Below are positions 1 through 64,000 of a stretch of 64,000 nucleotides of DNA, in pieces (the stretch's first letter is position 1; every line of letters starts with the position of its first letter). The notes under the pieces are model-generated. The model did no database searches. It was given only the letters and a program-made list of their open reading frames with translations, and was not told where the DNA came from. Both the position numbers and the translations under genes were made by a program. Source of the DNA: Leptolinea sp. UBA4782 (lineage in GTDB: Bacteria; Chloroflexota; Anaerolineae; Anaerolineales; Anaerolineaceae); contig DHHC01000021.1 in assembly GCA_002403095.1 (NCBI GenBank), positions 1,732 to 65,731 of the forward strand, given 5' to 3'.

Positions 1-230
1 AACAGCACCCCGGGCTTGTTTCCTTTTCCTGGCAATCGCGCCAGGAGGCTCGAACGGTTCTGACCGTGGTTGATCACACTTACTTCCAGCGCAAGGTCTT
101 CCAGGTACCTGGCGCAATATTCTGCCAGCCGGGTTTCATTGCCAGGCGGGTTGATGCTGTTAATTTTTACCAGCTTGCTGCAAAGCTGTGCCAGCGCCTG
201 TGGGTCAGGGTCAGTTAAAAATGCAGGCAT
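1..230 (-). CDS. N-terminal fragment of an M20-family metallopeptidase/deacylase (ArgE/DapE-like); gene runs off the left edge
   Basis: Own translation of the minus strand from ATG (230..228): MPAFLTDPDPQALAQLCSKLVKINSINPPGNETRLAEYCARYLEDLALEVSVINHGQNRSSLLARLPGKGNKPGVL, open to position 1. This resembles M20 N-termini. AAAGGA lies upstream. It is absent from the ORF track because there is no stop in the window. Confidence 0.5.
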   Translation of the reverse strand, partial: MPAFLTDPDPQALAQLCSKLVKINSINPPGNETRLAEYCARYLEDLALEVSVINHGQNRSSLLARLPGKGNKPGVL

Positions 231-283
231 ACCAGATCCTTTTCTATCTGTATGGGCAGAGACCGAAAACGATTGTAAACAGG

Positions 284-1135
284 TTACTCCCGGTAGCCGC
301 ACAGCGCCAGGGCGCGCGGTCCGGTATTGATCCCGAGCACCGGCCCGGTGATGTTAATCATGATTTCTGCGGGTTTCAATTCAGCCTGGACCTTCTCAGC
401 CAGTTTTTCGGCTTCGGTAGGGGCATTGCCGTGCAACACAGCCACATGCAGGGCACCTTCACCCCGCAAGCCTTCCAGGAATTTCTTATACAGCAGATCC
501 ACCATGCCGTTATGGGTGCGCGCCAGTCCGGCTGGCTCTACCCGCCCGGTTTCATGGTTAATGGAAACCACCGGCTTGATCTGCAGTTTTGTGCCGATCC
601 ACTTGGCAGCATCGCCGATCCGCCCGCCATGCTGCAGGAATTCCATACTCTCCATGCCGACGATCTGCACCAGCTTGCGGCGGACGGTATCCACGCTCTC
701 GAGAATGGCTTTTACATCCAGTCCAAGGCTGCGCTTGCGCACCGTTTCCAGCACCTGCCAGCCCAGGGGCATGGTAGGCCCTTTCGAGTCCACCACGCTG
801 ACGGGGATATTGACCAGCTTGGCGGCGTTCAGTGCCATCTGGTATGCTCCGCTCATGGCGCTGCTCACGGTCAGTACGATCAAGTTCTTCGCGCCTTCAA
901 GGATCGCCTCTTCGTACTTCTTCACAAAGTCTTGAACGGTTGCCTGGGAAGTGGTGGGCTTAACGCTTTCTGTTTCCAGCTTCTGGTAGAACTCAACCGG
1001 CTGCAGGGTCACACGGTCGATGAATTCACGCTCACCCCACAGAATATAGTGGGAGACTACTTTTATGCCATACTGGTCAATAATTTCCTGGGGAATATCG
1101 CAGGTACTGTCTGTAATCACACCGATATGTTGCAT
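284..1135 (-). CDS. DegV-family fatty-acid-binding protein
   Basis: Track ORF 284..1180. Start moved to the internal ATG at 1135 (MQHIGVITDSTCDIP...), which has GAAGGAG 6 nt upstream. DegV-type N-terminus and length (~283 aa). Confidence 0.85.
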   Translation of the reverse strand: MQHIGVITDSTCDIPQEIIDQYGIKVVSHYILWGEREFIDRVTLQPVEFYQKLETESVKPTTSQATVQDFVKKYEEAILEGAKNLIVLTVSSAMSGAYQMALNAAKLVNIPVSVVDSKGPTMPLGWQVLETVRKRSLGLDVKAILESVDTVRRKLVQIVGMESMEFLQHGGRIGDAAKWIGTKLQIKPVVSINHETGRVEPAGLARTHNGMVDLLYKKFLEGLRGEGALHVAVLHGNAPTEAEKLAEKVQAELKPAEIMINITGPVLGINTGPRALALCGYRE

Positions 1136-1218
1136 TATTGCTCCTTCAAAACCACCCGTAATAACAGAAATTATACCCAATGCGCAGGAGAATGCCAGAG
1201 TTTCTGGCGGCAGGGTGA

Positions 1219-2043
1219 TCAGCCCTCGCGGTAAAGGTCAGCCAGGTACTGTGCCAGTTCCCCCAGGTGGGTAAAAATGTAATCCGGCTGGTACGGCGAT
1301 CCAGGCAGGTCTTCTGTACGGGTTTCCCCGCTCAACACCAGGATCGAAGTGATGCCTGCCTCGCGCCCGATAGCGATATCGGTGTACAGGCGGTCGCCTA
1401 CCATCGCCAGGCATTGCAGCGGCAGGTTCATCTTCCTGGCTGCTGCTTCGGCGATCATGCGGTTCGGTTTGCCGATGATGATGTCCGGGCTGCGCCCGGT
1501 GGAGGCTGTCACTGCCGCCAGGAAAGCCCCTATATCCGGCATGAAACCGTGCTCAGTGGGACAATTGATATCCGGATGGGTGGCAATAAAGGGCAGCCCG
1601 GCACGCACAAAATCGCACAATTCCCACAGTTTTTCATACGTCAGGGTGGTATCAAAACCCAGCACCACTGCCTCAGGGTTTTGGTCATCCAGGGTGAAAC
1701 CCCGGCTGCTAAATTCATTTAGCAGTGATGGCGTACCTGCCACGAAAAGCCGTTTGCCGGGGTAGTGCCCTTCCATGTAAATAGCTGTGGCTTCACCGGA
1801 AGTCAGCACTTGCTCCTCGCTCACCCGCAGCCCCATGCGGGAGATTTTCTCAGCGTACAAGTGCCGGTCTTTAGATGAATTATTTGTCAAGAAGAGGTAA
1901 CCGATCCCAAGTTTCTGCAGGGTCTCAATAAACCCCAGCGACCAGGGAAACAGTTTTTCACCCAGGTAAAAAGTTCCATCCATATCGAGCATGAAACAGC
2001 GAATCTCGGTCAGCGGCTGGAGGGTTCGGTTTTGTCCAATCAT
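1219..2043 (-). CDS. HAD-superfamily subfamily IIA phosphatase (NagD/AraL-like)
   Basis: Track ORF 1219..2151. MLDMDGTFYLG (DxDGT nucleophile motif), LTNNS and VGDRLYTDI motifs. Start set to ATG 2043, 4 nt after the stop of the upstream gene. Confidence 0.85.
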   Translation of the reverse strand: MIGQNRTLQPLTEIRCFMLDMDGTFYLGEKLFPWSLGFIETLQKLGIGYLFLTNNSSKDRHLYAEKISRMGLRVSEEQVLTSGEATAIYMEGHYPGKRLFVAGTPSLLNEFSSRGFTLDDQNPEAVVLGFDTTLTYEKLWELCDFVRAGLPFIATHPDINCPTEHGFMPDIGAFLAAVTASTGRSPDIIIGKPNRMIAEAAARKMNLPLQCLAMVGDRLYTDIAIGREAGITSILVLSGETRTEDLPGSPYQPDYIFTHLGELAQYLADLYREG

Positions 2044-2047
2044 TGGA

Positions 2048-3310
2048 TCAGAATACCCCTTCCGGCTTTGGAATAGACAGGATGCGGCCCAGGTTGAGGA
2101 TGGTGAAATATTTGCGCAGGTATAAACCGTATTCCAGGGCTTCGTGCACATCGGTATCGGTCAGCCCAAGCTGGCTGGGATGGGTAGCACCGCCAACCTT
2201 CACCAGCAGGTCTTTGATCTCTGCTGAGGCCGGTACAGTGGCAGCAAATTGCTGGATCAGTTCCCAGCTGTCTCCAATCTTACGGCACATCCGGGCGAAT
2301 TGCTCCGGGGTTTGCTGGAGCGCTTTTTGCTGCACAGCCAGGATCAACTCAGCAGCGGGACCAAATACAGAACGGATACGGGCAACTTCATCCTCTGCAG
2401 ATGGCATACGGGCAGCCTGTAACCTCTCCAAAGCTTCTTCACGGCTGATCTGGCGCAACAATTCATAGTAGCGTGCAACCAGGATGGCTGCCAGCCCTAC
2501 TTTTGCGCCGTGGAACACGGGCGGCCGGTCTTCGCGCGCCAGCTTCATTTCCCAGTAATGCGAAATGACATGTTCAGCGCCTGAAGCCGGGCGTGAATTG
2601 CCCTGCAGGAGCATACAAATGCCTTCCTCGACCAGTCCTTCCATTAACTTATGCATGGCAGTTTCCCACTGGTCGTGCAGAACAGGTACCTGGTCCACAC
2701 AGGTTTGCAGCGCCCTGCGCGAGCGGTCAGCCAGCTCCTGGCTGAAGGCTTCCCCGGCGATGTGGTAGCTGATCGGCCAGTCTGCCAGGGCAGTGTACTT
2801 GCCGAACATGTCGCCGAAGCCCGAAGCGATCAGCGGGCGCGGGGCATGGGTCAGGGTGTCCAGGTCAGCAAAGATCCCTACCGGGGCGGCTGCCATGATG
2901 GTTTGCTTGTATTTCTGGATGGTCAGGGCGCAGCCGGTGGATGCGAAGCCGTCCACCGAAGCGGCAGTCGGCAGGGAAATAAAGGGCATGCCTGCCCGGT
3001 GGCTACAAAAACGCACGATATCGGTCAGGGTTCCTGAACCCACCCCAAGATAGACCCGCCGGCGCTCATCCGGCTCCAGCAGCACCTGGATGAGGTAGGT
3101 CTCATCCGGGGTCGCATTGCCCGGCAGCACAATGGTGCGCAGGCTGCGGTCAATTTTACGGATGGCTGTCTCAACCTCCCGTCCCAGGGCTTCGTATTCG
3201 TTTTCATCCGTCACCAGCGTGAATGCAGTGTATTGCTGCTTAGTAATGAATTTTTCGAGCTCGCTGACGGCGTTTTTGCCAATGTACACTTCGGGAAGCT
3301 TTACGGGCAT
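2048..3310 (-). CDS. AraM-type sn-glycerol-1-phosphate dehydrogenase (iron-containing ADH / dehydroquinate synthase-like superfamily)
   Basis: 420 aa. Blocks VGSGTLTDIVRF, PFISLPTAASVDGFAS, FADLD, GFGDMFGKYTALADWPIS and SRPASGAEHVISH match Bacillus subtilis AraM as I recall it. GGAGAT lies 5 nt before the ATG. Confidence 0.8.
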   Translation of the reverse strand: MPVKLPEVYIGKNAVSELEKFITKQQYTAFTLVTDENEYEALGREVETAIRKIDRSLRTIVLPGNATPDETYLIQVLLEPDERRRVYLGVGSGTLTDIVRFCSHRAGMPFISLPTAASVDGFASTGCALTIQKYKQTIMAAAPVGIFADLDTLTHAPRPLIASGFGDMFGKYTALADWPISYHIAGEAFSQELADRSRRALQTCVDQVPVLHDQWETAMHKLMEGLVEEGICMLLQGNSRPASGAEHVISHYWEMKLAREDRPPVFHGAKVGLAAILVARYYELLRQISREEALERLQAARMPSAEDEVARIRSVFGPAAELILAVQQKALQQTPEQFARMCRKIGDSWELIQQFAATVPASAEIKDLLVKVGGATHPSQLGLTDTDVHEALEYGLYLRKYFTILNLGRILSIPKPEGVF

Positions 3311-3378
3311 GGGGATCTCCGGTGATATCTGCCAGCCAGCGGGTCAGGGCAGGCTGGTTTTTGGATAAGTCAGGTGGC

Positions 3379-4056
3379 TCAGGCGCATTTCTTCAGCAGC
3401 CAATCCACCCAGTCTGCCAGACCCTCTTTGGTGTAGGAGGAGGTCTCGATCACAGGCAAGCCGGGGTGGATGCGGTGTGCCATTTCAATGCACAGGTCTT
3501 TGTCGAATTTCAGGTAAGGCAGCAGGTCAACTTTCGTCAGAACCATCACGGTGGCAAGGTGAAAAGCGAGCGGATACTTGATCGGTTTATCCTCGCCTTC
3601 GGTCACGCTCATCACCACCACTTTTTCCTGTTCGCCCAGGTCGTAGCCTGCCGGGCAAACCAGGTTGCCGACATTCTCAATGAACAGCAAGTCGATCTCG
3701 TCCAGCGGCAGCTGGGCCAGAGCCTTTTGCACCAGGGGCGCATCCAGGTGACAGTTGCCGATGGTATTGATCTGCACCACCGGGACACCGGTCTGGGCGA
3801 TGCGGTCGGCATCGTTGCTGGTTTGCTGGTCACCCTCGATGACGGCACAGCGCAGTTTTCCCCGCAGGGCTTTCAGTGTTTCCACCAGCAGGGTGGTCTT
3901 GCCAGAACCGGGCGAGCTGATCAGGTTGATGGTGTAAACACTTTTTTGGCGCAATAATTCCCTGTTTTCGGCAGCCACAACATCATTGGCTGCCAGGATC
4001 TCCTCTTCCAGCCTGACCACTTTCACTTCAGACGGGATAATTTTTTGCTCTGTCAT
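3379..4056 (-). CDS. hypB: Hydrogenase/urease nickel-incorporation GTPase HypB
   Basis: P-loop SPGSGKTTL, GNCHLDA and ENVGNLVCPA motifs. GAAGGAG RBS overlaps the end of hypA. Confidence 0.9.
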   Translation of the reverse strand: MTEQKIIPSEVKVVRLEEEILAANDVVAAENRELLRQKSVYTINLISSPGSGKTTLLVETLKALRGKLRCAVIEGDQQTSNDADRIAQTGVPVVQINTIGNCHLDAPLVQKALAQLPLDEIDLLFIENVGNLVCPAGYDLGEQEKVVVMSVTEGEDKPIKYPLAFHLATVMVLTKVDLLPYLKFDKDLCIEMAHRIHPGLPVIETSSYTKEGLADWVDWLLKKCA

Positions 4057-4062
4057 TATCTA

Positions 4063-4422
4063 CTACTCCTTCTCAGTCTTTTTGTCTCCCGAAATAGACC
4101 GCACCAGCATCTCGCGTCCTTTACGGATCTCAAATACTTCATCCTTGCAATTCGGGCAGCGCAGGTCTTCCATATCCCCGGGATACTCAATCAAACAATG
4201 GGTGCAGAACAACACCAGCGGGGGACGCTCGATCTCCAGTGTGCTGCCCTCGGCAACGGTGCCTTTGCTGACGAACTCCCAGGCAAACTCCAGGGCATGC
4301 GGTTCCACCCCGCTGAACTGGCCGATCTCAACCAGCAGGCTGGTCACCTTGATCATGTTATTCTGCTCAGCCACCTGGCGGGTGATCTGCATGATACTTT
4401 CGGCTATCCCTACTTCGTGTAT
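4063..4422 (-). CDS. hypA: Nickel metallochaperone HypA, proposed ATA initiation
   Basis: The track ORF starts at ATG 4392. The 10 in-frame codons upstream read I-H-E-V-G-I-A-E-S-I, the canonical HypA MHE... N-terminus. AAGGAG lies 6 nt before the ATA (4422..4420). There is no ATG/GTG/TTG between the ATA and the upstream in-frame TAG. Zn site CTHC...CPNC is present. Confidence 0.75.
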   Translation of the reverse strand: MHEVGIAESIMQITRQVAEQNNMIKVTSLLVEIGQFSGVEPHALEFAWEFVSKGTVAEGSTLEIERPPLVLFCTHCLIEYPGDMEDLRCPNCKDEVFEIRKGREMLVRSISGDKKTEKE

Positions 4423-4502
4423 GGCGGACTCCTTTATTGCCTTGCTGCCTTGCGGCTCTTTATTCTAATGCACAAAACCGTTTTTGCAAGACGGCAGCCG
4501 GG

Positions 4503-5549
4503 TTACACACCCATTACCTTGCGGATGTTCTCAGTAAATGGCGGGTAGATCACCCCGCGCTCGGTAATAATGGCGGTGATCAGCTCCGCCGGGGTAACGT
4601 CAAAAGCCGGGTTACAGACAGGGGTTCCTTCCGGGGCGACCATCTCCTTACCAATACGGATGATCTCGTCTGCGCCTCTCTCTTCGATCTCGATAAAATC
4701 GCCTGAGGGAATGTCCAGGTCAATGGTGCTGGTCGGTCCAACGATATAGAATGGCACATGGTGAGCTTTTGCTACCAGCGCCAGATTATAGGTGCCCACT
4801 TTATTGGCGGTATCACCATTGGCTGCCACCCGGTCGCAGCCCACCGTTACCAGGTCAACCCCCCGGTTTTTCATAATATAGCCGGAGGCGCCATCCACGA
4901 TCAGGGCATGCGGAATGCCCAGGTGTTTCAGTTCCCAGGCAGTCAGTCGGGCACCTTGCAGCCTCGGCCTGGTTTCATCCACGTACACAAAGACTTCCCG
5001 TCCGTGTTCATGGGCGGTGCGGATCAGGCCCAGCGCAGTGCCGTAATCCACTGTAGCCAGGGCGCCGGTATTGCAGTGGTGAATGAAGGCGGCTTTTTGG
5101 GGGACCAGGGACAGCCCGTTCAAGCCGATCTGCTTGTTGGTCTCGATATCTTCCTGCTCCATCTTCTGTGCTTCCGCAAGCACTGCAGCCCGCAACTCGC
5201 CAGGGGCGCCTGATTTTAGTAAAGCAACCCTGTTCAACACCCTGTCCACCGCCCAGAACAGGTTGACGGCAGTTGGACGGGCAGCTTTCAGCATTGCACC
5301 TGCCTGCTGCAGTTCTTCAAGCAGGTCTTGTGTATATTCGGCTGTGCTGTTTCGTGCTGCTATGGCAAGCCCGTAGGCTGCCGCCACCCCGATGGCAGGA
5401 GCGCCGCGCACCACCATCTGGCGGATGGCATCCGCCACCCCCGCCGGGGAATCGTAGTCCACATATACCAGCTCCGCGGGCAATGCCCGCTGGTCAAGCA
5501 GGCGTAGCTTACCCTCGGGGAGCCATTTCATCGTAAAGTAATCGCTCAT
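4503..5549 (-). CDS. mtnA: S-methyl-5-thioribose-1-phosphate isomerase (eIF-2B alpha/beta/delta family)
   Basis: 348 aa. LLDQRALP...VRGAPAIGVAAAYG and the C-terminal NPAFDVTP motif are typical of MtnA. Confidence 0.9.
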   Translation of the reverse strand: MSDYFTMKWLPEGKLRLLDQRALPAELVYVDYDSPAGVADAIRQMVVRGAPAIGVAAAYGLAIAARNSTAEYTQDLLEELQQAGAMLKAARPTAVNLFWAVDRVLNRVALLKSGAPGELRAAVLAEAQKMEQEDIETNKQIGLNGLSLVPQKAAFIHHCNTGALATVDYGTALGLIRTAHEHGREVFVYVDETRPRLQGARLTAWELKHLGIPHALIVDGASGYIMKNRGVDLVTVGCDRVAANGDTANKVGTYNLALVAKAHHVPFYIVGPTSTIDLDIPSGDFIEIEERGADEIIRIGKEMVAPEGTPVCNPAFDVTPAELITAIITERGVIYPPFTENIRKVMGV

Positions 5550-5553
5550 AATA

Positions 5554-7398
5554 TCACTTCCGGGGAGACTTCTCTTGAGAAAAATACATCGATTGGATGA
5601 AGCTGTCGGTAAACCCTGGATAAATGGTCAACTCAATATAGTTGACCTCCCCTGCTAGCTGGCAGGCGGCTGCCCGGTTCTTCTTTGAGAGCAGCATCAT
5701 CTTGGCGCCGGCGCCGGCTGCATTGCCCACCTGGTGATACCGTTCCAGCGGCACATCCGGGAACATGCCGATGCGCACCGCGCTGGACAGGTCGAGGAAG
5801 GTTCCGAAAGCCCCGGCAATGATCCAGCGGTCAACTTCTTCCGCCCCGATTCCGGCGGTTTGCAGCAATACGTTGATACCGGTCCGGATGGCACTCTTCG
5901 CAAGCTGGATCTCGTGCACATCCTTGCGCGTGATCACAATGTCCCGGCCAACCCCTGAATCACCGGCTTCAACCAGCACAAACTCAGAATTGTTGTTTGC
6001 CAGGCGCACCCGTTCGTGTTCCCGGTCCATAGCCCCGCGCCGGTCAATAATATGCGCATCCAGCATTTCAGCGATGCCGCTCAAAATGCCCGTACCGCAG
6101 ATACCCACTGCTGGCACCCTGCCGATGGTGGTTACATGGACATTCCCATCCTCGATGCGTACTTTTTCAATGGCGCCGGCTGAAGCCCGCATACCATCCT
6201 TGATATGTGCCCCTTCGAAAGCCGGACCGGATGCGGTGGAACAGGAAAAGATCCGTCCGCGGTCAATCAGGCTGATCTCGGTATTGGTGCCGATATCCAC
6301 CAGCACCACCCGCTGGTCTTTTACTTCAGGATAAATACTTAGCAAGGCAGAAGTGTGGTCTCCGCCGATATACCCGGCGATGTTAGCCGGTGTGTGCAGG
6401 AGCGCTCCGTCCGCCAGTGCCAGCCCAACCTCACCCGCCAGGATATCAAGCGGCTCTGCCACTGCAGGTACATAAGGCGCGGCCCCCAGCTGCCTGACTG
6501 GCAGCCGGCAGAAGAAATGGTGCATGGCAGTGTTCCCCACCAGCACTGCATCCACCACCTGGCTGCGCGCAATCCCGGCTTCGGTACACATGCCTGTAAT
6601 GGCTTGGTTGAGGGTTTCTACCAGGCGGGTTTGCAGCAGCGTCTGGTTCTCAATCCCCTGGTTGGCAAAGGCAATCCGGCTGACAATGTCTTCACCGAAC
6701 GCGATCTGGGGGTTCATCACCCCGGTTTTGGCTGCGGTGATGCCGCTGGCAAGGTCAACCAGGTACAGGGCAAGTTTGGTCGAACCCATATCCACAGCCA
6801 GCCCGTACAGCGGTGTTCCGACAGGCAGCGTTGCCACCAGTATTGCCGCTTCATGGCCAGGTCTGACAGCCAAACGTACTTTCCAATCCTGTGCACGAAG
6901 CATCTCGCTCAGGCGGGTAATCCCTGCCAGGTCTGCCTGCAGCGGGGATAACCCCATTTTCTTCACTTCCTGGTCAACCCGGGTGAAATCTGAGCGCAGG
7001 TCGGTATTGGCAGGCAGCGGGATTTCCAGGTCAAGCGGCACTACCGCCGGATCCAGGTCGAAAAGCCTGTCCTGCCCGTCCACCTGCAGGCGCTGCATTG
7101 CCGGCATGGATTCGGGCGGTATTTCTATCCTGACATCCCCGGCAGGGTAAGCCTGGCAGGCAAGCCGGTAACCGGCATTCAGCTGATCTGCGGTTAATGT
7201 CTCTGTTTCAACCTCAGTAACCGCGGACAGCCTGCCCTTGATCAGCCTCACCTGGCAGGTTCCACAGATGCCTGCCCCGCCGCACACTGCAGCAAGGTCT
7301 GCACCTGCATGCTGTGCAGCTGCAAGCAGGCTGACATCCCCTGGTACTTCGAGGCGCCTGCCAATGGGGGTGAATTCGACCTTGTATTGTCCAATCAT
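5554..7398 (-). CDS. Reductive activase of corrinoid enzymes (RACo-type): N-terminal plant-type 2Fe-2S ferredoxin plus ASKHA ATPase domain
   Basis: Track ORF 5554..7455. Start set to MIGQYKVEF (ATG 7398), which forms an ATGA overlap with the upstream stop. CGGAGICGTCQV...ACQA is a Fer2 motif. DMGSTK and DIGTNTE are ASKHA phosphate motifs. Confidence 0.8.
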   Translation of the reverse strand: MIGQYKVEFTPIGRRLEVPGDVSLLAAAQHAGADLAAVCGGAGICGTCQVRLIKGRLSAVTEVETETLTADQLNAGYRLACQAYPAGDVRIEIPPESMPAMQRLQVDGQDRLFDLDPAVVPLDLEIPLPANTDLRSDFTRVDQEVKKMGLSPLQADLAGITRLSEMLRAQDWKVRLAVRPGHEAAILVATLPVGTPLYGLAVDMGSTKLALYLVDLASGITAAKTGVMNPQIAFGEDIVSRIAFANQGIENQTLLQTRLVETLNQAITGMCTEAGIARSQVVDAVLVGNTAMHHFFCRLPVRQLGAAPYVPAVAEPLDILAGEVGLALADGALLHTPANIAGYIGGDHTSALLSIYPEVKDQRVVLVDIGTNTEISLIDRGRIFSCSTASGPAFEGAHIKDGMRASAGAIEKVRIEDGNVHVTTIGRVPAVGICGTGILSGIAEMLDAHIIDRRGAMDREHERVRLANNNSEFVLVEAGDSGVGRDIVITRKDVHEIQLAKSAIRTGINVLLQTAGIGAEEVDRWIIAGAFGTFLDLSSAVRIGMFPDVPLERYHQVGNAAGAGAKMMLLSKKNRAAACQLAGEVNYIELTIYPGFTDSFIQSMYFSQEKSPRK

Positions 7399-8093
7399 GG
7401 CGTTTCCAGTGCCTGGTGATAGCTGCACATGCTGTTCATCGAGCAGAACTTGCATGGCTTGCCGCCCCTCTGGATTTGCCCACCCAGGCCGATGGCCATA
7501 GAGGCGGATTTACGCGGCAGCATCATGCCGCTAGGCAAGAGCCTGACCAGCTGCGGATCTGGCTGCAGGGCAGCAAACACCTGGGGCTGCCCCTGCTCAA
7601 CGCTCCACCCCAACATGCCGGGGCTGAAAGCAATAGTGGAAGATTGTCCTGCTGCCTCTGCCTGCTGCTCGATCTTCTGGCAATACCAGAAGGAAAGCAT
7701 ATCAACTGCCGCGTTCGCCAGGCCGTCCAGCGCCAGGCTTAGTGCCATATCGCCGTCATGCCCGGCCTGGTGAATTTTTTCCTCAAGCGCGGAACCAATC
7801 GTAACGATTGCCAGGGCTATCCTGTCTGCCCCGTCCAGCTGTTCGCTGATCAATTCCCCTGCCAGTGCGTATATTCCGTTCAGGAAGATACCCGTCTGTT
7901 TGTCCTTGCTGACCGAAAAAGTATCATGAATAACAGCAGGGCTTACCAGCCCTGCCCCAACATCGATCGCTTTTTCTGCCAGGTCCACCAGGACGGGACG
8001 GCGCACACGCACTACGGCCGGATCTGCCCCCTGACCCCGCAGGACCATATCTGCTGTGAAGTCCAGAGGAATATCTGTGTAGATTTGTGCCAA
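7395..8093 (-). CDS. Methionine synthase (MetH) activation-domain protein
   Basis: 232 aa. Overall resemblance to the stand-alone B12-dependent methionine synthase activation domain (SPG..GW, LP..MM.P..S blocks), with a C-terminal CxxC...C tail. TTG start with GAGG 7 nt upstream. Confidence 0.65.
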   Translation of the reverse strand: MAQIYTDIPLDFTADMVLRGQGADPAVVRVRRPVLVDLAEKAIDVGAGLVSPAVIHDTFSVSKDKQTGIFLNGIYALAGELISEQLDGADRIALAIVTIGSALEEKIHQAGHDGDMALSLALDGLANAAVDMLSFWYCQKIEQQAEAAGQSSTIAFSPGMLGWSVEQGQPQVFAALQPDPQLVRLLPSGMMLPRKSASMAIGLGGQIQRGGKPCKFCSMNSMCSYHQALETP

Positions 8094-8102
8094 ACTTAGC
8101 CT

Positions 8103-8999
8103 CTATGATGCAGCATCCAGCCGGGATACCGTGGCTGCAATGGCTGCCAGGTGTTCCGGGGATGTACCGCAGCACCCGCCTACCAGGCTGGCACCGGCTT
8201 CTACCCAGGCCGGGACATTATCGCCCATGTCTTGCGGGCTGACATCGTAAACGGTATTGCCGCTTTCGTCCACCCTCGGAAGGCCGGCATTGGGTTTAAA
8301 CCAGATCGGCAGGCTGGTAGCAGAACGCAGCTCTCTGAGCGCTTTCATGTTCTCATCCAGGCTGCGCCCGCAATTGATTCCGAGGATATCCACCTTGAAT
8401 TGCTGCAGCTCTGCAGCTGCCTGGGCGGGTTTTACCCCCATCATCGTGCGCCCGGCGCGCTCATAGCTGAAGGAGACCGCCAGAGGCAGGCTGGAGACTG
8501 AGCGCACCCCTTTCACCGCAGCCAAAGCCTCGCCGAGGTCGAACTGGGTCTCGATCACAAGCAGGTCCACCCCGGCTGCTGCCAGGCTGACAGCCTGGGC
8601 TGCGTAGGATGCTTCAGCGTCTGCCGGATCCAGGGTTCCCAACGGGGAAAGCATTTGCCCGGTTGGGCCAAGAGAACCAGCCACAAAGACATCCGTCCCT
8701 TCGGCCGCCTGCTTTGCCAGTGCAGCTGCCTTGCGGTTGATCTCATCGGCTTTATCCTGCAGGTTAGCATGCTGCAGCCGGTAGCGGTTGCCATTGAACG
8801 AACAGGTCAGGATGACATTCGCTCCCGCCTGGATGAAATCCTGGTGGAGCTGAAGGATCTTTTCCGGATGCTCGAGCATCCAGCTTTCACTTAACTGGCC
8901 GCTTTCCAGTCCGCGCGCTTGCAGGTTCGTGCCGGTCGCACCATCCAGCACGAGCACTTTGCCGGCTGCCAGTGTGGCTAAAATATCTTTTGGGGGCAT
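8103..8999 (-). CDS. Homocysteine S-methyltransferase-domain protein (MetH Hcy-module-like)
   Basis: 298 aa. LDGATGTNL N-terminus. Zn-ligand cysteines occur in GINCGRS and VGGCCGTSPEH. Confidence 0.85.
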   Translation of the reverse strand: MPPKDILATLAAGKVLVLDGATGTNLQARGLESGQLSESWMLEHPEKILQLHQDFIQAGANVILTCSFNGNRYRLQHANLQDKADEINRKAAALAKQAAEGTDVFVAGSLGPTGQMLSPLGTLDPADAEASYAAQAVSLAAAGVDLLVIETQFDLGEALAAVKGVRSVSSLPLAVSFSYERAGRTMMGVKPAQAAAELQQFKVDILGINCGRSLDENMKALRELRSATSLPIWFKPNAGLPRVDESGNTVYDVSPQDMGDNVPAWVEAGASLVGGCCGTSPEHLAAIAATVSRLDAAS

Positions 9000-9023
9000 G
9001 TTTCTCTTTTCCCTGAGAGCAGA

Positions 9024-9662
9024 TTACGATGCTGCCAGGCTCTTGGCCAGGGCAACTGCCCGGCTGGCATCCGGCGCAAACCCGTCAGCGCCGATTTCGT
9101 GGGCATACTGGCTGGTCACCGGCGCTCCACCGATCAGAACCTTCACTTTGCTGCGCAGCCCGGCTTCTTCCAGGGCTTCGATTGTAGTCTTCATGTTCGG
9201 CATGGTGGTGGTTAAAAGGGCAGACATAGCCACAAAATCAGCTTCATTCTCGCGCACGGCATCCACGAACTTTTGGGGAGGCACATCCGAGCCGAGGTCA
9301 ACAATCTCAAATGCGGCGCCTTCGAGCATCATGCTCACCAGGTTCTTACCAATATCATGCAGGTCGCCTTTTACCGTTCCTATAATGATCTTGCCGGCAG
9401 ATTTGTAGCTTTCCTTTACCAGGCGTGGCTTGAGGATGCTCAACCCGGCTTGCATTGCCTTGGCGGAGATCAGCATTTCGGGCACGAAATACTCGCCCTC
9501 TTCAAATAGCTTACCCACCTCGGTCATGGCAACAATCATACCTTCGTTCAGAATCAAAGCAGGATCCACACCTGCGTCCAGGGCTGTTTGCACTGCTGCA
9601 GCTGACTTATCGGCTGCCCCATCAATGATGGCGTTATAAATGGCTTTTAAGCTGTCTTCCAT
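9024..9662 (-). CDS. Cobalamin-binding corrinoid protein (MtmC/MtbC/MttC-like)
   Basis: 212 aa. B12-binding motifs GDLHDIGKN (DxHxxG), SALLTTT (SxL) and LIGGAP (GG). AAGGAG lies 8 nt before the ATG. Confidence 0.9.
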   Translation of the reverse strand: MEDSLKAIYNAIIDGAADKSAAAVQTALDAGVDPALILNEGMIVAMTEVGKLFEEGEYFVPEMLISAKAMQAGLSILKPRLVKESYKSAGKIIIGTVKGDLHDIGKNLVSMMLEGAAFEIVDLGSDVPPQKFVDAVRENEADFVAMSALLTTTMPNMKTTIEALEEAGLRSKVKVLIGGAPVTSQYAHEIGADGFAPDASRAVALAKSLAAS

Positions 9663-9801
9663 AAGGTCCGCTCCTTTTCCACAATTATACTAGCAACCCC
9701 GGCCTGGCCGGGTGCTGCCGTGTTTTCCATATTTATGCACTTCATGCCAATCAGCGCGGCCTTATTTACCCGCTGATTCGAAAAAAACAGAAAACTTCCT
9801 G

Positions 9802-11175
9802 CTACACTTCCAGGCCCAGGCTGCGCACTTCCTGCTTGACTTCATCGTACATGCGCTGCCACCCAGCAACCGGTTCAAGCGTTTCCAGGTTGTATGCCTG
9901 GTCAAAGCGCACACCCGGGTTGCCTTCCGGCAGGGAGAAAATGGGCTCATAGCGCTGCAGGAGCCGTGAAACCAGCTCGTTCACCTGGGCAGCATTCAAA
10001 CCCTGGCGGGTGACTGCATGCCCCACCTCGCCCATCCAGCGCACTTCCAGTCCGGTACCGTTGGGCAGGGCGCCGTCCGCCGCACCAACCCCTTCCAGGT
10101 GGGCGCCACTGTAAGAGATCACGGCGGCATTGGCTGCCACTTCATATAACAGCTCGCAGGTCAGTGCGCCCGATTTGGGGAAGATGTCTGCCACGATGAT
10201 GGCAGGCGAATTACGCGCAAAAGCCCGTGCCACCACGCCTTCAACCCACATCACCCCCCGGGTGGATGTGGCTACATGCCGGATGTGGATGGGATGCAGC
10301 AGGTGATAGTCTGCCTGGCATACCAGGTTTGCCAGCATGAAAGAAGCCGCCTGTACCACCGCTGCCCCAGGTGCATTCCCGGCCAGTCCGCCGACCATCA
10401 CGCATGCCAGCGAGGCGTTGCGCGCCCCGTAGGTCTTGCCGTTGGCAGCCCGCACCAGGCTGCCGCGGTCGATCATCAATTCGTTCAGCATCGGAACCAG
10501 GTGCGCATCCGTTGGGCGCAGGAAAGCCGGGTTCATCACGCACAGGTCGCCCAGCTCTGAGACACTGCTCTGGGCGGCCAGCAATCCCATGCCCGAGCGC
10601 CCTAGCTTGCGCAGCCCATCACGCAGCAGCGTCAGCTCGTTGCGAGTGGCATACACTTCTTCCGGCTCGCCGGAAACCACGGGATGACCCTTGTAAGTAA
10701 CCAGCGAACCGCAGGTTGCCAGGTCTACAATGGGTTCTTTCATCCAGCTCATCACCATCGGCTGGAAGATTTCTTCAGGCGTCGGGACTCCCGGGTTGCC
10801 AGCCCACACAGCGGGAGGGTTGGTATCCCTTTCTTTTCTCGCACGCAGCACCCGTGCATCACTGCCTTCGCCGAAAACCAGTTCACGCGGGGCGTTCTGC
10901 AAGCCTTCCTCGATCTCAGCACGGCTGAAGCGGATCACCTTACTGGTGGAAACATTATAAACACCCAGCGTTTCTGCCAGTTCAAGCGCCGCCTGAAATA
11001 CCCGGTCTACCAGGGCATCATCCAGCGGGATAATCTCCTGCGAATCCCACTTGATGTCATATTTCGAAACCAGGCTGCGGGTGGTCATAACCACCCCTTC
11101 AAAATCCCAGTCTTCTTTCTTGACCGTTTTTCCCGTACGTGACATTTCAAGTATATCGAGGAACTCTGTGGTCAT
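9802..11175 (-). CDS. MtmB-family (monomethylamine methyltransferase-like) protein without pyrrolysine codon
   Basis: Uninterrupted 457 aa. Collinear similarity over the whole length to Methanosarcina MtmB as I recall it (DWD, FGEGSDA..R.RK, GRSGMG, PIHIRH..TSTRG, GLEVRWMGEVG, C-terminal LGLEV). AGGAG lies 8 nt before the ATG. Confidence 0.8.
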   Translation of the reverse strand: MTTEFLDILEMSRTGKTVKKEDWDFEGVVMTTRSLVSKYDIKWDSQEIIPLDDALVDRVFQAALELAETLGVYNVSTSKVIRFSRAEIEEGLQNAPRELVFGEGSDARVLRARKERDTNPPAVWAGNPGVPTPEEIFQPMVMSWMKEPIVDLATCGSLVTYKGHPVVSGEPEEVYATRNELTLLRDGLRKLGRSGMGLLAAQSSVSELGDLCVMNPAFLRPTDAHLVPMLNELMIDRGSLVRAANGKTYGARNASLACVMVGGLAGNAPGAAVVQAASFMLANLVCQADYHLLHPIHIRHVATSTRGVMWVEGVVARAFARNSPAIIVADIFPKSGALTCELLYEVAANAAVISYSGAHLEGVGAADGALPNGTGLEVRWMGEVGHAVTRQGLNAAQVNELVSRLLQRYEPIFSLPEGNPGVRFDQAYNLETLEPVAGWQRMYDEVKQEVRSLGLEV

Positions 11176-11352
11176 AGTATCTCCTGAAAGTAATGTGGAT
11201 TTAAGTTTACCCTAAACCGCGTAACAATTCTGATTGAAAGGAGTATTATATCTATACTTAATTAGTTTTCATGTATACTAACAATAAGCAGTACCTTACA
11301 GACCCGAAAAGATACTCTGTTCAGAAATTAAAACCCAAAGGAGGTGGTGAAA

Positions 11353-11427
11353 GTGGCTTTATACATTCTGGTGAACGTGGTTATCCTGGTAGTGCTGGGC
11401 CTGATCGCCCGTTTCTTCAGTAAATGA
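11353..11427 (+). CDS. Candidate 24-aa single-pass membrane peptide (M)ALYILVNVVILVVLGLIARFFSK
   Basis: Own reading, below the track cutoff. GTG start preceded by AAAGGAGGTGGTGA, a strong SD. A hydrophobic core is followed by a basic tail. It ends 48 nt before the ECF S-component gene. Confidence 0.35.
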   Translation: MALYILVNVVILVVLGLIARFFSK

Positions 11428-11475
11428 AACCTGTAATACTTTCGTATCAAATCAATCTAGAGGAGGAGTAATTCA

Positions 11476-12042
11476 ATGGAAAAACGTGGTGGTTGGGATT
11501 TTAAATATAAAACTCGCGATATTGTCATAATCGCGGTTATTGCAGCAATTGCAGGTGTGGTCAATACCGGTATTGGCAACCTGTGGTACCTGGCAAATAC
11601 ATCGCTTGGCCCAATGGGTGGTGCATTGCTGCAAGGCGCATTCATGTGGGCTTATGTCCTGGTCATGTGGCTGGTCCGCCGTCCCGGTGCTGCCATTTTA
11701 CTTGGCATTATTGAAACAACCGTAGAGGTTTTAATGGGCAATGCCTCTGGTATCGGCACCCTGGGTTGGGGCCTTTTCCAGGGCCTGGGCGTTGAGGTAA
11801 TTATGGCCATCAGCGGTTACAAAAAATTCGGCCTGCTGGCTGCCATGATGGCTGCTGCGGGCGCTTCACAATTCGGTACCGTCTGGACCGCCATTCTCTT
11901 CGGCTGGGATCCAGCTTACGCCAAAGATGTCTGGCTGGCAATCCCGATCAACTTGATCTCGGGTCTTGTGATTAGTGGTTTGCTGGGGTATTATTTAGCC
12001 AAGGCGCTGGCAAAAACAGGTTTGATCCGCTCGGCTCAATAA
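11476..12042 (+). CDS. ECF transporter substrate-capture (S) component, YkoE family
   Basis: 188 aa and polytopic. RRPGAAILLGIIETTVEVLMGNASG, FQGLGVEV and LISGLVISGLLGYYLAKALAKTGLI match B. subtilis YkoE blocks as I recall them. GGAGGAG RBS. Confidence 0.8.
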   Translation: MEKRGGWDFKYKTRDIVIIAVIAAIAGVVNTGIGNLWYLANTSLGPMGGALLQGAFMWAYVLVMWLVRRPGAAILLGIIETTVEVLMGNASGIGTLGWGLFQGLGVEVIMAISGYKKFGLLAAMMAAAGASQFGTVWTAILFGWDPAYAKDVWLAIPINLISGLVISGLLGYYLAKALAKTGLIRSAQ

Positions 12043-12118
12043 CCTGAATTTAATTTTCCAGATCGGCGGGAAAGGGATGTGTCACCGTTCACCCTTTCCC
12101 GCTTTTCGGGACTAAACC

Positions 12119-13876
12119 ATGACTGAAACCAATATTATCGCCGAACTACGCAACGTTTCTTACACTCACTGGAACCACCAGGAACCCACGTTAAAGAATG
12201 TTACATTGCAGCTGCAAAGGGGAACACTTTCGGTCCTGGTTGGACCGGGAGGCAGCGGCAAGTCAACCCTGTGCGACCTGTTAAATGGCCGCATTCCCAA
12301 GCTGTTGGGCGGCCAGTTGACCGGCGAGGTGATTATCGACGGGCTGGATACCGCAAAGGTGGAAGTGAAAGAGCTCACCAAGCGGGTGGGGTCGGTCTCG
12401 CAGGATCCCGAAACCATGTTTGCCACCCTGTACGTCGAAGATGAGATCGCCTTTGGACCGGAAAACCTGCTGGTAGATGCGGATGAAATTCGCCTTACTG
12501 TGGAAGAACTGCTGGATGTGACCCAACTGCGCCCCCAACGGCGCAACCTGGTATGGCACCTTTCCGGCGGTCAGGTGCAAAAGCTGGGGCTGGCTACCGC
12601 CCTGGCTATGAAACCCTCCCTCATCATCCTGGATGAGCCCACCGCCAACCTGGACCCCATCGCCACCCTCAGCGTGTATGATATGGTCCTTAAATTACGC
12701 GAACAGGGTATGACCATCCTGCTGGTCATTCGGGAACTGGATGAATTCCTATCCTGTGCTGACCAGGTGCTCCTTTTGCAGGAAGGAACCCTCCTCACCT
12801 CCGGAACACCCCAGGAGGTGCTCAAATCTCACGGGGAAGCTATGTTCACCTCCCTGGGGGTTTGGCTGCCGGAGACGACCGAGATCGGCCTGACCCTCCG
12901 GAACCGGCACAATATCCAGATGCGGGACATTCCTATCACTGTACCGGAGACCATTGCCTTGCTGCAGGACAATCACCTGCTGGATCAGCCCCTGGTGCTC
13001 CCCGTCCGGGAAGCACAGCCTGCCACAGTACAGCCGGAACTGCTGGTTGAAGCCAAAAACCTCAGCTTCCGCTATGCGGAAGGCACGCATGCCCTAAAAG
13101 ATGTTTCTTTCAACATCCATGCTGGCGAGTTGCTGGCAATCGTCGGGCGCAACGGGGCAGGCAAGAGCACCCTGGCCAAGCTGCTGGTTGGCCTGCTTAA
13201 ACCGCAAGCCGGCAGCCTGACCTTGTTTGACAAACCGGCGGCACAGTGGAAGGTGGAAGACCTTGCCAACCACATTGCCCTGGTCTTCCAGAATCCCGAG
13301 CACCAGTTCCTTACTGACAAAGTGTGGGACGAGATCGACTACAGCCTGCTGGCGCGCAACGTAACCGACCTGGAAGTGCGCAAAGAGACCATCCAGGAAT
13401 CGCTAACCCGCCTGGGACTGGAAGCTGTGGTGGATAAGCACCCGTTCTCCTTGAGCGCCGGAATGAAACGCCGCCTGGGCGTTGCCACCATGCTGGTTTG
13501 CCGCCCGCGCATCCTGCTGGTGGATGAACCCACTTATGGGCAGGATAAACAGATGACGCAAACCCTGATGCACTTCATGGAAGAGATCCGGGCAGAAGGG
13601 ATAGCTGTAGTGATGATCACCCATGACATGCGCCTGGTGCAGGAGTATGCCCAGCGCGTGATCGTAATGAGCGAAGGGCAATTGCTGTTCGACGGCCAGC
13701 CCCAAGGCCTGTTCAACCAGGATGAGATCCTGCAGGCAGCCAACCTGCGCAAGACAGTTCTGCATGACCTGGTGAGTGAACTGACCGCCCGGGGCGTGCT
13801 TATCAGCGGCGAGGTGCGCACCACTTCTGACCTGCTGACAGCGCTCACCACCCGCGAGGAGGTGCAGAATGGCTGA
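12119..13876 (+). CDS. Fused double ATPase of an ECF transporter (YkoD/EcfA-EcfA')
   Basis: 585 aa with two ABC cassettes: Walker A GPGGSGKST and GRNGAGKST, signatures LSGGQ and LSAGM, Walker B ILDEP and LLVDEP. Confidence 0.9.
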   Translation: MTETNIIAELRNVSYTHWNHQEPTLKNVTLQLQRGTLSVLVGPGGSGKSTLCDLLNGRIPKLLGGQLTGEVIIDGLDTAKVEVKELTKRVGSVSQDPETMFATLYVEDEIAFGPENLLVDADEIRLTVEELLDVTQLRPQRRNLVWHLSGGQVQKLGLATALAMKPSLIILDEPTANLDPIATLSVYDMVLKLREQGMTILLVIRELDEFLSCADQVLLLQEGTLLTSGTPQEVLKSHGEAMFTSLGVWLPETTEIGLTLRNRHNIQMRDIPITVPETIALLQDNHLLDQPLVLPVREAQPATVQPELLVEAKNLSFRYAEGTHALKDVSFNIHAGELLAIVGRNGAGKSTLAKLLVGLLKPQAGSLTLFDKPAAQWKVEDLANHIALVFQNPEHQFLTDKVWDEIDYSLLARNVTDLEVRKETIQESLTRLGLEAVVDKHPFSLSAGMKRRLGVATMLVCRPRILLVDEPTYGQDKQMTQTLMHFMEEIRAEGIAVVMITHDMRLVQEYAQRVIVMSEGQLLFDGQPQGLFNQDEILQAANLRKTVLHDLVSELTARGVLISGEVRTTSDLLTALTTREEVQNG

Positions 13877-14654
13877 AGGTCAGCATAGTTTACGGTACAT
13901 TGAGCGCGATGCCGTCATGCACCGCATTTACCCGCTGGTGAAACTGGCCTGGGTTTTCATGGTTGCAGCCGGACTGTTCCTGTACAAAACCCCCTTATCC
14001 GGCGCCATCAATTTTGTGATCCTGCTGCTGCTGACTGTCTTCCTGGGGAAAATACCCCTGCGCGAGATCCTAAGCAGCTCCAAATTCATCCTGGGGCTCG
14101 GGTTGATCCTGATGTTTTTCCATTTAATCGCTGACCCCGGAAATGTTGTTTACCAGCTTGGACCTTTGAAAGTGACGGATACCGGCTTGATCCAGGGTCC
14201 AATCTTTTTCTTCCGCCTATCAGTGGTCGTGCTGGCAAGTTTTGTGCTGATCTGGACAACCGACACGCGCGACCTGATGGTTTCCCTTGCCAAGGCGGGC
14301 ATACCCTACCGGTTCGCCTTTGCCGTATTCCTGGCGCTGCGCTTCCTGCCGCTTGTTCAGCAGGAGGTAGATGCCGTCCGCTCAGCCCACGCCATCCGCG
14401 GCAGGGCTTCGAAATCTTCGCTCGGTCACCGCATCAAGCTCTGGCAGCGCTATATGTTCACCGTCCTGGTGAATGGCCTTCGCAAGGCCGAAGCAGCAGC
14501 CGCTGCGCTGGAATGCCGCGCCTTTGGCAGCAGCCCGACACGGACGTATGTGAAGGATGTCCATTTTCACGCCGTTGACCTGGTCCTATTGATCGTAACT
14601 GCTGCAATTATCACCGTCCTGGTCCTGAGGGAAAGGACCGGTTTCCTGTTCTAG
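13869..14654 (+). CDS. ECF transporter transmembrane (T) component (EcfT/CbiQ/YkoC family)
   Basis: 261 aa and polytopic. AIRGRA-type coupling helix motif (AHAIRGRAS). 8-nt overlap with the ATPase gene. Confidence 0.85.
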   Translation: MAEGQHSLRYIERDAVMHRIYPLVKLAWVFMVAAGLFLYKTPLSGAINFVILLLLTVFLGKIPLREILSSSKFILGLGLILMFFHLIADPGNVVYQLGPLKVTDTGLIQGPIFFFRLSVVVLASFVLIWTTDTRDLMVSLAKAGIPYRFAFAVFLALRFLPLVQQEVDAVRSAHAIRGRASKSSLGHRIKLWQRYMFTVLVNGLRKAEAAAAALECRAFGSSPTRTYVKDVHFHAVDLVLLIVTAAIITVLVLRERTGFLF

Positions 14655-14673
14655 GGGGCAGCGCTAATCCAAC

Positions 14674-15576
14674 ATGCGGGTCTTTTTCGCTGATCATATA
14701 ACGGTGCCTTTACCGGACAACCACCGCTTCCCTATGGCAAAGTATGCCATGCTGCATCATGCCCTTGTTGCCGAAGGTATATTACAGCCAGAGGAACTGG
14801 TTCCGCCTGAGCCAGCCACCCGGGCGCAGGTGACCGTGGCTCACACCCCGGAGTATTTCGATGCCTTTGTGGATGGCAGCCTGGCGCCCGAGGTCATCCG
14901 CGAAATCGGCATCCCCTGGAGCCCTGAATTTGTTCAGCGTACCCTGGCAAGCATGGGCGGATCTATCGCAGCCGCCAGGCAGGCCTTGAAAGACGGATTC
15001 TCCGGCAACCTGGCCGGGGGTACGCATCACGCTCTGGCAGACCGCGGAGGGGGATTTTGCGTTTTCAACGACATTGCCATTGTCAGCAAGCTGCTGCTGC
15101 AGGAAGGCGCTGCAGAGCGGATTGCTGTGGTTGACCTGGATGTCCACCAGGGGAATGGCACCGCCGCTATCCTGGCAGGCGAACCGCGCACGTTCCTGTT
15201 CAGTATGCACGGACAGAAGAATTTCCCATTCCGCAAAGTACCCTCCACCCTCGATATCGGCCTGCCGGACAATGCCTCGAATACAGTATTCCTTACTTCA
15301 CAACAGACAGGGTTGGATGAAGTACGCGCTTTCTCCCCGGACCTGGTCATTTACCAGGCTGGTGTCGATCCGCTGGAAACCGACCGCCTGGGACGCCTGA
15401 ACCTGACCATGGACGGCCTGGCAGAGCGCGACAGGATGGTACTGCAGTTGTGCCGGGATACCCGCATCCCTGTCGTCATGCTGATGGGCGGCGGTTACGC
15501 CAAACCGATCGAGGATACTGTCCTGGCGCATGTCCAATCCTACAGGATAGCCCGCCAGGTGTTTTCCAGCCTGTAA
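14674..15576 (+). CDS. Histone deacetylase-family amidohydrolase (class II HDAC / AcuC-like)
   Basis: 300 aa. GGTHHA, GFCVFND and VDLDVHQGNGT motifs. Confidence 0.85.
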   Translation: MRVFFADHITVPLPDNHRFPMAKYAMLHHALVAEGILQPEELVPPEPATRAQVTVAHTPEYFDAFVDGSLAPEVIREIGIPWSPEFVQRTLASMGGSIAAARQALKDGFSGNLAGGTHHALADRGGGFCVFNDIAIVSKLLLQEGAAERIAVVDLDVHQGNGTAAILAGEPRTFLFSMHGQKNFPFRKVPSTLDIGLPDNASNTVFLTSQQTGLDEVRAFSPDLVIYQAGVDPLETDRLGRLNLTMDGLAERDRMVLQLCRDTRIPVVMLMGGGYAKPIEDTVLAHVQSYRIARQVFSSL

Positions 15577-15649
15577 GCTCAGCTACACTACATTCCTTGC
15601 CGGTTACGGTATAATCCCGGCAGGGGAAAATCATCCCGAGGGAATATCT

Positions 15650-16354
15650 ATGCAGCTTTATTTTGTACGGCACGGCCAATCAGAAAACAACCTGTTATGG
15701 GAAATACACGGGTATGAACTGGGACGCAGCGATGACCCGGATCTGACCGAACGCGGCCAATTACAGGCACAGGCAGTCGCTGGCCTGATTGCATCCGGTC
15801 ACCCGCAATATCCATGCCTGGGAAATCCAGGCGGATTCGGCATTACGCATGTGTACAGCAGCCTGATGGTGCGGGCTGCTGCCACCGGGCACGCCATCGC
15901 AGACCGTCTTGACCTGCCACTGACCGCCTGGCCAGAGGTGCATGAGACTGGCGGGATTTACCATGACATTGAAGACCAGCAGGTCGGGCAGCCCGGCAAA
16001 ACCCGCTCTTATTTACAGGAACGCTTCCCGCGATTGGTCTTGCCCAATTGGGTGGATGAAAACGGCTGGTGGAACCGCCCCTTCGAAGAGCGGCCGGAGC
16101 GCATCCTGCGCGCCAGGAAGGTTGTGGAACAGCTATACGAAAGACACGGGGGTACAGACGATAAAGTTGTGATGGTCAGCCATGGCGGTTTCTACAATTA
16201 CCTGCTGGCTGCTCTGATGGACCTGCCAGCCCGCAACCCGGTCTGGTACCTGCTGAACAACACAGCAATCAGCCGGATCGATTTCAACAGAGATGAGGTA
16301 CTGGTGGTTTACCAGAACCGCATCGACCACCTCGGACCGGATCTGCTAGAGTAA
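15650..16354 (+). CDS. Histidine phosphatase family protein (phosphoglycerate mutase-like)
   Basis: The YFVRHGQSENN catalytic RHG motif is at the N-terminus. GAGGGA RBS. Confidence 0.8.
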   Translation: MQLYFVRHGQSENNLLWEIHGYELGRSDDPDLTERGQLQAQAVAGLIASGHPQYPCLGNPGGFGITHVYSSLMVRAAATGHAIADRLDLPLTAWPEVHETGGIYHDIEDQQVGQPGKTRSYLQERFPRLVLPNWVDENGWWNRPFEERPERILRARKVVEQLYERHGGTDDKVVMVSHGGFYNYLLAALMDLPARNPVWYLLNNTAISRIDFNRDEVLVVYQNRIDHLGPDLLE

Positions 16355-16398
16355 GAACGAAGATAAGCCAGGGCAAAACCCCTCTGGCGTGCATTAAT

Positions 16399-16534
16399 TG
16401 TCATTCTGAACGAAGTGAAGAATCTCGCCCTGAAAGTCCAAAACAAGAACCTTCGGCCGCAATCGCCCTCAGGAAGACGACGTAGACTGATCTGTCATCC
16501 TGACAAATCGAAGAGAATTGCTCTTAAAAGCATA
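16399..16534. repeat. Interspersed hairpin-forming repeat: one full unit (16399..16480) plus a partial unit (16493..16534)
   Basis: TGTCATTCTGAACGAAGTGAAGAATCTCGCC...GAACCTTCGGCCGCAA...CCTCAGGAAGACGA. The termini are inverted (TGTCAT.CTGA / CCTCAGGA.GACA). The same family occurs at 25707..25970. Confidence 0.75.
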
Positions 16535-16540
16535 AGAAAA

Positions 16541-16566
16541 ACCCGGCTCCTTGTGATCCGGGTTTT
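16541..16566. terminator. Hairpin between convergent genes (candidate bidirectional terminator)
   Basis: ACCCGG-N-CCGGGT stem flanked by an A-run on the left and TTTTGG on the right. It lies between 15650..16354 (+) and 16573..17346 (-). Confidence 0.5.
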
Positions 16567-16572
16567 GGTTCC

Positions 16573-17346
16573 CTAGAACGAAAAATGCCTGACCTGCTTC
16601 AACGCGGCAGCTGTCTGCCTGGCAGCATCATCCAGGTATTTTTCTCCACGCGCAGGGTCAGCTGTGTGGGGATTGCCCAGTACCCCCTCCGAGGCAATAT
16701 CATCCGTCAGCCAGGCAAAATTTAAAGCGCCCATGAACGGCGGGGTTTCCTGTGCCAGCAGCCTCTCCGGAATGCCGTGCGGAGCCTGATCCATGTGCAC
16801 CAGGTCCGGTGTACAACTTAGCAGGACCGAGGTCTCCACATCCCCGGCGTGGATGCCGAAGACTTTCTCGCTCTCGCTTAATCCTTCCTCCGGCACCGCA
16901 ACCCGCAGGAAGAGGTGTAAAGCGAACACCATCAGCCCGGTCTTCTCGCGGATGTCGCGGATGGCAAAGTCGATCACTTCGGTATTGCCGCCGTGACCGT
17001 TGAGGATGACAAAGCGCTTGAACCCGCTGCGGGCAACGCTCTCTCCGATCTCCATTAGCACATGCAGCAGGGTTTCTGCGGTCAGGGTAACGGTGCCGGC
17101 AAAGTGGATGTGCTCATTGCTCTTACCGTATGCCTGGTGCGGGAGGGTATAGATGCCCGGCTCATCGCCCAACAAGCTCAGGCTGCGCTGCAGCACTTCC
17201 TGGGTGATGATGCTGTCGGTGTAAACCGGCAGGTGTGGGCCGTGCTGCTCAATGGAGGCAACCGGTAAAACCACAACCGCATGTTCTTTATCCGGCAGGG
17301 TTGCAATCTGGCGGCTGGTCAGGTGGGGTAAAAAGTGTGCATCCAT
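16573..17346 (-). CDS. Creatininase-family amidohydrolase
   Basis: Track ORF 16573..17382 (TTG). The ATG at 17346 (MDAHFLPHL...) lies 4 nt after the PPK2 stop. SIEQHGPHLP and ILNGHGGN motifs. Confidence 0.8.
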   Translation of the reverse strand: MDAHFLPHLTSRQIATLPDKEHAVVVLPVASIEQHGPHLPVYTDSIITQEVLQRSLSLLGDEPGIYTLPHQAYGKSNEHIHFAGTVTLTAETLLHVLMEIGESVARSGFKRFVILNGHGGNTEVIDFAIRDIREKTGLMVFALHLFLRVAVPEEGLSESEKVFGIHAGDVETSVLLSCTPDLVHMDQAPHGIPERLLAQETPPFMGALNFAWLTDDIASEGVLGNPHTADPARGEKYLDDAARQTAAALKQVRHFSF

Positions 17347-17350
17347 GTGC

Positions 17351-18163
17351 TTACCCGACCAACTCTGTGCGGTATTTTTCAATATCCTCAGCCGGTTGAG
17401 GATATTTCATTTTCAGTTTTTCCAGGGTGGCAACCATGATGCGTGATATCGCCAGGTTGCGGTACCATTTCTTATCCGATGGGATCACATACCAGGGCGC
17501 CCACTGGCGGCTGGTCTTCTCCAGCACAGCTTCGTAGGCTTTCTGGTATTCATCCCACTGCGCCCGCGTGTCCAGGTCACCCGGGTTGAACTTCCAGCGT
17601 TTGGCAGGGTCGTCCACCCTCTCCAGCAGGCGTTCACGCTGTTCATCTTTGTTGACGTGCAGGAAGAATTTCAAGATAGTAGTGCCTTCATCCGCCAGCA
17701 TGCGCTCGAAAGCGTTGATGTGGTCGAAACGTTTTTTCCAGACATTATCGGGAACCAGCTTGAGCACCCTGACAGCCAGCACATCTTCATACTGGCTGCG
17801 GTTGAAGATGACAATCTCGCCTTTCGCGGGGGTGTACTTGTGGATCCTCCACAGGTAATCATGGGAGAGTTCTTCGGGGGTGGGCACCTTGAAAGAGGCT
17901 ACTTTTACCCCCTGCGGGTTGACCCCGTCAAATACATGCCGGATGACTCCGTCCTTGCCGGCTGCATCCATGCCCTGCAGGATGATGAGCAGTTTATGCT
18001 TGCCTTCTGCGTACAGCAGTTCTTGCAGCGACTCCAGCTTAGCATTCAGCTTTTCGATTTCCGGAGCGGCATCCGCCTTTTTGCCCTCAAAATCAGGCGT
18101 GCTGTCTGTTTTCCATTCATTTAGATCGACTTTCTTCCCGGGTTCGACATAAAATTGTTTCAC
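17351..18163 (-). CDS. ppk2: Polyphosphate kinase 2 family (polyphosphate:nucleotide phosphotransferase)
   Basis: 270 aa. LQGMDAAGKDG Walker A-like motif and YLWR/FNRSQYEDVL blocks. GTG start with AGGAGGTG 5 nt upstream. Confidence 0.85.
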   Translation of the reverse strand: MKQFYVEPGKKVDLNEWKTDSTPDFEGKKADAAPEIEKLNAKLESLQELLYAEGKHKLLIILQGMDAAGKDGVIRHVFDGVNPQGVKVASFKVPTPEELSHDYLWRIHKYTPAKGEIVIFNRSQYEDVLAVRVLKLVPDNVWKKRFDHINAFERMLADEGTTILKFFLHVNKDEQRERLLERVDDPAKRWKFNPGDLDTRAQWDEYQKAYEAVLEKTSRQWAPWYVIPSDKKWYRNLAISRIMVATLEKLKMKYPQPAEDIEKYRTELVG

Positions 18164-18292
18164 TGTTCACCTCCTGAGCAGAGCTCCCTGGATTATTAGT
18201 AATCTCTCACGCACTTTTCCTATTTTACAATGGAATGGCACCGTGAATTCAAATATAATAGGATAAATGTATTAAGGGGACGGAGGTTAACA

Positions 18293-18652
18293 ATGTACAT
18301 GTGCATGTTCGTTTTAAATGATCCAGACCGGCTGGATGAAATTCTCGAAGCCTGGAACGCAGCCGGCATCAGCGGCGCAACCATTTTGGAAAGCACCGGC
18401 AGTTACCGTTACCGCGCCAATTTGAGCAAGCTGCATATGCGCTTCTTGCCTGAAGCACACCAATTGATGTCTGACCAGTTCAACTATACCCTTTTTGTGC
18501 TGGTGAGGGAAAGAGCCCAGGTGGATGCCTGCCTGCAGGTTATCGAACAGGTCATCGGTGACCTGAACAATCCAGACACTGGCGTTTTCGCTGCCTGGCC
18601 GCTGGAAGTGATCGAGGGAGTGTCTTCAGGTGCTGTAAAGGAAGGCTCCTGA
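18293..18652 (+). CDS. Small P-II-like (GlnB-fold-like) protein, family uncertain
   Basis: Track ORF 18230..18652. Start moved to ATG 18293 behind GGAGG. The beta-alpha-beta pattern MCMFVLNDPDRLDEILEAWNAAGISGATILESTG resembles P-II. Its stop overlaps the next start (TGATG). Confidence 0.5.
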   Translation: MYMCMFVLNDPDRLDEILEAWNAAGISGATILESTGSYRYRANLSKLHMRFLPEAHQLMSDQFNYTLFVLVRERAQVDACLQVIEQVIGDLNNPDTGVFAAWPLEVIEGVSSGAVKEGS

Positions 18653-19641
18653 TGGTCTGGATTGAATTTGTTGTTTCTGCATTACTCATTGTCTATGTCG
18701 CCATTAAACTGGCGGAATACGGGGATGCCCTCGCAGCCCGTACCGGGTTGGGTGGACTTTTTGTGGGCACCCTGTTGATAGCAGGAACAACATCCCTGCC
18801 CGAAGTGCTGACCTCCATCAGCTCGTTGCAGCTGGGTGAACCCAACCTGGCAGCTGGCAACCTGTTTGGAAGTAACATGTTCAATATGTTCCTGCTGGCA
18901 GTGGTTGACATGGTGAACCACAGGAAGCGCATCCTGCGCGGAGCAGCAATGAAGCATACCCTGACGGGCAGCCTGACCATGCTGCTTGTCGCGTTCGCCG
19001 TATTTTTCATCCTGGCAGATATTGACCTGAGTCTGGGCTGGATAGGGGCTGACAGCATTGTAATCATGCTGCTGTATATTGTGGCTGTCTGGCTGATCTA
19101 CCGGCAAAGCCCCCAGCCGGGTCACGGCCACGCAGCACCACCCATTCCTGACTCGGTACCCAAACTTGGTGTTGCCATTTTTGGGTTTGCCCTGGCTGCA
19201 GCCGGCTTGATCTTTATTACACCCTGGATGGTACGTACCAGCAATGATATTGCCACAATCACCGGGCTGGGAACAACATTCATCGGGACAACCCTGGTTG
19301 CCCTGGTCACTTCTTTGCCGGAACTGGTCACCACCATCACTGCCATCCGCCTGGGAGCAGCCGATATGGCAGTGGGCAACCTGTTCGGCAGCAACATGTT
19401 CAACATGTTTGCCCTCGGGCTGACGGATGTATTCTTCACCCAGGGACGTTTCTTATCCGTTGTGGACCCGGCATTCCTGGTCATTGCCAGCCTGGGATTG
19501 ATCATGACCGGAATGGCATTGATCGGAAACCTCGCCCGCCTTGAGCGTAGAGTGTTGTTCATTGAACTGGACGCCCTTGCACTGTTACTGGTGTATTTTG
19601 GCGGTATCTGGCTACTGTATACCAGGGGCATTGCCCCCTGA
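18652..19641 (+). CDS. Ca2+/cation antiporter family (CaCA, YrbG-like Na+/Ca2+ exchanger)
   Basis: 329 aa and polytopic. Two alpha-repeat signatures GNLFGSNMFNMF. Confidence 0.85.
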   Translation: MVWIEFVVSALLIVYVAIKLAEYGDALAARTGLGGLFVGTLLIAGTTSLPEVLTSISSLQLGEPNLAAGNLFGSNMFNMFLLAVVDMVNHRKRILRGAAMKHTLTGSLTMLLVAFAVFFILADIDLSLGWIGADSIVIMLLYIVAVWLIYRQSPQPGHGHAAPPIPDSVPKLGVAIFGFALAAAGLIFITPWMVRTSNDIATITGLGTTFIGTTLVALVTSLPELVTTITAIRLGAADMAVGNLFGSNMFNMFALGLTDVFFTQGRFLSVVDPAFLVIASLGLIMTGMALIGNLARLERRVLFIELDALALLLVYFGGIWLLYTRGIAP

Positions 19642-19672
19642 GCCTGGCTGAGGGGATTGAAAAGAGTAGACT

Positions 19673-20158
19673 ATGCGCAAGTTAATCGGGTTGCTGGCAG
19701 CCGCTGTCATCCTCCTCTCCATGGCATGTTCATGGTTCCAGGTTGAGCCCACGCCCGTCCAGCCGACCGCGACCATAACACCTGCACCTACTGCAACCAT
19801 CCTGCCAACTCCCGGATTGCAGATGCAAGCCAGCACGGTCACAATTGCTCCCGGCGAGCAGTTATCAATCACCGTGACCGTGGTCAACGTGCTCGATGCA
19901 ACCTGCACCAGCCTGTACTATAAAGACGGATCCATGACGGCATACGCCTGGCTGGGGGAAAGTGATTCGCAGTTACTCGAGCTCGCTTCAGAGATCAAGC
20001 CTTCCGGCAACCTTACCTTTACCTTAACCGGCAAGTCTCCCGGTACAGCAGAAATCAAGGCAGCCTGTGCGGGTAATGTCCGTTTCCAGCATGGAAAAGA
20101 AACTATCCTGGACCAGTGGTACGGGGTGAGCGAACCGGTTTTCATCACCATCCGGTAA
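19673..20158 (+). CDS. Hypothetical lipoprotein
   Basis: Signal peptide with lipobox LLSMAC, a Thr/Pro linker, then a beta-rich domain. No family recognised. Confidence 0.6.
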   Translation: MRKLIGLLAAAVILLSMACSWFQVEPTPVQPTATITPAPTATILPTPGLQMQASTVTIAPGEQLSITVTVVNVLDATCTSLYYKDGSMTAYAWLGESDSQLLELASEIKPSGNLTFTLTGKSPGTAEIKAACAGNVRFQHGKETILDQWYGVSEPVFITIR

Positions 20159-20178
20159 GCAAGTAAATACACACAAAC

Positions 20179-20209
20179 GGGCAGCCATTTGTGAGAGAGA
20201 ATGGCTGCC
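20179..20209. terminator. Bidirectional intrinsic terminator between convergent genes
   Basis: GGGCAGCCATT / AATGGCTGCC stem with a 10-nt loop, followed by TGTCTTTT on the plus strand. Confidence 0.7.
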
Positions 20210-20237
20210 TGTCTTTTAATAATACCAACCTGGCAGG

Positions 20238-21638
20238 CTAATTTACCGTTGGGCTGGGCGTTGGTGTATTTGTCGGTGTATCTGTCACTGTGGGTGTGGC
20301 AGTATCAGTTGGAGTAGGCGTTACAGTCGGGGTATCAGTAGCCGTACTGGTGGGTGTGACGGTTGGGGTGGGTGTGGCAGTGCTGGTGACAGTTGGTGTC
20401 CGGGTGGGAGGGATGTTATAGATCCTCGGCGCAAGCCATAACGCCTGGGCAGCGTTGGGGCTGCCGTTGTCCTTCACCGAAAGGATGAAACGGATGCTTT
20501 TTCCAACCAGCCCATCCAGGTTCACGGTAGCCTTATGGATGACTCCATCGCTGGTTTCCTTCCAGGTCCCCAGGTTGACCAGCGTGCCGTCATCTTTTTT
20601 ATAATCCAGCTTGTAGGTAATATTGCAGGCATTGAACCCGTAGGCACACCCGACCCAGGCGCTGAACATGTCACCCTTCTGTACCATGTACTTCGGGTAA
20701 ACAGCTTCCACAAAGCCCTGGTTTGGGTGCATCCACAAAGTACGTTCATCATCCACCCGGCCGCCTTCAAATTTGGGCGCCTTCAGCACAAGCCCCCAGG
20801 CATACTGGTAGCTGCTGTTTGCACAGGGCAGGGTCACCTTATCAACTCCCTCGCCGCTCTTCCAGGTTGCGGTGCACATTGAGGCAACAAAATCCAGGGG
20901 ATAAATAGCGGAGGGTACCGGGTCACTGGCTGGAGCATTTACCTTAATGGACGCCTTGAATGGATCTTTAGCGCCAGCGCCGGTGCCAAACATCTTCCCG
21001 CCGGCATTGCGCAGCATCCAATCACCGCTGAATGTACCCGGGCTGGCCGGAGCACGCAGGCTAATGGACAGGTCGATGCTCTGCCCCGGGGTAATGTTGG
21101 AGGTGAAGTTGTATACGCTCTGTCCCTCCATCCGGCTGCCGTTCACAAAGACCAGCGCGTACCCGGTTGTCCAGGTGCACGTTCCGGTGTTCTTTATGCG
21201 CCAACTCTTGGAGAAGAAATCACCCGGGAGAAATGTACTTCCATCCGGGATGGTGGTGCTGACCAGGGCAGCGCTGTCACAGGCGGTGCCTGAGGTTGGG
21301 GAGGCGGTTTTCCCGGGGGTTAAAGAACTGAATGGGGTTACGGATTTGAACGGGGTCAGGCTTGGGAATGGCGTCCGGGTGACCGCCTGGGTGCGCCCGG
21401 TTGTCGGGGTCATTGTCCCTATATTGATGCCTCCAGGTGTATCTGTTGCGATCAACCCCCAATCCGGGGTATTCTGCTGGCCTCCACCGGCATCACGGGT
21501 TAATTGTGCAGAAACCCCTTCGGCAACAGCAGTTTTCTCAGCTGAATCAACATCAACGGTCCCGGAAGGGAAAGCGCATCCTGATAGGAGAATGACCACA
21601 GCGATCCAGAGGATTGCCTGGTTGACTTTTTTAATCAT
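20238..21638 (-). CDS. Secreted lipoprotein with NBR1-like Ig domain, conserved C-terminal beta domain and Thr/Pro tail
   Basis: Track ORF to 21662 (GTG). The ATG at 21638 gives MIKKVNQAILWIAVVILLSGC (lipobox). The SKSWRIKNTGTCTW...FSGDWMLRN block is typical of the NBR1-type Ig-like domain. Paralogue of 21730..22875. Confidence 0.7.
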   Translation of the reverse strand: MIKKVNQAILWIAVVILLSGCAFPSGTVDVDSAEKTAVAEGVSAQLTRDAGGGQQNTPDWGLIATDTPGGINIGTMTPTTGRTQAVTRTPFPSLTPFKSVTPFSSLTPGKTASPTSGTACDSAALVSTTIPDGSTFLPGDFFSKSWRIKNTGTCTWTTGYALVFVNGSRMEGQSVYNFTSNITPGQSIDLSISLRAPASPGTFSGDWMLRNAGGKMFGTGAGAKDPFKASIKVNAPASDPVPSAIYPLDFVASMCTATWKSGEGVDKVTLPCANSSYQYAWGLVLKAPKFEGGRVDDERTLWMHPNQGFVEAVYPKYMVQKGDMFSAWVGCAYGFNACNITYKLDYKKDDGTLVNLGTWKETSDGVIHKATVNLDGLVGKSIRFILSVKDNGSPNAAQALWLAPRIYNIPPTRTPTVTSTATPTPTVTPTSTATDTPTVTPTPTDTATPTVTDTPTNTPTPSPTVN

Positions 21639-21729
21639 TTTGGTACCTGTTTTTCTTTCCACGCTATTATTGCGGTTAAGCGTTGATCTCCTTCATTTCG
21701 GTAGAGGTTGGTTTTTACGGCCCGAGGAT

Positions 21730-22875
21730 TCACCTATCGATAACAGGCGCTGTCCAGAACGCACGGTCGTCACTGGACGACCCGTTGTTTTGGACGGTGA
21801 AGATGAATTCCACCGATTTCCCGGCCAGGGATGAAAGGTCAATATCAATGTTGGTGTAGCTGCCATCAGACACTTCGCTCCAGCCGCCGAGCGCAGTAAC
21901 TGCGCCGCCGTCTGCAACATAAGCAAGCTGGAAGAGGACATTGCAGCTGGGGCTTTTATCCAGGCACCCGATCAGGGCTTTCAGCCGGTCACCGGACTGG
22001 ATGGAGATGGCAGGGAAGCGTCCGCTGATGTATCCGCCGCTCCCGTTGGATGGGATTGCCACAATGGTCGGCTCATCTTCCTGGTAACCGCCTTCCAGTT
22101 TGGGGGTTGTCTGCAGGGTAACTGAACCATTGGTAAAGTCATTCCCGCTGCCAGGGCACGGCAGTGCACCGGTTGAGCTGCTCCAGCGGGCGACACACAT
22201 ATTGTGGGCAAAGTCGAGTGGTTTAGCGGGGTCAAGGGTGGCCAGGGCAGTGACCTGGATTTTGACCCAAAAATAAGCCTTAGCAGATGAACCCAGGCCA
22301 AATGAGGTACCAGAAGCGTTTTTAAGCAGCCAGTTGGAGGTGTAGCTGCCGGTTGCACTTGGAGCGGTCATCCCTACAGAGACATCCACCGTTCCACCAG
22401 GGGCAACTGTGGTGTTGATCTTTACTGATGCGGGTGCGCCCATGGAGCTGCCCTCCACGAAGACGATAGTGTACTCCGGCGTCCAGGTGCAGGTGCCAAT
22501 GTTCTTCAAGCGCCAGGTTTTGGTGAATGCCTGCCCGGGCAGCAGCAGCGAGTCGTCCGGAATACTGACATCTTCCACCAGGCTGGCCCAGTCACAGGGA
22601 GTTGGTACAGGTGTGGAGGTTGCTGGCGTCATCTGCGGAGCAACGGTGTTTGTGGGTACAGCGGTTGCCTGCCCGGTGGGTAATCCCTGCCCGGGTTGGG
22701 CAGTAAGGGTGGCAACCATGGTTTCAAACGCCCCTTGCGTCTGGCGCACCTGGACTGTTTGGGCAACCGAGGTCTGTACCGAGTCAGAATTAACTGAGCC
22801 TGGTTTGGCGGGCATGTAGCAGGCTGAAAGTGCAAGCACGGTGATAAGCATAAACAGGGTAAATATCTTTTTCAT
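21730..22875 (-). CDS. Secreted lipoprotein with NBR1-like Ig domain (paralogue of 20238..21638)
   Basis: The ATG at 22875 gives MKKIFTLFMLITVLALSAC. TKTWRLKNIGTCTW...YTSNWLLKN. The C-terminal domain aligns with its neighbour. Confidence 0.7.
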   Translation of the reverse strand: MKKIFTLFMLITVLALSACYMPAKPGSVNSDSVQTSVAQTVQVRQTQGAFETMVATLTAQPGQGLPTGQATAVPTNTVAPQMTPATSTPVPTPCDWASLVEDVSIPDDSLLLPGQAFTKTWRLKNIGTCTWTPEYTIVFVEGSSMGAPASVKINTTVAPGGTVDVSVGMTAPSATGSYTSNWLLKNASGTSFGLGSSAKAYFWVKIQVTALATLDPAKPLDFAHNMCVARWSSSTGALPCPGSGNDFTNGSVTLQTTPKLEGGYQEDEPTIVAIPSNGSGGYISGRFPAISIQSGDRLKALIGCLDKSPSCNVLFQLAYVADGGAVTALGGWSEVSDGSYTNIDIDLSSLAGKSVEFIFTVQNNGSSSDDRAFWTAPVIDR

Positions 22876-22936
22876 GGTTTTCTCTCTACCCTCCTGACGA
22901 ACAAATCCTTCATTTTGTTCCATACATTTAAATAAT

Positions 22937-22968
22937 AACAGAGACTGGGATATTTTTCAGTCTCTGTT
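22937..22968 (-). terminator. Intrinsic terminator after 23035..23655
   Basis: Perfect 11-bp stem AACAGAGACTG / CAGTCTCTGTT with a 10-nt loop, followed on the minus strand by ATTATTT. Confidence 0.65.
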
Positions 22969-23034
22969 TTGGTCTCTGTTTACCGGTAAAGGGATTTTAC
23001 AGGTTGTTTTCGGTTCAATACAAGTAAGTTTTCC

Positions 23035-23655
23035 TTAGTTGCAGGATTCAAACGCGGGCAGGTGATTGTTGAGCGACACCCACTGCAACCGTTCGTATAC
23101 CCGCTGCAGGTCGGTATTGGTGGTGACCGCCATCAATTCGTCATACAGGGCACCATCGGCAACTTCCGTTTCAACACCTGCCTGGCAGGCTTCAACCAGT
23201 GAGCTAAAGCTGACCGGGGTGGTTAATCCCGGATTATCCGGCACCTCAACACCGTATTTCTCTGCCTGGCGGATGAGCACATTAACATGCATCTGCTCAG
23301 AGCGGACGATCCTGACAAACGGATTCACCTCGATGAACTGGTCAACGATGGCACTGTAGAGGTTGTAGGCGCCGTACTCTTCCAGGATGGCATCCTGGAG
23401 GGCGGTTTTCTCCTCATCCGATAAAGGCGTAAGGCTTACGCCGGAGGAATACCCCTGCCGCATCCCCCCTCCTGCCGGTGTGCCGTCACAGGTTTCGCCG
23501 CAACCGCCATAACCTCCCCCGCCGCCCGGTCCGCCTTTATTCTCTGCTGCTGCTGCAACAGTGCCTGCAGGTAGAAATGCCGCCAGGCTAATGGCGAGGA
23601 TGAACGCAGCCGTTAATACAGTCATCACAACACGTGTTTTATTTTTAGATTTCAT
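23035..23655 (-). CDS. Secreted ferritin-like DUF2202-type protein
   Basis: Start at ATG 23655 (MKSKNKTRVV...) behind AAGGAG. TM/signal segment, Gly-rich segment, then LSDEEKTALQDAILEEYGAYNLY...EQMHVNVL, typical of DUF2202. Confidence 0.65.
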   Translation of the reverse strand: MKSKNKTRVVMTVLTAAFILAISLAAFLPAGTVAAAAENKGGPGGGGGYGGCGETCDGTPAGGGMRQGYSSGVSLTPLSDEEKTALQDAILEEYGAYNLYSAIVDQFIEVNPFVRIVRSEQMHVNVLIRQAEKYGVEVPDNPGLTTPVSFSSLVEACQAGVETEVADGALYDELMAVTTNTDLQRVYERLQWVSLNNHLPAFESCN

Positions 23656-23754
23656 GGTTTTTCTCCTTGTTGTATTTGTTCCAATGAACAAGGCAAGGAT
23701 ACCGCGCCCAGGTGAAGGGACAACAAAGAGTTTGTAAAAATTCAGTAAAGAAAG

Positions 23755-25641
23755 TCAGCCAGCAGCAGGGCGCCTTATGACTTCGATCCTGTGCAGCCCG
23801 CCCCGTTCGGCAGGGATGTACTGCCAAACCTGGGGCATTTCACACGGGAGGAGTTCCCCATCCGAAACCTTAAAGGAGAAACCATGCGGATATTGCAGGT
23901 CCGAGAGAAAGATTTCGGTTGGCTGCGTAACAGCCGGGTCGTCCTGAAATTCGAACAGAAATTTCCCGCTGCGGAAATCGAAGGCCAGCTTCTGCAGCCT
24001 GCCTGCAATCCGCATGGGATACGGCCGGACAAATGCCTTTGTTGCCCTCCCGCCGGAATCGGGATCCTGCGGATCGTGTTGCTGGTCGCGCGAGAAGATG
24101 GAGAAGTCCTCATCATTCCATTTATCCCCGCGCTGGTTGGTGTTATCGGCGCAGTAATTCCAGAGCGCGGTGCTGAGCAAGTTTGCCTCCATCACCTGGT
24201 AAGAGGTATCCAGAGTGCGGACCTGGGCGCTGAAATCACCCGTCTGGTATGCCTTTTTCCTGTGCATATCGTAGGGGATGCCAAACTCTCCCACCAGGCT
24301 GGGAATTCCACCCAATTTATGTTCAGAGAATTCCCTGATCCTGCCAACTTGCCGTGTAAAAGTTTTCAGAATGTTCTTCTTCCCCAGGATCGGTTTTTCG
24401 GTATCAACATCCATGGTAAAGAATGGTATGTGCCGTTTCGAGACCAAGGTGATATCATCGTACCAGTGGGTGGCATTCACCAGCCCCTCGGGTTGGTTGG
24501 ATTCCCAGTGCGGCATCTCCCCATGCGGGTCGCCCTCGATGAACATGAACGCCTCCGGGTGAACCGCCCGGATGGTATAGGTGAACTTGTCGATGAACGG
24601 TCGCAGGTACTGCTGGGCATAATTGACCGGCTGCCCATTCTGTAGAGCAAAGTAATCCGGCTGCAGCAGAACCGGCTTGCCAGCCTGGTTGTAATCCCAT
24701 ACACCATGCTGACGCCAAATGCAGCCGCGCCCATCCGACCAGGCGCTCTCTCTTTCCTGGTTGAGCAGCGGCTTCCCGGTTCTTACAAAACCCGTCAGAC
24801 CAATCTTCCAGGTATCCACCTGGAGCGGGTTGCCGTCTCCCAGCACCATACCCTCATAAGGCGTGGGGCAGTATCCCCAGCGTACCCTGAGAGGAAATTT
24901 ATCCAGGTCCTGGATGCCGATATATCCGGCAGATGGCTCGTTCAGGGTGTCATACCCGATCACATGAGGCATGTCTTTCAACCGCATAGCAACCTGGCTG
25001 ACCGCCTGGATGTAATGGTTCTGCAGGTAATCCTGGATGGGCTGCCCATCTACCTGCAATTGCGGTGCAAAGTCGTTGCCCCCGAAGAACAGGGTGAACA
25101 TGGTGCTACAGGCAAGCTTGGCGGCATTCGTCGCCCAGATCATGCGCGGCAGCGGGTCGCCCACCTGGCTGTGAACTACAGCTGCTCCATTTTTGGTGAA
25201 GCGGGTCATCTCCAACCCGGCCGCTTCCAGCGTCCATCCGGGAGCGCCGTCTCCGCCGGTGAAACGGCTCCACACGTCCTGGTGGGGGTTGATGAACACG
25301 GAAAAACCATATTCTCCCGCCCTGCGGACAACTTCCTCAATATAATCCAGGTACTCCGTGTCGTACTCGCCTGGCCCGGCATACTCAATGGCTTCCCAGG
25401 TGACCAGGAACCGCAGCAGCGTGAATCCCCAGCGGCGCAGGCGGGAAAAATGCTCATCTGCCTCTTCCAGCGGGAAAGGCCTGCCGACAAAGGAGACATT
25501 GCGGTGGTCAAAGAAGCCTTCACGGCGGTAGGTTGAACCGTCGGGTCGGTATGGCACTTTGGAACTGCCCCCCAGGTTCACCCCCCGCAGCAAGAGCTGC
25601 CTGCCATGTTCATCGATGAAAGTGTCGCCTTGAATGTGCAT
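23755..25641 (-). CDS. Glycoside hydrolase family 5 (endoglycoceramidase/glucosylceramidase-like)
   Basis: RGVNLGG, FLVTWEAIE, INPHQDVWSRFTGGDGAP, and YDTLNEPS (catalytic acid NEP). Start chosen at ATG 25641 behind GGGAGAAGG. Confidence 0.8.
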   Translation of the reverse strand: MHIQGDTFIDEHGRQLLLRGVNLGGSSKVPYRPDGSTYRREGFFDHRNVSFVGRPFPLEEADEHFSRLRRWGFTLLRFLVTWEAIEYAGPGEYDTEYLDYIEEVVRRAGEYGFSVFINPHQDVWSRFTGGDGAPGWTLEAAGLEMTRFTKNGAAVVHSQVGDPLPRMIWATNAAKLACSTMFTLFFGGNDFAPQLQVDGQPIQDYLQNHYIQAVSQVAMRLKDMPHVIGYDTLNEPSAGYIGIQDLDKFPLRVRWGYCPTPYEGMVLGDGNPLQVDTWKIGLTGFVRTGKPLLNQERESAWSDGRGCIWRQHGVWDYNQAGKPVLLQPDYFALQNGQPVNYAQQYLRPFIDKFTYTIRAVHPEAFMFIEGDPHGEMPHWESNQPEGLVNATHWYDDITLVSKRHIPFFTMDVDTEKPILGKKNILKTFTRQVGRIREFSEHKLGGIPSLVGEFGIPYDMHRKKAYQTGDFSAQVRTLDTSYQVMEANLLSTALWNYCADNTNQRGDKWNDEDFSIFSRDQQHDPQDPDSGGRATKAFVRPYPMRIAGRLQKLAFDFRSGKFLFEFQDDPAVTQPTEIFLSDLQYPHGFSFKVSDGELLPCEMPQVWQYIPAERGGLHRIEVIRRPAAG

Positions 25642-25706
25642 TGCCTTCTCCCTGTCGAGCAATCGTCCCTACTATTATATACAAGGCCGCCTGTGCCTGC
25701 CCCCTA

Positions 25707-25970
25707 CGCATTGCAAGAGGTCTCGCCTCGAAAAGTCCAATGCGAGATCCTTCGGTCGCAAGCTTCCTCAGGATGACAAAAAGGTACATCCTTCATTCAC
25801 ATTTTTCTGTCACTCTGGGCAGAGCGATGAATCCCGGCTTGCTGTTTTTGTCACCCTGAACGCAGTGAAGGGTCTCGCCTTTACCCGTTTGTCATTTTGA
25901 GCGAAGCGAAAAATCTAGCCTTGAAAGAATCAGAGCAAGATCCTTTGGTCATTCTTCCCTCAGGATGGCA
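25707..25970. repeat. Cluster of 4-5 full and partial units of the same interspersed repeat family as 16399..16534
   Basis: Left-half units start at 25808 (degenerate), 25849 and 25890 (TGTCAYYYTGARCGMAGYGAAGRRTCTCGCC). Right-half units end at 25778 and 25970 (GATCCTTYGG...CCTCAGGATGRCA). The repeats generate the spurious ORF 25897..26397 (MSEAKNL...). Confidence 0.75.
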
Positions 25971-26025
25971 AATACATATAAAAGAGAGAGCGGATCATCT
26001 CCGCTCTCTCTTGGTTTCGGTTCGC

Positions 26026-27933
26026 TTACATTACTTCCACAACCCAGTCCAGCTTCAGTTCAGCCAGTTTTTCGGGGGTAGGGTTGCCGGTCTGGATATC
26101 CCAGCCCATCAGGCGGTAGTATTCATCCTTCATCCCTTCGAACTCTTCGCGGGTGTAATGGATACCCTTGGAAGGCCCGGTGCCCTGCAGCGGGCGAAAG
26201 AATTTGGGTGCCAGGTCATCATCCTTGCGGGTGAAGCCCTCGCGCATATTGAACGCCCGCAGCAAATTGATACGCCGCTCGCCGTACTCAAAGACATCTT
26301 CCATGCTCAGGTCCCACCCGGTAACCGCACGCAGCATCTCAACCAGTTCAGCCGGGAAGTAGAGCACCCAGCCGACACCCCAAACGAAGGAGCATAGTCC
26401 CATCATATCCACACAGGAGAGCACTTTCTGGGTCACTGCCACGAGTTTGGAACGCTCTTTATCAATAACACCCGGTTTGATGAAGTTGGTCATGCCGATC
26501 TGGCTCATGCGCAGGCGGGCATCTTCACCGGCTGTCTCTTCAATGCTGCCGTCATGCTCAGTCTGGGTGTGGTCAGCGCCGAAGGGGTTGACAGCATAGA
26601 TCAAACCCATCGACCGTTTCACCTGCGGCATGTGTGCCGGGGCTTCCTGCCCTTTGGCGGTTGCCAGGTTATCCTCAGTGCCCCTACCGATGATCTTAGA
26701 TGCCTTGGCCGACCCTTCAGCCAGGATGTTTCCGAAACCTTCGCGTTTAGCGATCAGTTCGACCATCTTTAGCATGGCATCGGCATTGCCGAAATGCAGG
26801 TCAATCCCGCCGGTATCTTCCAGGGTGAGCTGTCCTTTTTCAAAAGACTCCATCGCCCAGGCAATGGTGGCGCCGCAGGTGATGGTGTCCAGCCCGTTCT
26901 GGTTGCACATCTGGTTGGCCAGGGCGATTGCGCTCAGGTCGGATATGGCACAATAGGAGCCAAAGGTGCCGATGGTCTCATACTCGGGGCCGCCAAAGCG
27001 CCCTTCCACCTTGATGCCCTTGTACTCGGTTTCGACAACCCTCTTGCAGCGGATGGTGCAGGAGAAGCAGGTATCGCGCTTGACCAGGATGGTATTGGTC
27101 ATCACATCTCCGCCGATGGTCTCGTGGCCTTCAAACTGGCCCTCGTTGTAATTGCGGGTGGGAAGCCCGCCGGTAAAGTTCTGCCAGCCCACACCGCCGG
27201 CGGTTCCATCGACATGCAGGCCGTGGCTCGAGGGGGTATCTGGGATGCGCTTGGTGCCGCGCAGGAAGAGTTCGGTCAACGCCTTGGGGTCTGCAGCTTT
27301 CTTCCTCAATGCGCCCTGGACAACAATAGCCTTGAGGTTCTTGGAACCCATGACAGCACCCATGCCGGTACGCCCGTTGGCGCGGTTCATCATACTGATG
27401 ATGGCAGCAAACCTGACCTTGTTCTCGCCGGCAGGTCCAATTTGCAGGATCTGCACATTGGTGTCTTTAAGCTCCTGTTTGATCAGCTCTTCAGATTCAT
27501 GGGTTTGCTTGCCCCAGAGGTGGGCAGCATCACGGATCTCAACCTCGCCTTCGTTGATCCACAGGTATACCGGGCTGGCGGCTTTCCCCCGCACCACGAT
27601 CCCGTCAAAACCGGCATGTTTCAGCCTGGCAGGGAAGAACCCGCCACTCTGGCTGTCGCCGATTGCGCCGGTGAGGGGCGACTTCGCGTTCACACTGATC
27701 CTGGATTGCCCGGAGATGAGCAGCCCGGTGGGCATACCAGTAAAGAAAGTCATTACATTGGCAGGATCGAAGGCGTCAATACCCTTGGGGGTCTCTTTGA
27801 GGATGTAAGTTAACCCCATCGCGCTTCCGCCGCCATAGGTGCGATAAAAGGATTCCGGGGGTTCTTCTACCCACGTAGTCCGTTTGGTGAGGTCAACGTG
27901 CAAAATCTTTCCATTGATGCATTCAAGTGCCAT
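26026..27933 (-). CDS. Aldehyde:ferredoxin oxidoreductase family (tungsto/molybdopterin enzyme)
   Basis: Start at ATG 27933 (MALECINGKILHVDL...) behind GGAGAAAG. AOR N-terminal domain pattern and the CFSCTIRCKR 4Fe-4S motif. ~635 aa. Confidence 0.85.
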   Translation of the reverse strand: MALECINGKILHVDLTKRTTWVEEPPESFYRTYGGGSAMGLTYILKETPKGIDAFDPANVMTFFTGMPTGLLISGQSRISVNAKSPLTGAIGDSQSGGFFPARLKHAGFDGIVVRGKAASPVYLWINEGEVEIRDAAHLWGKQTHESEELIKQELKDTNVQILQIGPAGENKVRFAAIISMMNRANGRTGMGAVMGSKNLKAIVVQGALRKKAADPKALTELFLRGTKRIPDTPSSHGLHVDGTAGGVGWQNFTGGLPTRNYNEGQFEGHETIGGDVMTNTILVKRDTCFSCTIRCKRVVETEYKGIKVEGRFGGPEYETIGTFGSYCAISDLSAIALANQMCNQNGLDTITCGATIAWAMESFEKGQLTLEDTGGIDLHFGNADAMLKMVELIAKREGFGNILAEGSAKASKIIGRGTEDNLATAKGQEAPAHMPQVKRSMGLIYAVNPFGADHTQTEHDGSIEETAGEDARLRMSQIGMTNFIKPGVIDKERSKLVAVTQKVLSCVDMMGLCSFVWGVGWVLYFPAELVEMLRAVTGWDLSMEDVFEYGERRINLLRAFNMREGFTRKDDDLAPKFFRPLQGTGPSKGIHYTREEFEGMKDEYYRLMGWDIQTGNPTPEKLAELKLDWVVEVM

Positions 27934-28005
27934 AGCGCTTTCTCCAATCTTAATCTGTTGTGTTAAAAGTGTCCTTTGCCAGGCCCCGGAGGGCAAACCT
28001 GCACC

Positions 28006-28239
28006 CTACCCGCCGCCGACCGGGCGGAAAACCTGGACGGTATCATCGGGCTTCAAATTCATCTGGCGCCCGGTAACGATCTCATCATTAATGGAAACCG
28101 CTACTTCCCCCTGGATGCCAAGCTGGTCGAGCAAGTCTTGCAGTATTGCCTGATCATGGATCTCAAGCGCGCCCTTCCCGTTCTTTTCAGGCGGCAGCAA
28201 TAAGCGTAATGAGGAATAGAGGACAACATTAACTATCAT
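28006..28239 (-). CDS. MoaD/ThiS-family ubiquitin-like sulfur-carrier protein
   Basis: 77 aa ending in ...FRPVGGG (C-terminal Gly-Gly). AAGGGA RBS. Lies 72 nt upstream of the AOR gene. Confidence 0.75.
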   Translation of the reverse strand: MIVNVVLYSSLRLLLPPEKNGKGALEIHDQAILQDLLDQLGIQGEVAVSINDEIVTGRQMNLKPDDTVQVFRPVGGG

Positions 28240-28396
28240 AATTTCCCTTGTACCAAGCAGGCTAAACCATTTTACGGGAAAACGCCGCTTAATAACAGGG
28301 CATTCGGGTATTTCATCATGGAATGCTTAATTTGACTGCAGGCTCCCAAAAATATATCCTGCCGGCATAATCCAAACAATTCACAGCCGCCAGCAC

Positions 28397-28795
28397 TTAA
28401 GACTGGCTGGATGAGGTTTTTTCCAGTTTTTCCCGCAGGGAGAGTGGGAAAACGATATTCCAGTCATAGCGCGGACTACGGGATGGTTGTTTCATCGACG
28501 CGATATCGATATCCCCGGCTTCATAATCTGCCATAAACCGGATCAATGCCAGCGAGACAAACTGGCTGGCAGGGATATGCTCCTGCTCACTCAAATTCTT
28601 CAGGTACTTGCGCAATTCTGGCAGGATGTCATATGTTGCCCGGTTCTCTTTGCGGGCCTGGATTTTCATCCGTTCCCTTTGCTGCCGTTTTTGCTTTTTC
28701 TCTTCGCTGGGCGGCTCATTTGCACCCTGAATGGACGCATTTACCAGCCCAAAAATGGAATTATCCGCATTAGCATCTGAAGTGTTCATGCGCAT
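28397..28795 (-). CDS. Hypothetical protein, possible ribbon-helix-helix DNA-binding fold
   Basis: 132 aa. A basic K/R/Q/E stretch is followed by ATYDILPELRKYLKNLSEQEHIPASQFVSLALIRF (strand-helix-helix pattern). No family recognised. Confidence 0.45.
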   Translation of the reverse strand: MRMNTSDANADNSIFGLVNASIQGANEPPSEEKKQKRQQRERMKIQARKENRATYDILPELRKYLKNLSEQEHIPASQFVSLALIRFMADYEAGDIDIASMKQPSRSPRYDWNIVFPLSLREKLEKTSSSQS

Positions 28796-28883
28796 AAGGA
28801 TAACACAAATTTCAAGGGACGCCCCTTCTTATACAGGGAAGTAAATGCGTTGCTGGACACTACTGGAACCCGGGTTATTCGGG

Positions 28884-29813
28884 TCAATACTCGCTGGCAG
28901 ATCCCTCTTCGCGCAGCTTGAGATAGGATTCATAGCGCTGCGGGTGAATCTTGCCCTTCTCTACAGCCGCCCTGACGGCACAACCCGGCTCGGTACGGTG
29001 GGTGCAGTCATTGAACTGGCAGTGTTCCACCAGCCCCCTCAGTTCAGGGAAATACCCGTCCAGTTCCTCCGGGGAGGTATCCCACAACGCCAGCGAGCGC
29101 AGCCCTGGCATATCTGCCACATAACCGCCGTTGAGTAGGGGGAACATCTGCCTTACCACGGTGGTGTGCCTGCCCTTGTTGTGCCAGCTGCTGACCTCGC
29201 GGACGGTTAATCCCAATTCGGGCTGGATAGCATTCAGCAGGGAAGTTTTCCCCACGCCAGAAGGTCCGGTAAAGGCGCTTAATTTATCCTCCAGCAGGGC
29301 ATGCAACTGGCCGATGCCTGTGCCGGATTTTGTCGAGGTAAAAATAATGGGGTATCCCAGGGGTTTATACAGCGCAAACATTTCGTGCGCCTGGTCTTCC
29401 CCCACCAGGTCAATTTTGTTTGCCACGATCACTGCCGGTAGCGACTGTTTTTCGCATACCACCAGGAAGCGGTCCAGCATGCGTAAATGCGGTTCAGGGC
29501 GGGCGCAGGCAAACACCAGCACAACCTGGTCGGCATTGGCGAGCATCACCTGGGGCTGCATGCCGCCCGGGGTTGGGGCCAACCTCACCAGGGCAGACCG
29601 GCGCGGAAGCATCTCTTCGATTGATCCGGTTCCGTCATCCTGCAGGGAAATTTTTACCAGGTCGCCAATGGCAATGAATTCCTGGCCGCTCAAGCCGCGT
29701 TTGATCCGCTTGCGCATCTGGCAGGTGACCTCACCCCGCCCGGTTTGTACCGTATAAAATCCAGACTGCAGCCGCAGCACCTGTCCCTCGAGCAGACCAA
29801 CTGTTTCAGGCAA
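28884..29813 (-). CDS. rsgA: Ribosome small-subunit-dependent GTPase A
   Basis: MPE...LQSGFYTV N-terminus resembles B. subtilis YloQ. NKIDL, GPSGVGKTSLLN and the CxFxDCxHxxEPGCAV zinc knuckle are present. TTG start. Confidence 0.9.
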   Translation of the reverse strand: MPETVGLLEGQVLRLQSGFYTVQTGRGEVTCQMRKRIKRGLSGQEFIAIGDLVKISLQDDGTGSIEEMLPRRSALVRLAPTPGGMQPQVMLANADQVVLVFACARPEPHLRMLDRFLVVCEKQSLPAVIVANKIDLVGEDQAHEMFALYKPLGYPIIFTSTKSGTGIGQLHALLEDKLSAFTGPSGVGKTSLLNAIQPELGLTVREVSSWHNKGRHTTVVRQMFPLLNGGYVADMPGLRSLALWDTSPEELDGYFPELRGLVEHCQFNDCTHRTEPGCAVRAAVEKGKIHPQRYESYLKLREEGSASEY

Positions 29814-29876
29814 GGAGCAAAAACCCTTTCATAAACAGGAAATCTGCACGGCGGAACAAAAACGGTGCGGGTATCA

Positions 29877-32093
29877 TCATGGGGTGGGTGTCACCTCGGG
29901 CGTTTCGGTTGGTTCAGGTGTATCGGTGTACAGCGGTGTGGGGGTCTTGGTGGAATAGTAAGTCGATTCCCAGGGGTAGAGGGTGGTCGGCGCACCGCGG
30001 TAGTAAAGTTCCAGCACCCTGCGGAAGATCGGGACAGCAAACTCTGAACCCTCGCCCACGTTCTCAACCAGCACCACAACGGCGATATCAGGCCTGTCTG
30101 TGCGGTTGTCATCGGTATAGCCGGCAAACCAGGCATGCGGTTTACCCATCGGGTTGGTGGCAGTGCCGGTTTTGCCGTAAATGGTATAGCCGGTAGTCAC
30201 CAGGCGGTGGGCTGTGCCGCGTTCATGTTCCACCACGCTGCGCATGGCATCCTGGATGATCTCCAGGTTTTCCGTGCTGATGGGCAGCTTTCCGCGTGTC
30301 ACCGGGCTGAACTCTTTGGTTACCGTCCCGTCAATGGCGACCACTTTATCCACCACCTGGGGCTGCAGCAGGGTTCCGCCATTGCCGATAGCTGCAATGA
30401 AATCCGCCACCTGCAGGGGTGTTACCAGCATGGCGCCCTGCCCGATCCCCTGCTGGACAGCATCACCTTCGTTTTGCGGGTAAGGAATGCTGCCGATATC
30501 TTCCGCTACCTGCCCGATACCGGTCGCGGAACCTAATCCGAATCCTTTCGCCATTTCCGTCACTGCATCCGGCTCATTCTGGCGGAAGAGCTCCAGCCCG
30601 ATATGGTAAAACCACGGGTTGCAGGAGCGCATCAAGCCTTCCGGCAGGGTCAGGTCGCCGCTGGGAGCAACACCCCTTTCATAGGTCCAATCGTAAAAAA
30701 CCTGCCCGGGCAATTCAGTGAATTCGTGTCCGCAATAGTAACTGGAATATTGGTTAAATATCCCGGTCTCAAGGGCAGCGGCCATGGTGACGATCTTGAA
30801 TACCGAGCCAAGCGGGTACCCGCCTTGGGTAGCCCGGTTGAGCAATGGCTGCTCTTCAGAGGCAAATAGGTCCTGCAGCAGGTAACTGCTGTTGGCATTG
30901 GAGGTTTCAAAGGAATTGGGGTCAAAGGCGGGGGAGGAAGCTATGGCAACCACTTTGCCGGTATCGACTTCCAGAACCACAATGGCGCCCCTGAACCCGG
31001 CAATGGCTTGCTGCACGCCGCGCTGGAATTCGCTGTCGATGGTCGTATAAATAGTTTGCGCGGCGACCGAATCGCGTTTCCCGAGGCGGGTTACAATCTG
31101 GCCTTGCGGATCCACCACCAGCAAGCTGGCCCCACGCGTGCCGGCCAGGTATTCTTCACCCCATTTTTCAATACCAGCCGCACCAACCTTCTCATCGCCG
31201 CGGTAACCCAGTCGGCGGTATTCGTCCACCTCTTCTGCAAAAATTGACTGGACATACCCGATTGTATGGGGGGCAACCCCGCCGTAATTGTAAAACCGGG
31301 CGCTGTACTTGGTCATCCACAAGCCGGTAAACTTCGAAAGGACATTGAAACGCGCCTCCACTTCGCTGGCAGAAGCTTCCCCAACCGGGACATACCAATT
31401 TGCATCGCGGATGTCATCGTACAGGTTTTGGATGGCAGCGATGGGTTTATCGATCAGGTTTGAAAGCTCTGCGAGCAGCGAGCCTTCTGCGTCCCCAATT
31501 TCAGCCGGGACAACTCCCAGCGCTACCGCATCCTGCTGGGCAGCCAGCGGCTCACCGTTCCGGTCAAAGATGATCCCGCGCGAAGGGACGGTAATATCCA
31601 TCATCAGGTAATTGCCGCCCTTAAGCTCCGGCATGATCATGCCATCATCCCACAGGATCTTCCAGGTACCGTCCCCCATTTCCAGGTTCATGACCATATC
31701 CCGCTCCAGCGTTCCCACCATGCTGGTGTTGTATGTGACACCATATGAAACCTGGGCATTGCCGGGGTTGGTGAGGGTGGAATTGATCTTGTATGCAAGC
31801 GAAACCAGGCTGAGGTTGATCGCGGTGTTGTTATACCTTTTTGTGAAATCTTCCTGGCTGATGGCATCCTGGCTGACGCGCGCAAGCATGGCGTACATGG
31901 CCGGATAATCTTCAGCGGCCCAGGCATCCAGAAAAGCCCCGGCTGCCGCGGCGGCATCCGGCGCGCTGGTGACATTCACCACCGGCGTGGGAAGGGAGAT
32001 TGTAGGCGTACCTGTTACCTCGCCTGCGGGTGGATTAACCGAGCAGGCGGTGATCACAATCAAAACCAGTATCGACCAGATGCGTTTTTTCAT
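29877..32093 (-). CDS. Class B penicillin-binding protein (PBP2-type transpeptidase) with lipoprotein signal and Thr/Pro tail
   Basis: 738 aa. LIVITAC lipobox. SVFK (SxxK), SCN (SxN) and KTGTA (KTG) motifs. ATGA overlap with the maf stop. Confidence 0.85.
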   Translation of the reverse strand: MKKRIWSILVLIVITACSVNPPAGEVTGTPTISLPTPVVNVTSAPDAAAAAGAFLDAWAAEDYPAMYAMLARVSQDAISQEDFTKRYNNTAINLSLVSLAYKINSTLTNPGNAQVSYGVTYNTSMVGTLERDMVMNLEMGDGTWKILWDDGMIMPELKGGNYLMMDITVPSRGIIFDRNGEPLAAQQDAVALGVVPAEIGDAEGSLLAELSNLIDKPIAAIQNLYDDIRDANWYVPVGEASASEVEARFNVLSKFTGLWMTKYSARFYNYGGVAPHTIGYVQSIFAEEVDEYRRLGYRGDEKVGAAGIEKWGEEYLAGTRGASLLVVDPQGQIVTRLGKRDSVAAQTIYTTIDSEFQRGVQQAIAGFRGAIVVLEVDTGKVVAIASSPAFDPNSFETSNANSSYLLQDLFASEEQPLLNRATQGGYPLGSVFKIVTMAAALETGIFNQYSSYYCGHEFTELPGQVFYDWTYERGVAPSGDLTLPEGLMRSCNPWFYHIGLELFRQNEPDAVTEMAKGFGLGSATGIGQVAEDIGSIPYPQNEGDAVQQGIGQGAMLVTPLQVADFIAAIGNGGTLLQPQVVDKVVAIDGTVTKEFSPVTRGKLPISTENLEIIQDAMRSVVEHERGTAHRLVTTGYTIYGKTGTATNPMGKPHAWFAGYTDDNRTDRPDIAVVVLVENVGEGSEFAVPIFRRVLELYYRGAPTTLYPWESTYYSTKTPTPLYTDTPEPTETPEVTPTP

Positions 32094-32791
32094 TCTTTGT
32101 TACCTGTTATGCTCTCTGCTTGCTTGTATCTGCCCTGCCAGCCAAGTACCTGTGCATACACCGGGCAGGCATAATTCAGGTTCTGCTGGCAGATCCCGGA
32201 AACATCCTGCTGGAAGGGCATACCTGCACTCTTCAAGGACCGTGCCAGGTGGCATAAAGGCATCCCCATGATGCAGGCAAAACAACCATTGAGCGAATCA
32301 ACCGGTTTGAAACCGGCATGCTGAATAGCGTAAGCGCCGGCTTTATCCAGCGGGTCTCCGCTGGCGATGTACGCTTCCATTTCAATGTCGGAATACTTGC
32401 GCATGGCAACATCTTCGCAACACAGGTCCTGGACCGGCTGGCCTTTTCCCACAGGAATGACGGCAAGCGCGGTATAGACCTGGTGCACCCTGCCGCGCAA
32501 CTGTACCAGCATGCTGCGCGCTTCAGCCTGGTCCTGCGGTTTGCCCAGCAGGGTGGGTCCGTCGGCCACGATGGTGTCTGCCGCCACAACCCATTCAGCG
32601 GGCTGGGCGAACTTGCGGGCAGAAACGGCTTTCTCGTATGCCAGCCGGCAGACATAACGCGAGGGGTGTTCCCCTGGGAGGGGGGATTCATCCACATCCT
32701 GTGCCTGCACCCGGAATGTCCATCCCAGCCAGGAAAACATTTCTTTCCTGCGGGGCGAATTGGATGCAAGCAATAATGGTGCATTTAACAT
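32090..32791 (-). CDS. maf: Maf-family nucleoside triphosphate pyrophosphatase with Cys-rich C-terminal extension
   Basis: LLASNSPRRKE, DTIV and GAYAIQ motifs. About 45 extra C-terminal residues contain 6 Cys. Confidence 0.85.
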   Translation of the reverse strand: MLNAPLLLASNSPRRKEMFSWLGWTFRVQAQDVDESPLPGEHPSRYVCRLAYEKAVSARKFAQPAEWVVAADTIVADGPTLLGKPQDQAEARSMLVQLRGRVHQVYTALAVIPVGKGQPVQDLCCEDVAMRKYSDIEMEAYIASGDPLDKAGAYAIQHAGFKPVDSLNGCFACIMGMPLCHLARSLKSAGMPFQQDVSGICQQNLNYACPVYAQVLGWQGRYKQAESITGNKE

Positions 32792-32856
32792 GATGGTATG
32801 GATTCTAACACAACCGGAATTCGATTTTGGAATGGATGGGAATTGGGTGCAGCAGG

Positions 32857-33621
32857 CTATTTGGAGCCGGTAGGTGTTGGCAGGGGTACGTTTTCCAGAG
32901 GGGCAGCCACAATGATCAGGCGGTGGGTATTGGAGGTTTCGGGCCAGCAGGTTACCACGGTCAGGCGCTCATCCGTTGATGGCATCAGCCACTGGGCGTT
33001 TTCCAGGCGTTTCTCCACGGGCATATCGCGCTCTTCCACCAGGAGCTTGTTGACCACCTCATAACGGTACAGACGCTCTTCCCCGTACACTTCTATCTCA
33101 TCTCCCGGGACAAGGTAGATCAATTTTTCAAAGACCTTGCCATATACGTTGTGGTGGCCGATGAGGACGGTGTTCCCGGGTACGCCCAGCCCTGCCGATG
33201 TTGTCTGCCAGCCGGCCGCTTTTTCATCCGGCGCCGCCCATTGCTGGAACACCTTGCCATCCAGTTCCACCAGCTGCACCAGGGCAGAAATAACCGGGGT
33301 GTCGATTCCAAGCTCCTTTATTACAAAGCGCTGCGGGGTCTCGCCTACCGGTACCGGCGTGGCAGATGGAACAGGTGTTGCTTCTGGCAATCCCGGGTTA
33401 CTGGTTGCCTCAGGATTGGCTGGCAGCGTAGCAGTACTCACCTCCAGGGCATAAGGCACAAAGCCGGTGGCAATGACCTTCTCTCCCCCCGAACCGCTCT
33501 GGCGCTGCATGCGGAAGCCGTTCTGAATGGCAATCACCGTGCTGGCAATCCCCCAGCCGAGCAGGAGGAAGCCCACGCCGTACAGCATATACCCTTTAAG
33601 GAACTCTTTCAGTTTACTCAT
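32857..33621 (-). CDS. Sortase-family transpeptidase (membrane-anchored)
   Basis: N-terminal TM segment, Thr/Pro linker, catalytic-type His in LIGHHN, Cys in LTVVTCWP (TLxTC motif), and a downstream Arg (HRLIIVA). Confidence 0.8.
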   Translation of the reverse strand: MSKLKEFLKGYMLYGVGFLLLGWGIASTVIAIQNGFRMQRQSGSGGEKVIATGFVPYALEVSTATLPANPEATSNPGLPEATPVPSATPVPVGETPQRFVIKELGIDTPVISALVQLVELDGKVFQQWAAPDEKAAGWQTTSAGLGVPGNTVLIGHHNVYGKVFEKLIYLVPGDEIEVYGEERLYRYEVVNKLLVEERDMPVEKRLENAQWLMPSTDERLTVVTCWPETSNTHRLIIVAAPLENVPLPTPTGSK

Positions 33622-33680
33622 TGCGTGGATTGATTATAAAAAATGGAGTGGACAAATGCAATAGGCAATTCTGACGCGCC

Positions 33681-33712
33681 TAGACTGCTGGCTGGAAAAA
33701 GCCAGCAGTCTA
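33681..33712 (-). terminator. Strong hairpin between the substrate gene and the sortase gene (terminator/attenuator)
   Basis: Perfect 13-bp stem TAGACTGCTGGCT / AGCCAGCAGTCTA with a 6-nt loop. No clear trailing U-tract on the minus strand. Confidence 0.45.
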
Positions 33713-33742
33713 TGAGTTGAACTCTCTTCTTATAGCAGAAGA

Positions 33743-34552
33743 TTAATGATTCTTGCTGATGCGGTATGTAACTGCCTGCAACACCATGGCCATACCAAAG
33801 AACAAAATACTCAAGTTCATAGTCAGGCTGCGGGCAAATGGGATAACATTGCCTCTAATATCTACACCGGTTACTGGGATCAGGACTCCCGCCGGAGGAT
33901 TGGGATCCTGGGGCGGCTGCTGTGTTGGGTCTCCTGGTGGTACATCCGTAGGATCCTGTGGCGGATTGTCAGTTGGTACCTGGGTAGGGACATCAGTTGG
34001 TACCTGGGTAGGGACATCAGTTGGTACCTGGGTAGGTACATCGGTCGGCACCTGGGTCGGGACATCGGTTGGTACCTGGGTCGGGACATCAGTTGGTACC
34101 TGGGTCGGTACATCAGTCGGTACCTGGGTCGGGACACCAGTGGGTACCTGGGTCGGGACACCAGTGGGTACCTGGGTCGGGACACCAGTCGGTACCTGGG
34201 TCGGGACACCAGTGTTCACAACGCATGCCCCGGAGTGATCCCCTGCATGCAGGATATTACCCGATGCATCAATGTGACCGCCTTGCCCATTACTAATAAG
34301 TGCATTTATGGATGGTGATATCGTGTTGCATTGTCCATTGGGCATGCAGTGACACCAGATAATCTCGCATGTGTTATTGTAATCATTAGGGCAGGGATCC
34401 CAGGAATCATCATACCCGTCACCATCGGAATCTGCTGCCTTGACGGGGATATTAACCATCCCAAGTACCATGGCTGCCAGGAGCAGGCCCGCCCCGCACA
34501 CATACAATATTCTGGTTAGTTTACGCAACTGGGTTAAATGCTTTTCGTTCAT
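33743..34552 (-). CDS. Secreted repeat protein with IPVTG-type C-terminal sorting signal (candidate sortase substrate 1)
   Basis: 269 aa. Signal/TM segment. DSDGDGYDDSWDPCPND (TSP type-3-like Ca-binding repeat). Cys/His domain WCHCMPNG...GHIDASGNILHAGDHSGAC. 4x TGVPTQVP plus 6x TDVPTQVP. VLIPVTGVD (IPVTG = 33866..33880), a TM helix and a basic tail. Confidence 0.75.
   Translation of the reverse strand: MNEKHLTQLRKLTRILYVCGAGLLLAAMVLGMVNIPVKAADSDGDGYDDSWDPCPNDYNNTCEIIWCHCMPNGQCNTISPSINALISNGQGGHIDASGNILHAGDHSGACVVNTGVPTQVPTGVPTQVPTGVPTQVPTGVPTQVPTDVPTQVPTDVPTQVPTDVPTQVPTDVPTQVPTDVPTQVPTDVPTQVPTDNPPQDPTDVPPGDPTQQPPQDPNPPAGVLIPVTGVDIRGNVIPFARSLTMNLSILFFGMAMVLQAVTYRISKNH
33975..34214. repeat. 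Tandem repeat, 10 x 24 nt, inside 33743..34552
   Basis: Units GGTACCTGGGT(A/C)GG(G/T)ACA(T/C)C(A/G)GT(T/C/G), counted directly. There are 6 units of the ACATC type (Asp) and 4 of the ACACC type (Gly). Confidence 0.95.
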
Positions 34553-34607
34553 AGCGTCTCTCTTTCTCTACGTTCACTTGTAAGACAAATTCAGCAGTTC
34601 TTACTAT

Positions 34608-35372
34608 CTATTCAATCCTCAGCTTATATCCCAGGCGGTCCACATTGATCAGGAGATCACTATCTGGATAAATATCGGCAAATTTCTGGCGGATCAGATA
34701 AATAAGGTATTTAATTCGGCGATAGGTTTCTTCTGAATCAATGCCCCATACCTGCGTGGCGATAGCCTGGTAGGACACTACCGTCGGGGCTGCTTTAGCA
34801 AGAGTTGCCAGTACTGCAAATTCTTTGGGGGTCAGGTCAATAAACCTCTCTCGATATTTCACCTCCTGGTTTACCATATCAATTACCAGCTGCACCGCCG
34901 GGAATACCAGGCGGGTAACTTCACTTTGGCTGCCAGCCCGCCGCAGCACAGCTTTTACGCGCGCCACCACTTCGGAATTGTAAAACGGCTTGGTGATGTA
35001 GTCATCCACTCCCTCTTGCAGCCCTTTGACCACATCTTCCTTGCTGCCTAAAGCCGAGATAATAATCACCGGAACATCAGTCATGGTGCGCAGATGCTGC
35101 AGGGTCTCCCAGCCGTCCATCTCGGGCATCATCAGGTCGAGCAGGACGAGGTGGGGCCTATCCTCCACCACCTTCCGCAGCGCTTCCTTTCCGCTGCTGG
35201 CGCTCATGACGTTATATCCGCCAACCTTCAGGATATGCTTCAACAGGTAGGTGGTGTCCAGATCGTCTTCCACGATCAACAACCTCGGACGTTCGACTGC
35301 CATCTGGTCAAGGTCTACCCCCATCTCGGCTATTGGTTGGCTCAGGTTAAAGGCTGTTGTCACTGCTACCAT
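34608..35372 (-). CDS. OmpR/PhoB-type response regulator (receiver plus winged helix), no adjacent histidine kinase
   Basis: LLIVEDDLD...LVLLDLMMPEMDG receiver motifs and a C-terminal trans_reg_C pattern (LTPKEF..L..L, GYKL). Alternative starts lie at 35324 and 35303. Confidence 0.85.
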   Translation of the reverse strand: MVAVTTAFNLSQPIAEMGVDLDQMAVERPRLLIVEDDLDTTYLLKHILKVGGYNVMSASSGKEALRKVVEDRPHLVLLDLMMPEMDGWETLQHLRTMTDVPVIIISALGSKEDVVKGLQEGVDDYITKPFYNSEVVARVKAVLRRAGSQSEVTRLVFPAVQLVIDMVNQEVKYRERFIDLTPKEFAVLATLAKAAPTVVSYQAIATQVWGIDSEETYRRIKYLIYLIRQKFADIYPDSDLLINVDRLGYKLRIE

Positions 35373-35394
35373 TGTTTACCCCAGATTTACACAA

Positions 35395-35430
35395 ATTAAA
35401 ATAAAAACCGACCTTGTGTGTGGCCGGTTT
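35395..35430 (-). terminator. Intrinsic terminator/attenuator 25 nt upstream of the response-regulator start codon
   Basis: Minus strand: AAACCGGCC-ACACACAA-GGTCGGTTT (9 bp including one G.U), followed by TTATTTTAATTT. Confidence 0.65.
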
Positions 35431-35578
35431 CGCTGCTCTGCTCCCCAGGTGCACCGCTTATCAAAAAAAATAAGCAAGCGACCAGATTAGTACGCCTGGA
35501 TCATCGCATCCATTTTCTATGCAATTTGAAAACAAGAAATTCAATAATGGAACTGCAAGGTTTTATTACTGTAAAAAT

Positions 35579-35607
35579 ATTATAGCAGACTAGTAACGGT
35601 ATGTCAA
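35579..35607 (-). promoter_or_regulatory. Consensus sigma-70-type promoter TTGACA-17-TATAAT
   Basis: Minus strand: TTGACA (35607..35602), a 17-nt spacer, then TATAAT (35584..35579). Predicted TSS near 35572. Confidence 0.65.
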
Positions 35608-35671
35608 CAATCAATTTTTACATTACCAGAAAATAACCGTGTTTTCATGCCAGTACAGGGAAATTAAAGGC

Positions 35672-35699
35672 GTACCAGCGGGATGGCGCCCGCTGGTAC
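35672..35699 (-). terminator. Intrinsic terminator after 35736..36449
   Basis: Perfect 11-bp stem GTACCAGCGGG / CCCGCTGGTAC with a 6-nt loop, followed on the minus strand by GCCTTTAATTT. Confidence 0.7.
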
Positions 35700-35735
35700 A
35701 CTCTTACAAACCTGCCTCAACAAAAGAAGGAGGGG

Positions 35736-36449
35736 TTAATTCAATTTTTTACTGACTGCTGTCAAGACCAGAGCCAAACCCATGAAGGCAAATCCAAGGT
35801 TGAATGACAACTCTTTCATGAAGTTGATTGACCCGAATGGATTGCCGGTCAAATCAATGCCAGTGACGGGGATCAGTACACCTGGATCACCCTGGACCAC
35901 GGGTGGGGGCAGGTCCGGATCGCCTGGATCTTCAGTTGGGTCCGGGGGCACTTCCGTTGGCACCTGGGTGGGTACAGATGTTTGGGTGGGAATAGCAGTT
36001 GGACCACCCGGAGTATTTGTTGGCGTATAAGTAGGTGTTACCTTCGGGGTGTCAGTCGGTGTGCTGGTTGGAGTATTTGTAGGTGTGCTGGTAGAAGCCA
36101 CCGGGGTATTGGTAGGTGTATTGGTGGGGGTGGCTGTCGGCGGAACCGGGGTGTTGGTTGGAACTGGAGTGGGCTCTTCTGTAGGATCCTCACAAGGTCC
36201 TTCATGGTCGCCCGCATGCAGCGGCGATCCTGAGGCACTGACATGCCCCGCATTAATCAATGCTGCCATTGCCAAATTCAATGTCTGGCTGTTGCCGTTG
36301 GGTTCATAATGGCACCAGGTAACAATTTCCTGTTGTGCCGCAACAGGTGTTCCAACCATGCTTAAGATTAATCCTGCAAGCAGGAACGCTGAACCGAGCA
36401 GATACGATCCCCTCATCGCACGCCGGATGATACTACTTTTCGGTTTCAT
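35736..36449 (-). CDS. Secreted Thr/Pro-rich protein with IPVTG-type C-terminal sorting signal (candidate sortase substrate 2)
   Basis: Start at ATG 36449 ([10 protein letters not shown]...) behind GAGAGGAG. Signal peptide. WCHYEPNG...[19 protein letters not shown] domain. TP-rich linker. VLIPVTGID (IPVTG = 35859..35873), a TM helix and a KKLN tail. Confidence 0.75.
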
Positions 36450-36496
36450 GACGTCTCCTCTCATTGATAAGAACCGATAACTACAAGAACAATACA

Positions 36497-36518
36497 GATA
36501 AATATGATAATATTTATC
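36497..36518. promoter_or_regulatory. 22-bp AT-rich palindrome in the divergent region upstream of dnaN
   Basis: GATAAATAT-GATA-ATATTTATC with 9-bp perfect arms. Function unknown. Confidence 0.25.
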
Positions 36519-36676
36519 CTAATATTAGAGTCATTATAGCGTTTGAAATGCGTTTGTCAATAGTCAATTCTCTGGATTCGAAAATTCTAATATTTCAGGG
36601 TGTGATATACTTTAATTTCGAAAGTATCCTTTCCATCATCATCCGGCAGCAATTTCCGCCAGAGAGGTCGCCCACA

Positions 36677-37807
36677 GTGAAAGTTACCGTTTCGCAACAA
36701 CAACTTGCTCATGGACTGAGCCTGGTCTCAAGGGCTGTTGCCCCCCGCAGCACCCTGCCTGTACTGGCAAACATCCTGGTTGCAACCGATGAAGGCCGGG
36801 TGCGCCTTTCGGCCACCAACCTCGAACTGGGGATTTCCTGCTGGATCGGCGGTCAGATCGCTGAAGAAGGCGCCATTACCGTGCCTGCCCGCACCCTGAG
36901 CGACCTGGTAAACACCCTGCCGAACGATCCCGTGCTGCTTGAATTGAATCCGAAGAACCAGGTCCTCAACGTCCGCTGCGGCACCTCCATAACCGACATA
37001 AAAGGCATTGACGCCCAGGAATATCCTCCTATCCCGGTTCCTGACCTGGCTGACGGGCTTGAACTGAACGTCAGCGACTTTAAAGAAATGATCCAGCAGG
37101 TGGTCTTTGCGGTTTCCACCGATGAAGCCCGCCCTGTGCTGCAAGGCGTGCAGATGTCAGTGAACGGCACCTTCATCACCATGGCAGCCACCGACGGCTA
37201 CCGCGTTTCTGTCCGCAAGGCAGAGCTTGAGCATCCTGCTGCCAGCCCTTTTTCCATCATCATCCCAGCCCGCGCCCTCAGCGAACTTGCCCGCATTGCC
37301 TCTGACGGAGACCAGAAGATTGTCATGGTCACCCCACCCGGGCGAGGGCAGGTGCTTTTCCACCTGCGGGACGCTGAGCTGGTTTCCTCGCTGATCGAAG
37401 GCAATTTCCCGCCGTATGACAAGATCATCCCCACCAGCTTCAAGACCAAAACCATCTTATCCACCGCCGAGTTCCTGAAATCCTGCCGCCAGGCGGAGAT
37501 CATCGCCCGCGACGGCAACAATATTGTCCGGTTGGATATCCAGCCCGCAGTCGAAGGGGCACCAGGGGTGGTGGAAATCTCCGCCCAATCCGAAGAAACC
37601 GGTTTCAGTGAGATCAAGCTGGCTGCCAACGTTGAAGGACCCGGACTGTTAATCGCCTTCAACGTCCGCTTCCTGCGGGAAGTACTGGATGTGATGAAAT
37701 CGCCCAATATTGTGCTGCAGACCAACGCCAACAATACTCCAGGTCTGTTGCAGCAGACCGGCGATGACAGTTTCATCCATGTCATCATGCCGATGCATCT
37801 CGGCTGA
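36677..37807 (+). CDS. dnaN: DNA polymerase III beta sliding clamp
   Basis: The track ORF starts at TTG 36464, but its first 71 codons are AT-rich intergenic-like sequence. GTG 36677 gives (M)KVTVSQQQLAHGLSLVSRAV..STLPVLANILV, the canonical DnaN N-terminus, with AGAGAGG upstream. ~376 aa. Confidence 0.85.
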   Translation: MKVTVSQQQLAHGLSLVSRAVAPRSTLPVLANILVATDEGRVRLSATNLELGISCWIGGQIAEEGAITVPARTLSDLVNTLPNDPVLLELNPKNQVLNVRCGTSITDIKGIDAQEYPPIPVPDLADGLELNVSDFKEMIQQVVFAVSTDEARPVLQGVQMSVNGTFITMAATDGYRVSVRKAELEHPAASPFSIIIPARALSELARIASDGDQKIVMVTPPGRGQVLFHLRDAELVSSLIEGNFPPYDKIIPTSFKTKTILSTAEFLKSCRQAEIIARDGNNIVRLDIQPAVEGAPGVVEISAQSEETGFSEIKLAANVEGPGLLIAFNVRFLREVLDVMKSPNIVLQTNANNTPGLLQQTGDDSFIHVIMPMHLG

Positions 37808-37815
37808 CATGTACT

Positions 37816-40164
37816 ATGCCAGGCGAAGTCAGCTTTCTGCCCAGTTCTAACGAACGGTACCTCTCTATCGCCCTGGCTTTAGCCCAATATCCGATACTCA
37901 GTAGCCGCATCCGTGAAAGGATGCGGCAGTTCTTATTCACCAACGGTATCATCCAGCACCAGGTGTTTGAATCCCAGGTGCGCGAGGCTGCCATCCGCTC
38001 GCAGCAGCGCGAAGGGATGGAGCAGCCTTACGAGGAAGAGCCAACGGAGATATGGGAGCTGCGCGTGCAGCGTATGCGCGACCAGCTGACCGACTTGCGT
38101 TTCAGTCACTTTTTCAAGTTTGAGACCTTTGAAAAGATCGTCAACGAGGTGCTGGAAGAACGCGGGCTGCAGGTGGATAACCTGATGTTCTCGATGAACC
38201 CCGAACTGGCGCCCCTGGAAACGGTTTTTGAACAGGCCATGTCGCTCGAGCGCATGGACCTGAGCCAGAGGCAACACTATGCCCACCGGCTGCAGGAATT
38301 AAAAGTCGTCCTCATCCGCGCCTTGATCAGCGACCAGCTGCGTTACATCAATATAGCCAAGGAATGGTTCACCATTCATGACCTCTCGGATATCCGCCGC
38401 AGGCGGATAGGCGCCGGACGCATCGGCGGAAAATCGGCCGGTATGCTGCTGGCCACTCGCGTTATCACCGACAGCCTGGAACTGCCGCCTGATGTGACAG
38501 TGGACACGCCCGAATCGTATTACATCGGTTCGCAGGAACTGTACACCTACATGTCGATTAACAACCTGGCGCACTGGAATGACCAGAAATACAAGACCGA
38601 AGAGGAGATGCGCGCCGATTACCCGACCATTGTGGATGACTTCCTGAAGGGCGAGCTTCCCCCGGATATCACCGCCCGCCTGGAAGGCGTTATGGCTTCG
38701 GTGGGCAAACGCCCGGTTATCGTGCGTTCATCCAGCCTGCTGGAAGACAACTTTGGCACCTCTTTTGCAGGAAAGTATGAAAGCATCTTCCTGCCCAACC
38801 AGGCATCTCCAGCCGAGAATATGCACGCCCTCACCCGCGCCATAGCCCAGATCTATGCATCCACCCTTAACCCCAACGCCCTGCTCTACCGCCGCAGCAA
38901 AGGATTGCTGGATTATGACGAACGCATGGCCATCCTCATCCAGGTGGTGCAGGGTGAATCGTACGGGAAATACTACCTGCCCCAGGCAGCCGGGGTTGCG
39001 TTCAGCCACAATCTGTTCCGCTGGTCGCCCCAGCTGCGCAAAGAGGATGGGTTTGTGCGCCTGGTGTGGGGTCTCGGCACCCGGGCAGTGGACAGGGTGG
39101 GTAACGATTACCCCCGCCTGGTCGCCCTCAGCCACCCACTGCTGCGCCCCTCCACCAAGCCGTCTATCATCCAGCATTATTCCCAGCAGTACGTGGACCT
39201 GCTGGACCTGGAAGAGAATGTATTCAAGACCCTGCCTGTCCATGAGGTGGCAAAACAGGATTACCCGGTGCTGCGCTATCTCTTCCAGACCTTCGAAGAC
39301 GGCTACTTTACCACCCTGCGGTCCAACCTGCTGCCTTCAGATAACCACAACCTGGTGTTGACCTATGATGAATTCCTGCGGTCCACCCCGTTTGCTGAAA
39401 AAATGCGCCATATCCTGCAAACCCTTGAGCAGGTCTACCACGCCCCGGTTGATTTGGAATTCACCGCCCATTTGCGGAAAGGTGAGGGATCCAGGCGCAT
39501 CCTGCAGATCACAGTCCTGCAATGCCGGCCGCAAAGCCAGCTGGCTGCTACCGAACAGGTGCCCTTCCCGACCGGACTTAAGGAAGACAAGGTCATCTTC
39601 TCCACCCGTTTTGTGGTGCCTCAAGGGTATATCGAGAAGGTCGATTATGTGGTCTATGTACCGCCGGAAGGCTACTTTGCCCTGCCGACGATGAACCTGC
39701 GGATCGAACTGGCACGTGCCATCGGCAAGCTGAATGCCGCCCTGGCAGATAAGTCATTCATCTGCATTGGGCCGGGGCGCTGGGGCAGCTCAAACTCCGA
39801 CCTGGGGGTGCCTATCAGCTATGGAGATATCTACCACACCAAATCGCTTGTAGAGCTTGCAGGTCCGGGCATCGGCCCCGAACCGGAACCCTCCCTGGGC
39901 ACCCACTTTTTCCAGGACCTGCTGGAATCGCAAATCTACCCCCTGGCGATCGAACTGGATAACACCAACAGCTCATTCAACCATACGTTTCTTAATGAAA
40001 GCCCAAACCGGGTAAACGAATTCATCAAGCTGGATGCCTCCCTCAAGGATTCGTTGCGCCTGGTGCGGGTGACAGATTATGCCCCCGACCATCATATTTG
40101 CATCATAATGAATGAGGAAAAGGGACAGGCATTAGCCTACCTCGAACCCGAATCCCCCTTCTAA
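37816..40164 (+). CDS. PEP/pyruvate-binding (PPDK_N, ATP-grasp) domain protein
   Basis: 782 aa. GGKSAGMLLA and VIVRSSSLLEDNFGTSFAGKYES are typical of the pyruvate phosphate dikinase / PEP synthase nucleotide-binding domain. No PEP-utiliser His domain is recognised. Confidence 0.7.
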   Translation: MPGEVSFLPSSNERYLSIALALAQYPILSSRIRERMRQFLFTNGIIQHQVFESQVREAAIRSQQREGMEQPYEEEPTEIWELRVQRMRDQLTDLRFSHFFKFETFEKIVNEVLEERGLQVDNLMFSMNPELAPLETVFEQAMSLERMDLSQRQHYAHRLQELKVVLIRALISDQLRYINIAKEWFTIHDLSDIRRRRIGAGRIGGKSAGMLLATRVITDSLELPPDVTVDTPESYYIGSQELYTYMSINNLAHWNDQKYKTEEEMRADYPTIVDDFLKGELPPDITARLEGVMASVGKRPVIVRSSSLLEDNFGTSFAGKYESIFLPNQASPAENMHALTRAIAQIYASTLNPNALLYRRSKGLLDYDERMAILIQVVQGESYGKYYLPQAAGVAFSHNLFRWSPQLRKEDGFVRLVWGLGTRAVDRVGNDYPRLVALSHPLLRPSTKPSIIQHYSQQYVDLLDLEENVFKTLPVHEVAKQDYPVLRYLFQTFEDGYFTTLRSNLLPSDNHNLVLTYDEFLRSTPFAEKMRHILQTLEQVYHAPVDLEFTAHLRKGEGSRRILQITVLQCRPQSQLAATEQVPFPTGLKEDKVIFSTRFVVPQGYIEKVDYVVYVPPEGYFALPTMNLRIELARAIGKLNAALADKSFICIGPGRWGSSNSDLGVPISYGDIYHTKSLVELAGPGIGPEPEPSLGTHFFQDLLESQIYPLAIELDNTNSSFNHTFLNESPNRVNEFIKLDASLKDSLRLVRVTDYAPDHHICIIMNEEKGQALAYLEPESPF

Positions 40165-40179
40165 CCACCCGATGAAAGT

Positions 40180-40725
40180 CTACTGTCCCGCTTTCCAGCC
40201 CAGGATAAACTGGGACTGGGTTTCTGTTTCTGGAGACGAGTATTTCCCATAAGGCATGTGTTTGCGCAATTCATTCATACAGGTGATAGCCTGGTCTGCG
40301 GGGATGCCGTGGCGTACCAGGTGGCACCCAACCACCATGCCGGTGCGGCCAATGCCAGCCATGCAATGCACATATACCGCCAGGTTATCGATCAGCGCCT
40401 GGTCGATCCTGTCCAGGATGGCAACCATTTCGTCTTCAGTTGGCACGCCCATATCTTTAATGGGCATGCGGACATGTTCCACTTTTACATTATGGCGGCG
40501 GGCTTCCTGGCGGAGCAGGTCACGGTAATCTTCCCCTTCACCCGGCTTACTTAAGTCGATGATCACATTGATATCAAACTCCACCAGCGCTTGCATGCGC
40601 TCGCGGACCATATCATCGGTGCGGAAGACATAACCGGTACGCGAACCCGGATATTCTCCCGCCAGCAGCTGCCCGGGACGCACCCAATAAGCATTTTCAA
40701 AAGGGGTAGCAGGGATGTTTGTCAT
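40180..40725 (-). CDS. Dual-specificity / tyrosine protein phosphatase
   Basis: VHCMAGIGRTG (HCx5R P-loop). Start placed at ATG 40725 because the longer form would begin inside a TATAAT element. Confidence 0.75.
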   Translation of the reverse strand: MTNIPATPFENAYWVRPGQLLAGEYPGSRTGYVFRTDDMVRERMQALVEFDINVIIDLSKPGEGEDYRDLLRQEARRHNVKVEHVRMPIKDMGVPTEDEMVAILDRIDQALIDNLAVYVHCMAGIGRTGMVVGCHLVRHGIPADQAITCMNELRKHMPYGKYSSPETETQSQFILGWKAGQ

Positions 40726-41002
40726 GGTAATCTCACGGCGATTATAGCCCAAACCGGGAAGTTTTTCCCAGGGCAGCAGGTAGAAGCAGCGGCTATTCGC
40801 GTAGCCTTAACGGTTCATTGCTGTGCAAAAGGGATTGGATAACTGATTTGAAGTCCATAGTGAGACTTTGCCTTTCAATCAACGCACAACCCATCCTGGT
40901 CGGGATCTTCATATAAAGGGATGGGCTGGCCAAGGCTGATATCACCTGCTTTGGTAACCGTTACATCAACCCGGTAATTGGGATGCGGTCCGCAAGTGAA
41001 GA

Positions 41003-41644
41003 CTATGTTTTGGTGCCGCATTCTGCACAGAACTTGGCTCCCGGCTGAAGCGGCTTGCCGCATTCCTTACAATATGAACCTTTCAGGCTAGCGCCGCAGT
41101 TGGGGCAGAATTTTGCATCTGTAGCCAGGGGAGCTTCGCATTTCGGGCAGGTCGCCTTGATGTTTTCCTTCCAGGTCTCTGCTTTCAAGTGCCGGTCGCC
41201 ATCAGCCATACGGGCATGGCGGTGAATTTCTTCCACCGACCTATCGGATTGGGCGGCTGCCATTTCTACCCCGAGGTCGGGAGCGCAGCTTTTACAGAGC
41301 CCGTGGGTGCTGTTCCAGCAGGACTTGCGGCACACCCAGGCGGAACAGCGCGGGCATTGGATAAATTGCGGGCGGATTTCTTCAACCGCTTCGGCGAAGG
41401 CATTGTCATGGGCTTTCTGCCAGGCTGCTGAACGCGCTTTCTCCCCCAGGGTGGCAGCCGTGTTCATAAACCCGCCGAACAGGCTGCTGGCGGTATCCAA
41501 TACATTGGCAACACTACCCACAGCCCAGGCCTGCATTTCGGTGCGGTAACCACTCCCGCAGCGGTTGCACTCGAATTCGAACTGAAACCCGTGTTCTGTA
41601 CTCAGGTCATTGTAATTGCTGACAAACTCGATGTATTTTGCCAT
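41003..41644 (-). CDS. Zinc-ribbon domain protein
   Basis: Several CxxC pairs. The C-terminus CPKC...CPNCG...CKECG...CAECG is a double zinc ribbon. ATG 41644 lies behind GGGAGG. Confidence 0.6.
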   Translation of the reverse strand: MAKYIEFVSNYNDLSTEHGFQFEFECNRCGSGYRTEMQAWAVGSVANVLDTASSLFGGFMNTAATLGEKARSAAWQKAHDNAFAEAVEEIRPQFIQCPRCSAWVCRKSCWNSTHGLCKSCAPDLGVEMAAAQSDRSVEEIHRHARMADGDRHLKAETWKENIKATCPKCEAPLATDAKFCPNCGASLKGSYCKECGKPLQPGAKFCAECGTKT

Positions 41645-41681
41645 CAAATCCTCCCGGTAAAGAATGATTTCCTTGTGTTGT

Positions 41682-42269
41682 TTATCGGCGTTTTTTCTTA
41701 AAGAGAACCATGAAGAGCAGCAGGAATGTAGACAATGGCCAGATCCAAGCCAGGTCTCCCGGGCCGTCCTTGCCTGTCCGGGCAGCGCTGGGGCGCAGCC
41801 GCACGATCCGGTATATTTTCAACAATTCTTCCAGCTCTTCAGGCCGCATGGTTTGCGGATCGAGGTCGAACAGGCGGGAGACGAAACCGCTGGCGATCAG
41901 CACCTGGCGCAGGATCTCTTTCGCCTGCGGGTGGCTGCTGGCATCCTCAGCGGTCCCAACCCACCAGCCGTCCGGCATCCACAGCTCCACCTGGGGATTT
42001 GCGAGGATGTTCCGGTACCAGTCGGCTTTGCTGCCAAACCCTGCCGTGCAGTAAACCTCATCATTCACCACGGCATAATTTACCGGTGTACGGTATTGCT
42101 TGCTGCTGTTCCTGCCTTTATGGGTAATAACCAGGATCTGCCCGCCTACCCTGGGAGAAAGATTAACCCAGCCTCCCAGCCCAAGCCGCCAGAGCCCTAC
42201 CATGAAATAATTAAAGACCTTAAACCCGCACCGCAGGCGGTCCTCAGTTTCAGGATTTGAAATGGTCAT
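41682..42269 (-). CDS. Deazaflavin (F420)-dependent nitroreductase-family protein (DDN/DUF385-like) with C-terminal TM helix
   Basis: ITHKGRNSSKQYRTPVNYAVVNDEVYCTAGFGSKADWYRNILANPQV matches the DDN-family core. Hydrophobic tail plus KKKRR. Confidence 0.7.
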   Translation of the reverse strand: MTISNPETEDRLRCGFKVFNYFMVGLWRLGLGGWVNLSPRVGGQILVITHKGRNSSKQYRTPVNYAVVNDEVYCTAGFGSKADWYRNILANPQVELWMPDGWWVGTAEDASSHPQAKEILRQVLIASGFVSRLFDLDPQTMRPEELEELLKIYRIVRLRPSAARTGKDGPGDLAWIWPLSTFLLLFMVLFKKKRR

Positions 42270-42343
42270 TTCTCTGCCTCCTGTTCTACTGCTGTACCTT
42301 AATCATACAACGGGATTGGCAGGAATGGAAATGCAAACCGGGA

Positions 42344-43033
42344 TTATTCGTCTAAACCGTGGAAATCTTCAGGAACCGGGCGGGCGGGAACCAGTTTGGC
42401 AGCCTCCCCGTGCAGGTGGTCTGCATTCGCCCAGTCCACCAGGCTGGCAAACAGCATACCGTCCACTGCTTCAGCTTCCATCGTGGTAATCGAACAGTTG
42501 TGGTTCTCTTCCCGCTTAAGCATATGTCCGCTTACGTTCTGGCAGATATCATTCAGGGTGAAGTTGAACATGCCGAAATGCCCCACCAGCGCCACCACAC
42601 TGTTGGTATGCCCGTGGATTACCTTTAGCAGCCCGGCGCGGGTACGCCCGAGCAGGCTGTGGTAATCATCACCACCGGGGAAGCGGGCATCCGGTTCGCC
42701 GTGCTGCCAGCGCTCGATAATGGCATCATGCGCCTGCCAGATCTCATATGTGGAGCGCACCTTTTCCATTTCGCCGACATCGATCTCAATCAATTCATCC
42801 AGCACGGTTGGCACCAGCCCGATGTACGTGCCGACGATTTCGGCTGTCTGCTTGGCCCGCTTCAGCGGGGAACAAAACAGCGCCTTAATTCCCCTTCCCG
42901 CCAGGGCTTCGCCTGTCTGCTGTGCCTGCAAAATTCCTTTTTCAGTCAGGGGGTAGTCAACCAGTTTGCTCGAAAGCTGCTTGATCAGGTTGGCATGGTT
43001 TTCTCCATGCCGGATGATGTAAATCGTATTCAT
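42344..43033 (-). CDS. Histidine phosphatase family protein
   Basis: MNTIYIIRHGENHAN (RHG motif). ATG 43033 lies behind AAAGGTG. Confidence 0.8.
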   Translation of the reverse strand: MNTIYIIRHGENHANLIKQLSSKLVDYPLTEKGILQAQQTGEALAGRGIKALFCSPLKRAKQTAEIVGTYIGLVPTVLDELIEIDVGEMEKVRSTYEIWQAHDAIIERWQHGEPDARFPGGDDYHSLLGRTRAGLLKVIHGHTNSVVALVGHFGMFNFTLNDICQNVSGHMLKREENHNCSITTMEAEAVDGMLFASLVDWANADHLHGEAAKLVPARPVPEDFHGLDE

Positions 43034-43109
43034 TATGCACACCTTTATATCAGCGCAGCCTGTTGCCCTGCGCTGTGGAAGTTCACTTTCACATTCGCAT
43101 GAAACGGGA

Positions 43110-43787
43110 TTATTCTATGCAGCCGTGCTGGCGCAGAAAGACCGCCGCCAGTTCATTGCCGTATTTTACCGCAGTCCCCAGCGGCGTCAACCCGTCGGCT
43201 TCAAGGCGGGGGTTGGAGTCCGGATGGTGGTCCATCAAAAGCTTCAGGGCTTCCACATCTCCATTTTGGGCGGCAATATGCAACGGCGTGTACCCGCCGG
43301 ATTCTGCCAGGTTCACATCTGCCCCATGTTCCAAAAAGACTTTCACAAGGGTGTTGTTGTGCACAGCCAGGGCCGAGTGCAGCGGGGCAGCTCCCAGCGC
43401 ATTCTGTGAGCGGCTATTCACCTGGGCGCCTCGCTCCAGCAGCAACTGTGCCATGGCATTGTGCCCGAAGAATGCTGCAAGCCCGAGCGGCTGGAACCCG
43501 TCAAAATTGAGGGCGTTTGCCAGGTCAGGATCCTCTGCCAGCAGGGTTTCTGCCTGGCGGGTATCCCCCAGGGAAGCCGCTTCGAAAATATCCAGCGGTT
43601 TAACATACTTGCCAAGGAACCGGGCAATCTCCGGCTGGTTGTAATACAGGGCAACCAGGATCGCGCTGATCCCCTGCTCGTTGCGGGTGCGGGCAAGCGC
43701 AGGGTGGTCGCCCACCAACTCTTTTACCAGCGCCTGGTCGCCTGCCTGAATGGCAGAAAAGAGAACATCTGGATCTGAACCTTGCAT
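43110..43787 (-). CDS. Ankyrin-repeat protein
   Basis: Repeated G.TPLH.AA..G....V..LL..GAD.N units (e.g. GYTPLHIAAQNGDVEALKLL). Confidence 0.85.
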   Translation of the reverse strand: MQGSDPDVLFSAIQAGDQALVKELVGDHPALARTRNEQGISAILVALYYNQPEIARFLGKYVKPLDIFEAASLGDTRQAETLLAEDPDLANALNFDGFQPLGLAAFFGHNAMAQLLLERGAQVNSRSQNALGAAPLHSALAVHNNTLVKVFLEHGADVNLAESGGYTPLHIAAQNGDVEALKLLMDHHPDSNPRLEADGLTPLGTAVKYGNELAAVFLRQHGCIE

Positions 43788-43803
43788 ACGCCATCCTCTC
43801 TTT

Positions 43804-44523
43804 CTATGGACGGTATTTCCAAAAAATGCCGGTACATTCCGGCAGGGTCACTTCGCTGCCAGCCTTAATCCGGCTGAGCATTTCTTCCCCAAAAAAGAAG
43901 CGGGTGAGTGTTTCAGCTTCCTGCCGCGATTCAAACCGGTAATCGGTGCGGATCCAGTCGAAATTGAAACCTGCCTGGTGCAGGTAGCCCAGGTATGGCA
44001 GCATGTGGGCCGGCGGGTCTGGCTGCTCCCAGCCGGTGCCCTGGGTCTCAACCAGGAGGATCAGCCCCCCGGGCTGCAACACCCGGGAAATCTCCTCCAA
44101 ACCACGTTCCAGTTCGGATTTCCAGTTTTCCGGGTTCCAGGTCGCCAGGTAGCACACACTCCAGCCTGAAGCTGCCAGTGTCACACTTTGCGCGGCAACC
44201 GGCAAAGCCCGGTGGTCAGCTGCGGCCATGAGAGGTAGGGGCGCGGCGGATACACCAGCCAGGTATTCGCTGGCCTGCACAAGCATAGCCGGGGCGAGGT
44301 CCAGCGCGGTCACCCTGCTGGCGTGAGGGGTGATCATAGCTGTCAGCCGGCCTGTTCCAGCCCCCAGTTCCAGCGCCTCCCACACTCTGCCGGCCAACAA
44401 ACCGTTTACCGCCTGTTCAAGGTTATGCTGGTAATCCTCACGCATAACCAGCAGGTGATAAAGGTCTGCTTCACGCTGGTAAGCTTTTTTGTGGTCCGGC
44501 ATGCTGTTATCCTTCATGTTCAC
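43804..44523 (-). CDS. Class I SAM-dependent methyltransferase
   Basis: ALELGAGTGRLT (motif I), LQPGGLILLVE. The first codon is GTG; an alternative ATG lies at 44517. Confidence 0.75.
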   Translation of the reverse strand: MNMKDNSMPDHKKAYQREADLYHLLVMREDYQHNLEQAVNGLLAGRVWEALELGAGTGRLTAMITPHASRVTALDLAPAMLVQASEYLAGVSAAPLPLMAAADHRALPVAAQSVTLAASGWSVCYLATWNPENWKSELERGLEEISRVLQPGGLILLVETQGTGWEQPDPPAHMLPYLGYLHQAGFNFDWIRTDYRFESRQEAETLTRFFFGEEMLSRIKAGSEVTLPECTGIFWKYRP

Positions 44524-44543
44524 TGGCTTTCTTTTAACAGGCG

Positions 44544-44882
44544 CTATCCCCTCACAAAATGGGGCATATTATCCGGTATTTCCAGTGACAACTCAACCAG
44601 TCCGGCAAATTCGCCATCCTGGTACCACGGGCTTTGGTAGATCAGCTTATGTTTGCCTTTTTTCTCAATTGTGTATACATTCTTCTCAGCCTTAGCAAGC
44701 ATCTGCCTCAGCTTGGCCCGTGCCGGCTCGGGGTGGCAGTCCAACAGGTTGCTGCCAACCAGGTCGGCATCCCCTTCCTCGGTAAATGTGCTGCGGGATT
44801 TATCATTCATGTACAGAATGATGCCGTCACGGTCGCAAACCGTAACCGCTCCCGGAAATTCTTGCATCCAGTCAGTGTTCAT
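44544..44882 (-). CDS. Stand-alone PAS-domain protein
   Basis: 112 aa. VTVCDRDGIILYMNDKS....GSNLLDCHPE pattern of a PAS fold. Confidence 0.6.
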   Translation of the reverse strand: MNTDWMQEFPGAVTVCDRDGIILYMNDKSRSTFTEEGDADLVGSNLLDCHPEPARAKLRQMLAKAEKNVYTIEKKGKHKLIYQSPWYQDGEFAGLVELSLEIPDNMPHFVRG

Positions 44883-44958
44883 GGGTTGTCCTTGTTCTTG
44901 GGTTCAATGCGATGGTTTTTACAGTATACCGCAGGTGAATGAAAGAGGATTGTTGCCT

Positions 44959-45162
44959 CTAATGGTGTGCCTGGCGCGCTTCTCCCGGGCGCAGGGCAAT
45001 CAGCAGGATTGGGCCCAGTACCGGGATAACCAGGGCTACCAGACCCCAGAAAACATACCCTGCCGGGGGCAGTTCGCGTTTCCACAGGTAACCCAGCGCC
45101 ATGCCTGCCAGCAGGAGAATGACAGCGAAAAGGAATACTTTGATGACGGTTTCAGCGGGCAA
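44959..45162 (-). CDS. Small two-TM membrane protein (PLD N-terminal-domain-like)
   Basis: 67 aa with two hydrophobic helices separated by WKRELPPAG. TTG start with GGAG ~10 nt upstream. Confidence 0.45.
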   Translation of the reverse strand: MPAETVIKVFLFAVILLLAGMALGYLWKRELPPAGYVFWGLVALVIPVLGPILLIALRPGEARQAHH

Positions 45163-45245
45163 TCCAGGATCTCCGTTTGTTATTGTATGCCGGGATCAAG
45201 TTTTGGACAAGCCGGCAATCCAGCTTTCCTGGTTTTTGCTGCTTC

Positions 45246-46136
45246 TTACTGTTTCCTGCGCAGCAGCAGCGGTCCGGCCAAGTCCACTGCCCAGCCCGCG
45301 GCATTGTACAGGGCAGGCACAATCCCGATCCAGAAAGGCACATACACCACCTTGCGCGGCCGGCGAATCAAGCGGGCAACCGCTTTAGCCACCCGCTCGG
45401 CTGGTATGGCAAACCGTTCCGCCGGGATTCGCCGCCCGTTTGGGCTTTGCTCAGTGCGGTCGAAGAATTCGGTAATGATCGGACCGGGGCGCATCACGCT
45501 GACGGTCACCCCGCTCCCGCGCAGTTCACGGTAAAGGGAAATACTGAAGGTATCCAGGAATGATTTGGATGCGCTGTACATGACGGTTCCCTGGGTCGGC
45601 ATCTTTCCGATGATCGACCCAATGTTCACCACCAACCCGCTACCGCGGCTGACCATCCCGGGCAGGAAGCGGCGCGTCATGTGCATGACAGCCTCCACGT
45701 TGAGCTGGCACAGGCTGCGGGCGGTCTCCCATTTCATTTCATGGTAGTACCCGTACCAGGCTATCCCGGCATTATTGACCAGGACATCCGGTGTACCCCA
45801 TTCCCGGGTAACCTGATCAAATACGCTTTCCCGCTCTTCAAGACTGGTAAGGTCTGCCCGAATGAAGGCGGCTTCACCGTTCTTTGAACGGATTTCGTCC
45901 ACCAGGGATTCCAGTCTGTCCTGCCGGCGCGCCACCAGGATGACCATCAACCCCTCCTGCGCCAGACGCAGGGCAGTGGCAGCGCCTATCCCGCTGGATG
46001 CACCGGTGACCAGGGCGGTCTTTTGTGTTTCTCGGGTTTCTGGTATCACTTCCACATCAACTTCATTGTACGTCTTTAAGAAAAGCAGGTTATCAAAACT
46101 TGCAGTAAAACAAACAGCGCCTCCATGATAGTTCAT
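45246..46136 (-). CDS. Short-chain dehydrogenase/reductase (SDR)
   Basis: TALVTGASSGIG, NNAG and YSASK motifs. The N-terminal ~35 aa are uncertain. Confidence 0.8.
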   Translation of the reverse strand: MNYHGGAVCFTASFDNLLFLKTYNEVDVEVIPETRETQKTALVTGASSGIGAATALRLAQEGLMVILVARRQDRLESLVDEIRSKNGEAAFIRADLTSLEERESVFDQVTREWGTPDVLVNNAGIAWYGYYHEMKWETARSLCQLNVEAVMHMTRRFLPGMVSRGSGLVVNIGSIIGKMPTQGTVMYSASKSFLDTFSISLYRELRGSGVTVSVMRPGPIITEFFDRTEQSPNGRRIPAERFAIPAERVAKAVARLIRRPRKVVYVPFWIGIVPALYNAAGWAVDLAGPLLLRRKQ

Positions 46137-46161
46137 GGAGGCGCTCTATCAATTGTTTGAA

Positions 46162-47448
46162 TTATACCCAGCCGCGCAGCTGCATGGCCTTGACCACCTT
46201 GGCAATGGCTACCATATAGGCCGCATCGCGCATATATGCTTTGCGCTCGAGCGACATATCCAGCACACTCTTGAAGGCTTCGGTCATCTTGGTGTCCAGC
46301 TTTTCGAGGACCTCTTCTTTGGTCCAGTAGAAGTTCATATCGTTCTGCACGCCCTCAAAGTACGAAACCGTCACACCGCCGGCGTTGCACAGGAAATCGG
46401 GCACCACGAAGATGCCGCGGGATTTAATGACCTCGTCGGCTTCAGGGGTGGTGGGTCCGTTGGCGCCTTCAGCGATCAGTTTGACCTTCGGGCTGATCTT
46501 GTGGACGGTCTCTCCATTGATCTGCCCTTCCAGCGCAGCTGGGATGAGCACATCTACATCCTTGCTGATCCAGGCATCTCCTGGTTCGATCACATACCCG
46601 GCTTCGCGGGCTTTATCCTTGTTGATGCTGCCATACTGGTCAGTGATGGAGTGCAGGAAGTGCGGGTCGATGCCGTCTTCCTTCGAAACAGTATAGCTTA
46701 CCCGGTCTTCGCGGTCCCAGTAGGATACACAAACCACAGTCCCTTTGAGTTTTTCAATAAACCCGATGGCTGCATACTGGGCAACATTGCCAAAACCCTG
46801 GATGGCTGCCTTGCATTTGGAAGCATCGATCTTGAGGTGTTTTAACGCCTCGCGCACGGTGAAAATTACTCCGTACCCGGTGGCTTCTGTGCGTCCGAGC
46901 GAGCCGCCGCCGCCAACTGGTTTGCCGGTGATCACGCCGGGAGTGTACTTCCCGCTGAGTTTGGAATACTCGTCCATCATCCAGCCCATCATCTGCGGGG
47001 TGGTGCCGACGTCAGGCGCAGGCACATCGTTGCGCGGGCCAATGTTCTTCCAGATCACCTGGATATAACCGCGCACCAGGCGTTCTTTTTCTGAATCTGA
47101 CAAGGTGGCAGGATCCACTACCACGCCGCCTTTGCCGCCCCCCAGCGGAATATCGGCGACAGCGCATTTCCAGGTCATCCAGGTTGCCAGGGCACGGACG
47201 GTGTCCACTGTCTCGGCTGGATGAAAACGGATGCCGCCTTTATTGGGTCCGCGGGCATCGTTGTGCTGAACGCGGAAGCCCTGGAAGACGCGGATGCTGC
47301 CGTCATCCATGCGGACAGGGATGCGGAAGTGGTATTCGCGCATCGGCCAGCGCAGCATTTCGCAGACTTGCGGATCAAGCTGCAGCATTTCTGCAACATG
47401 ATCAAATTGCGCTTGCGCCATTTCAAATGCATTGGTTGTTGATGCCAT
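46162..47448 (-). CDS. gdhA: Glutamate dehydrogenase (Glu/Leu/Phe/Val dehydrogenase family)
   Basis: 428 aa. NKGGIRFHP, PLGGGKGG and GFGNVA motifs. AGGAG RBS. Confidence 0.9.
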   Translation of the reverse strand: MASTTNAFEMAQAQFDHVAEMLQLDPQVCEMLRWPMREYHFRIPVRMDDGSIRVFQGFRVQHNDARGPNKGGIRFHPAETVDTVRALATWMTWKCAVADIPLGGGKGGVVVDPATLSDSEKERLVRGYIQVIWKNIGPRNDVPAPDVGTTPQMMGWMMDEYSKLSGKYTPGVITGKPVGGGGSLGRTEATGYGVIFTVREALKHLKIDASKCKAAIQGFGNVAQYAAIGFIEKLKGTVVCVSYWDREDRVSYTVSKEDGIDPHFLHSITDQYGSINKDKAREAGYVIEPGDAWISKDVDVLIPAALEGQINGETVHKISPKVKLIAEGANGPTTPEADEVIKSRGIFVVPDFLCNAGGVTVSYFEGVQNDMNFYWTKEEVLEKLDTKMTEAFKSVLDMSLERKAYMRDAAYMVAIAKVVKAMQLRGWV

Positions 47449-47520
47449 TCATTCACTCCTGAACATAAGGTGATTTCTGGATTCATTGCAAGGAAATAAC
47501 TGGCTGATGAAAAGATGATA

Positions 47521-47545
47521 AGCGGGCACCACGGTGGTGCCCGCT
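47521..47545 (-). terminator. Intrinsic terminator after 47713..48144
   Basis: Perfect 10-bp stem AGCGGGCACC / GGTGCCCGCT with a 4-5-nt loop. The minus strand continues TATCATCTTTTC. Confidence 0.6.
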
Positions 47546-47712
47546 CTATTCTTTCAGCCGGATAAACCCTGCAAAAGAACCTCCCTGAGCCTTTGCTCTG
47601 CATTAAGGGTAGCAAAGTTGAAGGCGTGAGTCAATATGATGAAAGTCGGATTTAGGGGGTGTAGAAAGGAAGGATGTTTTTAATACAAACGAGATAGATA
47701 TTCAACCCAGGT

Positions 47713-48144
47713 TTACTTGCATTTAACCTGGACTGCATTGCTGACCGGGTAGTACTGCCCGGCGTACCAGGCTTTCAATTGAATGCTGTACCTGCCTGGA
47801 GAGAAATAGCGGTATTCAAATTCATCTTCAGCATCCCGTTCCAGCACAATTTGATCAGTTCCGAGGTCAGTCACCACCCAGGTGAGCATGCGCACAGGAG
47901 TATACCCCTCCACCTCAGTCCTGGCCACACTGCACCCGTCAACCTTTACCGTGATCTCGGCATACGCATCAGGCGCCGCCTCCGGGATTGCTGTTTCCTG
48001 CACCACAGAGCGGAACGAAAAGACAGCTGCGGCTGCAGCGGCAACACACAGGCACACCAGAACCAGGGCACCAATGCCAACGATAAGCAGGGTTTTCCCC
48101 TGTTTGCTTTTTTCTGGAGGATTAGCGGTTGCTGAAGTTGTCAT
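47713..48144 (-). CDS. Hypothetical membrane-anchored protein with Ig/PKD-like beta domain
   Basis: N-terminal TM segment (LLIVGIGALVLVCLCVAAAAAAVF) and a beta-rich C-terminus. No family recognised. Confidence 0.5.
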   Translation of the reverse strand: MTTSATANPPEKSKQGKTLLIVGIGALVLVCLCVAAAAAAVFSFRSVVQETAIPEAAPDAYAEITVKVDGCSVARTEVEGYTPVRMLTWVVTDLGTDQIVLERDAEDEFEYRYFSPGRYSIQLKAWYAGQYYPVSNAVQVKCK

Positions 48145-48167
48145 AAGTGGGAAGTTCTTGTTCCATA

Positions 48168-49643
48168 CTAAAATTCAGGCCGTCTGGTATGCCAGTCTGT
48201 AAAAAGCTGATAGGTATGAGCAGCCTGCAGCAGAGTCTGCTCGTCAAAATGGCGCCCCATCAGCTGCATCCCAATCGGGAGCCCTTCCCCGTCAAACCCA
48301 ACCGGGAAGGCCAGCCCGGGCACCCCTGCCAGGTTGGCCGGAAGGGTGAACACATCCTCCAGGTACATCGCCAGCGGGTCTTCATTATGTTCGCCGATTT
48401 TGAAAGCGGTGCTCGGGGTGACGGGTGCAGCGATTACATCCACCTGTTCAAAGGCTTTCTCAAAATCCTGCTTGATCAGGGTGCGCACTTTTTGCGCCTG
48501 CCCGTAGTAGGCATCATAATACCCGGCTGATAGCGCATAGGTCCCCAGCATGATGCGCCGTTTTACCTCCGGCCCAAACCCTGCCCCGCGGCTCTTGCGG
48601 GTAAGGGCGGTCATATTCGGGTCATCCACCCGCAACCCAAAACGCACACCGTCATACCGTGCCAGGTTGGCAGACGCCTCAGCCGGGGCGATCAGGTAGT
48701 ACACCGGCAGGGCGTATTTTGTATGCGGCAGGGATATCTCAACAACTTCAGCGCCCAGGCCTTGCATGGCAGTAATGGCATTCCTGACTGCCTGCTCCAC
48801 CTCATGCTGTATGCCGGTGATGAAGTATTGCTCCGGTACACCAATCCGCAGCCCGCGCATATCACGTTTATCCTGCAGGCTGTACCGCGGCACAGGCACA
48901 TCCATGGCTGATGCATCCAGAGGATCATACCCTGCCATGTGCTGGAAAAGCATGGCTGCATCTGCCGCGCTGCGCGCCAGGACCCCCACGCTGTCCAGTG
49001 ATGAACCGTAAGCAATCAATCCATAGCGCGGCACCCTGCCGTAGGTCGGCTTTAACCCTGTAACGCCGCAAAAAGCTGCCGGCTGGCGTACGCTTCCGCC
49101 CGTATCTGTACCCAGCGCCAGGGGAGCCATTGCACTCGCTACCGCCGCTGCTGAACCGCCGCTTGAACCGCCCGGGACGCGGGTCAAATTCCACGGGTTG
49201 CGGGTAATCTGGTAGGCCGAATTCTCGGTTGACGAACCCATCGCAAACTCATCGGTATTGGTCTTGCCCAGCGTGACCACCCCGGCATCCAGCAAGCGCT
49301 GGACCGCTGTTGCAGAATAAGGGGGAATGAAATTCTCGAGGATGCGCGATCCGCAGGTTGTGCGCACCCCTCTCTGGCAAAGCAGGTCCTTGATCACTAT
49401 GGGCAGCCCGGTAAGGGGTGGAAGGAGTCTGGCTGTATCTTTACGCCACTCAAAGAGCACCTGGTCTGCCAGGTCCGCCTGCTGCAATGCCAGATCAGGT
49501 GTCAAGGTCAGGAAAGCCTGCAGCTTTGGCTCAAGTGCATCAATCCGTTCCAGGTATGCCCTGGTAAGCGCGCGGCTGGAAACCTCGCCTTTTCGCAGCG
49601 CCTGGCACAGTTCAACAGCAGAAAGTGTACAAACATTCCCCAT
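48168..49643 (-). CDS. gatA: Glu-tRNA(Gln)/Asp-tRNA(Asn) amidotransferase subunit A
   Basis: 491 aa. Amidase signature GGSSGGSAAAVA; collinear with GatA. Confidence 0.95.
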   Translation of the reverse strand: MGNVCTLSAVELCQALRKGEVSSRALTRAYLERIDALEPKLQAFLTLTPDLALQQADLADQVLFEWRKDTARLLPPLTGLPIVIKDLLCQRGVRTTCGSRILENFIPPYSATAVQRLLDAGVVTLGKTNTDEFAMGSSTENSAYQITRNPWNLTRVPGGSSGGSAAAVASAMAPLALGTDTGGSVRQPAAFCGVTGLKPTYGRVPRYGLIAYGSSLDSVGVLARSAADAAMLFQHMAGYDPLDASAMDVPVPRYSLQDKRDMRGLRIGVPEQYFITGIQHEVEQAVRNAITAMQGLGAEVVEISLPHTKYALPVYYLIAPAEASANLARYDGVRFGLRVDDPNMTALTRKSRGAGFGPEVKRRIMLGTYALSAGYYDAYYGQAQKVRTLIKQDFEKAFEQVDVIAAPVTPSTAFKIGEHNEDPLAMYLEDVFTLPANLAGVPGLAFPVGFDGEGLPIGMQLMGRHFDEQTLLQAAHTYQLFTDWHTRRPEF

Positions 49644-49646
49644 GGG

Positions 49647-49931
49647 CTATTCAATCGCCGGGGGAACCCGGAATTGTTTCTGATCCACGCGGGGGGCATT
49701 CCGCAGTACGTCATCCAGGCTCAGACCTGGGCGGGGCTCATCCGGCCGCAAAACACCGTGCGGCGGCAGCACACTGGATGTCGGGGCGATCTCGCTGGTA
49801 TCCAGTTCCTGCAGGCTGGCTGCATATTCCAGGATGGCAGAAAGCTGCCGGCGGTAGAGCTCGGTTTCTTCTGCGCTTAGTTCCAGGCGTGCCAGCGCAG
49901 CGATATGTTCCACTTCTTCACGGGTCAGCAT
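49647..49931 (-). CDS. gatC: Glu-tRNA(Gln)/Asp-tRNA(Asn) amidotransferase subunit C
   Basis: MLTREEVEHIAALARLELS..EE is the canonical GatC start. Its stop is 3 nt before the gatA ATG. Confidence 0.9.
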   Translation of the reverse strand: MLTREEVEHIAALARLELSAEETELYRRQLSAILEYAASLQELDTSEIAPTSSVLPPHGVLRPDEPRPGLSLDDVLRNAPRVDQKQFRVPPAIE

Positions 49932-49941
49932 TATGATGTGC

Positions 49942-49950
49942 ATTATATCA
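49942..49950 (-). promoter_or_regulatory. Extended -10 element TGATATAAT upstream of gatC (very short or absent 5' UTR)
   Basis: Minus strand TGATATAAT. The -10 ends 10 nt before the gatC ATG (49931). No SD sequence. It lies just downstream of terminator 49976..50005. Confidence 0.4.
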
Positions 49951-49975
49951 AAGAGATTCGGGCAGGCTGGAGATA

Positions 49976-50005
49976 TAAAAAGCGGCAGCCAGGCAGCCGC
50001 CGCTT
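49976..50005 (-). terminator. Intrinsic terminator after 50025..50681
   Basis: Minus strand AAGCGGCGGC-TGCCTG-GCTGCCGCTT (10 bp including one G.U), followed by TTTTAT. Confidence 0.65.
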
Positions 50006-50024
50006 ATTCCGCTTAACAACCAGG

Positions 50025-50681
50025 CTAGACTACTTTGGTCTCGCGTGCATCCAAAATTTCGACAATAAAGGGGGCGATTGCTTCCTTTAGAACATCCATG
50101 CTTACACCGGAGACTTTCATCATCATTTCCCCGATCCCGCTCTGGCTGCCGGTAAAGGTTCCCATGGTGATGATATCTCCCCCGATCTCGCTGACGGCAT
50201 GGCTGAGTTTGGCCAGCTGGCCAGGTTTGTTGGCGATCAGGAAGGAAAGGCGGATGCCGCTTTGCCGGGCACCCATCATCTCTAAGAAAACTTTGAAAAT
50301 GTCCGACTCAGTCAGCATTCCCACCACTTTGTTTCCGCGTACTACAGGCAGACCGCTGACTTTTTTATCTGCCATGATGCGGGCAGCTTCCTCCAGCAGA
50401 ACGTCTTCCGTCAGGGTGATCATTTGCCGGGTCATAACCTTTTCCACCGGTAAGGTGCTCATCAGGCTCTTGATCTCCCATTTATCCAGCAGAGTCGCTT
50501 CAGAGGGCGAGGCTTTGATCAGGTCCTGTTCAGTAACGATACCAACCAGGCTGCCATCTCTATCCACCACCGGCAGGCGGCGGACGTGCTCCTTTTCCAT
50601 GATGGACAGGGCATCATCCAGGGATGTTTCCGGTGATATGGTGTAAACAGGTTTACTCATGCGGTTACCAACTAACATCAT
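50025..50681 (-). CDS. CBS-pair plus ACT domain protein (AcuB-like)
   Basis: Two CBS motifs (VRRLPVVD..G.LVGIVT..DL; VSGLPVV.G.KVVGMLTESD) and a C-terminal ACT-like segment. Confidence 0.8.
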   Translation of the reverse strand: MMLVGNRMSKPVYTISPETSLDDALSIMEKEHVRRLPVVDRDGSLVGIVTEQDLIKASPSEATLLDKWEIKSLMSTLPVEKVMTRQMITLTEDVLLEEAARIMADKKVSGLPVVRGNKVVGMLTESDIFKVFLEMMGARQSGIRLSFLIANKPGQLAKLSHAVSEIGGDIITMGTFTGSQSGIGEMMMKVSGVSMDVLKEAIAPFIVEILDARETKVV

Positions 50682-50790
50682 GACCTCTTTTCTGTGTTCT
50701 ACAGCCAGGATTATGGTTTAAATATACTATGAATATTAGCAGTCTTTTTACAGAAGGCAATAGGGGAATTTTACTAAATTTCTGCTGTGC

Positions 50791-51687
50791 TTATGGCGAT
50801 AGCACTTCACCGTACCAGAGCAGGTAGTCCCTTACATGTGCCGACCAGTATTCATCAGCATGCACTCCCGGCTGCACCACCCACTCATGCGGGATCTCCA
50901 GCCGGTTTAATAACGCATCAAAATCCCTGGCGTTCCTGTACTCTACATCTTCGGCGCCAATATCCATGTACAGCTTGGGCATCGAACCGGGAGGGATAGT
51001 TCTGATCCACTCCGCCAGCGGGAGGAATGGCAGCGGCATGCTGTGCAGCCCGGCAACACCAAACACCTCCCAGCGGGTGAAGACCAGGCGCGCCGCCCAG
51101 CCAGCCCCGCGCGAAAGTCCCCCAATTGCAGTGCATTCCCTCTCCTGGCACAGGTTGTACTGGCTGTGAAGATATGGCAGCAACTCATCGACCAGAACTT
51201 CCGCAAAGGTCGTTTCTGCGTAAGATTTAGTGTTGTAATACTCTTCCGGTAAGATAATGACCAGGGGGTCAATTTTCCCATCTGCTATCAGGTCATCTGC
51301 TGCTTCCAGCAAGCCCAGGTCTTCCCACTGGCTACCTTTGCCAGTCAATCCATGCAGCATTACCAGGACAGGATAAGGCGTTTTACGGTCAGGATCGTAA
51401 CCCGGCGGCAGATAAACCCGGGTTATGATGTCTTTGGGATAGTTGCTGCTTTCGAAAAAGAGGACTTCCACCCTGTTGGTCGTAACAACCGGCCGGGAGG
51501 GAGAAGGGGATGGTGTCGCTGGCGGCACGGTAACGGTTGGTGTTGGTGGATTACCTGTTTCTGTCGCTGGTATTTTTACTTCAGCTTCAGGCTGAATGAA
51601 TCCAGAGCATCCTATGAGAACCGCAAGGAGCAGAAGAACGGCGAAGATCCGTAATGCATTTTTCTTTCGGACCAATAAGGAGTTCAT
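50791..51687 (-). CDS. Secreted alpha/beta-hydrolase esterase (esterase D / enterochelin esterase-like) lipoprotein
   Basis: The ATG at 51687 gives MNSLLVRKKNALRIFAVLLLLAVLIGC (lipobox). PVLVMLHG and GGLSRG (GxSxG nucleophile elbow). Confidence 0.75.
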   Translation of the reverse strand: MNSLLVRKKNALRIFAVLLLLAVLIGCSGFIQPEAEVKIPATETGNPPTPTVTVPPATPSPSPSRPVVTTNRVEVLFFESSNYPKDIITRVYLPPGYDPDRKTPYPVLVMLHGLTGKGSQWEDLGLLEAADDLIADGKIDPLVIILPEEYYNTKSYAETTFAEVLVDELLPYLHSQYNLCQERECTAIGGLSRGAGWAARLVFTRWEVFGVAGLHSMPLPFLPLAEWIRTIPPGSMPKLYMDIGAEDVEYRNARDFDALLNRLEIPHEWVVQPGVHADEYWSAHVRDYLLWYGEVLSP

Positions 51688-51733
51688 CAAACGCCCGCCG
51701 GATCACTGCCTTGTTTTTTTGAAAATATAGTCC

Positions 51734-51763
51734 TTGACGCCTTAACGTCATTCCGATTATACT
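51734..51763 (+). promoter_or_regulatory. Promoter of tRNA-Pro: TTGACG-18-TATACT
   Basis: TTGACG 51734..51739 and TATACT 51758..51763. The mature tRNA 5' end lies 9 nt downstream. Confidence 0.6.
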
Positions 51764-51771
51764 CGATGGGT

Positions 51772-51844
51772 CGGGGTGTAGCGCAGTTGGTAGCGCACCG
51801 TGTTTGGGACGCGGGGGTCGGCGGTTCGAGTCCGCCCACCCCGA
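51772..51844 (+). tRNA. tRNA-Pro (anticodon UGG), CCA not encoded
   Basis: Hand-folded. Acceptor CGGGGTG/CACCCCG, D arm GCGC-AGTTGGTA-GCGC, anticodon arm CCGTG-TTTGGGA-CGCGG, variable loop GGGTC, T arm GGCGG-TTCGAGT-CCGCC, discriminator A. C1-G72, G37 and A73 fit bacterial tRNA-Pro. Confidence 0.9.
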
Positions 51845-51909
51845 CTGGACAGCCGCCGGATCATTTCCGGCGGTTTGGTATAACAGGGAATATAATTACC
51901 ATAACCATC

Positions 51910-52632
51910 ATGGAAACCCCTTTCCTTTCCCTTATTTTTCCTGCCCATAATGAAGAAGAACGCCTGCCGCAAACGCTGGAGGTGGTTGACCGCTTTCTCA
52001 AACAGCAGCCTTACACGGCCGAAGTGATCGTGGTGGAAAACGGCAGCAGCGACCGCACACTCGAGCTGGCAAATGAATACCGATCGAGGATGCCCGCGCT
52101 GAAAGTGCTGCATGAAGATGGGCGAGGCAAAGGGCTGGCTATCAGGCGCGGTATGCTGGAGGCCTGCGGGGAATACCGCTTCTTCCTGGATGTGGACCTT
52201 TCCATGCCGGTCGAACAGGTCAACCGTTTTCTCCCGCCTGAGCTGCCGGAAGTGCAGATCGCGATCGCCTCGCGCGAGGGCAAAGGTGCTGAACGTTTCA
52301 ATGAACCTGCCTACCGGCACTGGATCGGGCGCGGTTTCAACGCCCTGGTGCGGCTTATGGCTTTACCCCGCCTGCACGATTCACAATGCGGCTTTAAGTG
52401 CTTCCGGGGCGACATTGCAGATGTGCTCTTTCCCATGCAAACCATCATGGGTTGGACTTTTGATGTCGAGATCCTGTACATCGCCCTCATGAAGGGTTAC
52501 CGGGTGACCGAGATTCCCATCCCCTGGTACCACAACCCTAAAAGCAAGGTGCGGGTCTGGAGGGATTCGATCCAGATGGCACGCGACCTGCTGTCCATCC
52601 GCCGCAATGCCCGCCGCGGGCTGTATGGCTAG
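51910..52632 (+). CDS. Family 2 glycosyltransferase (polyprenyl-phosphate glycosyltransferase-like)
   Basis: The track ORF 51766..52632 reads through the tRNA. The real start is ATG 51910 (METPFLSLIFPAHNEEERL). VENGSSD and DVD (DxD) motifs. Confidence 0.8.
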   Translation: METPFLSLIFPAHNEEERLPQTLEVVDRFLKQQPYTAEVIVVENGSSDRTLELANEYRSRMPALKVLHEDGRGKGLAIRRGMLEACGEYRFFLDVDLSMPVEQVNRFLPPELPEVQIAIASREGKGAERFNEPAYRHWIGRGFNALVRLMALPRLHDSQCGFKCFRGDIADVLFPMQTIMGWTFDVEILYIALMKGYRVTEIPIPWYHNPKSKVRVWRDSIQMARDLLSIRRNARRGLYG

Positions 52633-52661
52633 CCCAGTCTCTGCTTTCAGATATTCAAAAA

Positions 52662-53315
52662 ATGGCACATCATATCCAACCAGACCTGCGGTATGAAATC
52701 CCCTTCTGGCAGGCCGGGCTGCTGCAAATCTGCGGGATCGATGAAGCCGGCAGGGGTGCACTGGCCGGTGCGGTGTTTGCGGCTGCTGTCATCCTTCCGG
52801 CAGATGTTCAGGTATTGCAGGCGCTGCCGGGCGTGCGTGACTCAAAACAAATGACGCCTGCCCAGCGCGAGGCCTGGGAGAGTAAGATCAAAGATACATC
52901 CCTTGCCTGGGGAGTGGGGAATGCAACAAACCAGGAGATTGACGCCTTCGGCATCCTGCCTGCCACCCGCCTGGCCATGCAGCGCGCTGTAGAAGCCCTG
53001 CAAATTACCCCTAATCACCTGTTGATCGATGCGGTCATCCTCCGCCAGGTCGATATCCCCCAATCTGCGCTGATTAAAGGGGATGTGCACTGCCTGAGCA
53101 TCGCCTGTGCATCTGTGCTGGCAAAAACGGCCCGCGACCGCGAGATGACCGGATTGGATGCGCTTTATCCCTTGTATGGATTTGCCCGCCACAAAGGCTA
53201 CGGAACACTGCAGCACCGGAACGCATTGAAACACTTCGGCGCCTGCACCCTGCACCGTATGAGCTATGAACCTGTGCGGTTAAGTTTACCGGAAAACCAA
53301 TCCTGCCCTGATTAA
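52662..53315 (+). CDS. rnhB: Ribonuclease HII
   Basis: GIDEAGRGALAGAV, DSKQM and KGD motifs. 217 aa. Confidence 0.9.
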   Translation: MAHHIQPDLRYEIPFWQAGLLQICGIDEAGRGALAGAVFAAAVILPADVQVLQALPGVRDSKQMTPAQREAWESKIKDTSLAWGVGNATNQEIDAFGILPATRLAMQRAVEALQITPNHLLIDAVILRQVDIPQSALIKGDVHCLSIACASVLAKTARDREMTGLDALYPLYGFARHKGYGTLQHRNALKHFGACTLHRMSYEPVRLSLPENQSCPD

Positions 53316-53318
53316 ACC

Positions 53319-54116
53319 TTACTTCATCCAGCCCTGCAGGCTGTACACTGCCATACCGATATATTCTTTCATCACATTGGTGGTAAGGGCGATGTTCCCG
53401 CTTGAAGGAACCAGCCCAGTCAGGATAGACTCAAAACTGCTGGACCACAACGCCTCCCAGCCTTGCTGGGTTACAGTGTAATCTGCTGGGGCAGGGATAA
53501 CGGTGATGCCCTGAGCCTCAAATAACGGGACAGAGCGCGGCATATGCATGGCGGAAGTGATCAACAGCACTGTATCTACATCATGGTCCCGCAGGATCTC
53601 TGCACTGAAGAGGGCGTTCTCGTAGGTATTTAATGAATCCGGTTCGATCCACATGGCGCTTTCCGGGACACCCATCAGCACCAGGATCTCTTTCATTTCC
53701 TCCGCCGGCGAGAGCCGTTCGCTGCCAGCCCAGGGGATGTACCCGCCCGTCAGCAGGATGGTGTCAATCTTTCCCTGCTTGTAGAGGTTCGCAGCATACA
53801 GCACCCGGTCCCCGGCGCTGTTCAACTCGACCATCGTGCGCGGGTATTGCATTGATTCAGTCCCTCCGCTCAGTAAAACCGCCACCCTGGTATCAAGGAA
53901 TTCTGCCGGCGGGAAGTAGCGCCATTCAAGTGAGCGCGCCAGGCTCATTGCCACCCAGCGGTTGCCGCTCAGGTAAATCAGCAACAGGGCAAAGATGATC
54001 AGCCCGTTGCGCAGCCGTTTCTTGTTGCGCAGGATGAGCGCCAGGGTGAGCAGAATGAAGGTCAAACCAACCGGGTAGATGAAATTGGGCAGAAATTTGG
54101 ATAAAAAGACAAACAT
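53319..54116 (-). CDS. DUF218 / YdcF-ElyC-SanA family membrane protein
   Basis: N-terminal TM helices. VLLSGG...ILLTGG...LLITSAMHMPRS is the DUF218 pattern. Confidence 0.7.
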   Translation of the reverse strand: MFVFLSKFLPNFIYPVGLTFILLTLALILRNKKRLRNGLIIFALLLIYLSGNRWVAMSLARSLEWRYFPPAEFLDTRVAVLLSGGTESMQYPRTMVELNSAGDRVLYAANLYKQGKIDTILLTGGYIPWAGSERLSPAEEMKEILVLMGVPESAMWIEPDSLNTYENALFSAEILRDHDVDTVLLITSAMHMPRSVPLFEAQGITVIPAPADYTVTQQGWEALWSSSFESILTGLVPSSGNIALTTNVMKEYIGMAVYSLQGWMK

Positions 54117-54165
54117 AGTTGTATTCTATCCGAAAAATCCGCTGTTAAAGCTGGAAAATCTACAC

Positions 54166-54202
54166 TTGACTGGTCTTCACTTATATCGTATATTTACGAT
54201 AT
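54166..54202 (+). promoter_or_regulatory. arsR promoter (TTGACT-17-TATATT) with overlapping perfect palindrome ATATCGTA-TATT-TACGATAT (candidate ArsR operator)
   Basis: -35 at 54166..54171, -10 at 54189..54194, inverted repeat at 54183..54202. All read directly. Confidence 0.6.
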
Positions 54203-54220
54203 AAAGAAACCATACAAACT

Positions 54221-54544
54221 ATGTCCCCTCAAACAATTACACCTGAAAAAGAACGCCTGGTTGCCATGTTAAAGGCTTTGAGCAATCCTATACGATTTCA
54301 GATCATGGAGATGCTGGCTGAATGCCAGACTTGCATCACCAATGATATTGTCCTTCAGACACCCCTGGCCCAGGCAACTATCAGCCAGCATTTGAAGGTA
54401 CTGCGCGAAGCAGGCTTGATACAGGGAACCACATCAGGGCCTGCTACCTGTTATTGCATCAACGATGAGAGCATCCACTGGCTTAAAGAACAGATCGGGC
54501 AGTGGTTGCCGGATTGCTGCCATCAAGGAAAGGAACACCAATGA
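54221..54544 (+). CDS. arsR: ArsR/SmtB-family metalloregulator
   Basis: LKALSNPIRFQIMEMLAE...ISQHLKVLREAGL wHTH. Cys residues in ECQTC and a C-terminal DCC. Confidence 0.85.
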   Translation: MSPQTITPEKERLVAMLKALSNPIRFQIMEMLAECQTCITNDIVLQTPLAQATISQHLKVLREAGLIQGTTSGPATCYCINDESIHWLKEQIGQWLPDCCHQGKEHQ

Positions 54545-55893
54545 CCATCGAAAACAACATAAATGGTGAGGCTAATCCAATCAATACCACAGGTGCACAG
54601 GGGGAAAATTCTGCAGGATATGTGGAAGTTATTATCCAGAAAGCATACTTGCGCCCGGAGTATGCCGTATTGCTCTCTGGAGGAGTATCAGGCGAAATGC
54701 TCAGGCAGGCTGCATCCCAGGCTTACAAAGTTTACCTCGCGGCGGATGCCGCTAAAACCATAGACGAATTCAATGAAACAGGTATGACTGCAAGCGTGGA
54801 AATACTGCAGCCCGTTGAGGTGCAGGCGCAAATTCCGCCCGAAAGCATGGATGCAGTTATAGCCGTAATTGACCCGGAAAATGGAAACCAGCCGCTTCCT
54901 TTTATGAAAACTATGGCTGCGCTGCTTCGCCCTGCTGGCAGGCTGGTGCTGGTTGTCAAGGAACCGCGTTCAGGATCATGGGACTTGGATGGAAGTAGAC
55001 TAAAAGTCTTGATGCACAAGGCAGATCTGGTCAATGTCATCCTGCAGAGTGAACCGGATAAATTAGCAGCACATGATACCTCAATCCAAGAGTGCTTTTT
55101 CCTGGCAGGAAGTAAGAATGTTGCGGGTGCACGGAGCAACGTGAGAAAACGCTATCAAAGCCTGGCTGAGGAAAGCTCTTGCTGTGGTGAGACTGAACCA
55201 TCCTGTTGTTGCTCTTCTTCCTGCTGCTGCGGCACGGAAGAGGTGGATTCCACTGTAACCTTCAATACCGGTTATTCCATCGAGGACATCCAACCTTTGC
55301 CGGAAGAATCTGCCAGCCTGACCCTGGGCTGCGGCAATCCGATCGCCCGAGCAAACTTGCAGCCGGGAGAACAAGTCCTGGATATCGGAAGCGGGGCAGG
55401 CATTGATGTGCTGCTAGCGGCTCGGATCGTAGGGGAGAAAGGAAAGGCGGTGGGGGTGGATATGACCCCAGCGATGCTGGAAAGAGCGCGCCTGGCTGCC
55501 AGCAAAGGGAAGTTCTCCAATGTCGAATTCAAGATGGGTCATGCTGAGGCTTTGCCGTTGGAGGACAATACCTTTGATGCAGTTATTTCCAATTGTGTCA
55601 TCAACCTGTGTGAAGACAAGGGCAAGGTGTTTGAGGAGATTTACCGGGTTCTCCATTCCGGCGGGCGCATGGTGATCAGCGATATCGTCACCGATGGAGA
55701 TCTACCGCTGGAAGCCCGGCTGGAAGCTGCCGGCTGGGCAGCCTGTATTTCTGGCGCCCTGCCTCATACCGAATACCTGGGCCTGTTGAAACAGGCTGGT
55801 TTTTCCATTGAAGGTGTCCAGCAAGGCATCAGCGGCGGAACCCTGGGCGATACCCGGGTTTACAGCCTCGAGATCACCGCCTGGAAACCTTGA
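54541..55893 (+). CDS. arsM: Arsenite S-adenosylmethionine methyltransferase-like protein with extra N-terminal domain
   Basis: ATG 54541 overlaps the arsR stop (ATGA). The C-terminal half has LGCGNP, VLDIGSGAGIDV and ISNCVINL, which are ArsM hallmarks. Cys-rich linker SCCGETEPSCCCSSSCCCG. The ~190-aa N-terminal domain is unrecognised. Confidence 0.75.
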   Translation: MTIENNINGEANPINTTGAQGENSAGYVEVIIQKAYLRPEYAVLLSGGVSGEMLRQAASQAYKVYLAADAAKTIDEFNETGMTASVEILQPVEVQAQIPPESMDAVIAVIDPENGNQPLPFMKTMAALLRPAGRLVLVVKEPRSGSWDLDGSRLKVLMHKADLVNVILQSEPDKLAAHDTSIQECFFLAGSKNVAGARSNVRKRYQSLAEESSCCGETEPSCCCSSSCCCGTEEVDSTVTFNTGYSIEDIQPLPEESASLTLGCGNPIARANLQPGEQVLDIGSGAGIDVLLAARIVGEKGKAVGVDMTPAMLERARLAASKGKFSNVEFKMGHAEALPLEDNTFDAVISNCVINLCEDKGKVFEEIYRVLHSGGRMVISDIVTDGDLPLEARLEAAGWAACISGALPHTEYLGLLKQAGFSIEGVQQGISGGTLGDTRVYSLEITAWKP

Positions 55894-55968
55894 CAACCAT
55901 ACCCGAACCCGTCATTTGGAAACCGCCTTTTATGCGTATAATAGTAATATATGCAAGAAAAGGATATT

Positions 55969-56742
55969 ATGACTACTTTAAATAACATTCCCGGCGGACG
56001 CCGGATTGCCGTCCTGATCGACGGTGATAACGCCCAACCCTCCCTCCTGGAAAAAATGCTGGCTGAAACCAGCAAGTACGGTCTCGTGACCATCCGGCGC
56101 ATTTACGGTGATTGGACGACCTCTAGTATGGGCGGCTGGAAAGATGTGCTGCACACCTTCGCCATCCAGCCCATCCAGCAGTTCCGCTTTACAATCGGCA
56201 AGAACGCCACCGACAGCGCTATGATCATCGATGCCATGGATATTTTGTACACCGGCGGGGTGGATGGTTTTTGCCTGGTCTCCAGCGACAGCGATTACAC
56301 CCGCCTGGCTACCCGCATACGCGAAAAGGGGTTCTTCGTAATGGGCATCGGCAAGAAGACCACCCCGCGTGCCTTCGTGAACGCCTGCGACCTGTTCGTA
56401 TACACCGAGAACCTGGTGCCCCGCAAGGAACCGAAAGAACAAAAACCGCATACCCAGAAGAAGAAACCGGGCGCCGAACCGGTTGAACAACCTGAGCCTG
56501 TCACCCCCGATCCGCTGCCCCTGCTGCGCGATGCTTTCGACATTGCAGCCCAGGAGGACGGCTGGGCATTTCTGGGAACCCTGGGGCATCACATGCGCCA
56601 GCTGGATCCCGGCTTTGACCCCCGCACTTACGGGTTCAAGCAGCTCTCCCAGCTGATCCGCGGCTACCCCAAAGTGTTCGACGTGAAAGAGAACCGCGGC
56701 GAAGACGGCACACTGGTGATCTACGTCCACCTGAAAGAGTAA
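55969..56742 (+). CDS. NYN-domain (PIN-like nuclease fold) plus OST-HTH/LOTUS domain protein
   Basis: RIAVLIDGDNAQ...IRRIYGDW...LVSSDSDYT (NYN), and a C-terminal GWAFLGTLGHHMRQLDPGFDPRTYGFKQLSQL (OST-HTH). ATG 55969 has AAGGA upstream; an alternative ATG lies at 55951. Confidence 0.75.
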   Translation: MTTLNNIPGGRRIAVLIDGDNAQPSLLEKMLAETSKYGLVTIRRIYGDWTTSSMGGWKDVLHTFAIQPIQQFRFTIGKNATDSAMIIDAMDILYTGGVDGFCLVSSDSDYTRLATRIREKGFFVMGIGKKTTPRAFVNACDLFVYTENLVPRKEPKEQKPHTQKKKPGAEPVEQPEPVTPDPLPLLRDAFDIAAQEDGWAFLGTLGHHMRQLDPGFDPRTYGFKQLSQLIRGYPKVFDVKENRGEDGTLVIYVHLKE

Positions 56743-56787
56743 AAGACCGCACCTAAACTGGGTGCCAAATTTCAAGCAAATAATAAA

Positions 56788-56815
56788 CTTCCCGGGAATT
56801 CACACCCGGGAAGTC
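56788..56815. terminator. Hairpin between convergent genes (terminator, clearest for the minus-strand gene)
   Basis: Perfect 10-bp stem ACTTCCCGGG / CCCGGGAAGT with an 8-nt loop. The minus strand continues TTTATTATTT. Confidence 0.65.
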
Positions 56816-56848
56816 CTATGTACTCCTAAGAAGTGGTACTGTAAGCGT

Positions 56849-57424
56849 TCAATTGTGCCGGTGTTCCATTTCCCATTCAATTACAACCGGGGTGGCATTC
56901 TGGGGAACCAGGTCATAAGCATCCGCCAGGTTGGTTCCCCTGGCTTTACTCAGCAGGGTGGCAAGCGACATGCCATGCGAGACCACCAGCACACGCTCCC
57001 CCGGGTGGGACAGGGCAATTTCGTTGGCAGCCTGAACCATCCTCCTGGCCAGGTCGCCGTAGGTCTCTGCCCCTTCCGGTGCAAAGTGAACCGGGTCTGA
57101 CTTGCGCTTTGCGAACATTTCAGGGTACCTATCCTGCACCTGTTGCCAGGTCAGGCCTTCCCACAACCCCAGGCTGATCTCCTTCAAGCGGTCGTCTGTA
57201 CGGATGGGCAATCCGAGCAGCTGCGCAATGGTAGATGCAGTCTGGTGAGCCCTTCTGGCAGGGCTGGAGTAAATCGCATCAAAATGGGTATCTTTCAGCT
57301 TTTGGGCAAGAGCATGTGCCTGTTCAATCCCGGTGGCATTCAAGGGCTTATCGATCGAGCCCTGTATCCTGAATTCAGTATTCCAATCGGTCTGCCCGTG
57401 CCGAACGAGCCAGAGTTCTGTCAT
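56849..57424 (-). CDS. Histidine phosphatase family protein
   Basis: ATG 57424 (MTELWLVRHGQTDWN) lies behind GAGGTG. Confidence 0.85.
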   Translation of the reverse strand: MTELWLVRHGQTDWNTEFRIQGSIDKPLNATGIEQAHALAQKLKDTHFDAIYSSPARRAHQTASTIAQLLGLPIRTDDRLKEISLGLWEGLTWQQVQDRYPEMFAKRKSDPVHFAPEGAETYGDLARRMVQAANEIALSHPGERVLVVSHGMSLATLLSKARGTNLADAYDLVPQNATPVVIEWEMEHRHN

Positions 57425-57487
57425 GTTCACCTCGAAAAAAGCTGAGGTATTGTACCAGACTCAACAGGCAATACTAATAATCTGCAG

Positions 57488-58948
57488 TTACGGTATCCAC
57501 ACAGGATCAGACTCATCTGCCAGGGAATTCATCACCCTCAACTGGTCAGCCCCGGTTGCAGTCATGCGGTACAACTGGAAGACCCCGGTCTGATCCCGGT
57601 CGGAGATAAAAAGCAGGGCAGAGCCGTCCACCGACCAGGCCGGCTGCATGTCAGCAGCCAGGTTGCTGGTCAGGGTTGTGACCTCGCCCGTATCCAGGGT
57701 GTACAGGCAGATTTCCCAGTCCCCGCCAGCCAGGCGGGAGAAAGCCAGCATGCTGCCGTCAGGCGAAAGGGAAGGGTCAGCTTCATCTTCGGGGCTGGTG
57801 AAAACCGCTTCAACCAGGGCTTCATCACCAGGTTGAAAGGTCTCTCCGATCCGGATGATCATGGGGTCTTCATTGCGGATAAAGACGATTCCTTCTGCTC
57901 CCCAATCCGGCTGGCTGTCCATATCTGCTCCGCTGGTCAATTGCAGCGGAAGAGCCCCTGCAGTCTCCATATCGAGCAGGTACAGATCGGCATTACCGTC
58001 CATCTCGTTGCTGAACACCATCCACTTCCCTCCTGGAGAGAGGGAGGGGCTGCGGTTGGAACCTTCAGGCAGGCTGGTTACCAAAACCGGGGCTGCAGCA
58101 GTGTCTCTCAAATTCAATTTACAGATACCGGTTAGTGCCGGCGACCCGCACATCCCTTCAAACAGCAGGCTGGAACCATCAGGAAATACTTCTGCACTCA
58201 GGCTAGGTATATCTGGATATGAATACAGTTGTGTCTGGCTGCTCACCGTACTGCCGTATAAACCGGCTTTCCACAACGAACTGACATACCCTGATTGAGA
58301 TGGAGCAGAAAAAACGATCCATTCCGGTGTCTCGGTTGCAGTGGGAGAGGCGGTGGGCGATGGAAGCGTAGCTGTTCTGGTTGGGCTGGGCGATACGGTG
58401 GGAGTTAAGGTAATGGTAGGTGTCAGTGTAACCGTTGCGGTCATAGTGGTGGTTGCTGTGACTGTGGCGGTATTCGCAGGCTGTGTTTTGGTTTTGGTGG
58501 GGGTTCGTGAACGGTAATAAATGGAGGTCCTGGTCCAGGGTTTGGCGGCAGTTGGGAACTTGATCCCCGTAACAACCACCGTCTTGCCTGGCGTTTTCGC
58601 AGTTGTAGACCGGGTCGGCTGGATACTGCTGGTTTTCCTGGGAGGTTGGGTCATTGACGGGAGAAAGGTACCCATTGCAGCAGCACGGGTTATGGTTTGC
58701 GCCTGCATGGTGCTGGTTACAGAAGGCAGGGGTGTGCCTTCCTGCCAGACCAGAGTGGGCGTTATGGTATTGAATAAAACCGTGCTCACCTGTGGGGTAT
58801 TTTCGAGAGGCTGGGTAAGTGAACAAGCCAGCATAAAAAGAATGAAAACAGGCAGGATGATCAGCACCCGCCAGGGTGAGTTCCTTGCCTGTATCGATGA
58901 ACCAGTTGTTTCTCTCTTCATTCTTAAGTCCATTATAACGATTTCCAA
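57488..58948 (-). CDS. Membrane-anchored Thr/Pro-rich protein with PD40 (TolB-like beta-propeller) repeats
   Basis: TM segment VLIILPVFILFMLAC and a T/P-rich linker. Repeats SPGGKWMVFSNEMDGNADLY, SPDGSMLAFSR and SVDGSALLFISDRD. The start is uncertain (TTG 58948, ATG 58933 or 58921). Confidence 0.7.
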   Translation of the reverse strand: MEIVIMDLRMKRETTGSSIQARNSPWRVLIILPVFILFMLACSLTQPLENTPQVSTVLFNTITPTLVWQEGTPLPSVTSTMQAQTITRAAAMGTFLPSMTQPPRKTSSIQPTRSTTAKTPGKTVVVTGIKFPTAAKPWTRTSIYYRSRTPTKTKTQPANTATVTATTTMTATVTLTPTITLTPTVSPSPTRTATLPSPTASPTATETPEWIVFSAPSQSGYVSSLWKAGLYGSTVSSQTQLYSYPDIPSLSAEVFPDGSSLLFEGMCGSPALTGICKLNLRDTAAAPVLVTSLPEGSNRSPSLSPGGKWMVFSNEMDGNADLYLLDMETAGALPLQLTSGADMDSQPDWGAEGIVFIRNEDPMIIRIGETFQPGDEALVEAVFTSPEDEADPSLSPDGSMLAFSRLAGGDWEICLYTLDTGEVTTLTSNLAADMQPAWSVDGSALLFISDRDQTGVFQLYRMTATGADQLRVMNSLADESDPVWIP

Positions 58949-59001
58949 AAAAACGGTCTGCGGTAAAAAATGCCCCTTCCAGAATTACCGAAACCTGCAC
59001 A

Positions 59002-59010
59002 TGGTATAAT
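59002..59010 (+). promoter_or_regulatory. Extended -10 element TGGTATAAT placed for a leaderless dsbA-like mRNA
   Basis: TGGTATAAT at 59002..59010, then CTCGCC, then ATG at 59017. The A of the ATG lies 7 nt after the -10. No SD sequence. Confidence 0.5.
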
Positions 59011-59016
59011 CTCGCC

Positions 59017-59727
59017 ATGCAGCCTACTTTCCCCCAAATAGACGATTCAACGCAAACAAAAACTGAAATAAAGAACAGGAACGGGACCTGGTTGTATTAC
59101 TTGCTGGTGGGGCTGGCGCTTGCTGCCGGGCTGGCACTGGGATATTTGTTCTGGGGCAGGCAATCTTTTATCCTGCAAAATACATCCAGCCAGGACCAGG
59201 TCTGGCAGGCTTTGCTGAAGGATGCCCCTGCGCTGGGTCCTGATGATGCACCGGTAACGATCGTGGAGTTCAGCGATTTCCAATGCCCGTTTTGCGCCCG
59301 CTGGCACCAGGAAGTATGGCCGCAGATCAGCGAAACCTACCAGGGCAAGGTTCGCCTGGTATACCGTGATTTTCCCCTGGTGCAAGCCCACCCTTACGCA
59401 CAAGATGCTGCTATTGCTGCCCGCTGTGCCGGACAGCAGGATCACTACTGGGAATATCATGGTCTCCTGTTTGCCGGAGAAATGGAATTAAGCGATTTGG
59501 CATTCGATGCTTTTGCAGCCCGCCTTGAGCTGGACCAAACTTTATTTGATAAATGCCTTGCAAATCCTGAAGTCTTAAGCCAGGTTCAGGCCGACCTCAG
59601 CCTGGGCGAGATGGTTGGTATCGATGGAACACCGACCTTCTTTATAAACGGGTACCGCATCAAAGGCGCCCAGCCGTTTGAAGAATTCCAGAAAGTAATC
59701 GATTCCATCCTGGTCGGGTTGGAATAA
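59017..59727 (+). CDS. DsbA-family thiol:disulfide oxidoreductase (membrane-anchored)
   Basis: TM segment LYYLLVGLALAAGLALGYLF and the thioredoxin active site FQCPFCARW. Confidence 0.85.
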   Translation: MQPTFPQIDDSTQTKTEIKNRNGTWLYYLLVGLALAAGLALGYLFWGRQSFILQNTSSQDQVWQALLKDAPALGPDDAPVTIVEFSDFQCPFCARWHQEVWPQISETYQGKVRLVYRDFPLVQAHPYAQDAAIAARCAGQQDHYWEYHGLLFAGEMELSDLAFDAFAARLELDQTLFDKCLANPEVLSQVQADLSLGEMVGIDGTPTFFINGYRIKGAQPFEEFQKVIDSILVGLE

Positions 59728-59740
59728 CCGGGGGCAGGTT

Positions 59741-60403
59741 ATGACAAAGAAATTCATCGTGGTAGCAGGCAACATAGGGGTAGGAAAATCCACCCTGGTA
59801 GACCTGTTGTGCAGCCGGCTGGGGTTTCAGCCTTTTTATGAACCGGTCACAGAAAACCCCTATTTAGCAGATTTTTACCGCCAGATGGAATCCTGGAGTT
59901 TCCATTCACAGGTATTCTTCCTGGCACACCGGCTGCAGCTGCACCAGGATGTGCTGCGATTCCCATCATCCTCCATCCAGGACCGTTCCATTTATGAAGA
60001 TGCCGAGGTGTTTGCCCGCAACCTCTTCCTGCAGGGTCACATGAGCCAGCGCGATTTTGAAACATACAGCACACTGTACCATTCCGTCACCGGCATGCTG
60101 CCCCCGCCCGATCTTGTCATTTACCTCAAAGCGAATGAAGACACTTTACTTAAAAGGATATCCATGCGTGGCAGGGAGTATGAGCGTAAGATCAGCCGTG
60201 AATACTTATCCCAGCTGAACGGTCTTTACACCCAATGGATCGATGACTTTACCCTGTGCCCGGTGCTGACCGTACCTGCAGATAACCTGGATTATGTTGC
60301 CCAGGCACGCCACCTGGAACTGGTTGCTCAAAAAGTGGAACAAAAGCTGACAGGAAAAGACGAAGTCGTGTTTTCGGATCTGGAAGTCAACGGTTTCAAA
60401 TAG
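59741..60403 (+). CDS. Deoxynucleoside kinase (dCK/dGK family)
   Basis: VVAGNIGVGKSTL P-loop, FYEP...NPYL..FY, DRSIYED and RGREYE (lid). Confidence 0.85.
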   Translation: MTKKFIVVAGNIGVGKSTLVDLLCSRLGFQPFYEPVTENPYLADFYRQMESWSFHSQVFFLAHRLQLHQDVLRFPSSSIQDRSIYEDAEVFARNLFLQGHMSQRDFETYSTLYHSVTGMLPPPDLVIYLKANEDTLLKRISMRGREYERKISREYLSQLNGLYTQWIDDFTLCPVLTVPADNLDYVAQARHLELVAQKVEQKLTGKDEVVFSDLEVNGFK

Positions 60404-60410
60404 AGAAAAA

Positions 60411-60439
60411 GATACACCTGTCAGTAAAACAGGTGTATC
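60411..60439. terminator. Bidirectional intrinsic terminator between convergent genes
   Basis: Perfect 11-bp stem GATACACCTGT / ACAGGTGTATC with a 7-nt loop. T-rich on both outer flanks (plus: GGAATTTTCTT; minus: TTTTTCTCTA). Confidence 0.75.
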
Positions 60440-60456
60440 GGAATTTTCTTAATCAA

Positions 60457-60717
60457 CTAGCGGGGTTCAACGACCAGTTTTATTGCGGTTCTTACTTTTC
60501 CTTCTATATCAACATCCACAAATTCAGGCACGCAGACTATATTGATGCCATCTTCTGCCAGGTAACCGGTGGCCAATACGAGCGCTTTGATTGCCTGGTT
60601 CACTGCGCCAGCTCCGATTGCCTGAACATCAGCCCTTTTATGTTCACGGACTACACCGGCGATTGCTCCTGCCACAGCTGCGGTACGGGAGTTAGCTTTG
60701 ACTTTTATGATGTCCAT
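60457..60717 (-). CDS. spoVS: Stage V sporulation protein S family
   Basis: The track ORF extends to 60873. ATG 60717 behind GGGAGG gives the 86-aa MDIIKVKANSRTAAVAGAIAGVVREHKRADVQAIGAGAVNQAIKA..., collinear with SpoVS. Confidence 0.85.
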   Translation of the reverse strand: MDIIKVKANSRTAAVAGAIAGVVREHKRADVQAIGAGAVNQAIKALVLATGYLAEDGINIVCVPEFVDVDIEGKVRTAIKLVVEPR

Positions 60718-60806
60718 TGTATGCCTCCCAGCAAAGTATTCAATTGAGATCCAACACTGTTTGATGATGGAATGATGGTGTGTTTTTCTCGCCTGGATGC
60801 ATAATG

Positions 60807-60835
60807 ATTGTACAAAAATCAACAGCACTTTACAA
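60807..60835 (-). promoter_or_regulatory. Possible spoVS promoter TTGTAA-17-TACAAT
   Basis: Minus strand: TTGTAA (60835..60830), a 17-nt spacer, then TACAAT (60812..60807). Confidence 0.3.
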
Positions 60836-60883
60836 GAACCATTAATTAATGGAATTTTAAGTAATCTTGACAACTGTTACCAC

Positions 60884-61270
60884 TGTCCACATATTAATAA
60901 ACATGGATGTTAATTAAATAGTAGTAGCAGTAGGGGGTGTGTATATGTGGATGTTCCTTGGAGAACTGAGAAATTCCCGTATATATGGTGAACAGAAAGT
61001 ATCAGCTTCCATATATGGTGGATTAATTCTATTTAATTTCCACAGGGTAACAGGGACAAACAGGGGAGGAAAAAGGATAACTTCAGTCACTTTCCACAGG
61101 GTTATCCACATCCCCTATATAAAGATTTATTTACCTTTTCTTCCCTTTATCCAGGAGGTTTTCTGCGAAGTTTTCATAACTTTTATAATAGTTTTGAATC
61201 TTTTTCCACAAAAAAGGAGAGTTATCCACAGATATAAACAGGTTATCCACAGCCTGAGGTGGACGGATAA
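60884..61270. other. Candidate chromosomal replication origin (oriC): DnaA-box cluster with AT-rich flank
   Basis: Perfect TTATCCACA at 61102..61110, 61222..61230 and 61243..61251. Variants: TGTCCACA 60884, ACATCCACA (reverse) 60946..60954, ATTTCCACA 61036, CTTTCCACA 61090, TTATCCAGG 61147, TTTTCCACA 61202, TTATCCGTC (reverse) 61262..61270. AT-rich tract at 60841..60930. Non-coding 568-nt gap. Confidence 0.65.
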
Positions 61271-61285
61271 AAGATATTATTTTTC

Positions 61286-62299
61286 CTACTCTTCAGACAG
61301 GCTGTTCTTGCGTTTGAAAGAATCAAAATAGGCTTCGATCTCTTCCAGGAACCGGTCCAAACCAGCTATGCGCTGGCTGTAATATTCAGGGCTTAGTTCC
61401 AGCAGGGAACACATGCCATTAAAAGTATCCAGGAGAGGGGAATCTTTGGGAAGGAAGGTTACAGCGTCCGTCCAGGTTTTCACCATCAGCCATATGGCTC
61501 CCGCCGGGGATTTCTCCCAGGTGGAACAGGAAGCGTTGAAAAGGTAAGGATGGCGGATGGAAGAAAGTTCGACCGGGCAATTCTCCTGCGAGGATACCTG
61601 GGAGAGGCAGGCTTTCCATTCTGGCTGCCAGGCCAGCCAGGCTTCATCAGTCACCGCCGGGGAGGTCACCAATTCGGCCAATGAGCCCGCCAGGTTGGGA
61701 AGTCCTGCTCCCTGTGCCCGCATGGCAAACTGGGCGAACATGCGCCGTTCAGCCAGGGGAAGGCCAACCAGGCATGCCAGGGCGTTGGCTGCGTCTTCAA
61801 TGCTGCGCAGGTAAGCCCTGAGGGTAAAAACACCCGGCTTGTGGGTGCCCGAAAAACATTCCATCCAGCACTGCCGGGCGCTGTCGATCAAAGGCTGGGC
61901 GCGCTGCAAGGCATACTCGGGGCGGAAGAACTGGGAACACACACTGGCCTGCGTAAACTCAAACCAGTGTCCATTGTCATGCAGCACGAGCGGGTTCTCG
62001 CATAAAAACGAACCGATCCAGACATCACTGCGCAGCTGGCGCGGCTGGTCAAAGCGGGTGATATCATAATGGCGGATATCCAGGTGTACATCCGGGGTTA
62101 GGGGGATCAGTTCGCGCTCCACTGCAGGCTGAAGGTTGTGAATACAGACGAGGTCGATATCTGTACAACCACCCAGAAGGAAATCCTCTGTACAGACAGA
62201 GCCAGTCAGGTAAATGCACAGCGGGCGGGGTTTCTTTTGAAGCCTCTCCGCAACGTGGGTTTTGGCAAACCGGATCAATAAGTCTTTGGTCAGTTTCAT
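61286..62299 (-). CDS. Hypothetical protein with nucleotidyltransferase-fold-like N-terminus
   Basis: 337 aa. IYLTGSVCTEDFLLGGCTDIDLVCI resembles the GS...DxD motif of pol-beta-type nucleotidyltransferases. The rest is unrecognised. Confidence 0.45.
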   Translation of the reverse strand: MKLTKDLLIRFAKTHVAERLQKKPRPLCIYLTGSVCTEDFLLGGCTDIDLVCIHNLQPAVERELIPLTPDVHLDIRHYDITRFDQPRQLRSDVWIGSFLCENPLVLHDNGHWFEFTQASVCSQFFRPEYALQRAQPLIDSARQCWMECFSGTHKPGVFTLRAYLRSIEDAANALACLVGLPLAERRMFAQFAMRAQGAGLPNLAGSLAELVTSPAVTDEAWLAWQPEWKACLSQVSSQENCPVELSSIRHPYLFNASCSTWEKSPAGAIWLMVKTWTDAVTFLPKDSPLLDTFNGMCSLLELSPEYYSQRIAGLDRFLEEIEAYFDSFKRKNSLSEE

Positions 62300-62326
62300 A
62301 CAGAATTCCCCACTACATCTAATCGC

Positions 62327-62968
62327 TTAATCCACCAGGGGCAGCTGGGGCTGATAGGGAGCAAGTTGGAGAGCCTGGCGGATGCGCAGGTCAACTTTTT
62401 GCAGGTCTTCAACCCGGTTCACAAAATCCAGGCTGTTGGTATCGATGGTTAACACCGGGGAGGGATGGCTTTTCTCCTCGATATAAAATGCATCATATGC
62501 CAGGTTCAGCTCATCGATATAACTGCGTTCCATCTGGCGTTCGTACGGCCGGTCGCGCAGGGCGATGCGCGCCATGAGGACATCTGTATCCGCCCGCAGG
62601 TACACCAGCAGGTCAGGGCAGATGATCTTCTCGCCGAGGGCTTCATGCACCTTGTAATACATTTGCAGTTCATCGCCCACCAGGTTGATGCGGGCAAACA
62701 GGCTGTCTTTCTCGAAGGTGTAATCGCTGAAGAGATGTTTTCCGCTCTCTAGCAAACCTGGCACAGCGGCGCTTTGCTGCCTGTAGCGGCTGAGCAGGAA
62801 GAATATCTGGGTCTGGAAGGCATACCGCTGCCGGTCGGCGTAAAAATCACTTAAGAAAGGATTTTCTTCAAAAACCTCGAGCAGGACATTTGCATCAAAT
62901 GATGGTTGAAGCAGCCTGGCAAGTGTGGTCTTGCCCACCCCGATGACACCTTCAATCGCAATGTACAT
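62327..62968 (-). CDS. Deoxynucleoside kinase (dGK/dAK-like), second paralogue
   Basis: IAIEGVIGVGKTTL P-loop, ENPFLSDFY, FSDYTFEKD and RDRPYE lid. GAGGG RBS. Confidence 0.85.
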   Translation of the reverse strand: MYIAIEGVIGVGKTTLARLLQPSFDANVLLEVFEENPFLSDFYADRQRYAFQTQIFFLLSRYRQQSAAVPGLLESGKHLFSDYTFEKDSLFARINLVGDELQMYYKVHEALGEKIICPDLLVYLRADTDVLMARIALRDRPYERQMERSYIDELNLAYDAFYIEEKSHPSPVLTIDTNSLDFVNRVEDLQKVDLRIRQALQLAPYQPQLPLVD

Positions 62969-63079
62969 GCTGTACCCTCAAACTTGAAGTGATGAGAGAG
63001 CCCTGAAGCGAAATCATGCCAGACAGGGCTCTCTTGTATTATATAACGGTGTAACTGCAGATCGGCAATATCAGGCTGG

Positions 63080-64000
63080 TTAACCCTGCAACTCTTTCAC
63101 CATCTCGGCGATCACATCAAAACCGCCCTGCCAGAATGCAGCCGAGTAAACATCAATGCCGGCAGCAGACAGTATCTTGATCGGGGCTTCGGACCCGCCG
63201 GCTGCCAGGAGCTGGATGTAGCGCGGCTTGAAAGACTCGCCCTCTTCCTTGAACTGCTTGTAAAGCGAAAGCACCAGCAGCTGCCCGAAGCTGTAGGCAT
63301 AGACATAGAATGGGTAATTGTAGATGTGCGGGATCGAAACCCATTCCCATTTGAACTCGTCGCTGACATCCACTGCATCCCCAAACTGGGTGCGCAGGTT
63401 TTCCAGGTAAGCGGCTGCCATTTCATCTACCGAAGCGCCATTGATCACCATTTCATGCGCTTCGCGTTCGTAGAGGGCAAAGAATGCCTGGCGCTGGATG
63501 GTGGCATAGGCATCATCCACCTGCCTGAAGACGATATCGCGGCGTACTGCCGGATCGGGTTCTTCACGCAGCAGGCGGTCGACCAGCATCATTTCGCCAA
63601 AGGTGGATGCGGTTTCTGCCAGAGGCAGGCAGGAATGCTGGGTGAAGACGGTGTGGTGCTCAGCCAGCATGGCGTGGATGGCATGCCCCAGCTCATGCGC
63701 CATGGTGGTAACGTCATCTGAGCGGCTCTGGTAGTTCAACATCACCCACGGGGTAAGGCTGGGGACTGCGGTGGCACAGAATGCTCCGCTGGTTTTGCCT
63801 TTGCGGATTTCGCTGTCGAGATGGTTCTCGTCGAACACCCGTTTCGCCAGTTTTGCGAAGCGGGGATGGAACTCTTTAAATGAATCGAACACCATCTTCG
63901 CTGCTTTGCTGTAGGGGTAACGTTTGTCCGACTTGCTGACAGGGGCATAAATGTCGTACCGGCGCAGGCGGTCCACTCCCAGGATCTTGGCTTTAGCTTT
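63080..64000 (-). CDS. pepF: Oligoendopeptidase F-like M3B metallopeptidase, C-terminal ~306 aa; gene runs off the right edge
   Basis: HELGHAIH zinc motif. The frame stays open from 63976 to 64000 (..KAKAKILGVDRLRRYDIY..), so the track's GTG 'M' is an internal Val. Confidence 0.8.
   Translation of the reverse strand, partial: KAKAKILGVDRLRRYDIYAPVSKSDKRYPYSKAAKMVFDSFKEFHPRFAKLAKRVFDENHLDSEIRKGKTSGAFCATAVPSLTPWVMLNYQSRSDDVTTMAHELGHAIHAMLAEHHTVFTQHSCLPLAETASTFGEMMLVDRLLREEPDPAVRRDIVFRQVDDAYATIQRQAFFALYEREAHEMVINGASVDEMAAAYLENLRTQFGDAVDVSDEFKWEWVSIPHIYNYPFYVYAYSFGQLLVLSLYKQFKEEGESFKPRYIQLLAAGGSEAPIKILSAAGIDVYSAAFWQGGFDVIAEMVKELQG

Follow-up and report, generated by a model that had tools for sequence, protein, structure and literature searches.

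The nickel chaperone genes hypA and hypB and the genes of an AraM-type dehydrogenase and a HAD-IIA phosphatase, which lie next to each other in Leptolinea sp. UBA4782, probably constitute two independent modules that became adjacent through a rearrangement in one Leptolinea-like Anaerolineae ancestor. This reading is based on a comparison of about a hundred related genomes, in which 78 of 80 araM loci are devoid of hypAB and all seven sampled hypAB loci of the outgroup are accompanied by another gene, which encodes a Cys-rich protein with ferredoxin-type (Fer4) domains. As judged from the sequences, the arrangement indicates an ordinary lineage-specific juxtaposition, and the original prediction, that HypAB metallates the dehydrogenase, is of low priority as stated.

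The window, i.e. the whole 64-kb stretch of DNA analysed, carries on its minus strand a run of five genes, hypA, hypB, the AraM-type dehydrogenase gene, the HAD-IIA phosphatase gene and degV, separated by gaps of 6, 68, 4 and 83 nt down the run from hypA to degV. Profile scores and reading of the sequence thereby bear out the genes, families, coordinates and gaps originally predicted. The features of the run and of the region upstream of it are:

284..1135, minus strand: degV (fatty-acid-binding DegV/FakB family), 283 aa; TIGR00762
1198..1170, minus strand: promoter-like CTGGCA-17-TATAAT before degV; consensus match
1219..2043, minus strand: HAD-IIA (NagD/AraL/YutF-like) phosphatase, 274 aa; TIGR01460, PF13344, PF13242
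2048..3310, minus strand: AraM-type (Fe-ADH_2) dehydrogenase, 420 aa, putative sn-glycerol-1-phosphate dehydrogenase; PF13685, PDB 9h4x
3379..4056, minus strand: hypB, nickel-binding GTPase, 225 aa; TIGR00073
4063..4422, minus strand: hypA, nickel metallochaperone, 119 codons; PF01155, TIGR00100
4429..4434, minus strand: Shine-Dalgarno sequence AAGGAG, 6 nt upstream of the hypA ATA; read from the sequence
4462..4489, minus strand: promoter-like TTGCAA-16-TAGAAT in the 80-nt mtnA-hypA spacer; consensus match only
4503..5549, minus strand: mtnA (S-methyl-5-thioribose-1-phosphate isomerase family); TIGR00512, 426 bits vs 279
5554..7455, minus strand: RACo-type corrinoid activase; upstream part of the syntenic block
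7395..8093, minus strand: conserved unknown protein; upstream part of the syntenic block
8103..8999, minus strand: homocysteine S-methyltransferase-family protein; upstream part of the syntenic block
9024..9662, minus strand: corrinoid protein; upstream part of the syntenic block
9802..11175, minus strand: MtmB-family methyltransferase; upstream part of the syntenic block

Both chaperones are canonical since they pass the NCBI equivalog cut-offs. HypA scored 100.9 bits against TIGR00100 (cut-off 88.1) and 106 bits against PF01155 (28.9), and its translation contains two CxxC zinc motifs, C-T-H-C and C-P-N-C. HypB reached 266.6 bits against TIGR00073 (equivalog cut-off 121.2); it contains the P-loop GSPGSGKT and the CH...C metal site of the G domain (GNCH, NLVCP), and is devoid of an N-terminal CxxCGC motif and of a His-rich stretch. 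HypB proteins of relatives in the window's clade are 52–57% identical to the G domain of E. coli HypB, which is also matched by the window copy. The first codon of hypA (4422..4420) is the non-canonical ATA, directly followed by codons for His and Glu. Use of the earliest canonical start, an ATG at 4392, would drop the M-H-E nickel motif, and the Met1-His2-Glu3 nickel site exists only if ATA initiates with fMet. Such an initiation is favoured by the Shine-Dalgarno sequence, by stop codons in frame further upstream and by conservation: an ATH isoleucine codon is found at the hypA start in 13 of 13 lineages examined, and an equivalent of GGAG/AAGGAG is clear in most relatives, with L089, L091 and L097 as exceptions. 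Across this Anaerolineae subfamily, translation of hypA seems to begin at a strictly conserved non-AUG (AUH) codon, by which gene callers are led to truncate or miss hypA.

The dehydrogenase matched PF13685 with 119.5 bits. The PDB entry matched best is 9h4x, a chain deposited as 'glycerol-1-phosphate dehydrogenase [NAD(P)+]' and presumably B. subtilis AraM, with which it shares 42% of 316 residues (E 2.6e-68); 4rgq and 5fb3, two structures of archaeal G1PDH, follow with E values near 1e-29. The score against NF002022 (192.9 bits) lies under the equivalog cut-off of 413, this model presumably being centred on archaeal EgsA; bacterial AraM-type proteins may all score below the cut-off. Residues D167, H247 and H267 (plus H251) and the nucleotide-binding motif G91-S92-G93-T94 are invariant in 14 dehydrogenase orthologues and align with GFGDM, GGEHHISH and LHGAKVG of 9h4x. 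D167, H247 and H267 are candidate metal ligands, from whose sequence Ni cannot be told from Zn. The phosphatase gene starts 4 nt past the dehydrogenase stop codon, and its product matched TIGR01460 (153.8 bits vs 100.15) as well as PF13344 and PF13242, and stayed under the cut-offs of the more specific models TIGR01457 (186.8 vs 247.65) and TK1734 family (193 vs 475). Likewise, DegV scored 256.4 bits against TIGR00762 (cut-off 99.7) and fell under the cut-off of the FakB1 equivalog (166 vs 350).

The genes hypA-hypB-araM-HAD are probably co-transcribed, as suggested by their location on one strand, the short gaps and the lack of any terminator-like site or stable structure between them; co-transcription possibly extends to the upstream mtnA and corrinoid methyltransferase genes. 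No terminator-like site was detected in the gene spacers, and the hypB-araM spacer shows no structure (RNA fold z = 0.29). The hypB-araM spacers of the clade, for which coordinates are approximate, could be aligned only between the window and L011. Promoter-like sites number five in the region compared with a shuffled expectation of 3.3 +/- 1.6; since the counts of the promoter and terminator scans are no higher than expected from shuffling, the individual sites are weak hints. An Rfam scan of 1..16000 gave zero matches, and hence neither a riboswitch nor a leader preceding hypA or araM.

A nickel enzyme that might be served by HypAB was not found in the vicinity. Plausible coding ORFs of at least 200 aa, apart from the minus-strand ORF 62327..62968 (213 aa) and shadow ORFs overlapping called genes, were scanned against Pfam, which revealed neither a hydrogenase nor a urease or CODH in the window, and a tblastn search with E. 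coli HycC/D/E/G/I and HypA-F against the window and 1.5 Mb of related loci matched only hypA and hypB, with hypB alone above threshold within the window. The predicted absence of hydrogenase, urease and CODH genes thus holds for the 64 kb. By tblastn, the 10 kb around each hypAB examined contain neither hydrogenase nor hypCDEF genes, and [NiFe]-hydrogenase and hypCDEF are absent from the window and from about 10 kb past degV in L001. One study reported [NiFe]-hydrogenase clusters for each of the six Anaerolineae genomes that it analysed (PMC4877987). Two further candidates for a nickel connection were discarded. A link between mtnA and nickel via acireductone dioxygenase finds no cupin/ARD gene in the window, and this O2-requiring enzyme fits an anaerobe poorly. 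The PF09819/ABC/CbiQ transporter at 11.5–14.7 kb adjoins corrinoid genes and bears no sign of nickel that would recommend it as the nickel importer for HypAB; PF09819 is presumably the YkoE-type ECF substrate component, a predicted carrier of thiamine precursors.

The genomic context of araM was surveyed at 80 species-level loci with a dehydrogenase orthologue (41–94% identity), 70 of which offered at least 1.2 kb of upstream sequence, sufficient to reveal hypAB, and 52 at least 5 kb. Genes hypA/hypB were found within 10 kb of araM only in L011 (94% identity) and L007 (65%) and are absent at the other 78 loci. Elsewhere, araM is accompanied by genes for an FGGY kinase (33 loci), DeoR, class II aldolase, RpiB/LacAB, a GlpD-like dehydrogenase, a sugar ABC transporter and HAD-IIA. 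The HAD-IIA gene adjoins araM at 10 of the 80 loci, its orthologue doing so in L007, L008, L010, L044 and L065, and lies within the roughly 10-kb flanks at 25. The pairing of AraM and HAD-IIA noted originally is consequently real and recurs in other Chloroflexota, and the claimed lack of an arabinose context applies to the window, which contains no sugar genes. The hypAB-araM linkage, for which such a survey had been called for, turned out to be confined to one clade.

This clade comprises seven lineages (the window, L011, L087, L007, L088, L098 and L089), and the block RACo-mtnA-hypA-hypB-araM-HAD is syntenic in all of them except L089, where the order is mtnA-hypA-hypB-HAD and araM is lost. 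Upstream, mtnA adjoins hypA in seven of seven lineages, and hypB adjoins araM in six. The upstream block keeps its order in L088 and L089 as well as in L087, where the MtmB gene is missing; L007, L011 and L098 show it in part. The order hypA-hypB-araM-HAD-degV is found in the clade only, where five or more genes upstream of it are conserved as well, and does not exceed background synteny, being absent at 78 of 80 araM loci and at seven of seven outgroup hypAB loci. Past the HAD gene, the gene content was altered repeatedly within the clade: degV does not adjoin the HAD gene in L087 and L088, and in L098 it does not follow that gene. The conserved block does not include degV, which is probably a separate unit, and the lipid-related pathway originally read from its presence is weakly founded. 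The hypB-araM junction reaches fairly deep divergence (52.5% AraM and 70% HypB identity in L098), and its persistence next to changing downstream genes is compatible with selection for the arrangement.

These data also bear on the proposal that HypAB was recruited as the Ni2+ donor of an AraM-type glycerol-1-phosphate dehydrogenase and that hypA-hypB-araM-HAD is an operon producing glycerol-1-phosphate or glycerol, which we consider very unlikely. The shared strand and the intervals of 6, 68 and 4 nt, which are devoid of terminator-like sites, together with a junction kept in six of seven lineages down to 52.5% AraM identity, would agree with it; however, 78 of 80 species loci have no hypAB near araM, and L089 retains hypAB and the HAD gene without araM. 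Adjacency does not single out AraM either, because the conservation of mtnA-hypA equals or exceeds that of hypB-araM. Moreover, D167, H247 and H267 are identical in hypAB-linked and unlinked orthologues, and a solvent-accessible mononuclear Asp/His/His site, as in this enzyme superfamily, would normally need no GTP-driven chaperone. According to the account of Guldan 2008 given in PMC10221552, Ni2+ is the metal that gives B. subtilis AraM/EgsA its highest activity in vitro; yet B. subtilis possesses AraM and no nickel chaperones, and its AraM works without one (PMC10221552). A precedent is provided by the isr operon, which encodes HypAB together with a partner other than hydrogenase and belongs to a genome devoid of [NiFe]-hydrogenase (PMC10134865). 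If the proposal were true, HypAB would gain in the AraM-type dehydrogenase a client of a third kind beside hydrogenase and urease, and this enzyme would be the first mononuclear nickel dehydrogenase to depend on a chaperone; the client range of the nickel chaperones would be widened, and the disputed nickel dependence of AraM would acquire a meaning in vivo. The clade-only linkage, the equally kept mtnA-hypA junction, the hypAB of L089 and the chaperone-free B. subtilis leave the metallation claim unsupported, and it is further weakened by the other constant neighbour of HypAB in the outgroup.

That neighbour is a gene for an approximately 380-aa Cys-rich 2x[4Fe-4S] protein, which is carried by seven of seven sampled HypB relatives outside the clade (60–67% identity). 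It lies directly before hypA in six loci and 6 kb away in one, whereas araM and hydrogenase genes are absent from all seven and the downstream genes vary. The Anaerolineaceae MAG locus P0299 shows the usual arrangement Fer4-hypA-hypB-MFS. In L090, L095, L096 and L097 the Fer4 stop codon precedes the hypA start by 2–13 nt, a spacing which suggests translational coupling. Residues C193, C195, C213, H251, C264, C266 and C267 are invariant in the family and reside in a domain without a PDB match; a Foldseek search of the PDB with the Fer4 protein returned only the ferredoxin domain and a weak winged-helix match, and nothing that resembles CODH, HCP or a nickel site. The recurrent three-gene unit Fer4-hypA-hypB suggests that an unrecognised nickel protein family may exist beside hypAB, of which the isoprene reductase operon had given a first hint; this unit and the AUH start of hypA may be of greater consequence than the hypAB-araM linkage. 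One might accordingly suppose that HypAB of the whole Anaerolineae subfamily serves the Fer4 protein as a nickel redox protein whose gene moved elsewhere in the clade. The constant association, the coupled spacing and the invariant Cys/His set would fit, as would the finding that 73% of 988 IsrA homologues lie within five genes of hypA (PMC10134865). We nevertheless regard this as unlikely: the 64-kb window, its hypAB locus included, and all clade loci are devoid of a Fer4 homologue, none of the 120 homologues listed was matched to a known clade contig, and the likeness to the IsrA N-terminal domain and the isr 'ferredoxin' is one to the paper's description, nickel binding being putative. The missing Fer4 neighbour of the clade hypAB could, in turn, be counted in favour of the dehydrogenase as client; it speaks against the two-module reading, as does the lack of hydrogenase and hypCDEF genes in the 10-kb surroundings of hypAB.

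Based on the two-module reading we propose the following scenario. In the first module, HypB would bind Ni and GTP and load the N-terminal M-H-E site of HypA with Ni for delivery to the client. In related Anaerolineae the hypA-hypB pair is a small movable unit, placed almost always right after the Fer4 protein gene and away from hydrogenase, and its client in Leptolinea would most likely be encoded elsewhere, as the Fer4 protein, a [NiFe]-hydrogenase or both. The second module, AraM-type dehydrogenase plus HAD-IIA phosphatase, is the counterpart of B. subtilis araM/araL and in most Chloroflexota resides within sugar or polyol-phosphate catabolic clusters. By homology, the dehydrogenase probably catalyses the reversible conversion of DHAP into glycerol-1-phosphate (or into a polyol phosphate of a similar kind), from which the phosphatase would then strip the phosphate.

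Both modules have relatives in known systems. The B. subtilis operon araABDLMNPQ-abfA encodes AraM/EgsA, a Ni2+-stimulated G1P dehydrogenase, and AraL, a HAD-IIA phosphatase. In araL-araM the same two families stand side by side on one strand, and the families of AraB, AraD and AraNPQ (FGGY kinase, class II aldolase, sugar ABC transporter) recur beside the Chloroflexota orthologues. However, the order in the window is reversed, dehydrogenase then phosphatase, the dehydrogenase is about 25 residues longer than AraM, and hypAB lies upstream with no sugar genes present, whereas B. subtilis has no hyp genes. HypA and HypB deliver nickel to [NiFe]-hydrogenase (hypABCDE in E. coli), and those of H. 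pylori serve urease too. The window proteins share with them the CH...C site of HypB, the two CxxC motifs of HypA and, provided that ATA initiates, H2-E3; in contrast, there are no hypCDEF or hydrogenase genes nearby, HypB has no N-terminal CxxCGC and hypA apparently starts with ATH. The isr operon of Acetobacterium wieringae ISORED-2 is composed of isrA-hypA-hypB-ferredoxin-hypA in a genome without hydrogenase and hypCDEF (PMC10134865). Compared with it, the window hypAB has no adjoining Fer4/ferredoxin-type partner, and its neighbour is a dehydrogenase of the dehydroquinate-synthase fold instead of a flavin/FeS oxidoreductase. In both, HypA and HypB are found away from hydrogenase and adjoin another redox gene, and the 225-aa HypB belongs to the type without N-terminal metal site; the outgroup Fer4 protein, finally, has the same make-up as described for the isr 'ferredoxin', an approximately 270–290-aa unknown N-terminal region followed by a 4Fe-4S domain.

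Profile searches bore out the coordinates and families originally proposed for the five open reading frames of 284..4422:

284..1135, minus strand, DegV (TIGR00762, 256 bits)
1219..2043, minus strand, HAD-IIA phosphatase (TIGR01460, 154 bits, cut-off 100)
2048..3310, minus strand, Fe-ADH_2 dehydrogenase of 420 aa (PF13685)
3379..4056, minus strand, HypB (TIGR00073, 267 bits, cut-off 121)
4063..4422, minus strand, HypA (TIGR00100, 101 bits, cut-off 88)

The spacers between hypA, hypB, araM (the dehydrogenase gene), the HAD-IIA gene and degV amount to 6, 68, 4 and 83 nt, respectively, and both profile scores and motifs mark HypA and HypB as canonical. The 68-nt spacer between hypB and araM contains neither a terminator-like site nor a stable structure, and hypAB and araM-HAD are probably co-transcribed. 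A promoter-like TTGCAA-16-TAGAAT is present in the mtnA-hypA spacer and another one ahead of degV; such matches do not exceed the number expected by chance. Several metagenomes and the MAG GCA_002328635.1 contain proteins identical to those of the window, whose source habitats comprise oil-sands tailings and anaerobic digesters (for example JGI 3300035638); a protein from a MAG labelled 'Leptolinea sp.' is 94% identical to the window's. In the same-species assembly L005 (older oil-sands tailings) hypB is broken into a 150-aa and a 79-aa piece (9272-9932), and degV is shortened relative to the window in both L005 (12176-12945) and the same-species assembly L006 (GCA_002328635.1; 12176-12883).

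The position of HypA Met1, which opens the M-H-E nickel motif, is occupied in the window by ATA (4422..4420, minus strand). An isoleucine codon was found there in all 13 lineages compared (ATT in eight, ATA in four, ATC in one), which span HypA identities down to 40%, and ATG, GTG or TTG in none of them (hypA starts: L011 8888, L087 9637, L007 8909, L088 9636, L089 9600, L090 9652, L091 9628, L092 9657, L095 5752, L096 9657, L097 642 and L098 3807, L numbers denoting loci of relatives). The two codons after it are invariably CAC GAR (His-Glu), and in most lineages a GGAG-type Shine-Dalgarno sequence precedes it at 6-7 nt. Seven lineages carry an in-frame stop at most 10 codons upstream, six of them without an intervening canonical start. 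Judged from these sequences, hypA looks like a gene with a conserved non-AUG initiation codon; owing to the isoleucine codon at its start it is truncated, extended or missed by gene callers.

The best PDB match of the dehydrogenase is 9h4x (E 2.6e-68, 42% identical across 316 residues), a chain whose deposited name is glycerol-1-phosphate dehydrogenase [NAD(P)+] and which we take to be B. subtilis AraM; archaeal G1P dehydrogenases follow next among the PDB matches (E ~1e-29). No variation among the orthologues was seen at the candidate metal ligands (D167, H247 and H267) or in the GSGT motif. On the basis of these matches and residues, "AraM-type" appears a fair name, despite a score of 193 bits against the archaeal equivalog model NF002022, which is under its cut-off of 413. 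The original prediction was that HypAB may metallate this dehydrogenase as a Ni-dependent enzyme encoded beside it. Consistent with this idea, AraM from B. subtilis reaches its highest in vitro activity with Ni2+ (Guldan 2008, as cited in PMC10221552); however, AraM works in that organism without a nickel chaperone and without an obvious nickel importer (PMC10221552), and the metal ligands are the same in hypAB-linked and unlinked orthologues.

A single scan of species-representative genomes provided 80 loci with a dehydrogenase orthologue (41-94% identity), mostly from Anaerolineae and Caldilineae with a few from Spirochaetota, of which 70 include at least 1.2 kb and 52 at least 5 kb of upstream sequence. 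The predicted hypAB-araM linkage is missing from 78 of these 80 genomes, which argues against the nickel hypothesis; hypA or hypB lies near araM solely in L011 (94%) and L007 (65%). Clustering of the araM neighbours, with cluster representatives checked against Pfam, revealed FGGY carbohydrate kinases beside the orthologue in 33 loci of other genomes, along with DeoR regulators, class II aldolase-family proteins, RpiB/LacAB isomerases, GlpD-like FAD dehydrogenases, sugar ABC transporters and HAD-IIA proteins. In the ara operon of B. subtilis, araM has neighbours from these same families. Recurrent arrangements in L012-L086 are ABC-ABC-FGGY-AraM-GlpD-like, DeoR-AraM-aldolase II and FGGY-SDR-FGGY-aldolase II-AraM-RpiB; examples of such carbohydrate/polyol clusters are L042 9000-13000, L070 2900-6000 and L050 5100-11300. 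As clusters of this kind surround araM in most Chloroflexota, a catabolic role of the AraM-type dehydrogenase is suggested, instead of or besides G1P supply for lipids. A HAD-IIA gene directly adjoins araM in 10 of the 80 loci and occurs within the locus in 25. Based on this synteny survey, in which HAD-IIA is recurrent and hypAB confined to two loci, the unit with some evolutionary depth is the dehydrogenase-phosphatase pair, unlike the link to hypAB. In Ca. Flexifilum affinis (L075, 10001-15825) the orthologue is followed by the gene of an unknown protein of 197 aa, mtnA, a split transketolase gene and one for a RuBisCO-like protein, a set that resembles a methylthioadenosine/5-deoxyribose salvage cluster. 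This is a second case of araM/mtnA proximity, independent of the window's clade, and a connection via DHAP from salvage routes is conceivable.

When the gene contexts of HypB homologues were compared at falling identity, a common block emerged among Leptolinea-like Anaerolineae lineages with HypB at least 70% identical (hereafter the clade), in the order corrinoid protein, HcyMT-family protein, unknown protein, RACo, mtnA, hypA, hypB, araM and HAD. The block is whole in the window, L011, L087, L007, L088 and L098; genomes that carry it include GCA_002328635.1 and those of contigs CAWCAN010000003.1 and CAYZCO010000022.1. The gene after HAD differs among clade members (degV, PhoU-like, DUF4332 and others), and degV, originally regarded as joined to the run, belongs outside the conserved block, being three or four genes off in L087 and L088 and absent in L098. 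Upstream of hypAB the following features are found in the window:

5554..11175, minus strand, corrinoid methyltransferase set, syntenic across the clade; mtnA begins 4 nt after it
11476..14654, plus strand, ECF-type transporter, divergent from the methyltransferase cluster

Besides an MtmB-family protein and a corrinoid protein, the set encodes a member of the homocysteine S-methyltransferase family, a RACo-type reductive activase and a conserved protein of 232 aa (7395..8093) without Pfam or NCBIfam match, whose ORF overlaps the start of the RACo ORF by 61 nt. The MtmB-family protein (457 aa) has no in-frame stop and therefore no pyrrolysine. In the transporter, the substrate component belongs to PF09819 (YkoE-like), the ABC ATPase is a fused double one (12119..13876) and the T component is of the CbiQ type (13869..14654); Rfam models detected no riboswitch in 1..16000.

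Since mtnA adjoins hypA in all seven clade lineages and hypB adjoins araM in six, adjacency does not single out araM, and gene order would favour the dehydrogenase as HypAB partner no more than it does mtnA. The exception is L089 (GCA_964511135.1; HypB 73%; 8484-11620), where mtnA-hypA-hypB is directly followed by HAD-IIA with no trace of araM; hypAB has thus been kept and araM is gone. At this locus hypA was uncalled by the gene finder. On the other hand, the hypB-araM junction is old, as it persists in L098 at an AraM identity of 52.5%, and there is a published precedent: one genome that has neither [NiFe]-hydrogenase nor hypCDEF encodes HypAB together with an oxidoreductase other than a hydrogenase (PMC10134865). 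Taken together, we consider metallation of the AraM-type dehydrogenase by HypAB improbable, and hypAB and araM-HAD likely to be two independent modules joined by an ancestral rearrangement. Such an event in the lineage ancestor would have set hypAB beside araM-HAD, and both would then have been held together within a slowly rearranging block.

On this reading, the HypAB client is most likely encoded elsewhere in the genome. As originally noted, the 64 kb lack hydrogenase, urease and CODH: the plausible coding ORFs of at least 200 aa, scanned except for 62327..62968 (minus strand, 213 aa), include none of these and no LarA, acireductone dioxygenase or PcrB, and in tblastn searches with E. coli HycC/D/E/G/I and HypA-F against the window and ~1.5 Mb of related loci only hypA and hypB were matched. 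A nickel enzyme is also absent from ~10 kb past degV in the identical locus of other assemblies. [NiFe]-hydrogenase clusters were present in six of six Anaerolineae genomes of one study (PMC4877987).

Another candidate client emerges from outside the clade, where HypB relatives of 60-67% identity were sampled (L090-L093, L095-L097). In all seven loci hypAB is accompanied by a protein of ~380 aa with a C-terminal 2x[4Fe-4S] domain (Fer4 partner):

L090, 8498-10672, Fer4/hypAB
L091, 8393-10735, Fer4/hypAB
L092, ~8494-10708, Fer4/hypAB
L093, 3036-4169, Fer4, with hypB at 10001
L095, 4593-6814, Fer4/hypAB
L096, 8489-10738, Fer4/hypAB
L097, 1-1686, Fer4/hypAB

The gene is located directly upstream of hypA in six loci, with 2-13 nt between its stop codon and the hypA start in four, and 6 kb off in one; the L092 copy aligns in three separate segments and may be disrupted. 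The genes downstream of hypAB are mutually unrelated, and neither araM nor a hydrogenase is found at the seven loci. That the clade's hypAB lacks this usual partner at its locus lends some support to the dehydrogenase as client. After an N-terminal region of no known family, the Fer4 partner carries a Cys-rich motif, CYC...C...H...CNCCxCxC, with C193, C195, C213, H251, C264, C266 and C267 invariant ahead of the ferredoxin motifs. Its AlphaFold model is confident (pLDDT 88), and no PDB match was obtained for the Cys-rich middle domain. The Fer4 partner may be an unrecognised nickel protein; by description only, it resembles the N-terminal domain common to IsrA and the isr-operon 'ferredoxin' of Acetobacterium wieringae.

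Follow-up and report, generated by a model that had tools for sequence, protein, structure and literature searches.

Five open reading frames lie packed on the minus strand at positions 5554–11175 of the window, that is the whole 64-kb stretch of DNA that was analysed, which is also the visible part of the genome. The coordinates, gaps and overlap given for them in the original prediction were all reproduced from the sequence: a spacing of 139 nt (9663–9801) is followed by spacings of 24 nt and 9 nt and then by a 4-nt ATGA overlap (7395–7398). Judged by length and strong family matches, the five ORFs are genuine genes and not chance ORFs. They encode, in order, an MtmB-family protein, a corrinoid protein, a homocysteine methyltransferase (HcyMT), an activation-domain-like protein and the activase RACo. 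The co-oriented gene for methylthioribose-1-phosphate isomerase, mtnA (4503–5549, minus strand; above the TIGR00512 cut-off with 426 bits), follows at a distance of 4 nt from the stop codon of RACo, as had been predicted. Members of the Leptolinea clade keep it in the same place (synteny with L002, L003, L004 and L066).

The MtmB-family protein (9802–11175, minus strand) is a putative MT1, a substrate:corrinoid methyltransferase of the non-pyrrolysine type. Its predicted family held up in a profile search, PF05369 being matched over the full length (E 2e-90), and PDB 1l2q was matched at E 1.6e-59 with GMGL-L aligned to GMGV-Pyl. Leu199 thereby aligns to pyrrolysine-202 of 1l2q; it is invariant across 13 relatives and an in-frame stop is absent. 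The corrinoid protein (9024–9662, minus strand) is of the His-on type and consists of a B12 cap and a Rossmann domain (Pfam B12-binding_2 and B12-binding), with the predicted motifs present as D100-L-H-D-I-G (DxHxxG, residues 100–105), S147-A-L and G178-G. Its NCBIfam matches, to MtgC and pyl_corrinoid models, were all under cut-off. RACo (5554–7398, minus strand) is a RACo/RamA-type ATP-dependent reductive activase of corrinoid proteins; the 2Fe-2S and ASKHA parts predicted for it were recovered as Fer2, RACo_linker, Raco_middle and RACo_C_ter domains, along with an AcsV-like NCBIfam match under cut-off (428 bits). Translation could also start at 7455, but the ATG at 7398 is preferred since it gives a protein of 614 aa, in line with homologues of 618–619 aa and with where the family models begin.

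HcyMT (8103–8999, minus strand) is a stand-alone MetH-type homocysteine S-methyltransferase and a putative, MtgE-like MT2. The domain and cysteine motifs predicted for it agree with PF02574 (E 5e-74) and with the alignment to T. maritima MetH (1q7m, E 1e-47), where Cys210 (GINCG) and Cys276/277 (GGCCGT) fall on GINCS and GGCCGT. The cysteines of these motifs are presumably the zinc ligands of T. maritima MetH, making Cys210, Cys276 and Cys277 candidate zinc ligands here, and they are invariant. A cofactor-independent betaine/DMSP/SMM:homocysteine methyltransferase like Bmt of Phaeobacter, acting alone beside corrinoid genes of other purpose, is a very unlikely reading of this protein. Purified Bmt, which has PF02574 only, is reported to form methionine with DMSP and betaine as donors while needing neither THF nor cobalamin, and the best NCBIfam match of HcyMT is a BHMT model, at 253 bits against a cut-off of 338. 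HcyMT is however much nearer to MetH homocysteine domains than to the structures of MmuM (6e-25) or BHMT (6e-24), and it repeatedly adjoins a corrinoid protein and RACo.

No Pfam or NCBIfam model matched the protein at 7395–8093 (minus strand), even at E 10. Its family profile nevertheless matched PDB 1j6r/TM0269 (E 6e-14), 13 of 32 relatives matched PF02965 weakly, and the 19 best Foldseek PDB matches of its AlphaFold model (pLDDT 92.9) were all MetH reactivation domains, so that the predicted MetH activation-domain fold stands and the protein is TM0269-like. AFSPGM occupies the place of the AdoMet motif RxxxGY of MetH and TM0269. Of the four cysteines (138, 214, 217 and 223) the last three are invariant in the family. 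The original prediction had both an ATP-dependent and a SAM-dependent route of corrinoid repair encoded at the locus; the former is borne out by the RACo domains while the latter, judging from the missing RxxxGY, is doubtful.

A YkoE-type ECF importer encoded on the plus strand (11476–14654) was left out of the original prediction, yet it is the most conserved partner of MtmB. It comprises a YkoE-family S component (11476–12042; PF09819, E 5e-27; PDB 5edl, YkoE, E 7e-17), a fused double A-A' ATPase with two ABC_tran domains (12119–13876; ECF_ATPase_1 and ECF_ATPase_2, both over their cut-off at about 400 bits) and a CbiQ-family T component (13869–14654; PF02361, E 1.5e-34; TIGR02454, 88 bits). 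These are preceded by a micro-ORF (11353–11427, plus strand) for the 24-aa hydrophobic peptide MALYILVNVVILVVLGLIARFFSK, which corresponds to the fused N-terminal helix of the S component in other lineages; the helix lies 5' of the S component gene in 49 of 52 loci, fused in 30 and separate in 19. In about 50 of 80 genomes the genes for the S component and MtmB are neighbours, in many cases with no corrinoid gene close by, and this links the transporter with the substrate-specific MT1 and not with B12 supply. The S component is a putative binder of the MtmB substrate, although the cargo could in principle be something else, a point that counts against the interpretation developed below.

Two promoter-like elements were found on the minus strand. 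In the divergent intergenic region, a site ATGAAA-16-TATAAT (11245–11272) precedes the MtmB gene; it is a pattern match only, with 10 of 12 consensus positions in a consensus scan. The second, a -10-like TATAAT (9684–9689) within GTTGCTAGTATAAT just 5' of the corrinoid gene, is conserved in an intergenic alignment of the window with L002, L003, L004 and L066. This conservation suggests that MtmB is transcribed separately, and the element is a probable promoter for the genes from the corrinoid protein to MtnA. A search for a riboswitch or other regulatory hint to the MtmB substrate found none.

The order MtmB, corrinoid protein, HcyMT, activation-domain-like protein, RACo, MtnA is kept in the Leptolinea clade (window, L002, L003, L066, L087 and L004, in which HcyMT is frameshifted) at 72–93% MtmB identity. 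A second linkage, found in 8 species representatives, is a same-strand cluster of 9 genes encoding a corrinoid protein, MtmB, the ECF S, AA' and T components, a PF13769 protein, RACo, HcyMT and an MtaA-like protein, with gaps of at most about 125 nt in L073 and with no pterin gene among them. These two independent gene orders support a functional link between the window MtmB clade and homocysteine methyltransferase. The original prediction had proposed a survey for such a conserved partner. In most Anaerolineae the trio of HcyMT, RACo and corrinoid protein is unlinked to MtmB and the ECF genes.

The corrinoid protein, HcyMT and RACo of the window are orthologues of this trio: in a neighbour-joining tree the corrinoid protein is an orthologue of the HcyMT-associated form and not of the MtmB-cognate form, and RACo clusters with trio RACo. 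The trio, which resembles the split MetH/MtgCDE of Phaeobacter and Ruegeria, usually lies far from MtmB. Of 46 longer metagenomic HcyMT loci just one includes MtmB, and on the one 408-kb contig where the trio occurs together with MtmB and its ECF genes, about 270 kb lie between them. Many relatives (group M) have MtmB with its own cognate corrinoid protein and RACo. In the MtmB subclade that includes the window, by contrast, the cognate upstream corrinoid gene has been lost, so that a corrinoid protein from elsewhere is required, and in Leptolinea it is the trio-type corrinoid gene that adjoins MtmB. The genes could still be neighbours that share no methyl flow, the trio being an ordinary multi-part MetH fed solely by methyl-THF via an unlinked pterin subunit and MtmB with the ECF importer using another corrinoid protein and acceptor. 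This is a tentative and somewhat unlikely alternative. It agrees with the trio occurring without MtmB in most genomes, with the probable promoter before the corrinoid gene, with DUF1638 directly after RACo in several Anaerolineae trio-type loci, as in Phaeobacter, with the stand-alone pterin methyltransferases found in Anaerolineae (see below) and with the unlinked pterin subunit of the Phaeobacter and Ruegeria split MetH. It is at odds with the adjacency kept down to 72% MtmB identity, with the missing cognate corrinoid gene and with the independent 9-gene cluster, where one corrinoid protein and one RACo accompany both MtmB and HcyMT.

The original prediction further read the locus as a MetH whose folate module had been exchanged for an MtmB-like module, without methyl-THF. 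Its domain content was confirmed, and no pterin-binding gene was found in the five-gene cluster, the whole 64-kb window or any Leptolinea-clade or clade-b cluster. Stand-alone pterin methyltransferases occur in only 4 of 168 sequences (the window and 167 related loci, totalling 2.18 Mb), adjoining MtmB in L035 and L042 and HcyMT in L121 and L164, in the last directly upstream of RACo-HcyMT. In the two MtmB loci the gene follows a group M set, whose methyl group may go to THF. The exchange is nevertheless not established, because trio orthologues are widespread away from MtmB, relatives' pterin methyltransferases cluster with both MtmB and HcyMT, and the pterin module of the characterised split MetH is unlinked and essential; 64 kb is also all that is visible of the genome. 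A strictly folate-independent synthase with methyl-X as its sole methyl source is accordingly unlikely.

We favour, at roughly 55%, a modular network of separate proteins for cobalamin-dependent methyl transfer, of the MtgBCDE/split-MetH type, to which MtmB has been added as a methyl-donor input; with the same modest confidence, the corrinoid protein, HcyMT and RACo are taken as the general split methionine synthase core of the lineage. The dedicated YkoE-type transporter (11353–14654) would import a methylated compound, for which analogy to MtqB suggests choline, tetramethylammonium or some other quaternary or methylated amine as candidates. The pyrrolysine-free MtmB-family enzyme would methylate the corrinoid protein at Co(I), and the zinc enzyme HcyMT, going by family, motifs and context, would transfer the methyl group from there to homocysteine, yielding methionine. 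RACo would reduce oxidised Co(II) back to Co(I) with ATP and an electron, and the activation-domain-like protein probably aids reactivation or conformational gating, canonical AdoMet binding being improbable. Methyl-THF may be a further input through a stand-alone pterin methyltransferase encoded elsewhere, like MtgD in Ruegeria. The mtnA neighbour provides a methionine-salvage context that counts for this network, as does a homologue of the activation-domain-like protein adjoining IF-2B, PfkB and AdoHcyase genes, a methionine-cycle context. Counting against it are the missing linkage of trio and MtmB in most Anaerolineae, the suggested separate transcription of MtmB and the group M relatives, whose MtmB has a corrinoid protein and RACo of its own. 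Flow in reverse, with methionine or another S-methyl compound as donor and the corrinoid protein handing the methyl group on to an acceptor that the MtmB-like protein binds, is extremely improbable: corrinoid methyl transfer to and from thiols is reversible in methanogen MtsA-type systems and clade-b clusters include an MtaA-like thiol methyltransferase, but characterised MtmB, MttB and MtqB enzymes all donate methyl to Co(I) and the salvage context suits methionine formation.

The original prediction knew of no characterised system of such composition; related ones have since been described, namely MtgBCDE (2025) and MtqB (2026). Three precedents count for the favoured network. A single corrinoid protein of Ruegeria works with an MttB-family MT1, with a pterin methyltransferase and with a PF02574 homocysteine methyltransferase, and the split MetH of Phaeobacter and Ruegeria has an unlinked, essential pterin module and requires RamA-like proteins (PMC12478193, PMC5764234). 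MtqB of Methanococcoides methylutens, the first non-Pyl MtmB homologue to be characterised, removes methyl groups from tetramethylammonium and choline (PMC13044021). MtgBCDE of Ruegeria pomeroyi and Phaeobacter inhibens, with RamA and DUF1638, shares with the window a separate PF02574 enzyme (MtgE), a separate corrinoid protein that also serves a substrate-specific non-Pyl MT1 and an Fer2 + DUF4445 activase. The window system, known from its genes and hosted by an anaerobic Chloroflexota and not an aerobic Proteobacterium, differs in having an MtmB-family (PF05369) instead of an MttB-family (PF06253) MT1, a linked ECF importer and an activation-domain-like protein, and no MtgD in the window or cluster. 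MtqB/MtqC/MtqA likewise pairs a pyrrolysine-free MtmB-family MT1 with a small corrinoid protein, but the acceptor there is coenzyme M via the URO-D-type MtqA in methanogenesis, where the window has a MetH-type homocysteine methyltransferase as the linked MT2. Bacterial non-Pyl MttB systems (MtgB, MtcB, MtpB and MtyB with MtqC/MtqA-type partners) follow the same logic of MT1, corrinoid protein, MT2 and RamA-type activase, though with another MT1 family and a pterin-binding THF methyltransferase as MT2. T. maritima MetH (TM0268) has the closest solved relative of HcyMT as its homocysteine domain, and TM0269 is the closest match to the activation-domain-like protein; TM0268 however fuses homocysteine, pterin and B12 modules that are separate in the window, where no pterin module was seen, and TM0269 has RISPGY in place of AFSPGM and the C-terminal Cys motif. 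Finally, the 'core' folate-independent methionine synthases MesA-D are also thought to take methyl groups from methyl-corrinoid proteins and not from methyl-THF, but they are MetE-like whereas the window enzyme is a MetH-type PF02574 zinc enzyme (PMC7857596).

The locus was read, at a probability of roughly 0.55, as a modular network resembling the MtgBCDE system, in which an MtmB-like first methyltransferase (MT1) would demethylate a methylated compound (methyl-X) onto a corrinoid protein (Corr) from which a MetH-type homocysteine S-methyltransferase (HcyMT) would then make methionine, with methyl-THF as a possible second input. We infer each catalytic step, the direction of methyl flow and the substrate from protein families and gene linkage. 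The five minus-strand open reading frames were present as originally predicted, coding for the MtmB-like protein (9802-11175), Corr (9024-9662), HcyMT (8103-8999), an activation-domain-like protein (Act, 7395-8093) and a reductive activase (RACo, 5554-7398). Gaps of 139, 24 and 9 nt and an ATGA overlap at 7395-7398 were seen in the sequence, with mtnA (4503-5549) 4 nt further downstream. Elsewhere in the window, two adjacent paralogous proteins with an N_BRCA1_IG Ig-like domain (20238-22923, minus strand), an aldehyde:ferredoxin oxidoreductase (26026-27996, minus strand) and the sole tRNA, Pro-TGG (51772-51845, plus strand), appear to be unrelated to the finding.

Searches with Pfam and NCBIfam profiles bore out the MtmB, corrinoid, PF02574 and RACo assignments. 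The MtmB-like protein matched PF05369 at full length (E 2e-90; residues 6-455 on profile positions 4-450) and the M. barkeri MtmB structure 1l2q (E 1.6e-59), which places it in the MtmB family on which the prediction depended. In the 1l2q alignment its Leu199 occupies the position of pyrrolysine, M. barkeri residue 202. This leucine is invariant across 13 relatives and the reading frame contains no in-frame UAG or other internal stop, and the protein is accordingly not a monomethylamine methyltransferase MtmB proper. Corr consists of a B12-binding_2 cap and a B12-binding domain (Pfam E 2e-22 and 8.5e-29) with DLHDIG at residue 100, SAL at 147 and GG at 178, the motifs of corrinoid proteins and of the B12 module of MetH. 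RACo showed the architecture of RACo/RamA reductive activases, namely a 2Fe-2S Fer2 domain, linker, middle domain and ASKHA C-terminal domain (four Pfam domains at E 1.8e-13 to 4.8e-83). HcyMT matched PF02574 (E 5e-74), and its Cys210, Cys276 and Cys277, invariant in 14 relatives, align with the GINCS and GGCCGT motifs of the T. maritima MetH homocysteine module (1q7m), the cysteines of which we take to be zinc ligands. Direct, cofactor-independent catalysis by HcyMT in the manner of BHMT has a precedent in Phaeobacter Bmt and is judged very improbable. The current labels on these genes, monomethylamine methyltransferase and 5-methyl-THF-homocysteine methyltransferase, are not supported as written.

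Act returned no match in Pfam, PF02965 included, or in NCBIfam even at E 10, and its assignment was reached only by way of a profile built from its family and a modelled structure. The profile matched TM0269, the separate activation protein of Thermotoga MetH (1j6r, E 6e-14), and weak PF02965 matches were obtained for 13 of 32 relatives, the best at E 4e-6. Foldseek of the AlphaFold (AF2) model (pLDDT 92.9) gave MetH reactivation domains as all 19 best PDB matches, with E 1.6e-10 and TM 0.72 against 1j6r. On the account of these results the predicted MetH activation domain holds at fold level, but not in a PF02965 sequence match of Act itself nor in the RxxxGY motif, as RISPGY of TM0269 aligns with AFSPGM in Act and PLSPGM in the family consensus. 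The RxxxGY motif reportedly serves AdoMet binding in E. coli MetH. Its replacement, together with an invariant C-terminal CxxCx5C in the family (C214-x2-C217-x5-C223), means that the AdoMet-dependent corrinoid repair claimed for the locus is not established. The window protein also carries Cys138, and judged by sequence the cysteine cluster might hold a metal or an Fe-S centre and serve some purpose different from AdoMet-dependent remethylation. RACo together with the activation-like protein would keep the cobalt as Co(I). An Act homologue in a related locus (L082, 1809-5189) adjoins IF-2B, PfkB and AdoHcyase genes, and an IF-2B/MtnA-family paralogue lies directly 3' of MtmB in another (L053, 11427-12401); methionine-cycle genes recur around these modules.

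A neighbourhood survey of MtmB homologues without pyrrolysine (non-Pyl) showed that linkage to HcyMT is conserved in two independent arrangements. In the first, the order MtmB-Corr-HcyMT-Act-RACo-MtnA persists among members of the Leptolinea clade with MtmB identities as low as 72%, and was seen in L002, L003, L066, the metagenomic L087 and L004, where HcyMT first seemed missing and is present with frameshifts that are probably assembly errors. The closest genome locus, from an uncultured Leptolinea sp. (Anaerolineaceae), shows 93% MtmB identity and full synteny. The second arrangement was found in a distant clade of eight species representatives (clade b, 51-53% MtmB identity) as one same-strand nine-gene cluster, Corr-MtmB-EcfS-EcfAA-EcfT-PF13769-RACo-HcyMT-MtaA-like, tightly spaced in L073 (9282-19297) and also present in L067, L069, L072, L075, L076, L078 and L080. 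This cluster contains a single corrinoid protein, a single activase, a PF13769 protein of 120 aa and two different thiol-type methyltransferases, HcyMT and an MtaA/CmuA-like protein (URO-D). Without MtmB, the order HcyMT to MtaA-like recurs in L123, L151 and L158.

The MtmB-like protein had matches in more than 1000 clusters at 90% identity, and those with a source name were Anaerolineae/Chloroflexota MAGs. Second and third paralogues at 31-34% identity to the window protein were seen in L018, L024, L031 and L038, several of which have a corrinoid protein of their own encoded next to them; at this identity, Anaerolineae carry several distinct non-Pyl MtmB lineages. Clustering of neighbours in 85 sequences (MtmB and trio loci and the first 26 kb of the window) recovered only MtmB, ECF, Corr, RACo, a GntR/UTRA regulator, HcyMT, PF13769 and MtaA-like proteins, with no conserved product-processing enzyme that would hint at the substrate. 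A gene for the GntR/UTRA (HutC-type) regulator precedes the RACo-Corr-MtmB-ECF clusters of L032 (regulator at 6448-7188) and 13 other loci, and the ligand of this regulator might report the substrate.

Neighbour-joining trees identified Corr, RACo and HcyMT of the window as orthologues of an HcyMT-RACo-Corr trio that is found away from MtmB in other Anaerolineae (L084-L086 and many metagenomic loci), and not of the cognate Corr and RACo located directly upstream of MtmB in other subclades. On one 408-kb contig MtmB+ECF and the trio are roughly 270 kb apart. A conserved TAGTATAAT precedes the corrinoid gene, which suggests that Corr-HcyMT-Act-RACo-MtnA form a transcription unit of their own. 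No riboswitch or regulatory RNA was found upstream of MtmB, Corr or the ECF genes in the window at Rfam gathering thresholds, or over 9600-11560 at E up to 5. A trio apart from MtmB and a transcription unit of its own are compatible with MtmB+ECF and a split MetH lying side by side with no methyl flow between them, a reading that is possible and less likely than the network. The MtmB tree shows that the cognate upstream corrinoid gene was lost in the subclade of the window, so that the MtmB of this subclade has to draw on a corrinoid protein from another gene. In Leptolinea it is the trio-type corrinoid protein that adjoins MtmB, as the MtgBCDE-like network would have it.

Genes for an ECF transporter, overlooked in the original prediction, were found upstream of the MtmB-like gene in divergent orientation. 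They encode a YkoE-family S component (11476-12042, plus strand; PF09819, PDB 5edl E 7e-17), a fused double ATPase (12119-13876, plus strand) with a duplicated ATPase domain and a T component with a CbiQ-type match (13869-14654, plus strand). This combination in one operon is that of a group I (dedicated) ECF transporter of the YkoEDC type. A micro-ORF with a strong Shine-Dalgarno sequence (11353-11427, plus strand) ends 48 nt before the S gene and encodes the 24-aa hydrophobic peptide MALYILVNVVILVVLGLIARFFSK, the helix of which recurs in 49 of 52 related loci; in 30 it is an additional N-terminal helix joined in frame to the S component, and in 19 it is a separate mini-gene. Across 80 species-representative genomes the ECF transporter was conserved beside the MtmB clade more than any other neighbour, occurring in about 50 of 80 loci, in most cases right downstream of MtmB and often with no corrinoid gene nearby. 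As the pairing persists without a nearby corrinoid gene, the transporter is tied to the substrate-specific methyltransferase and not to B12 supply, and we infer that it imports the methyl donor, methyl-X. A CbrT-like B12 importer was rejected as the primary reading since YkoE was the sole PDB match to the S component, which also tracks MtmB in loci lacking a nearby corrinoid gene. Methyl flow in the reverse direction is hardly credible. The MtmB+ECF unit was also seen in two Spirochaetes MAGs and a Syntrophothermus MAG (L052, L060, L070), and this occurrence outside Chloroflexota suggests that the module has spread horizontally.

The five proteins contain no PF00809 pterin-binding methyl-THF module by Pfam, and a complete MetH is thus not encoded by the five genes. 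No pterin-binding Pfam family was found among the other reading frames of the window, and a MeTr probe that detects MetH pterin domains in the PDB at about 1e-24 gave no match in the six-frame translation of the 64 kb. The same probe found no pterin-binding gene in the six-frame translated clade-b clusters. Its application to six-frame translations of the window and 167 loci (2.18 Mb) recovered closely related stand-alone pterin methyltransferases in four loci only: 3' of RACo-Corr-MtmB-ECF (L035, about 13650-14500), 3' of Corr-MtmB (L042, about 2190-3059), preceding RACo-HcyMT (L164, 3-566) and 8 kb from a trio (L121, 11158-12099, minus strand). Anaerolineae accordingly own an MtgD-like module associated with both MtmB and HcyMT. 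The absence of a pterin gene from the window agrees with the proposal that the folate module had been swapped out, but with MtgD-like genes near MtmB and HcyMT in relatives, and only 64 kb of this genome visible, the swap is unproven and in its strict, folate-free form quite unlikely. In the MtgBCDE-like network, methyl-THF might also enter, by way of a pterin methyltransferase whose gene lies at another site. It is also unlikely, on present indications, that these Anaerolineae make methionine without folate by passing the methyl group of a methylated micronutrient, scavenged by a high-affinity ECF transporter, via non-Pyl MtmB, a corrinoid protein and a MetH-type module; such a route, if true, would add another class to the folate-independent, B12-dependent methionine synthases and give the large bacterial non-Pyl MtmB clade its first physiological role.

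The gene neighbourhoods give this clade a testable context, namely a dedicated ECF importer of the vitamin type, joined in the two independent arrangements by a MetH-type HcyMT. If the MtgBCDE-like network is confirmed, environmental methylated compounds would feed straight into methionine, a new class of ECF-transporter substrate would be implied, and the shared-corrinoid logic described in 2025 for marine Proteobacteria would extend to anaerobic Chloroflexota and a second MT1 family.

Among known systems, the split methionine synthase that Phaeobacter inhibens uses is closely similar to the Anaerolineae trio. It comprises a protein with PF02574 only, a separate corrinoid protein, a pterin-binding protein from an unlinked gene, a RamA-like activase of Fer2-DUF4445 type and DUF1638, the latter two being needed as a pair (PMC12478193, PMC5764234). 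The same pair recurs in several trio loci, where DUF1638 (PF07796) is located 3' of RACo, directly after it in the HcyMT-associated L098, L123, L139, L144 (8766-9554) and L151. In Ruegeria pomeroyi the same proteins, MtgC, MtgD and MtgE, were shown genetically in 2025 to share the corrinoid protein with the MttB-family glycine betaine methyltransferase MtgB (PMC12478193, PMC5764234). By published descriptions, the window has in common with MtgBCDE a shared corrinoid protein, a PF02574 MtgE and RamA. It differs in its MT1, which is PF05369 whereas MtgB is PF06253, and in that neither a pterin-binding MtgD nor DUF1638 was found in the 64 kb, although both occur in some related Anaerolineae loci. 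MtqB of Methanococcoides methylutens (ACT9XH_RS04775), in 2026 the first non-Pyl MtmB homologue characterised, demethylates tetramethylammonium and choline, and the others are described as "of unknown function" (PMC13044021). Our literature search found no publication linking non-Pyl MtmB to homocysteine or methionine. The logic underlying the locus was published in 2025. The mlp gene clusters (Kountz and Balskus preprint) are URO-D based and were set aside as a type for the window, sharing with clade b an MtaA-like/RACE/corrinoid theme, and MesA-D were set aside as MetE-like (PMC7857596). The locus is thus of a known kind, that of three-component corrinoid methyltransferase systems and split MetH, and what is new is the presence in Chloroflexota of an MtmB-family MT1, a MetH-type homocysteine methyltransferase as second methyltransferase and a dedicated ECF importer.

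Follow-up and report, generated by a model that had tools for sequence, protein, structure and literature searches.

Gene organization of the locus

The window, i.e. the whole 64-kb stretch of DNA that was analysed, contains an MtmB-like gene in a minus-strand operon and, divergent from it, the genes of an ECF transporter. The relevant features are as follows.

9802..11175, minus strand: pyrrolysine-free MtmB-family TIM-barrel protein, proposed MT1 (PF05369, 1L2Q, AF2/Foldseek)
10579..10581, minus strand: Leu199 codon CTG, aligned with Pyl202 of M. barkeri MtmB (alignment, minus-strand read)
9024..9662, minus strand: cognate corrinoid protein, B12-binding_2 cap and B12-binding Rossmann domain (PF02607, PF02310)
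8103..8999, minus strand: homocysteine S-methyltransferase-type module, BHMT / MetH Hcy-domain-like, 298 aa (PF02574, E=5e-74)
7395..8093, minus strand: 232-aa TM0269-type (T. maritima) relative of the domain that reactivates MetH (1J6R by phmmer, E=2.4e-4)
5554..7455, minus strand: RACo/AcsV-type ATP-dependent corrinoid activase with an N-terminal 2Fe-2S domain (PF00111, PF17650, PF17651, PF14574)
4503..5549, minus strand: MtnA, S-methyl-5-thioribose-1-phosphate isomerase of methionine salvage (NF004326, TIGR00512)
11176..11475, no strand assigned: intergenic stretch from which the MtmB-like operon and the ECF genes diverge (sigma-70-like hexamers on either strand)
11476..12042, plus strand: ECF S component, YkoE (HMP/thiamine) family (PF09819, E=5e-27; PDB 5EDL YkoE, E=7e-17)
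12119..13876, plus strand: fused double ECF ATPase, YkoD-like (two ABC_tran domains; TIGR04520/TIGR04521)
13869..14654, plus strand: ECF T component, CbiQ family (PF02361, E=1.5e-34)

The operon genes are co-directional, with gaps of 4-24 nt in the cluster of the homocysteine methyltransferase, the 232-aa protein and MtnA; the last of them is mtnA, 4 nt downstream of the RACo gene on the same strand. CobW-like and Fe-ADH genes come after mtnA and are kept in the three nearest relatives (loci L001-L003). The operon boundaries are defined by gene spacing alone, as the promoter and terminator scan gave consensus matches only, no more than are found in shuffled sequence. Rfam gave no match at the gathering threshold over the window and none at E<=1 over 11100..11560.

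A leucine codon at the pyrrolysine site

The MtmB-like gene consists of 457 codons and a stop codon with 0 internal stops, in agreement with the earlier note, which had described an uninterrupted MtmB-family ORF. Its product matches the Pfam MtmB family from residue 6 to 455 (E=2.1e-90, 304 bits against a cutoff of 25); NCBIfam has no model for the family. A phmmer search of the PDB chains finds 1L2Q/1NTH, which are M. barkeri MtmB1, at E=1.6e-59. The alignment is ungapped at the site in question, where the 457-aa protein reads 'grsgmglLaaqssvs' and the PDB chain 'grpgmgvXgpetsls', X being Pyl at chain residue 202, and the GRxGMG motif that precedes the Pyl position is common to both proteins. 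Residues 193-205 of the MtmB-like protein are RSGMGLLAAQSSV. The AF2 model (pLDDT 91.6) superposes on 1NTH over its full length in Foldseek (TM 0.95, rmsd 1.6 A), and DSSP places Leu199 of the model on a short barrel strand, where Pyl202 has likewise been described (PMC9842639). Leu199 fills the Pyl202 position, and both the sequence and the fold are truly MtmB-like. The alignment and structure mapping that the earlier note had called for thus place the Pyl position where it had put it, at the CTG codon, and the similarity is not spurious.

A Pyl-dependent MtmB is recognized by an in-frame UAG at the Pyl202 position, and CTG is found there instead. Since the site has a sense codon, Pyl decoding is irrelevant to this gene. 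Pfam scans of ~60 ORFs in the 64-kb window revealed no PylS/B/C/D-type domains, and pylT was not found in the window, whose sole tRNA is a tRNA-Pro; the absence of pyl genes that had been claimed for the window is thereby borne out. The same scans found no MtbA-type methylcorrinoid:CoM methyltransferase.

Conservation of Leu199 and distribution of the clade

Leucine occupies the Pyl site in all 120 close homologues as well as in 80 of 80 orthologues of at least 53% identity, the latter set being drawn from Anaerolineae, Lachnospiraceae, Spirochaetes, Desulfobacterales, Planctomycetota and Acidimicrobiia. All six Leu codons are in use at the site among the orthologues. Because the residue is invariant in both sets while its codon varies, Leu199 is selected and not a product of chance. 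Recent Pyl loss or a pseudogene was also considered, CTG being two substitutions away from TAG, and was rejected on the same observations.

Additional residues distinguish the Leu199 clade. L226 and L256 are invariant in the 80 orthologues where M. barkeri MtmB has E229 and E259, and the invariant D330 aligns with Q333. E229, E259 and Q333 are reportedly the acidic or polar residues round the pyrroline ring of M. barkeri MtmB (Hao et al. 2002/2004), and they are not kept at the aligned columns. H294, H359, E361, Y290 and N253 are also invariant in the orthologues, and the superfamily-wide D223, E232, E377, R379 and E383 are retained in the MtmB-like protein. Mean column identity across the orthologues is 72%, and the protein is under strong purifying selection. 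The distance of the clade from Pyl-MtmB (~29% identity) and its own invariant polar signature are new here.

The Leu199 clade is present in 176 GTDB species genomes; among its hosts are Lachnospiraceae of the human gut and two cultured species, Pelolinea submarina and Robinsoniella peoriensis. Pyrrolysine-free MtmB homologues as such are already known and form a large group, with 855 clusters of 50% identity at E<=0.001. The MtmB-like protein is 27-29% identical to M. barkeri MtmB, and its clade and the latter are at opposite ends of the NJ tree. Outside its own clade, the best full-length representative shares 42% identity with it. The closest sister clade (42% identity) has Ile at the Pyl site and the gene order permease - adenine deaminase - corrinoid protein - URO-D - MtmB-like, and another (40% identity) has Tyr at the site and the order NCS1 cytosine/purine permease - corrinoid protein - MtmB-like. 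No corrinoid protein is found near P0186, a non-Pyl representative among those closest to M. barkeri MtmB.

The earlier note had also held that no substrate was assigned to any pyrrolysine-free MtmB member, which no longer stands: in Methanococcoides methylutens Q3c, tetramethylammonium and choline are demethylated by MtqB, an MtmB homologue without Pyl, whose activity on monomethylamine is weak (PMC13044021, March 2026). MtqB branches near the Pyl-MtmBs and has conserved Met/Cys/aromatic pocket residues, and it establishes non-Pyl MtmBs as active methyltransferases with donors other than monomethylamine (PMC13044021).

Corrinoid, homocysteine and reactivation modules of the operon

Most of the functional information comes from the operon partners and the ECF transporter, which the earlier note had overlooked. 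The corrinoid protein scores 215.1 bits with the NCBIfam pyl_corrinoid model TIGR02370, just below the cutoff of 215.3 bits; the MtgC, MtbC and MtaC models match it too, below their cutoffs, and the metH model covers its residues 9-209. The 298-aa homocysteine module also matches PRK07534, PRK08645 and the N-terminal domain of metH, and its translation contains the GINCG and GGCCG motifs that make up a Zn-binding Cys triad. We propose that it would act as a methyl-corrinoid:homocysteine methyltransferase (MT2).

For the 232-aa protein, a family profile matches 1J6R at E=1.8e-13, 13 of 33 family members match PF02965, and a CxxCx5C motif is found at the C-terminus; the single-sequence AF2 model (pLDDT 38) is too low in confidence to use. 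RACo matches NF040756 (E=4.5e-128) from residue 25 onwards, and translation probably begins in fact at Met20 (7398), directly against the gene upstream. MtnA scores above the cutoffs of both NF004326 (457 bits) and TIGR00512 (426 bits).

Of the features of a split methionine synthase, the operon has a homocysteine module with the Cys triad, a cobalamin module, and reactivation components in RACo and the TM0269-like protein. Neither the operon nor the ~60 ORFs scanned in the window include a pterin (methyl-THF)-binding module, i.e. a PF00809 or MeTr-type gene, and the place of such a module in the operon is taken by the MtmB-like gene. The operon would in effect be a split methionine synthase in which an MtmB-like donor module stands in for the methyl-THF-binding module. 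We infer that methionine would be the methyl sink here, because the homocysteine methyltransferase with its Cys triad, the TM0269-like protein and MtnA belong to one co-directional cluster. There is a published case of split MetH modules that use the same corrinoid protein as a non-Pyl amine demethylase (PMC12478193). Among the 80 loci, the arrangement of the homocysteine methyltransferase, the 232-aa protein, RACo and MtnA is confined to L001-L003; methionine synthesis would therefore be a lineage-specific use and not a property of the clade.

Transporters and purine genes in orthologue neighbourhoods

The divergent ECF genes have the make-up of a YkoEDC-type group I transporter, with a PF09819 S component, a double ATPase and a T component at one locus; the T component scores 88.2 bits with TIGR02454, under its cutoff of 111.8 bits. 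Marks of thiamine/HMP specificity are absent at the locus, where there is neither a TPP riboswitch nor a thiamine gene context. A YkoE-like ECF transporter is linked to the MtmB-like gene in 25 of the 80 orthologue loci, and reciprocal look-ups from the ECF genes led to an MtmB-like gene in four of four cases with unrelated outer flanks. This is the strongest and most reciprocal association of the MtmB-like gene, and the YkoE-like S component is proposed to be the importer of the methyl donor.

Altogether, three unrelated transporter types abut the MtmB-like gene, differing by lineage. Besides the ECF transporter these are a Bmp/PnrA nucleoside-type ABC system (~12 of 80 loci) and an unannotated 12-TM permease without a Pfam or NCBIfam match (8 of 80). 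BCCT or OpuA-type betaine/choline transporters are found in none of the 80 loci. In ~25 loci the gene next to it encodes a B12-binding corrinoid protein, the two often lying just 0-4 nt apart or overlapping by as little, and RACo adjoins the MtmB-like gene in 8-9. MT2 genes of the MeTr or URO-D type are found at other loci, and many loci have no adjacent corrinoid protein or MT2 (ECF-only modules, Lachnospiraceae).

Genes of purine or nucleoside metabolism are neighbours in 24 of the 80 loci. An adenine deaminase gene (TIGR01178, 594 bits) occurs in 8 loci from at least three phyla, an assignment that is inseparable by sequence from a YerA-type N6-methyladenine deaminase, the PDB having only the Atu4426 ADE and a C-terminal fragment of YerA. 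Other neighbours encode a 5'-deoxyadenosine-deaminase-like amidohydrolase, the Mo and FAD subunits of xanthine dehydrogenase, a RihA-like nucleoside hydrolase and PNP_UDP_1 phosphorylases. In ~34 of the loci neither these transporters nor the purine genes are neighbours. As no purine-catabolic gene lies beside the window operon, the purine link is carried over to it from the orthologues. Publications connecting MtmB homologues with purines, adenine or methyladenine were not found. The reciprocal YkoE-like ECF link of the clade, together with purine or nucleoside neighbours in other lineages, is new here.

Proposed donor and mechanism

With Leu199 in the Pyl site, no Pyl imine adduct would be available to the protein for activating monomethylamine, and its methyl group would therefore come from another donor. 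The earlier note had suggested as much, and this part of it gains from the invariance of Leu199, the loss of the acidic residues and the MtqB precedent, as well as from transporter and enzyme neighbours that would make no sense for methylamine. On the strength of the importers and the purine or nucleoside enzymes linked to it in orthologue loci, we tentatively favour as donor a methylated base or nucleoside of the adenine type, at a little under an even chance.

In the proposed mechanism, the MtmB-like protein would be the substrate-specific MT1 of a corrinoid-dependent methyl-transfer system. Candidate donors, such as N6-methyladenine or -adenosine and 1-methyladenine, would enter through the adjacent YkoE-like ECF transporter, and the MT1 would methylate Co(I) of the corrinoid protein. 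The Zn-type homocysteine methyltransferase would move the methyl group to homocysteine, giving methionine, and RACo and the protein resembling the MetH activation domain would bring back Co(I) after oxidation. Homology, fold, the residues and their conservation, gene order and the conserved linkage are observed; catalytic competence, the identity of the donor and the homocysteine acceptor are inferred. Taken as a whole, the explanation, i.e. a functional Pyl-free MT1 with a methylated adenine-type donor and, in this operon, a homocysteine acceptor, has in our estimate not quite an even prospect of being right. ECF transporters usually carry trace vitamins, and such a trace cargo suits a scarce modified base, and equally other heterocycles, e.g. 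HMP-like pyrimidines. A neutral N6-methylamino group also gives up its methyl less readily than do the quaternary amines of the characterised non-Pyl enzymes.

Those amines suggest one alternative, namely a quaternary-amine or small onium donor (tetramethylammonium, choline or a related amine or sulfonium). They are the donors of all characterised non-Pyl MttB members, the sole characterised non-Pyl MtmB homologue, MtqB, takes QMA and choline (PMC13044021), and the hydrophobic L199/L226/L256 could form a cation-pi or hydrophobic pocket lining. However, MtqB is placed near Pyl-MtmB (PMC13044021), whereas the present clade, ~29% identical to M. barkeri MtmB, is at the other end of the NJ tree; betaine/choline transporters are missing from all 80 loci, and the linked transporters are of nucleobase, nucleoside or aminopyrimidine types next to purine enzymes. 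We regard such a donor as improbable, at about one chance in eight. Very slightly less probable is an S-methyl donor from methionine salvage, i.e. MTA or a downstream methylthio compound (methylthioribose, 2-methylthioethanol), whose methyl group would go to homocysteine and return in methionine. A bona fide MtnA ends the operon, followed by the CobW-like and Fe-ADH genes kept in L001-L003; an IF-2B-family gene and PNP_UDP_1 phosphorylases flank the orthologues in L056 and L027, and 5'-deoxyadenosine/MTA deaminase-like amidohydrolases occur in L017, L023 and L060. MTA, itself an adenine nucleoside, is compatible with the Bmp/PnrA importers and adenine deaminase, and the invariant His/His/Glu/Asp could hold a metal that stabilises the thiolate leaving group. 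Against this, the MtnA link is seen in few loci, thioether demethylation by corrinoid-dependent enzymes is known from the MtaA/URO-D family and not from the MtmB family, we know of no fate for the 5'-thioadenosine that would be left, and an adjacent adenine deaminase is more simply explained if adenine is the immediate product.

The same deaminase genes could be read differently, with a YerA-type enzyme releasing hypoxanthine and methylamine from N6-methyladenine and the MtmB-like protein taking the methyl group of monomethylamine independently of Pyl. B. subtilis YerA/Bsu06560, annotated as adenine deaminase, deaminates N6-methyladenine and -adenosine (PMC8643624, PMC12133300), MtqB has a low Pyl-free activity on monomethylamine of 11 nmol/min/mg (PMC13044021), and adenine-deaminase genes adjoin in 8 loci and one sister clade. 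Yet 72 of the 80 loci, the window included, have no such gene nearby; the commonest unit pairs the MtmB-like gene with a dedicated organic-solute importer, needless for free methylamine; the acidic residues reported near Pyl are replaced by Leu; and the adjacent deaminase is an equivalog-level adenine deaminase, with the proviso that TIGR01178 may not part adenine from N6-methyladenine activities. Our estimate for this route is about one in ten. A non-purine heterocycle, such as an N- or O-methylated aminopyrimidine (HMP/thiamine/bacimethrin type) or methylated cytosine, is an outside candidate on a par with the S-methyl donors. It draws on the S component, whose homologue YkoE (5EDL) serves HMP/thiamine, on the strength of the reciprocal ECF link and on the sister clade with an NCS1 cytosine/purine/thiamine-type permease, but no thiamine biosynthesis or salvage genes or TPP riboswitch are found beside the module, and orthologues with the same signature adjoin adenine deaminase and xanthine dehydrogenase genes. 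An inactive relic, i.e. an MtmB decayed without Pyl, or a non-corrinoid role would account for the many loci without an adjacent corrinoid protein and for a family with no NCBIfam model. It is nonetheless highly improbable for a full-length protein with a confident AF2 model, many invariant residues besides the retained superfamily-wide ones, high column identity and synonymous variation at Leu199, spread over 176 species genomes and coupled at 0-4 nt to corrinoid proteins at many loci.

Pyrrolysine-free MtmB homologues form hundreds of clusters of 50% identity with one known substrate, and for the Leu199 clade the conserved neighbours yield a concrete substrate hypothesis that is cheap to test. 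If the methylated-purine donor is true, N6-methyladenine-type bases would have an anaerobic, B12-dependent fate, nucleic-acid turnover would be joined to one-carbon and methionine metabolism, and the working of a pyrrolysine-free MtmB scaffold would become clear. The window operon extends the recent idea that split methionine synthases are fed by donors besides methyl-THF. A broader and rather unlikely generalization is that the Leu199 clade, its Ile and Tyr sister clades and the purine-island paralogues are all cobalamin-dependent nucleobase N-demethylases of anoxic habitats. These enzymes would strip methyl groups from epigenetic or RNA-modification bases, e.g. N6-methyladenine and 1-methyladenine, or their nucleosides, regenerating adenine for salvage or catabolism and passing the methyl group to methionine or methyl-THF. 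This would amount to an unrecognised recycling of modified bases in gut Lachnospiraceae and in sediment and digester Anaerolineae, and to a second chemistry of the MtmB scaffold, with acid or metal catalysis replacing pyrrolysine.

Comparison with known systems

The MtmB-like protein shares with M. barkeri MtmB (1NTH/1L2Q) the Pfam family, the full-length TIM barrel, the residues D223, H225, N231/E232, E377, R379 and E383, and an MtmC-like corrinoid protein as partner. It differs in its sense Leu for UAG/Pyl, its low overall identity, Leu at the E229 and E259 positions and Asp at that of Q333, as well as in its bacterial host (Anaerolineae), its homocysteine methyltransferase acceptor, its dedicated importers and the lack of an MtbA-type CoM methylase in the window. 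MtqB is likewise a Pyl-free MtmB-family MT1 with a separate corrinoid protein, but it is archaeal, feeds CoM and methanogenesis through MtbA, and has a Pyl operon beside it, whereas ECF and purine genes lie beside the present clade; the two are compared by placement only, near the Pyl-MtmBs in the published tree and at the far side of our NJ tree, respectively.

Pyl-free members of the MttB superfamily (MtgB, MtcB, MtpB, MtyB) also move methyl groups from other N-methyl compounds to a corrinoid protein and need RamA/RACo-type reactivation. They are of another family, PF06253, and reach a Foldseek TM of only ~0.5 against the AF2 model, with quaternary amines as donors and pterin-binding MT2s. 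In the MtgBCDE / split methionine synthase system of Phaeobacter inhibens and Ruegeria pomeroyi, the Hcy-binding BHMT-like, cobalamin-binding and RamA-type proteins are similarly separate, and methionine synthesis draws on the same corrinoid protein as an amine-demethylating MT1 (PMC12478193). That system uses the MttB-family MtgB and an essential pterin-binding MtgD (PMC12478193), whereas here we find an MtmB-family MT1, a TM0269-like protein and, in the operon and window, no pterin-binding module.

The 232-aa family resembles the stand-alone TM0269 (1J6R), partner of T. maritima MetH TM0268, in its match to 1J6R and in adjoining Hcy- and B12-binding modules; it differs in the extra C-terminal CxxCx5C, in partner modules that are separate polypeptides and in the presence of RACo. 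Finally, the transporter has the PF09819 S component, fused double ATPase and CbiQ-type T component of B. subtilis YkoEDC (HMP/thiamine) in one module. Its match to YkoE is remote (5EDL, E=7e-17), it lacks the TPP riboswitch and thiamine context and, unlike YkoEDC, it is tightly co-inherited with the MtmB-like gene.

A leucine occupies the pyrrolysine position

The MtmB-like gene at 9802..11175 (-) is a single ORF of 457 codons with no internal stops, both in the ORF listing and in an independent translation. Residues 6-455 of its product, the query, match the Pfam MtmB family (PF05369, E=2.1e-90), and the chains of Methanosarcina barkeri MtmB1 (PDB 1L2Q/1NTH) align to it with E=1.6e-59. Residues 193-205 read RSGMGLLAAQSSV, Leu199 being encoded by the CTG at 10579..10581, and the alignment across this site is free of gaps ('grsgmglLaaqssvs' in the query vs. 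'grpgmgvXgpetsls' in M. barkeri, where X is pyrrolysine (Pyl), chain residue 202). An AlphaFold2 model of the query, made from an alignment of 30 clade members, has a pLDDT of 91.6 and superposes on 1NTH over its full length (TM 0.95, rmsd 1.6 Å); the runner-up structural matches, MttB and MtgB, reach a TM of only ~0.5. Leu199 is placed on a short barrel strand in the model. Since the alignment is ungapped at the site and the model superposes on 1NTH, the earlier note was right to read an uninterrupted MtmB-family ORF with a leucine at the position of Pyl202, and the M. barkeri motif it gave is correct. Its main inference, a methyl donor other than monomethylamine, is a sensible one.

The absence of Pyl genes from the window, also claimed there, is borne out across the 64 kb: the tRNA search returned one gene, for tRNA-Pro, and Pfam scans of ~60 ORFs detected no PylS-, PylB-, PylC- or PylD-like domains. 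TAG is the stop codon of 17 of the 56 long ORFs. The presence of such genes is moot for the query gene, since the site carries a sense codon.

No family of NCBIfam release 20 matches the query at E<=0.001. NCBI records label its homologues 'monomethylamine:corrinoid methyltransferase', a name that claims a substrate very likely not used by Pyl-free proteins.

Conservation of the leucine and of clade-specific residues

Scanning one genome per GTDB species showed relatives of the query to be encoded in 176 species, and the best 80 of these, all at least 53% identical to the query, formed the orthologue set. They belong to the Anaerolineae (including Leptolinea, 93%, and the cultured Pelolinea submarina), Lachnospiraceae (including Robinsoniella peoriensis, Blautia and Brotonthovivens), Spirochaetes, Desulfobacterales, Planctomycetota and Acidimicrobiia. 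All 80 have Leu at the site and together use all six of its codons (CTG 45, TTG 13, TTA 9, CTC 9, CTT 3, CTA 1). The column is likewise Leu in 120 of 120 database clusters (62-98% identity to the query), with a conserved surrounding motif, GRPGMG[ML]LA[AG]QSS. To judge from these sequences, the pattern is one of purifying selection for the amino acid and not of recent UAG loss. Pseudogenisation of the query is excluded by the conservation pattern.

Other positions are equally fixed among the 80 orthologues. L226, L256 and D330 occupy the columns of M. barkeri E229, E259 and Q333, which we take to be Pyl-contact residues, and N253, Y290, H294, H359, E361 and M381 are also invariant. The superfamily-wide residues D223, E232, E377, R379 and E383 are kept in the clade. 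DSSP assignment of the model places H294, D330, H359 and E361 (and Y290 and N253) at the ends of consecutive barrel strands or close to them. We speculate that these residues could provide acid or metal catalysis replacing the Pyl adduct, the analogy for the latter being the catalytic Zn of MtaB.

An operon resembling a split methionine synthase

The MtmB-like gene is followed on the same strand by five genes, with successive spacers of 139, 24, 9, ~0 and 4 nt, and then by two more:

9024..9662 (-), corrinoid protein (B12-binding_2 and B12-binding)
8103..8999 (-), homocysteine S-methyltransferase-type protein of 298 aa (PF02574, E=5e-74)
7395..8093 (-), 232-aa protein matching T. maritima TM0269 (1J6R)
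5554..7455 (-), RACo/AcsV-type reductive activase with a 2Fe-2S domain (likely true start 7398)
4503..5549 (-), bona fide MtnA, last of the listed operon genes
3379-4056 (-), CobW/HypB/UreG-type GTPase, following MtnA
2048-3310 (-), Fe-ADH_2 family dehydrogenase, following MtnA and the GTPase

The 298-aa protein resembles BHMT and the N-terminal domain of MetH, and carries GINCG and GGCCG motifs for the Zn Cys triad. The 232-aa protein alone has no match in Pfam, although 13 of the 33 members of its family match PF02965; it matches TM0269 with E=2.4e-4 singly and E=1.8e-13 as a family profile, and is related to this stand-alone MetH reactivation protein. With homocysteine methyltransferase, corrinoid and activation modules present, and a pterin-binding module absent from both operon and window, the operon looks like a disaggregated methionine synthase whose methyl-THF module is replaced by the MtmB-like donor module. 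The methyl group would then most plausibly end on homocysteine. The acceptor is probably lineage-specific, because the full arrangement is kept only in the three nearest relatives (L001-L003), and methyltransferases acting on the methyl-corrinoid are MeTr-type in two other orthologous loci (L034, L040) and URO-D-type in sister clades.

The 232-aa family is currently annotated as hypothetical. On one Chloroflexota contig its homologues adjoin MtnA-like, PfkB and SAH hydrolase genes, and on another a tandem array of four MttB-family genes (the contigs being L088 and one from JGI). The family seems to be an accessory common to corrinoid methyltransferase and methionine-cycle systems. The order MtnA, GTPase, dehydrogenase (2048-4056 (-) for the latter two) is kept in L002 and L003; possible roles are metal delivery to the Zn or Co proteins for the GTPase, as a chaperone, and methionine salvage for the dehydrogenase, as a DHAP-shunt-like reductase.

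Several other genes of the window were noted. Two paralogous ORFs in tandem (474 and 397 aa; 20238-22923 (-)) each bear an N_BRCA1_IG Ig-like domain (PF16158), unusual in bacteria. A tungsten-type aldehyde:ferredoxin oxidoreductase (AFOR_N and AFOR_C; 26026-27996 (-)) is consistent with a strictly anaerobic host, and a 225-aa ankyrin-repeat protein (43110-43787 (-)) adjoins a class I SAM methyltransferase gene. The 5′ end of a family-2 glycosyltransferase ORF (51766-52632 (+)) overlaps tRNA-Pro (51772-51845 (+)) and its Pfam domain begins only at residue 55; the real start is therefore downstream of the tRNA. The window also holds three separate histidine-phosphatase and two deoxynucleoside kinase genes, the latter pointing to active nucleoside salvage in the host:

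15650-16354, 42344-43042 and 56849-57430, His_Phos_1 genes
59741-60403 and 62327-62968, deoxynucleoside kinase genes

Importers and purine enzymes accompany the clade

A complete group-I ECF transporter lies divergent from the MtmB-like operon and comprises a YkoE-family S component (PF09819, E=5e-27; PDB 5EDL, E=7e-17), a fused double ATPase (AA) and a CbiQ-type T component. The S component adjoins the MtmB-like gene in 25 of the 80 orthologous loci, usually in the order MtmB-like > S > AA > T on one strand; at 62-97% identity it is better conserved than the enzyme. Reciprocally, four S-component homologues (71-79% identity), picked for long contigs only, all have an MtmB-family gene immediately upstream, with mutually unrelated outer flanks (phasin/MntP; SIS/BtpA; RACo and corrinoid protein; trehalase). 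This four-gene module is the tightest association found, which implies that the transporter imports what the enzyme uses.

Neighbours were surveyed by unbiased clustering of ORFs within 7 kb, together with family scans, at all 80 loci.

Neighbours of the MtmB-like gene (number of the 80 loci)
Directly adjacent corrinoid protein: ~25
GntR/UTRA regulators: 11
RACo: 8-9
Bmp/PnrA-type ABC system (binding protein, two permeases, ATPase): ~12
12-TM permease without annotation: 8
Adenine deaminase (TIGR01178, 594 bits vs. 472-bit cutoff): 8
Xanthine-dehydrogenase Mo and FAD subunits: 4
5'-deoxyadenosine-deaminase-like amidohydrolases: 3
RihA-like nucleoside hydrolases: 2
PNP_UDP_1 phosphorylases: 2
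Any purine or nucleoside-type neighbour: 24
Any of the three transporter types: ~45

The adenine-deaminase loci span Anaerolineales, Desulfobacterales-type and Lachnospiraceae/Bacillota genomes. Both of the closest sister clades repeat the purine/nucleobase theme: one (P0123; 42% identity, Ile at the site) has the order permease - adenine deaminase - corrinoid protein - URO-D - MtmB-like, and the other (P0285; 40%, Tyr at the site, common in gut Clostridia) the order NCS1 cytosine/purine permease - corrinoid protein - MtmB-like - DUF1638, with RACo and URO-D nearby. A third (P0300; loci L086/L087) has adjacent CODH/ACS genes instead.

Three loci (L017, L023, L060) hold one to two extra MtmB-like paralogues within the same purine island, 31-36% identical to the query and with M or T in the Pyl column. 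Multi-paralogue islands also occur at L030, L037 and L047, and over all of these islands the Pyl column has M, T, N, G or F; examples of the paralogues are L023:7558-8958(-) and L023:17960-19363(-), and the islands contain xanthine dehydrogenase subunits, deoxyadenosine-deaminase-like amidohydrolases, the Bmp ABC system and GntR. Two or three paralogues per island suggest a set of position- or base-specific enzymes. The 12-TM permease (~520 aa, ~12 predicted TM; L061:11412-12965(+), L083:2494-4083(+) and six further loci) is matched by neither Pfam nor NCBIfam. It adjoins the MtmB-like gene and adenine deaminase in the query clade and again in the closest sister clade, with 53% identity between the two versions, and is a candidate family of nucleobase transporters. 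At L086/L087, the MtmB-like gene (37% identity), accompanied by a corrinoid protein of its own, lies directly beside CdhC/CdhD-type CODH/ACS and aldehyde:ferredoxin oxidoreductase genes, suggesting that its methyl group may feed the Wood-Ljungdahl pathway from a further donor.

The methyl donor

The query is thus a Pyl-free protein with the MtmB fold, well conserved and recurrently coupled to corrinoid proteins and activases. Its clade is co-inherited with aminopyrimidine-, nucleobase- or nucleoside-type importers and, across several phyla, also with adenine-processing enzymes. Given this combination, we tentatively favour a methylated adenine-type base or nucleoside as the donor from which the clade methylates its corrinoid protein. 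Where their genes occur, adenine deaminase and xanthine dehydrogenase would process the adenine product. The most abundant candidate is N6-methyladenine or N6-methyladenosine; in chemical terms, cationic 1-methyladenine would come closest to the quaternary amines on which other non-Pyl enzymes act. Our literature search found no report of MtmB homologues linked to purines.

A quaternary-amine donor has a precedent in MtqB, a characterized non-Pyl homologue, but draws no support from the transporters and is rather unlikely. The YkoE homology of the S component would suit an HMP-like pyrimidine, but this donor is improbable, being mismatched with the purine enzymes. We also consider it improbable that the donor is an S-methyl compound from methionine salvage, a reading to which MtnA in the window operon, IF-2B and PNP genes at two loci (L056 and L027) and deoxyadenosine/MTA-deaminase-like neighbours lend some weight. 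Lastly, two papers (PMC8643624, PMC12133300) report a YerA-type N6-methyladenine deaminase, which could free methylamine for Pyl-independent use, and MtqB is weakly active on monomethylamine (PMC13044021). Yet 72 of the 80 loci are without a deaminase and methylamine would need no dedicated importers, which makes this route quite unlikely.

Comparison with known systems

Pyl-free MtmB proteins are not new as a phenomenon: the class is known and one member has a substrate. A search of 1.84 billion representatives gave 855 MtmB-homologue clusters at E<=0.001, and nearly all of the best 150 are uninterrupted proteins of ~455-470 aa, whose Pyl column tolerates almost any residue (L, V, I, G, F, S, T, N, C and others). 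A neighbour-joining tree of 139 sequences joins the query clade to several sister clusters sharing Leu at the E229/E259 columns, His294 and Asp/Asn330, and places M. barkeri MtmB at the other end with non-Pyl sequences retaining Glu at the E259 column. The query is ~29% identical to M. barkeri MtmB, some non-Pyl representatives are 40-42% identical to it, and the nearest full-length representative outside the query clade is 42% identical to the query.

In dichloromethane-grown 'Ca. Formimonas warabiya', the top induced protein is a non-Pyl member of the superfamily (PMC9768040). MtqB of Methanococcoides methylutens Q3c uses tetramethylammonium, choline and, weakly, monomethylamine to methylate cob(I)alamin, at 37, 42 and 11 nmol/min/mg, respectively (PMC13044021, Front Microbiol, March 2026), and the earlier statement that no Pyl-free member had an assigned substrate is therefore out of date; MtqB's relatedness to the query is bounded only indirectly, via identity and tree distance to M. 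barkeri MtmB. For the window operon, a precedent is the split-MetH system of Ruegeria and Phaeobacter, in which one corrinoid protein is common to the amine-demethylating methyltransferase (MT1) and split MetH modules (PMC12478193). To these systems our analysis adds, for a clade that is widespread, a specific substrate class open to testing, together with an operon variant of split-MetH-like make-up.
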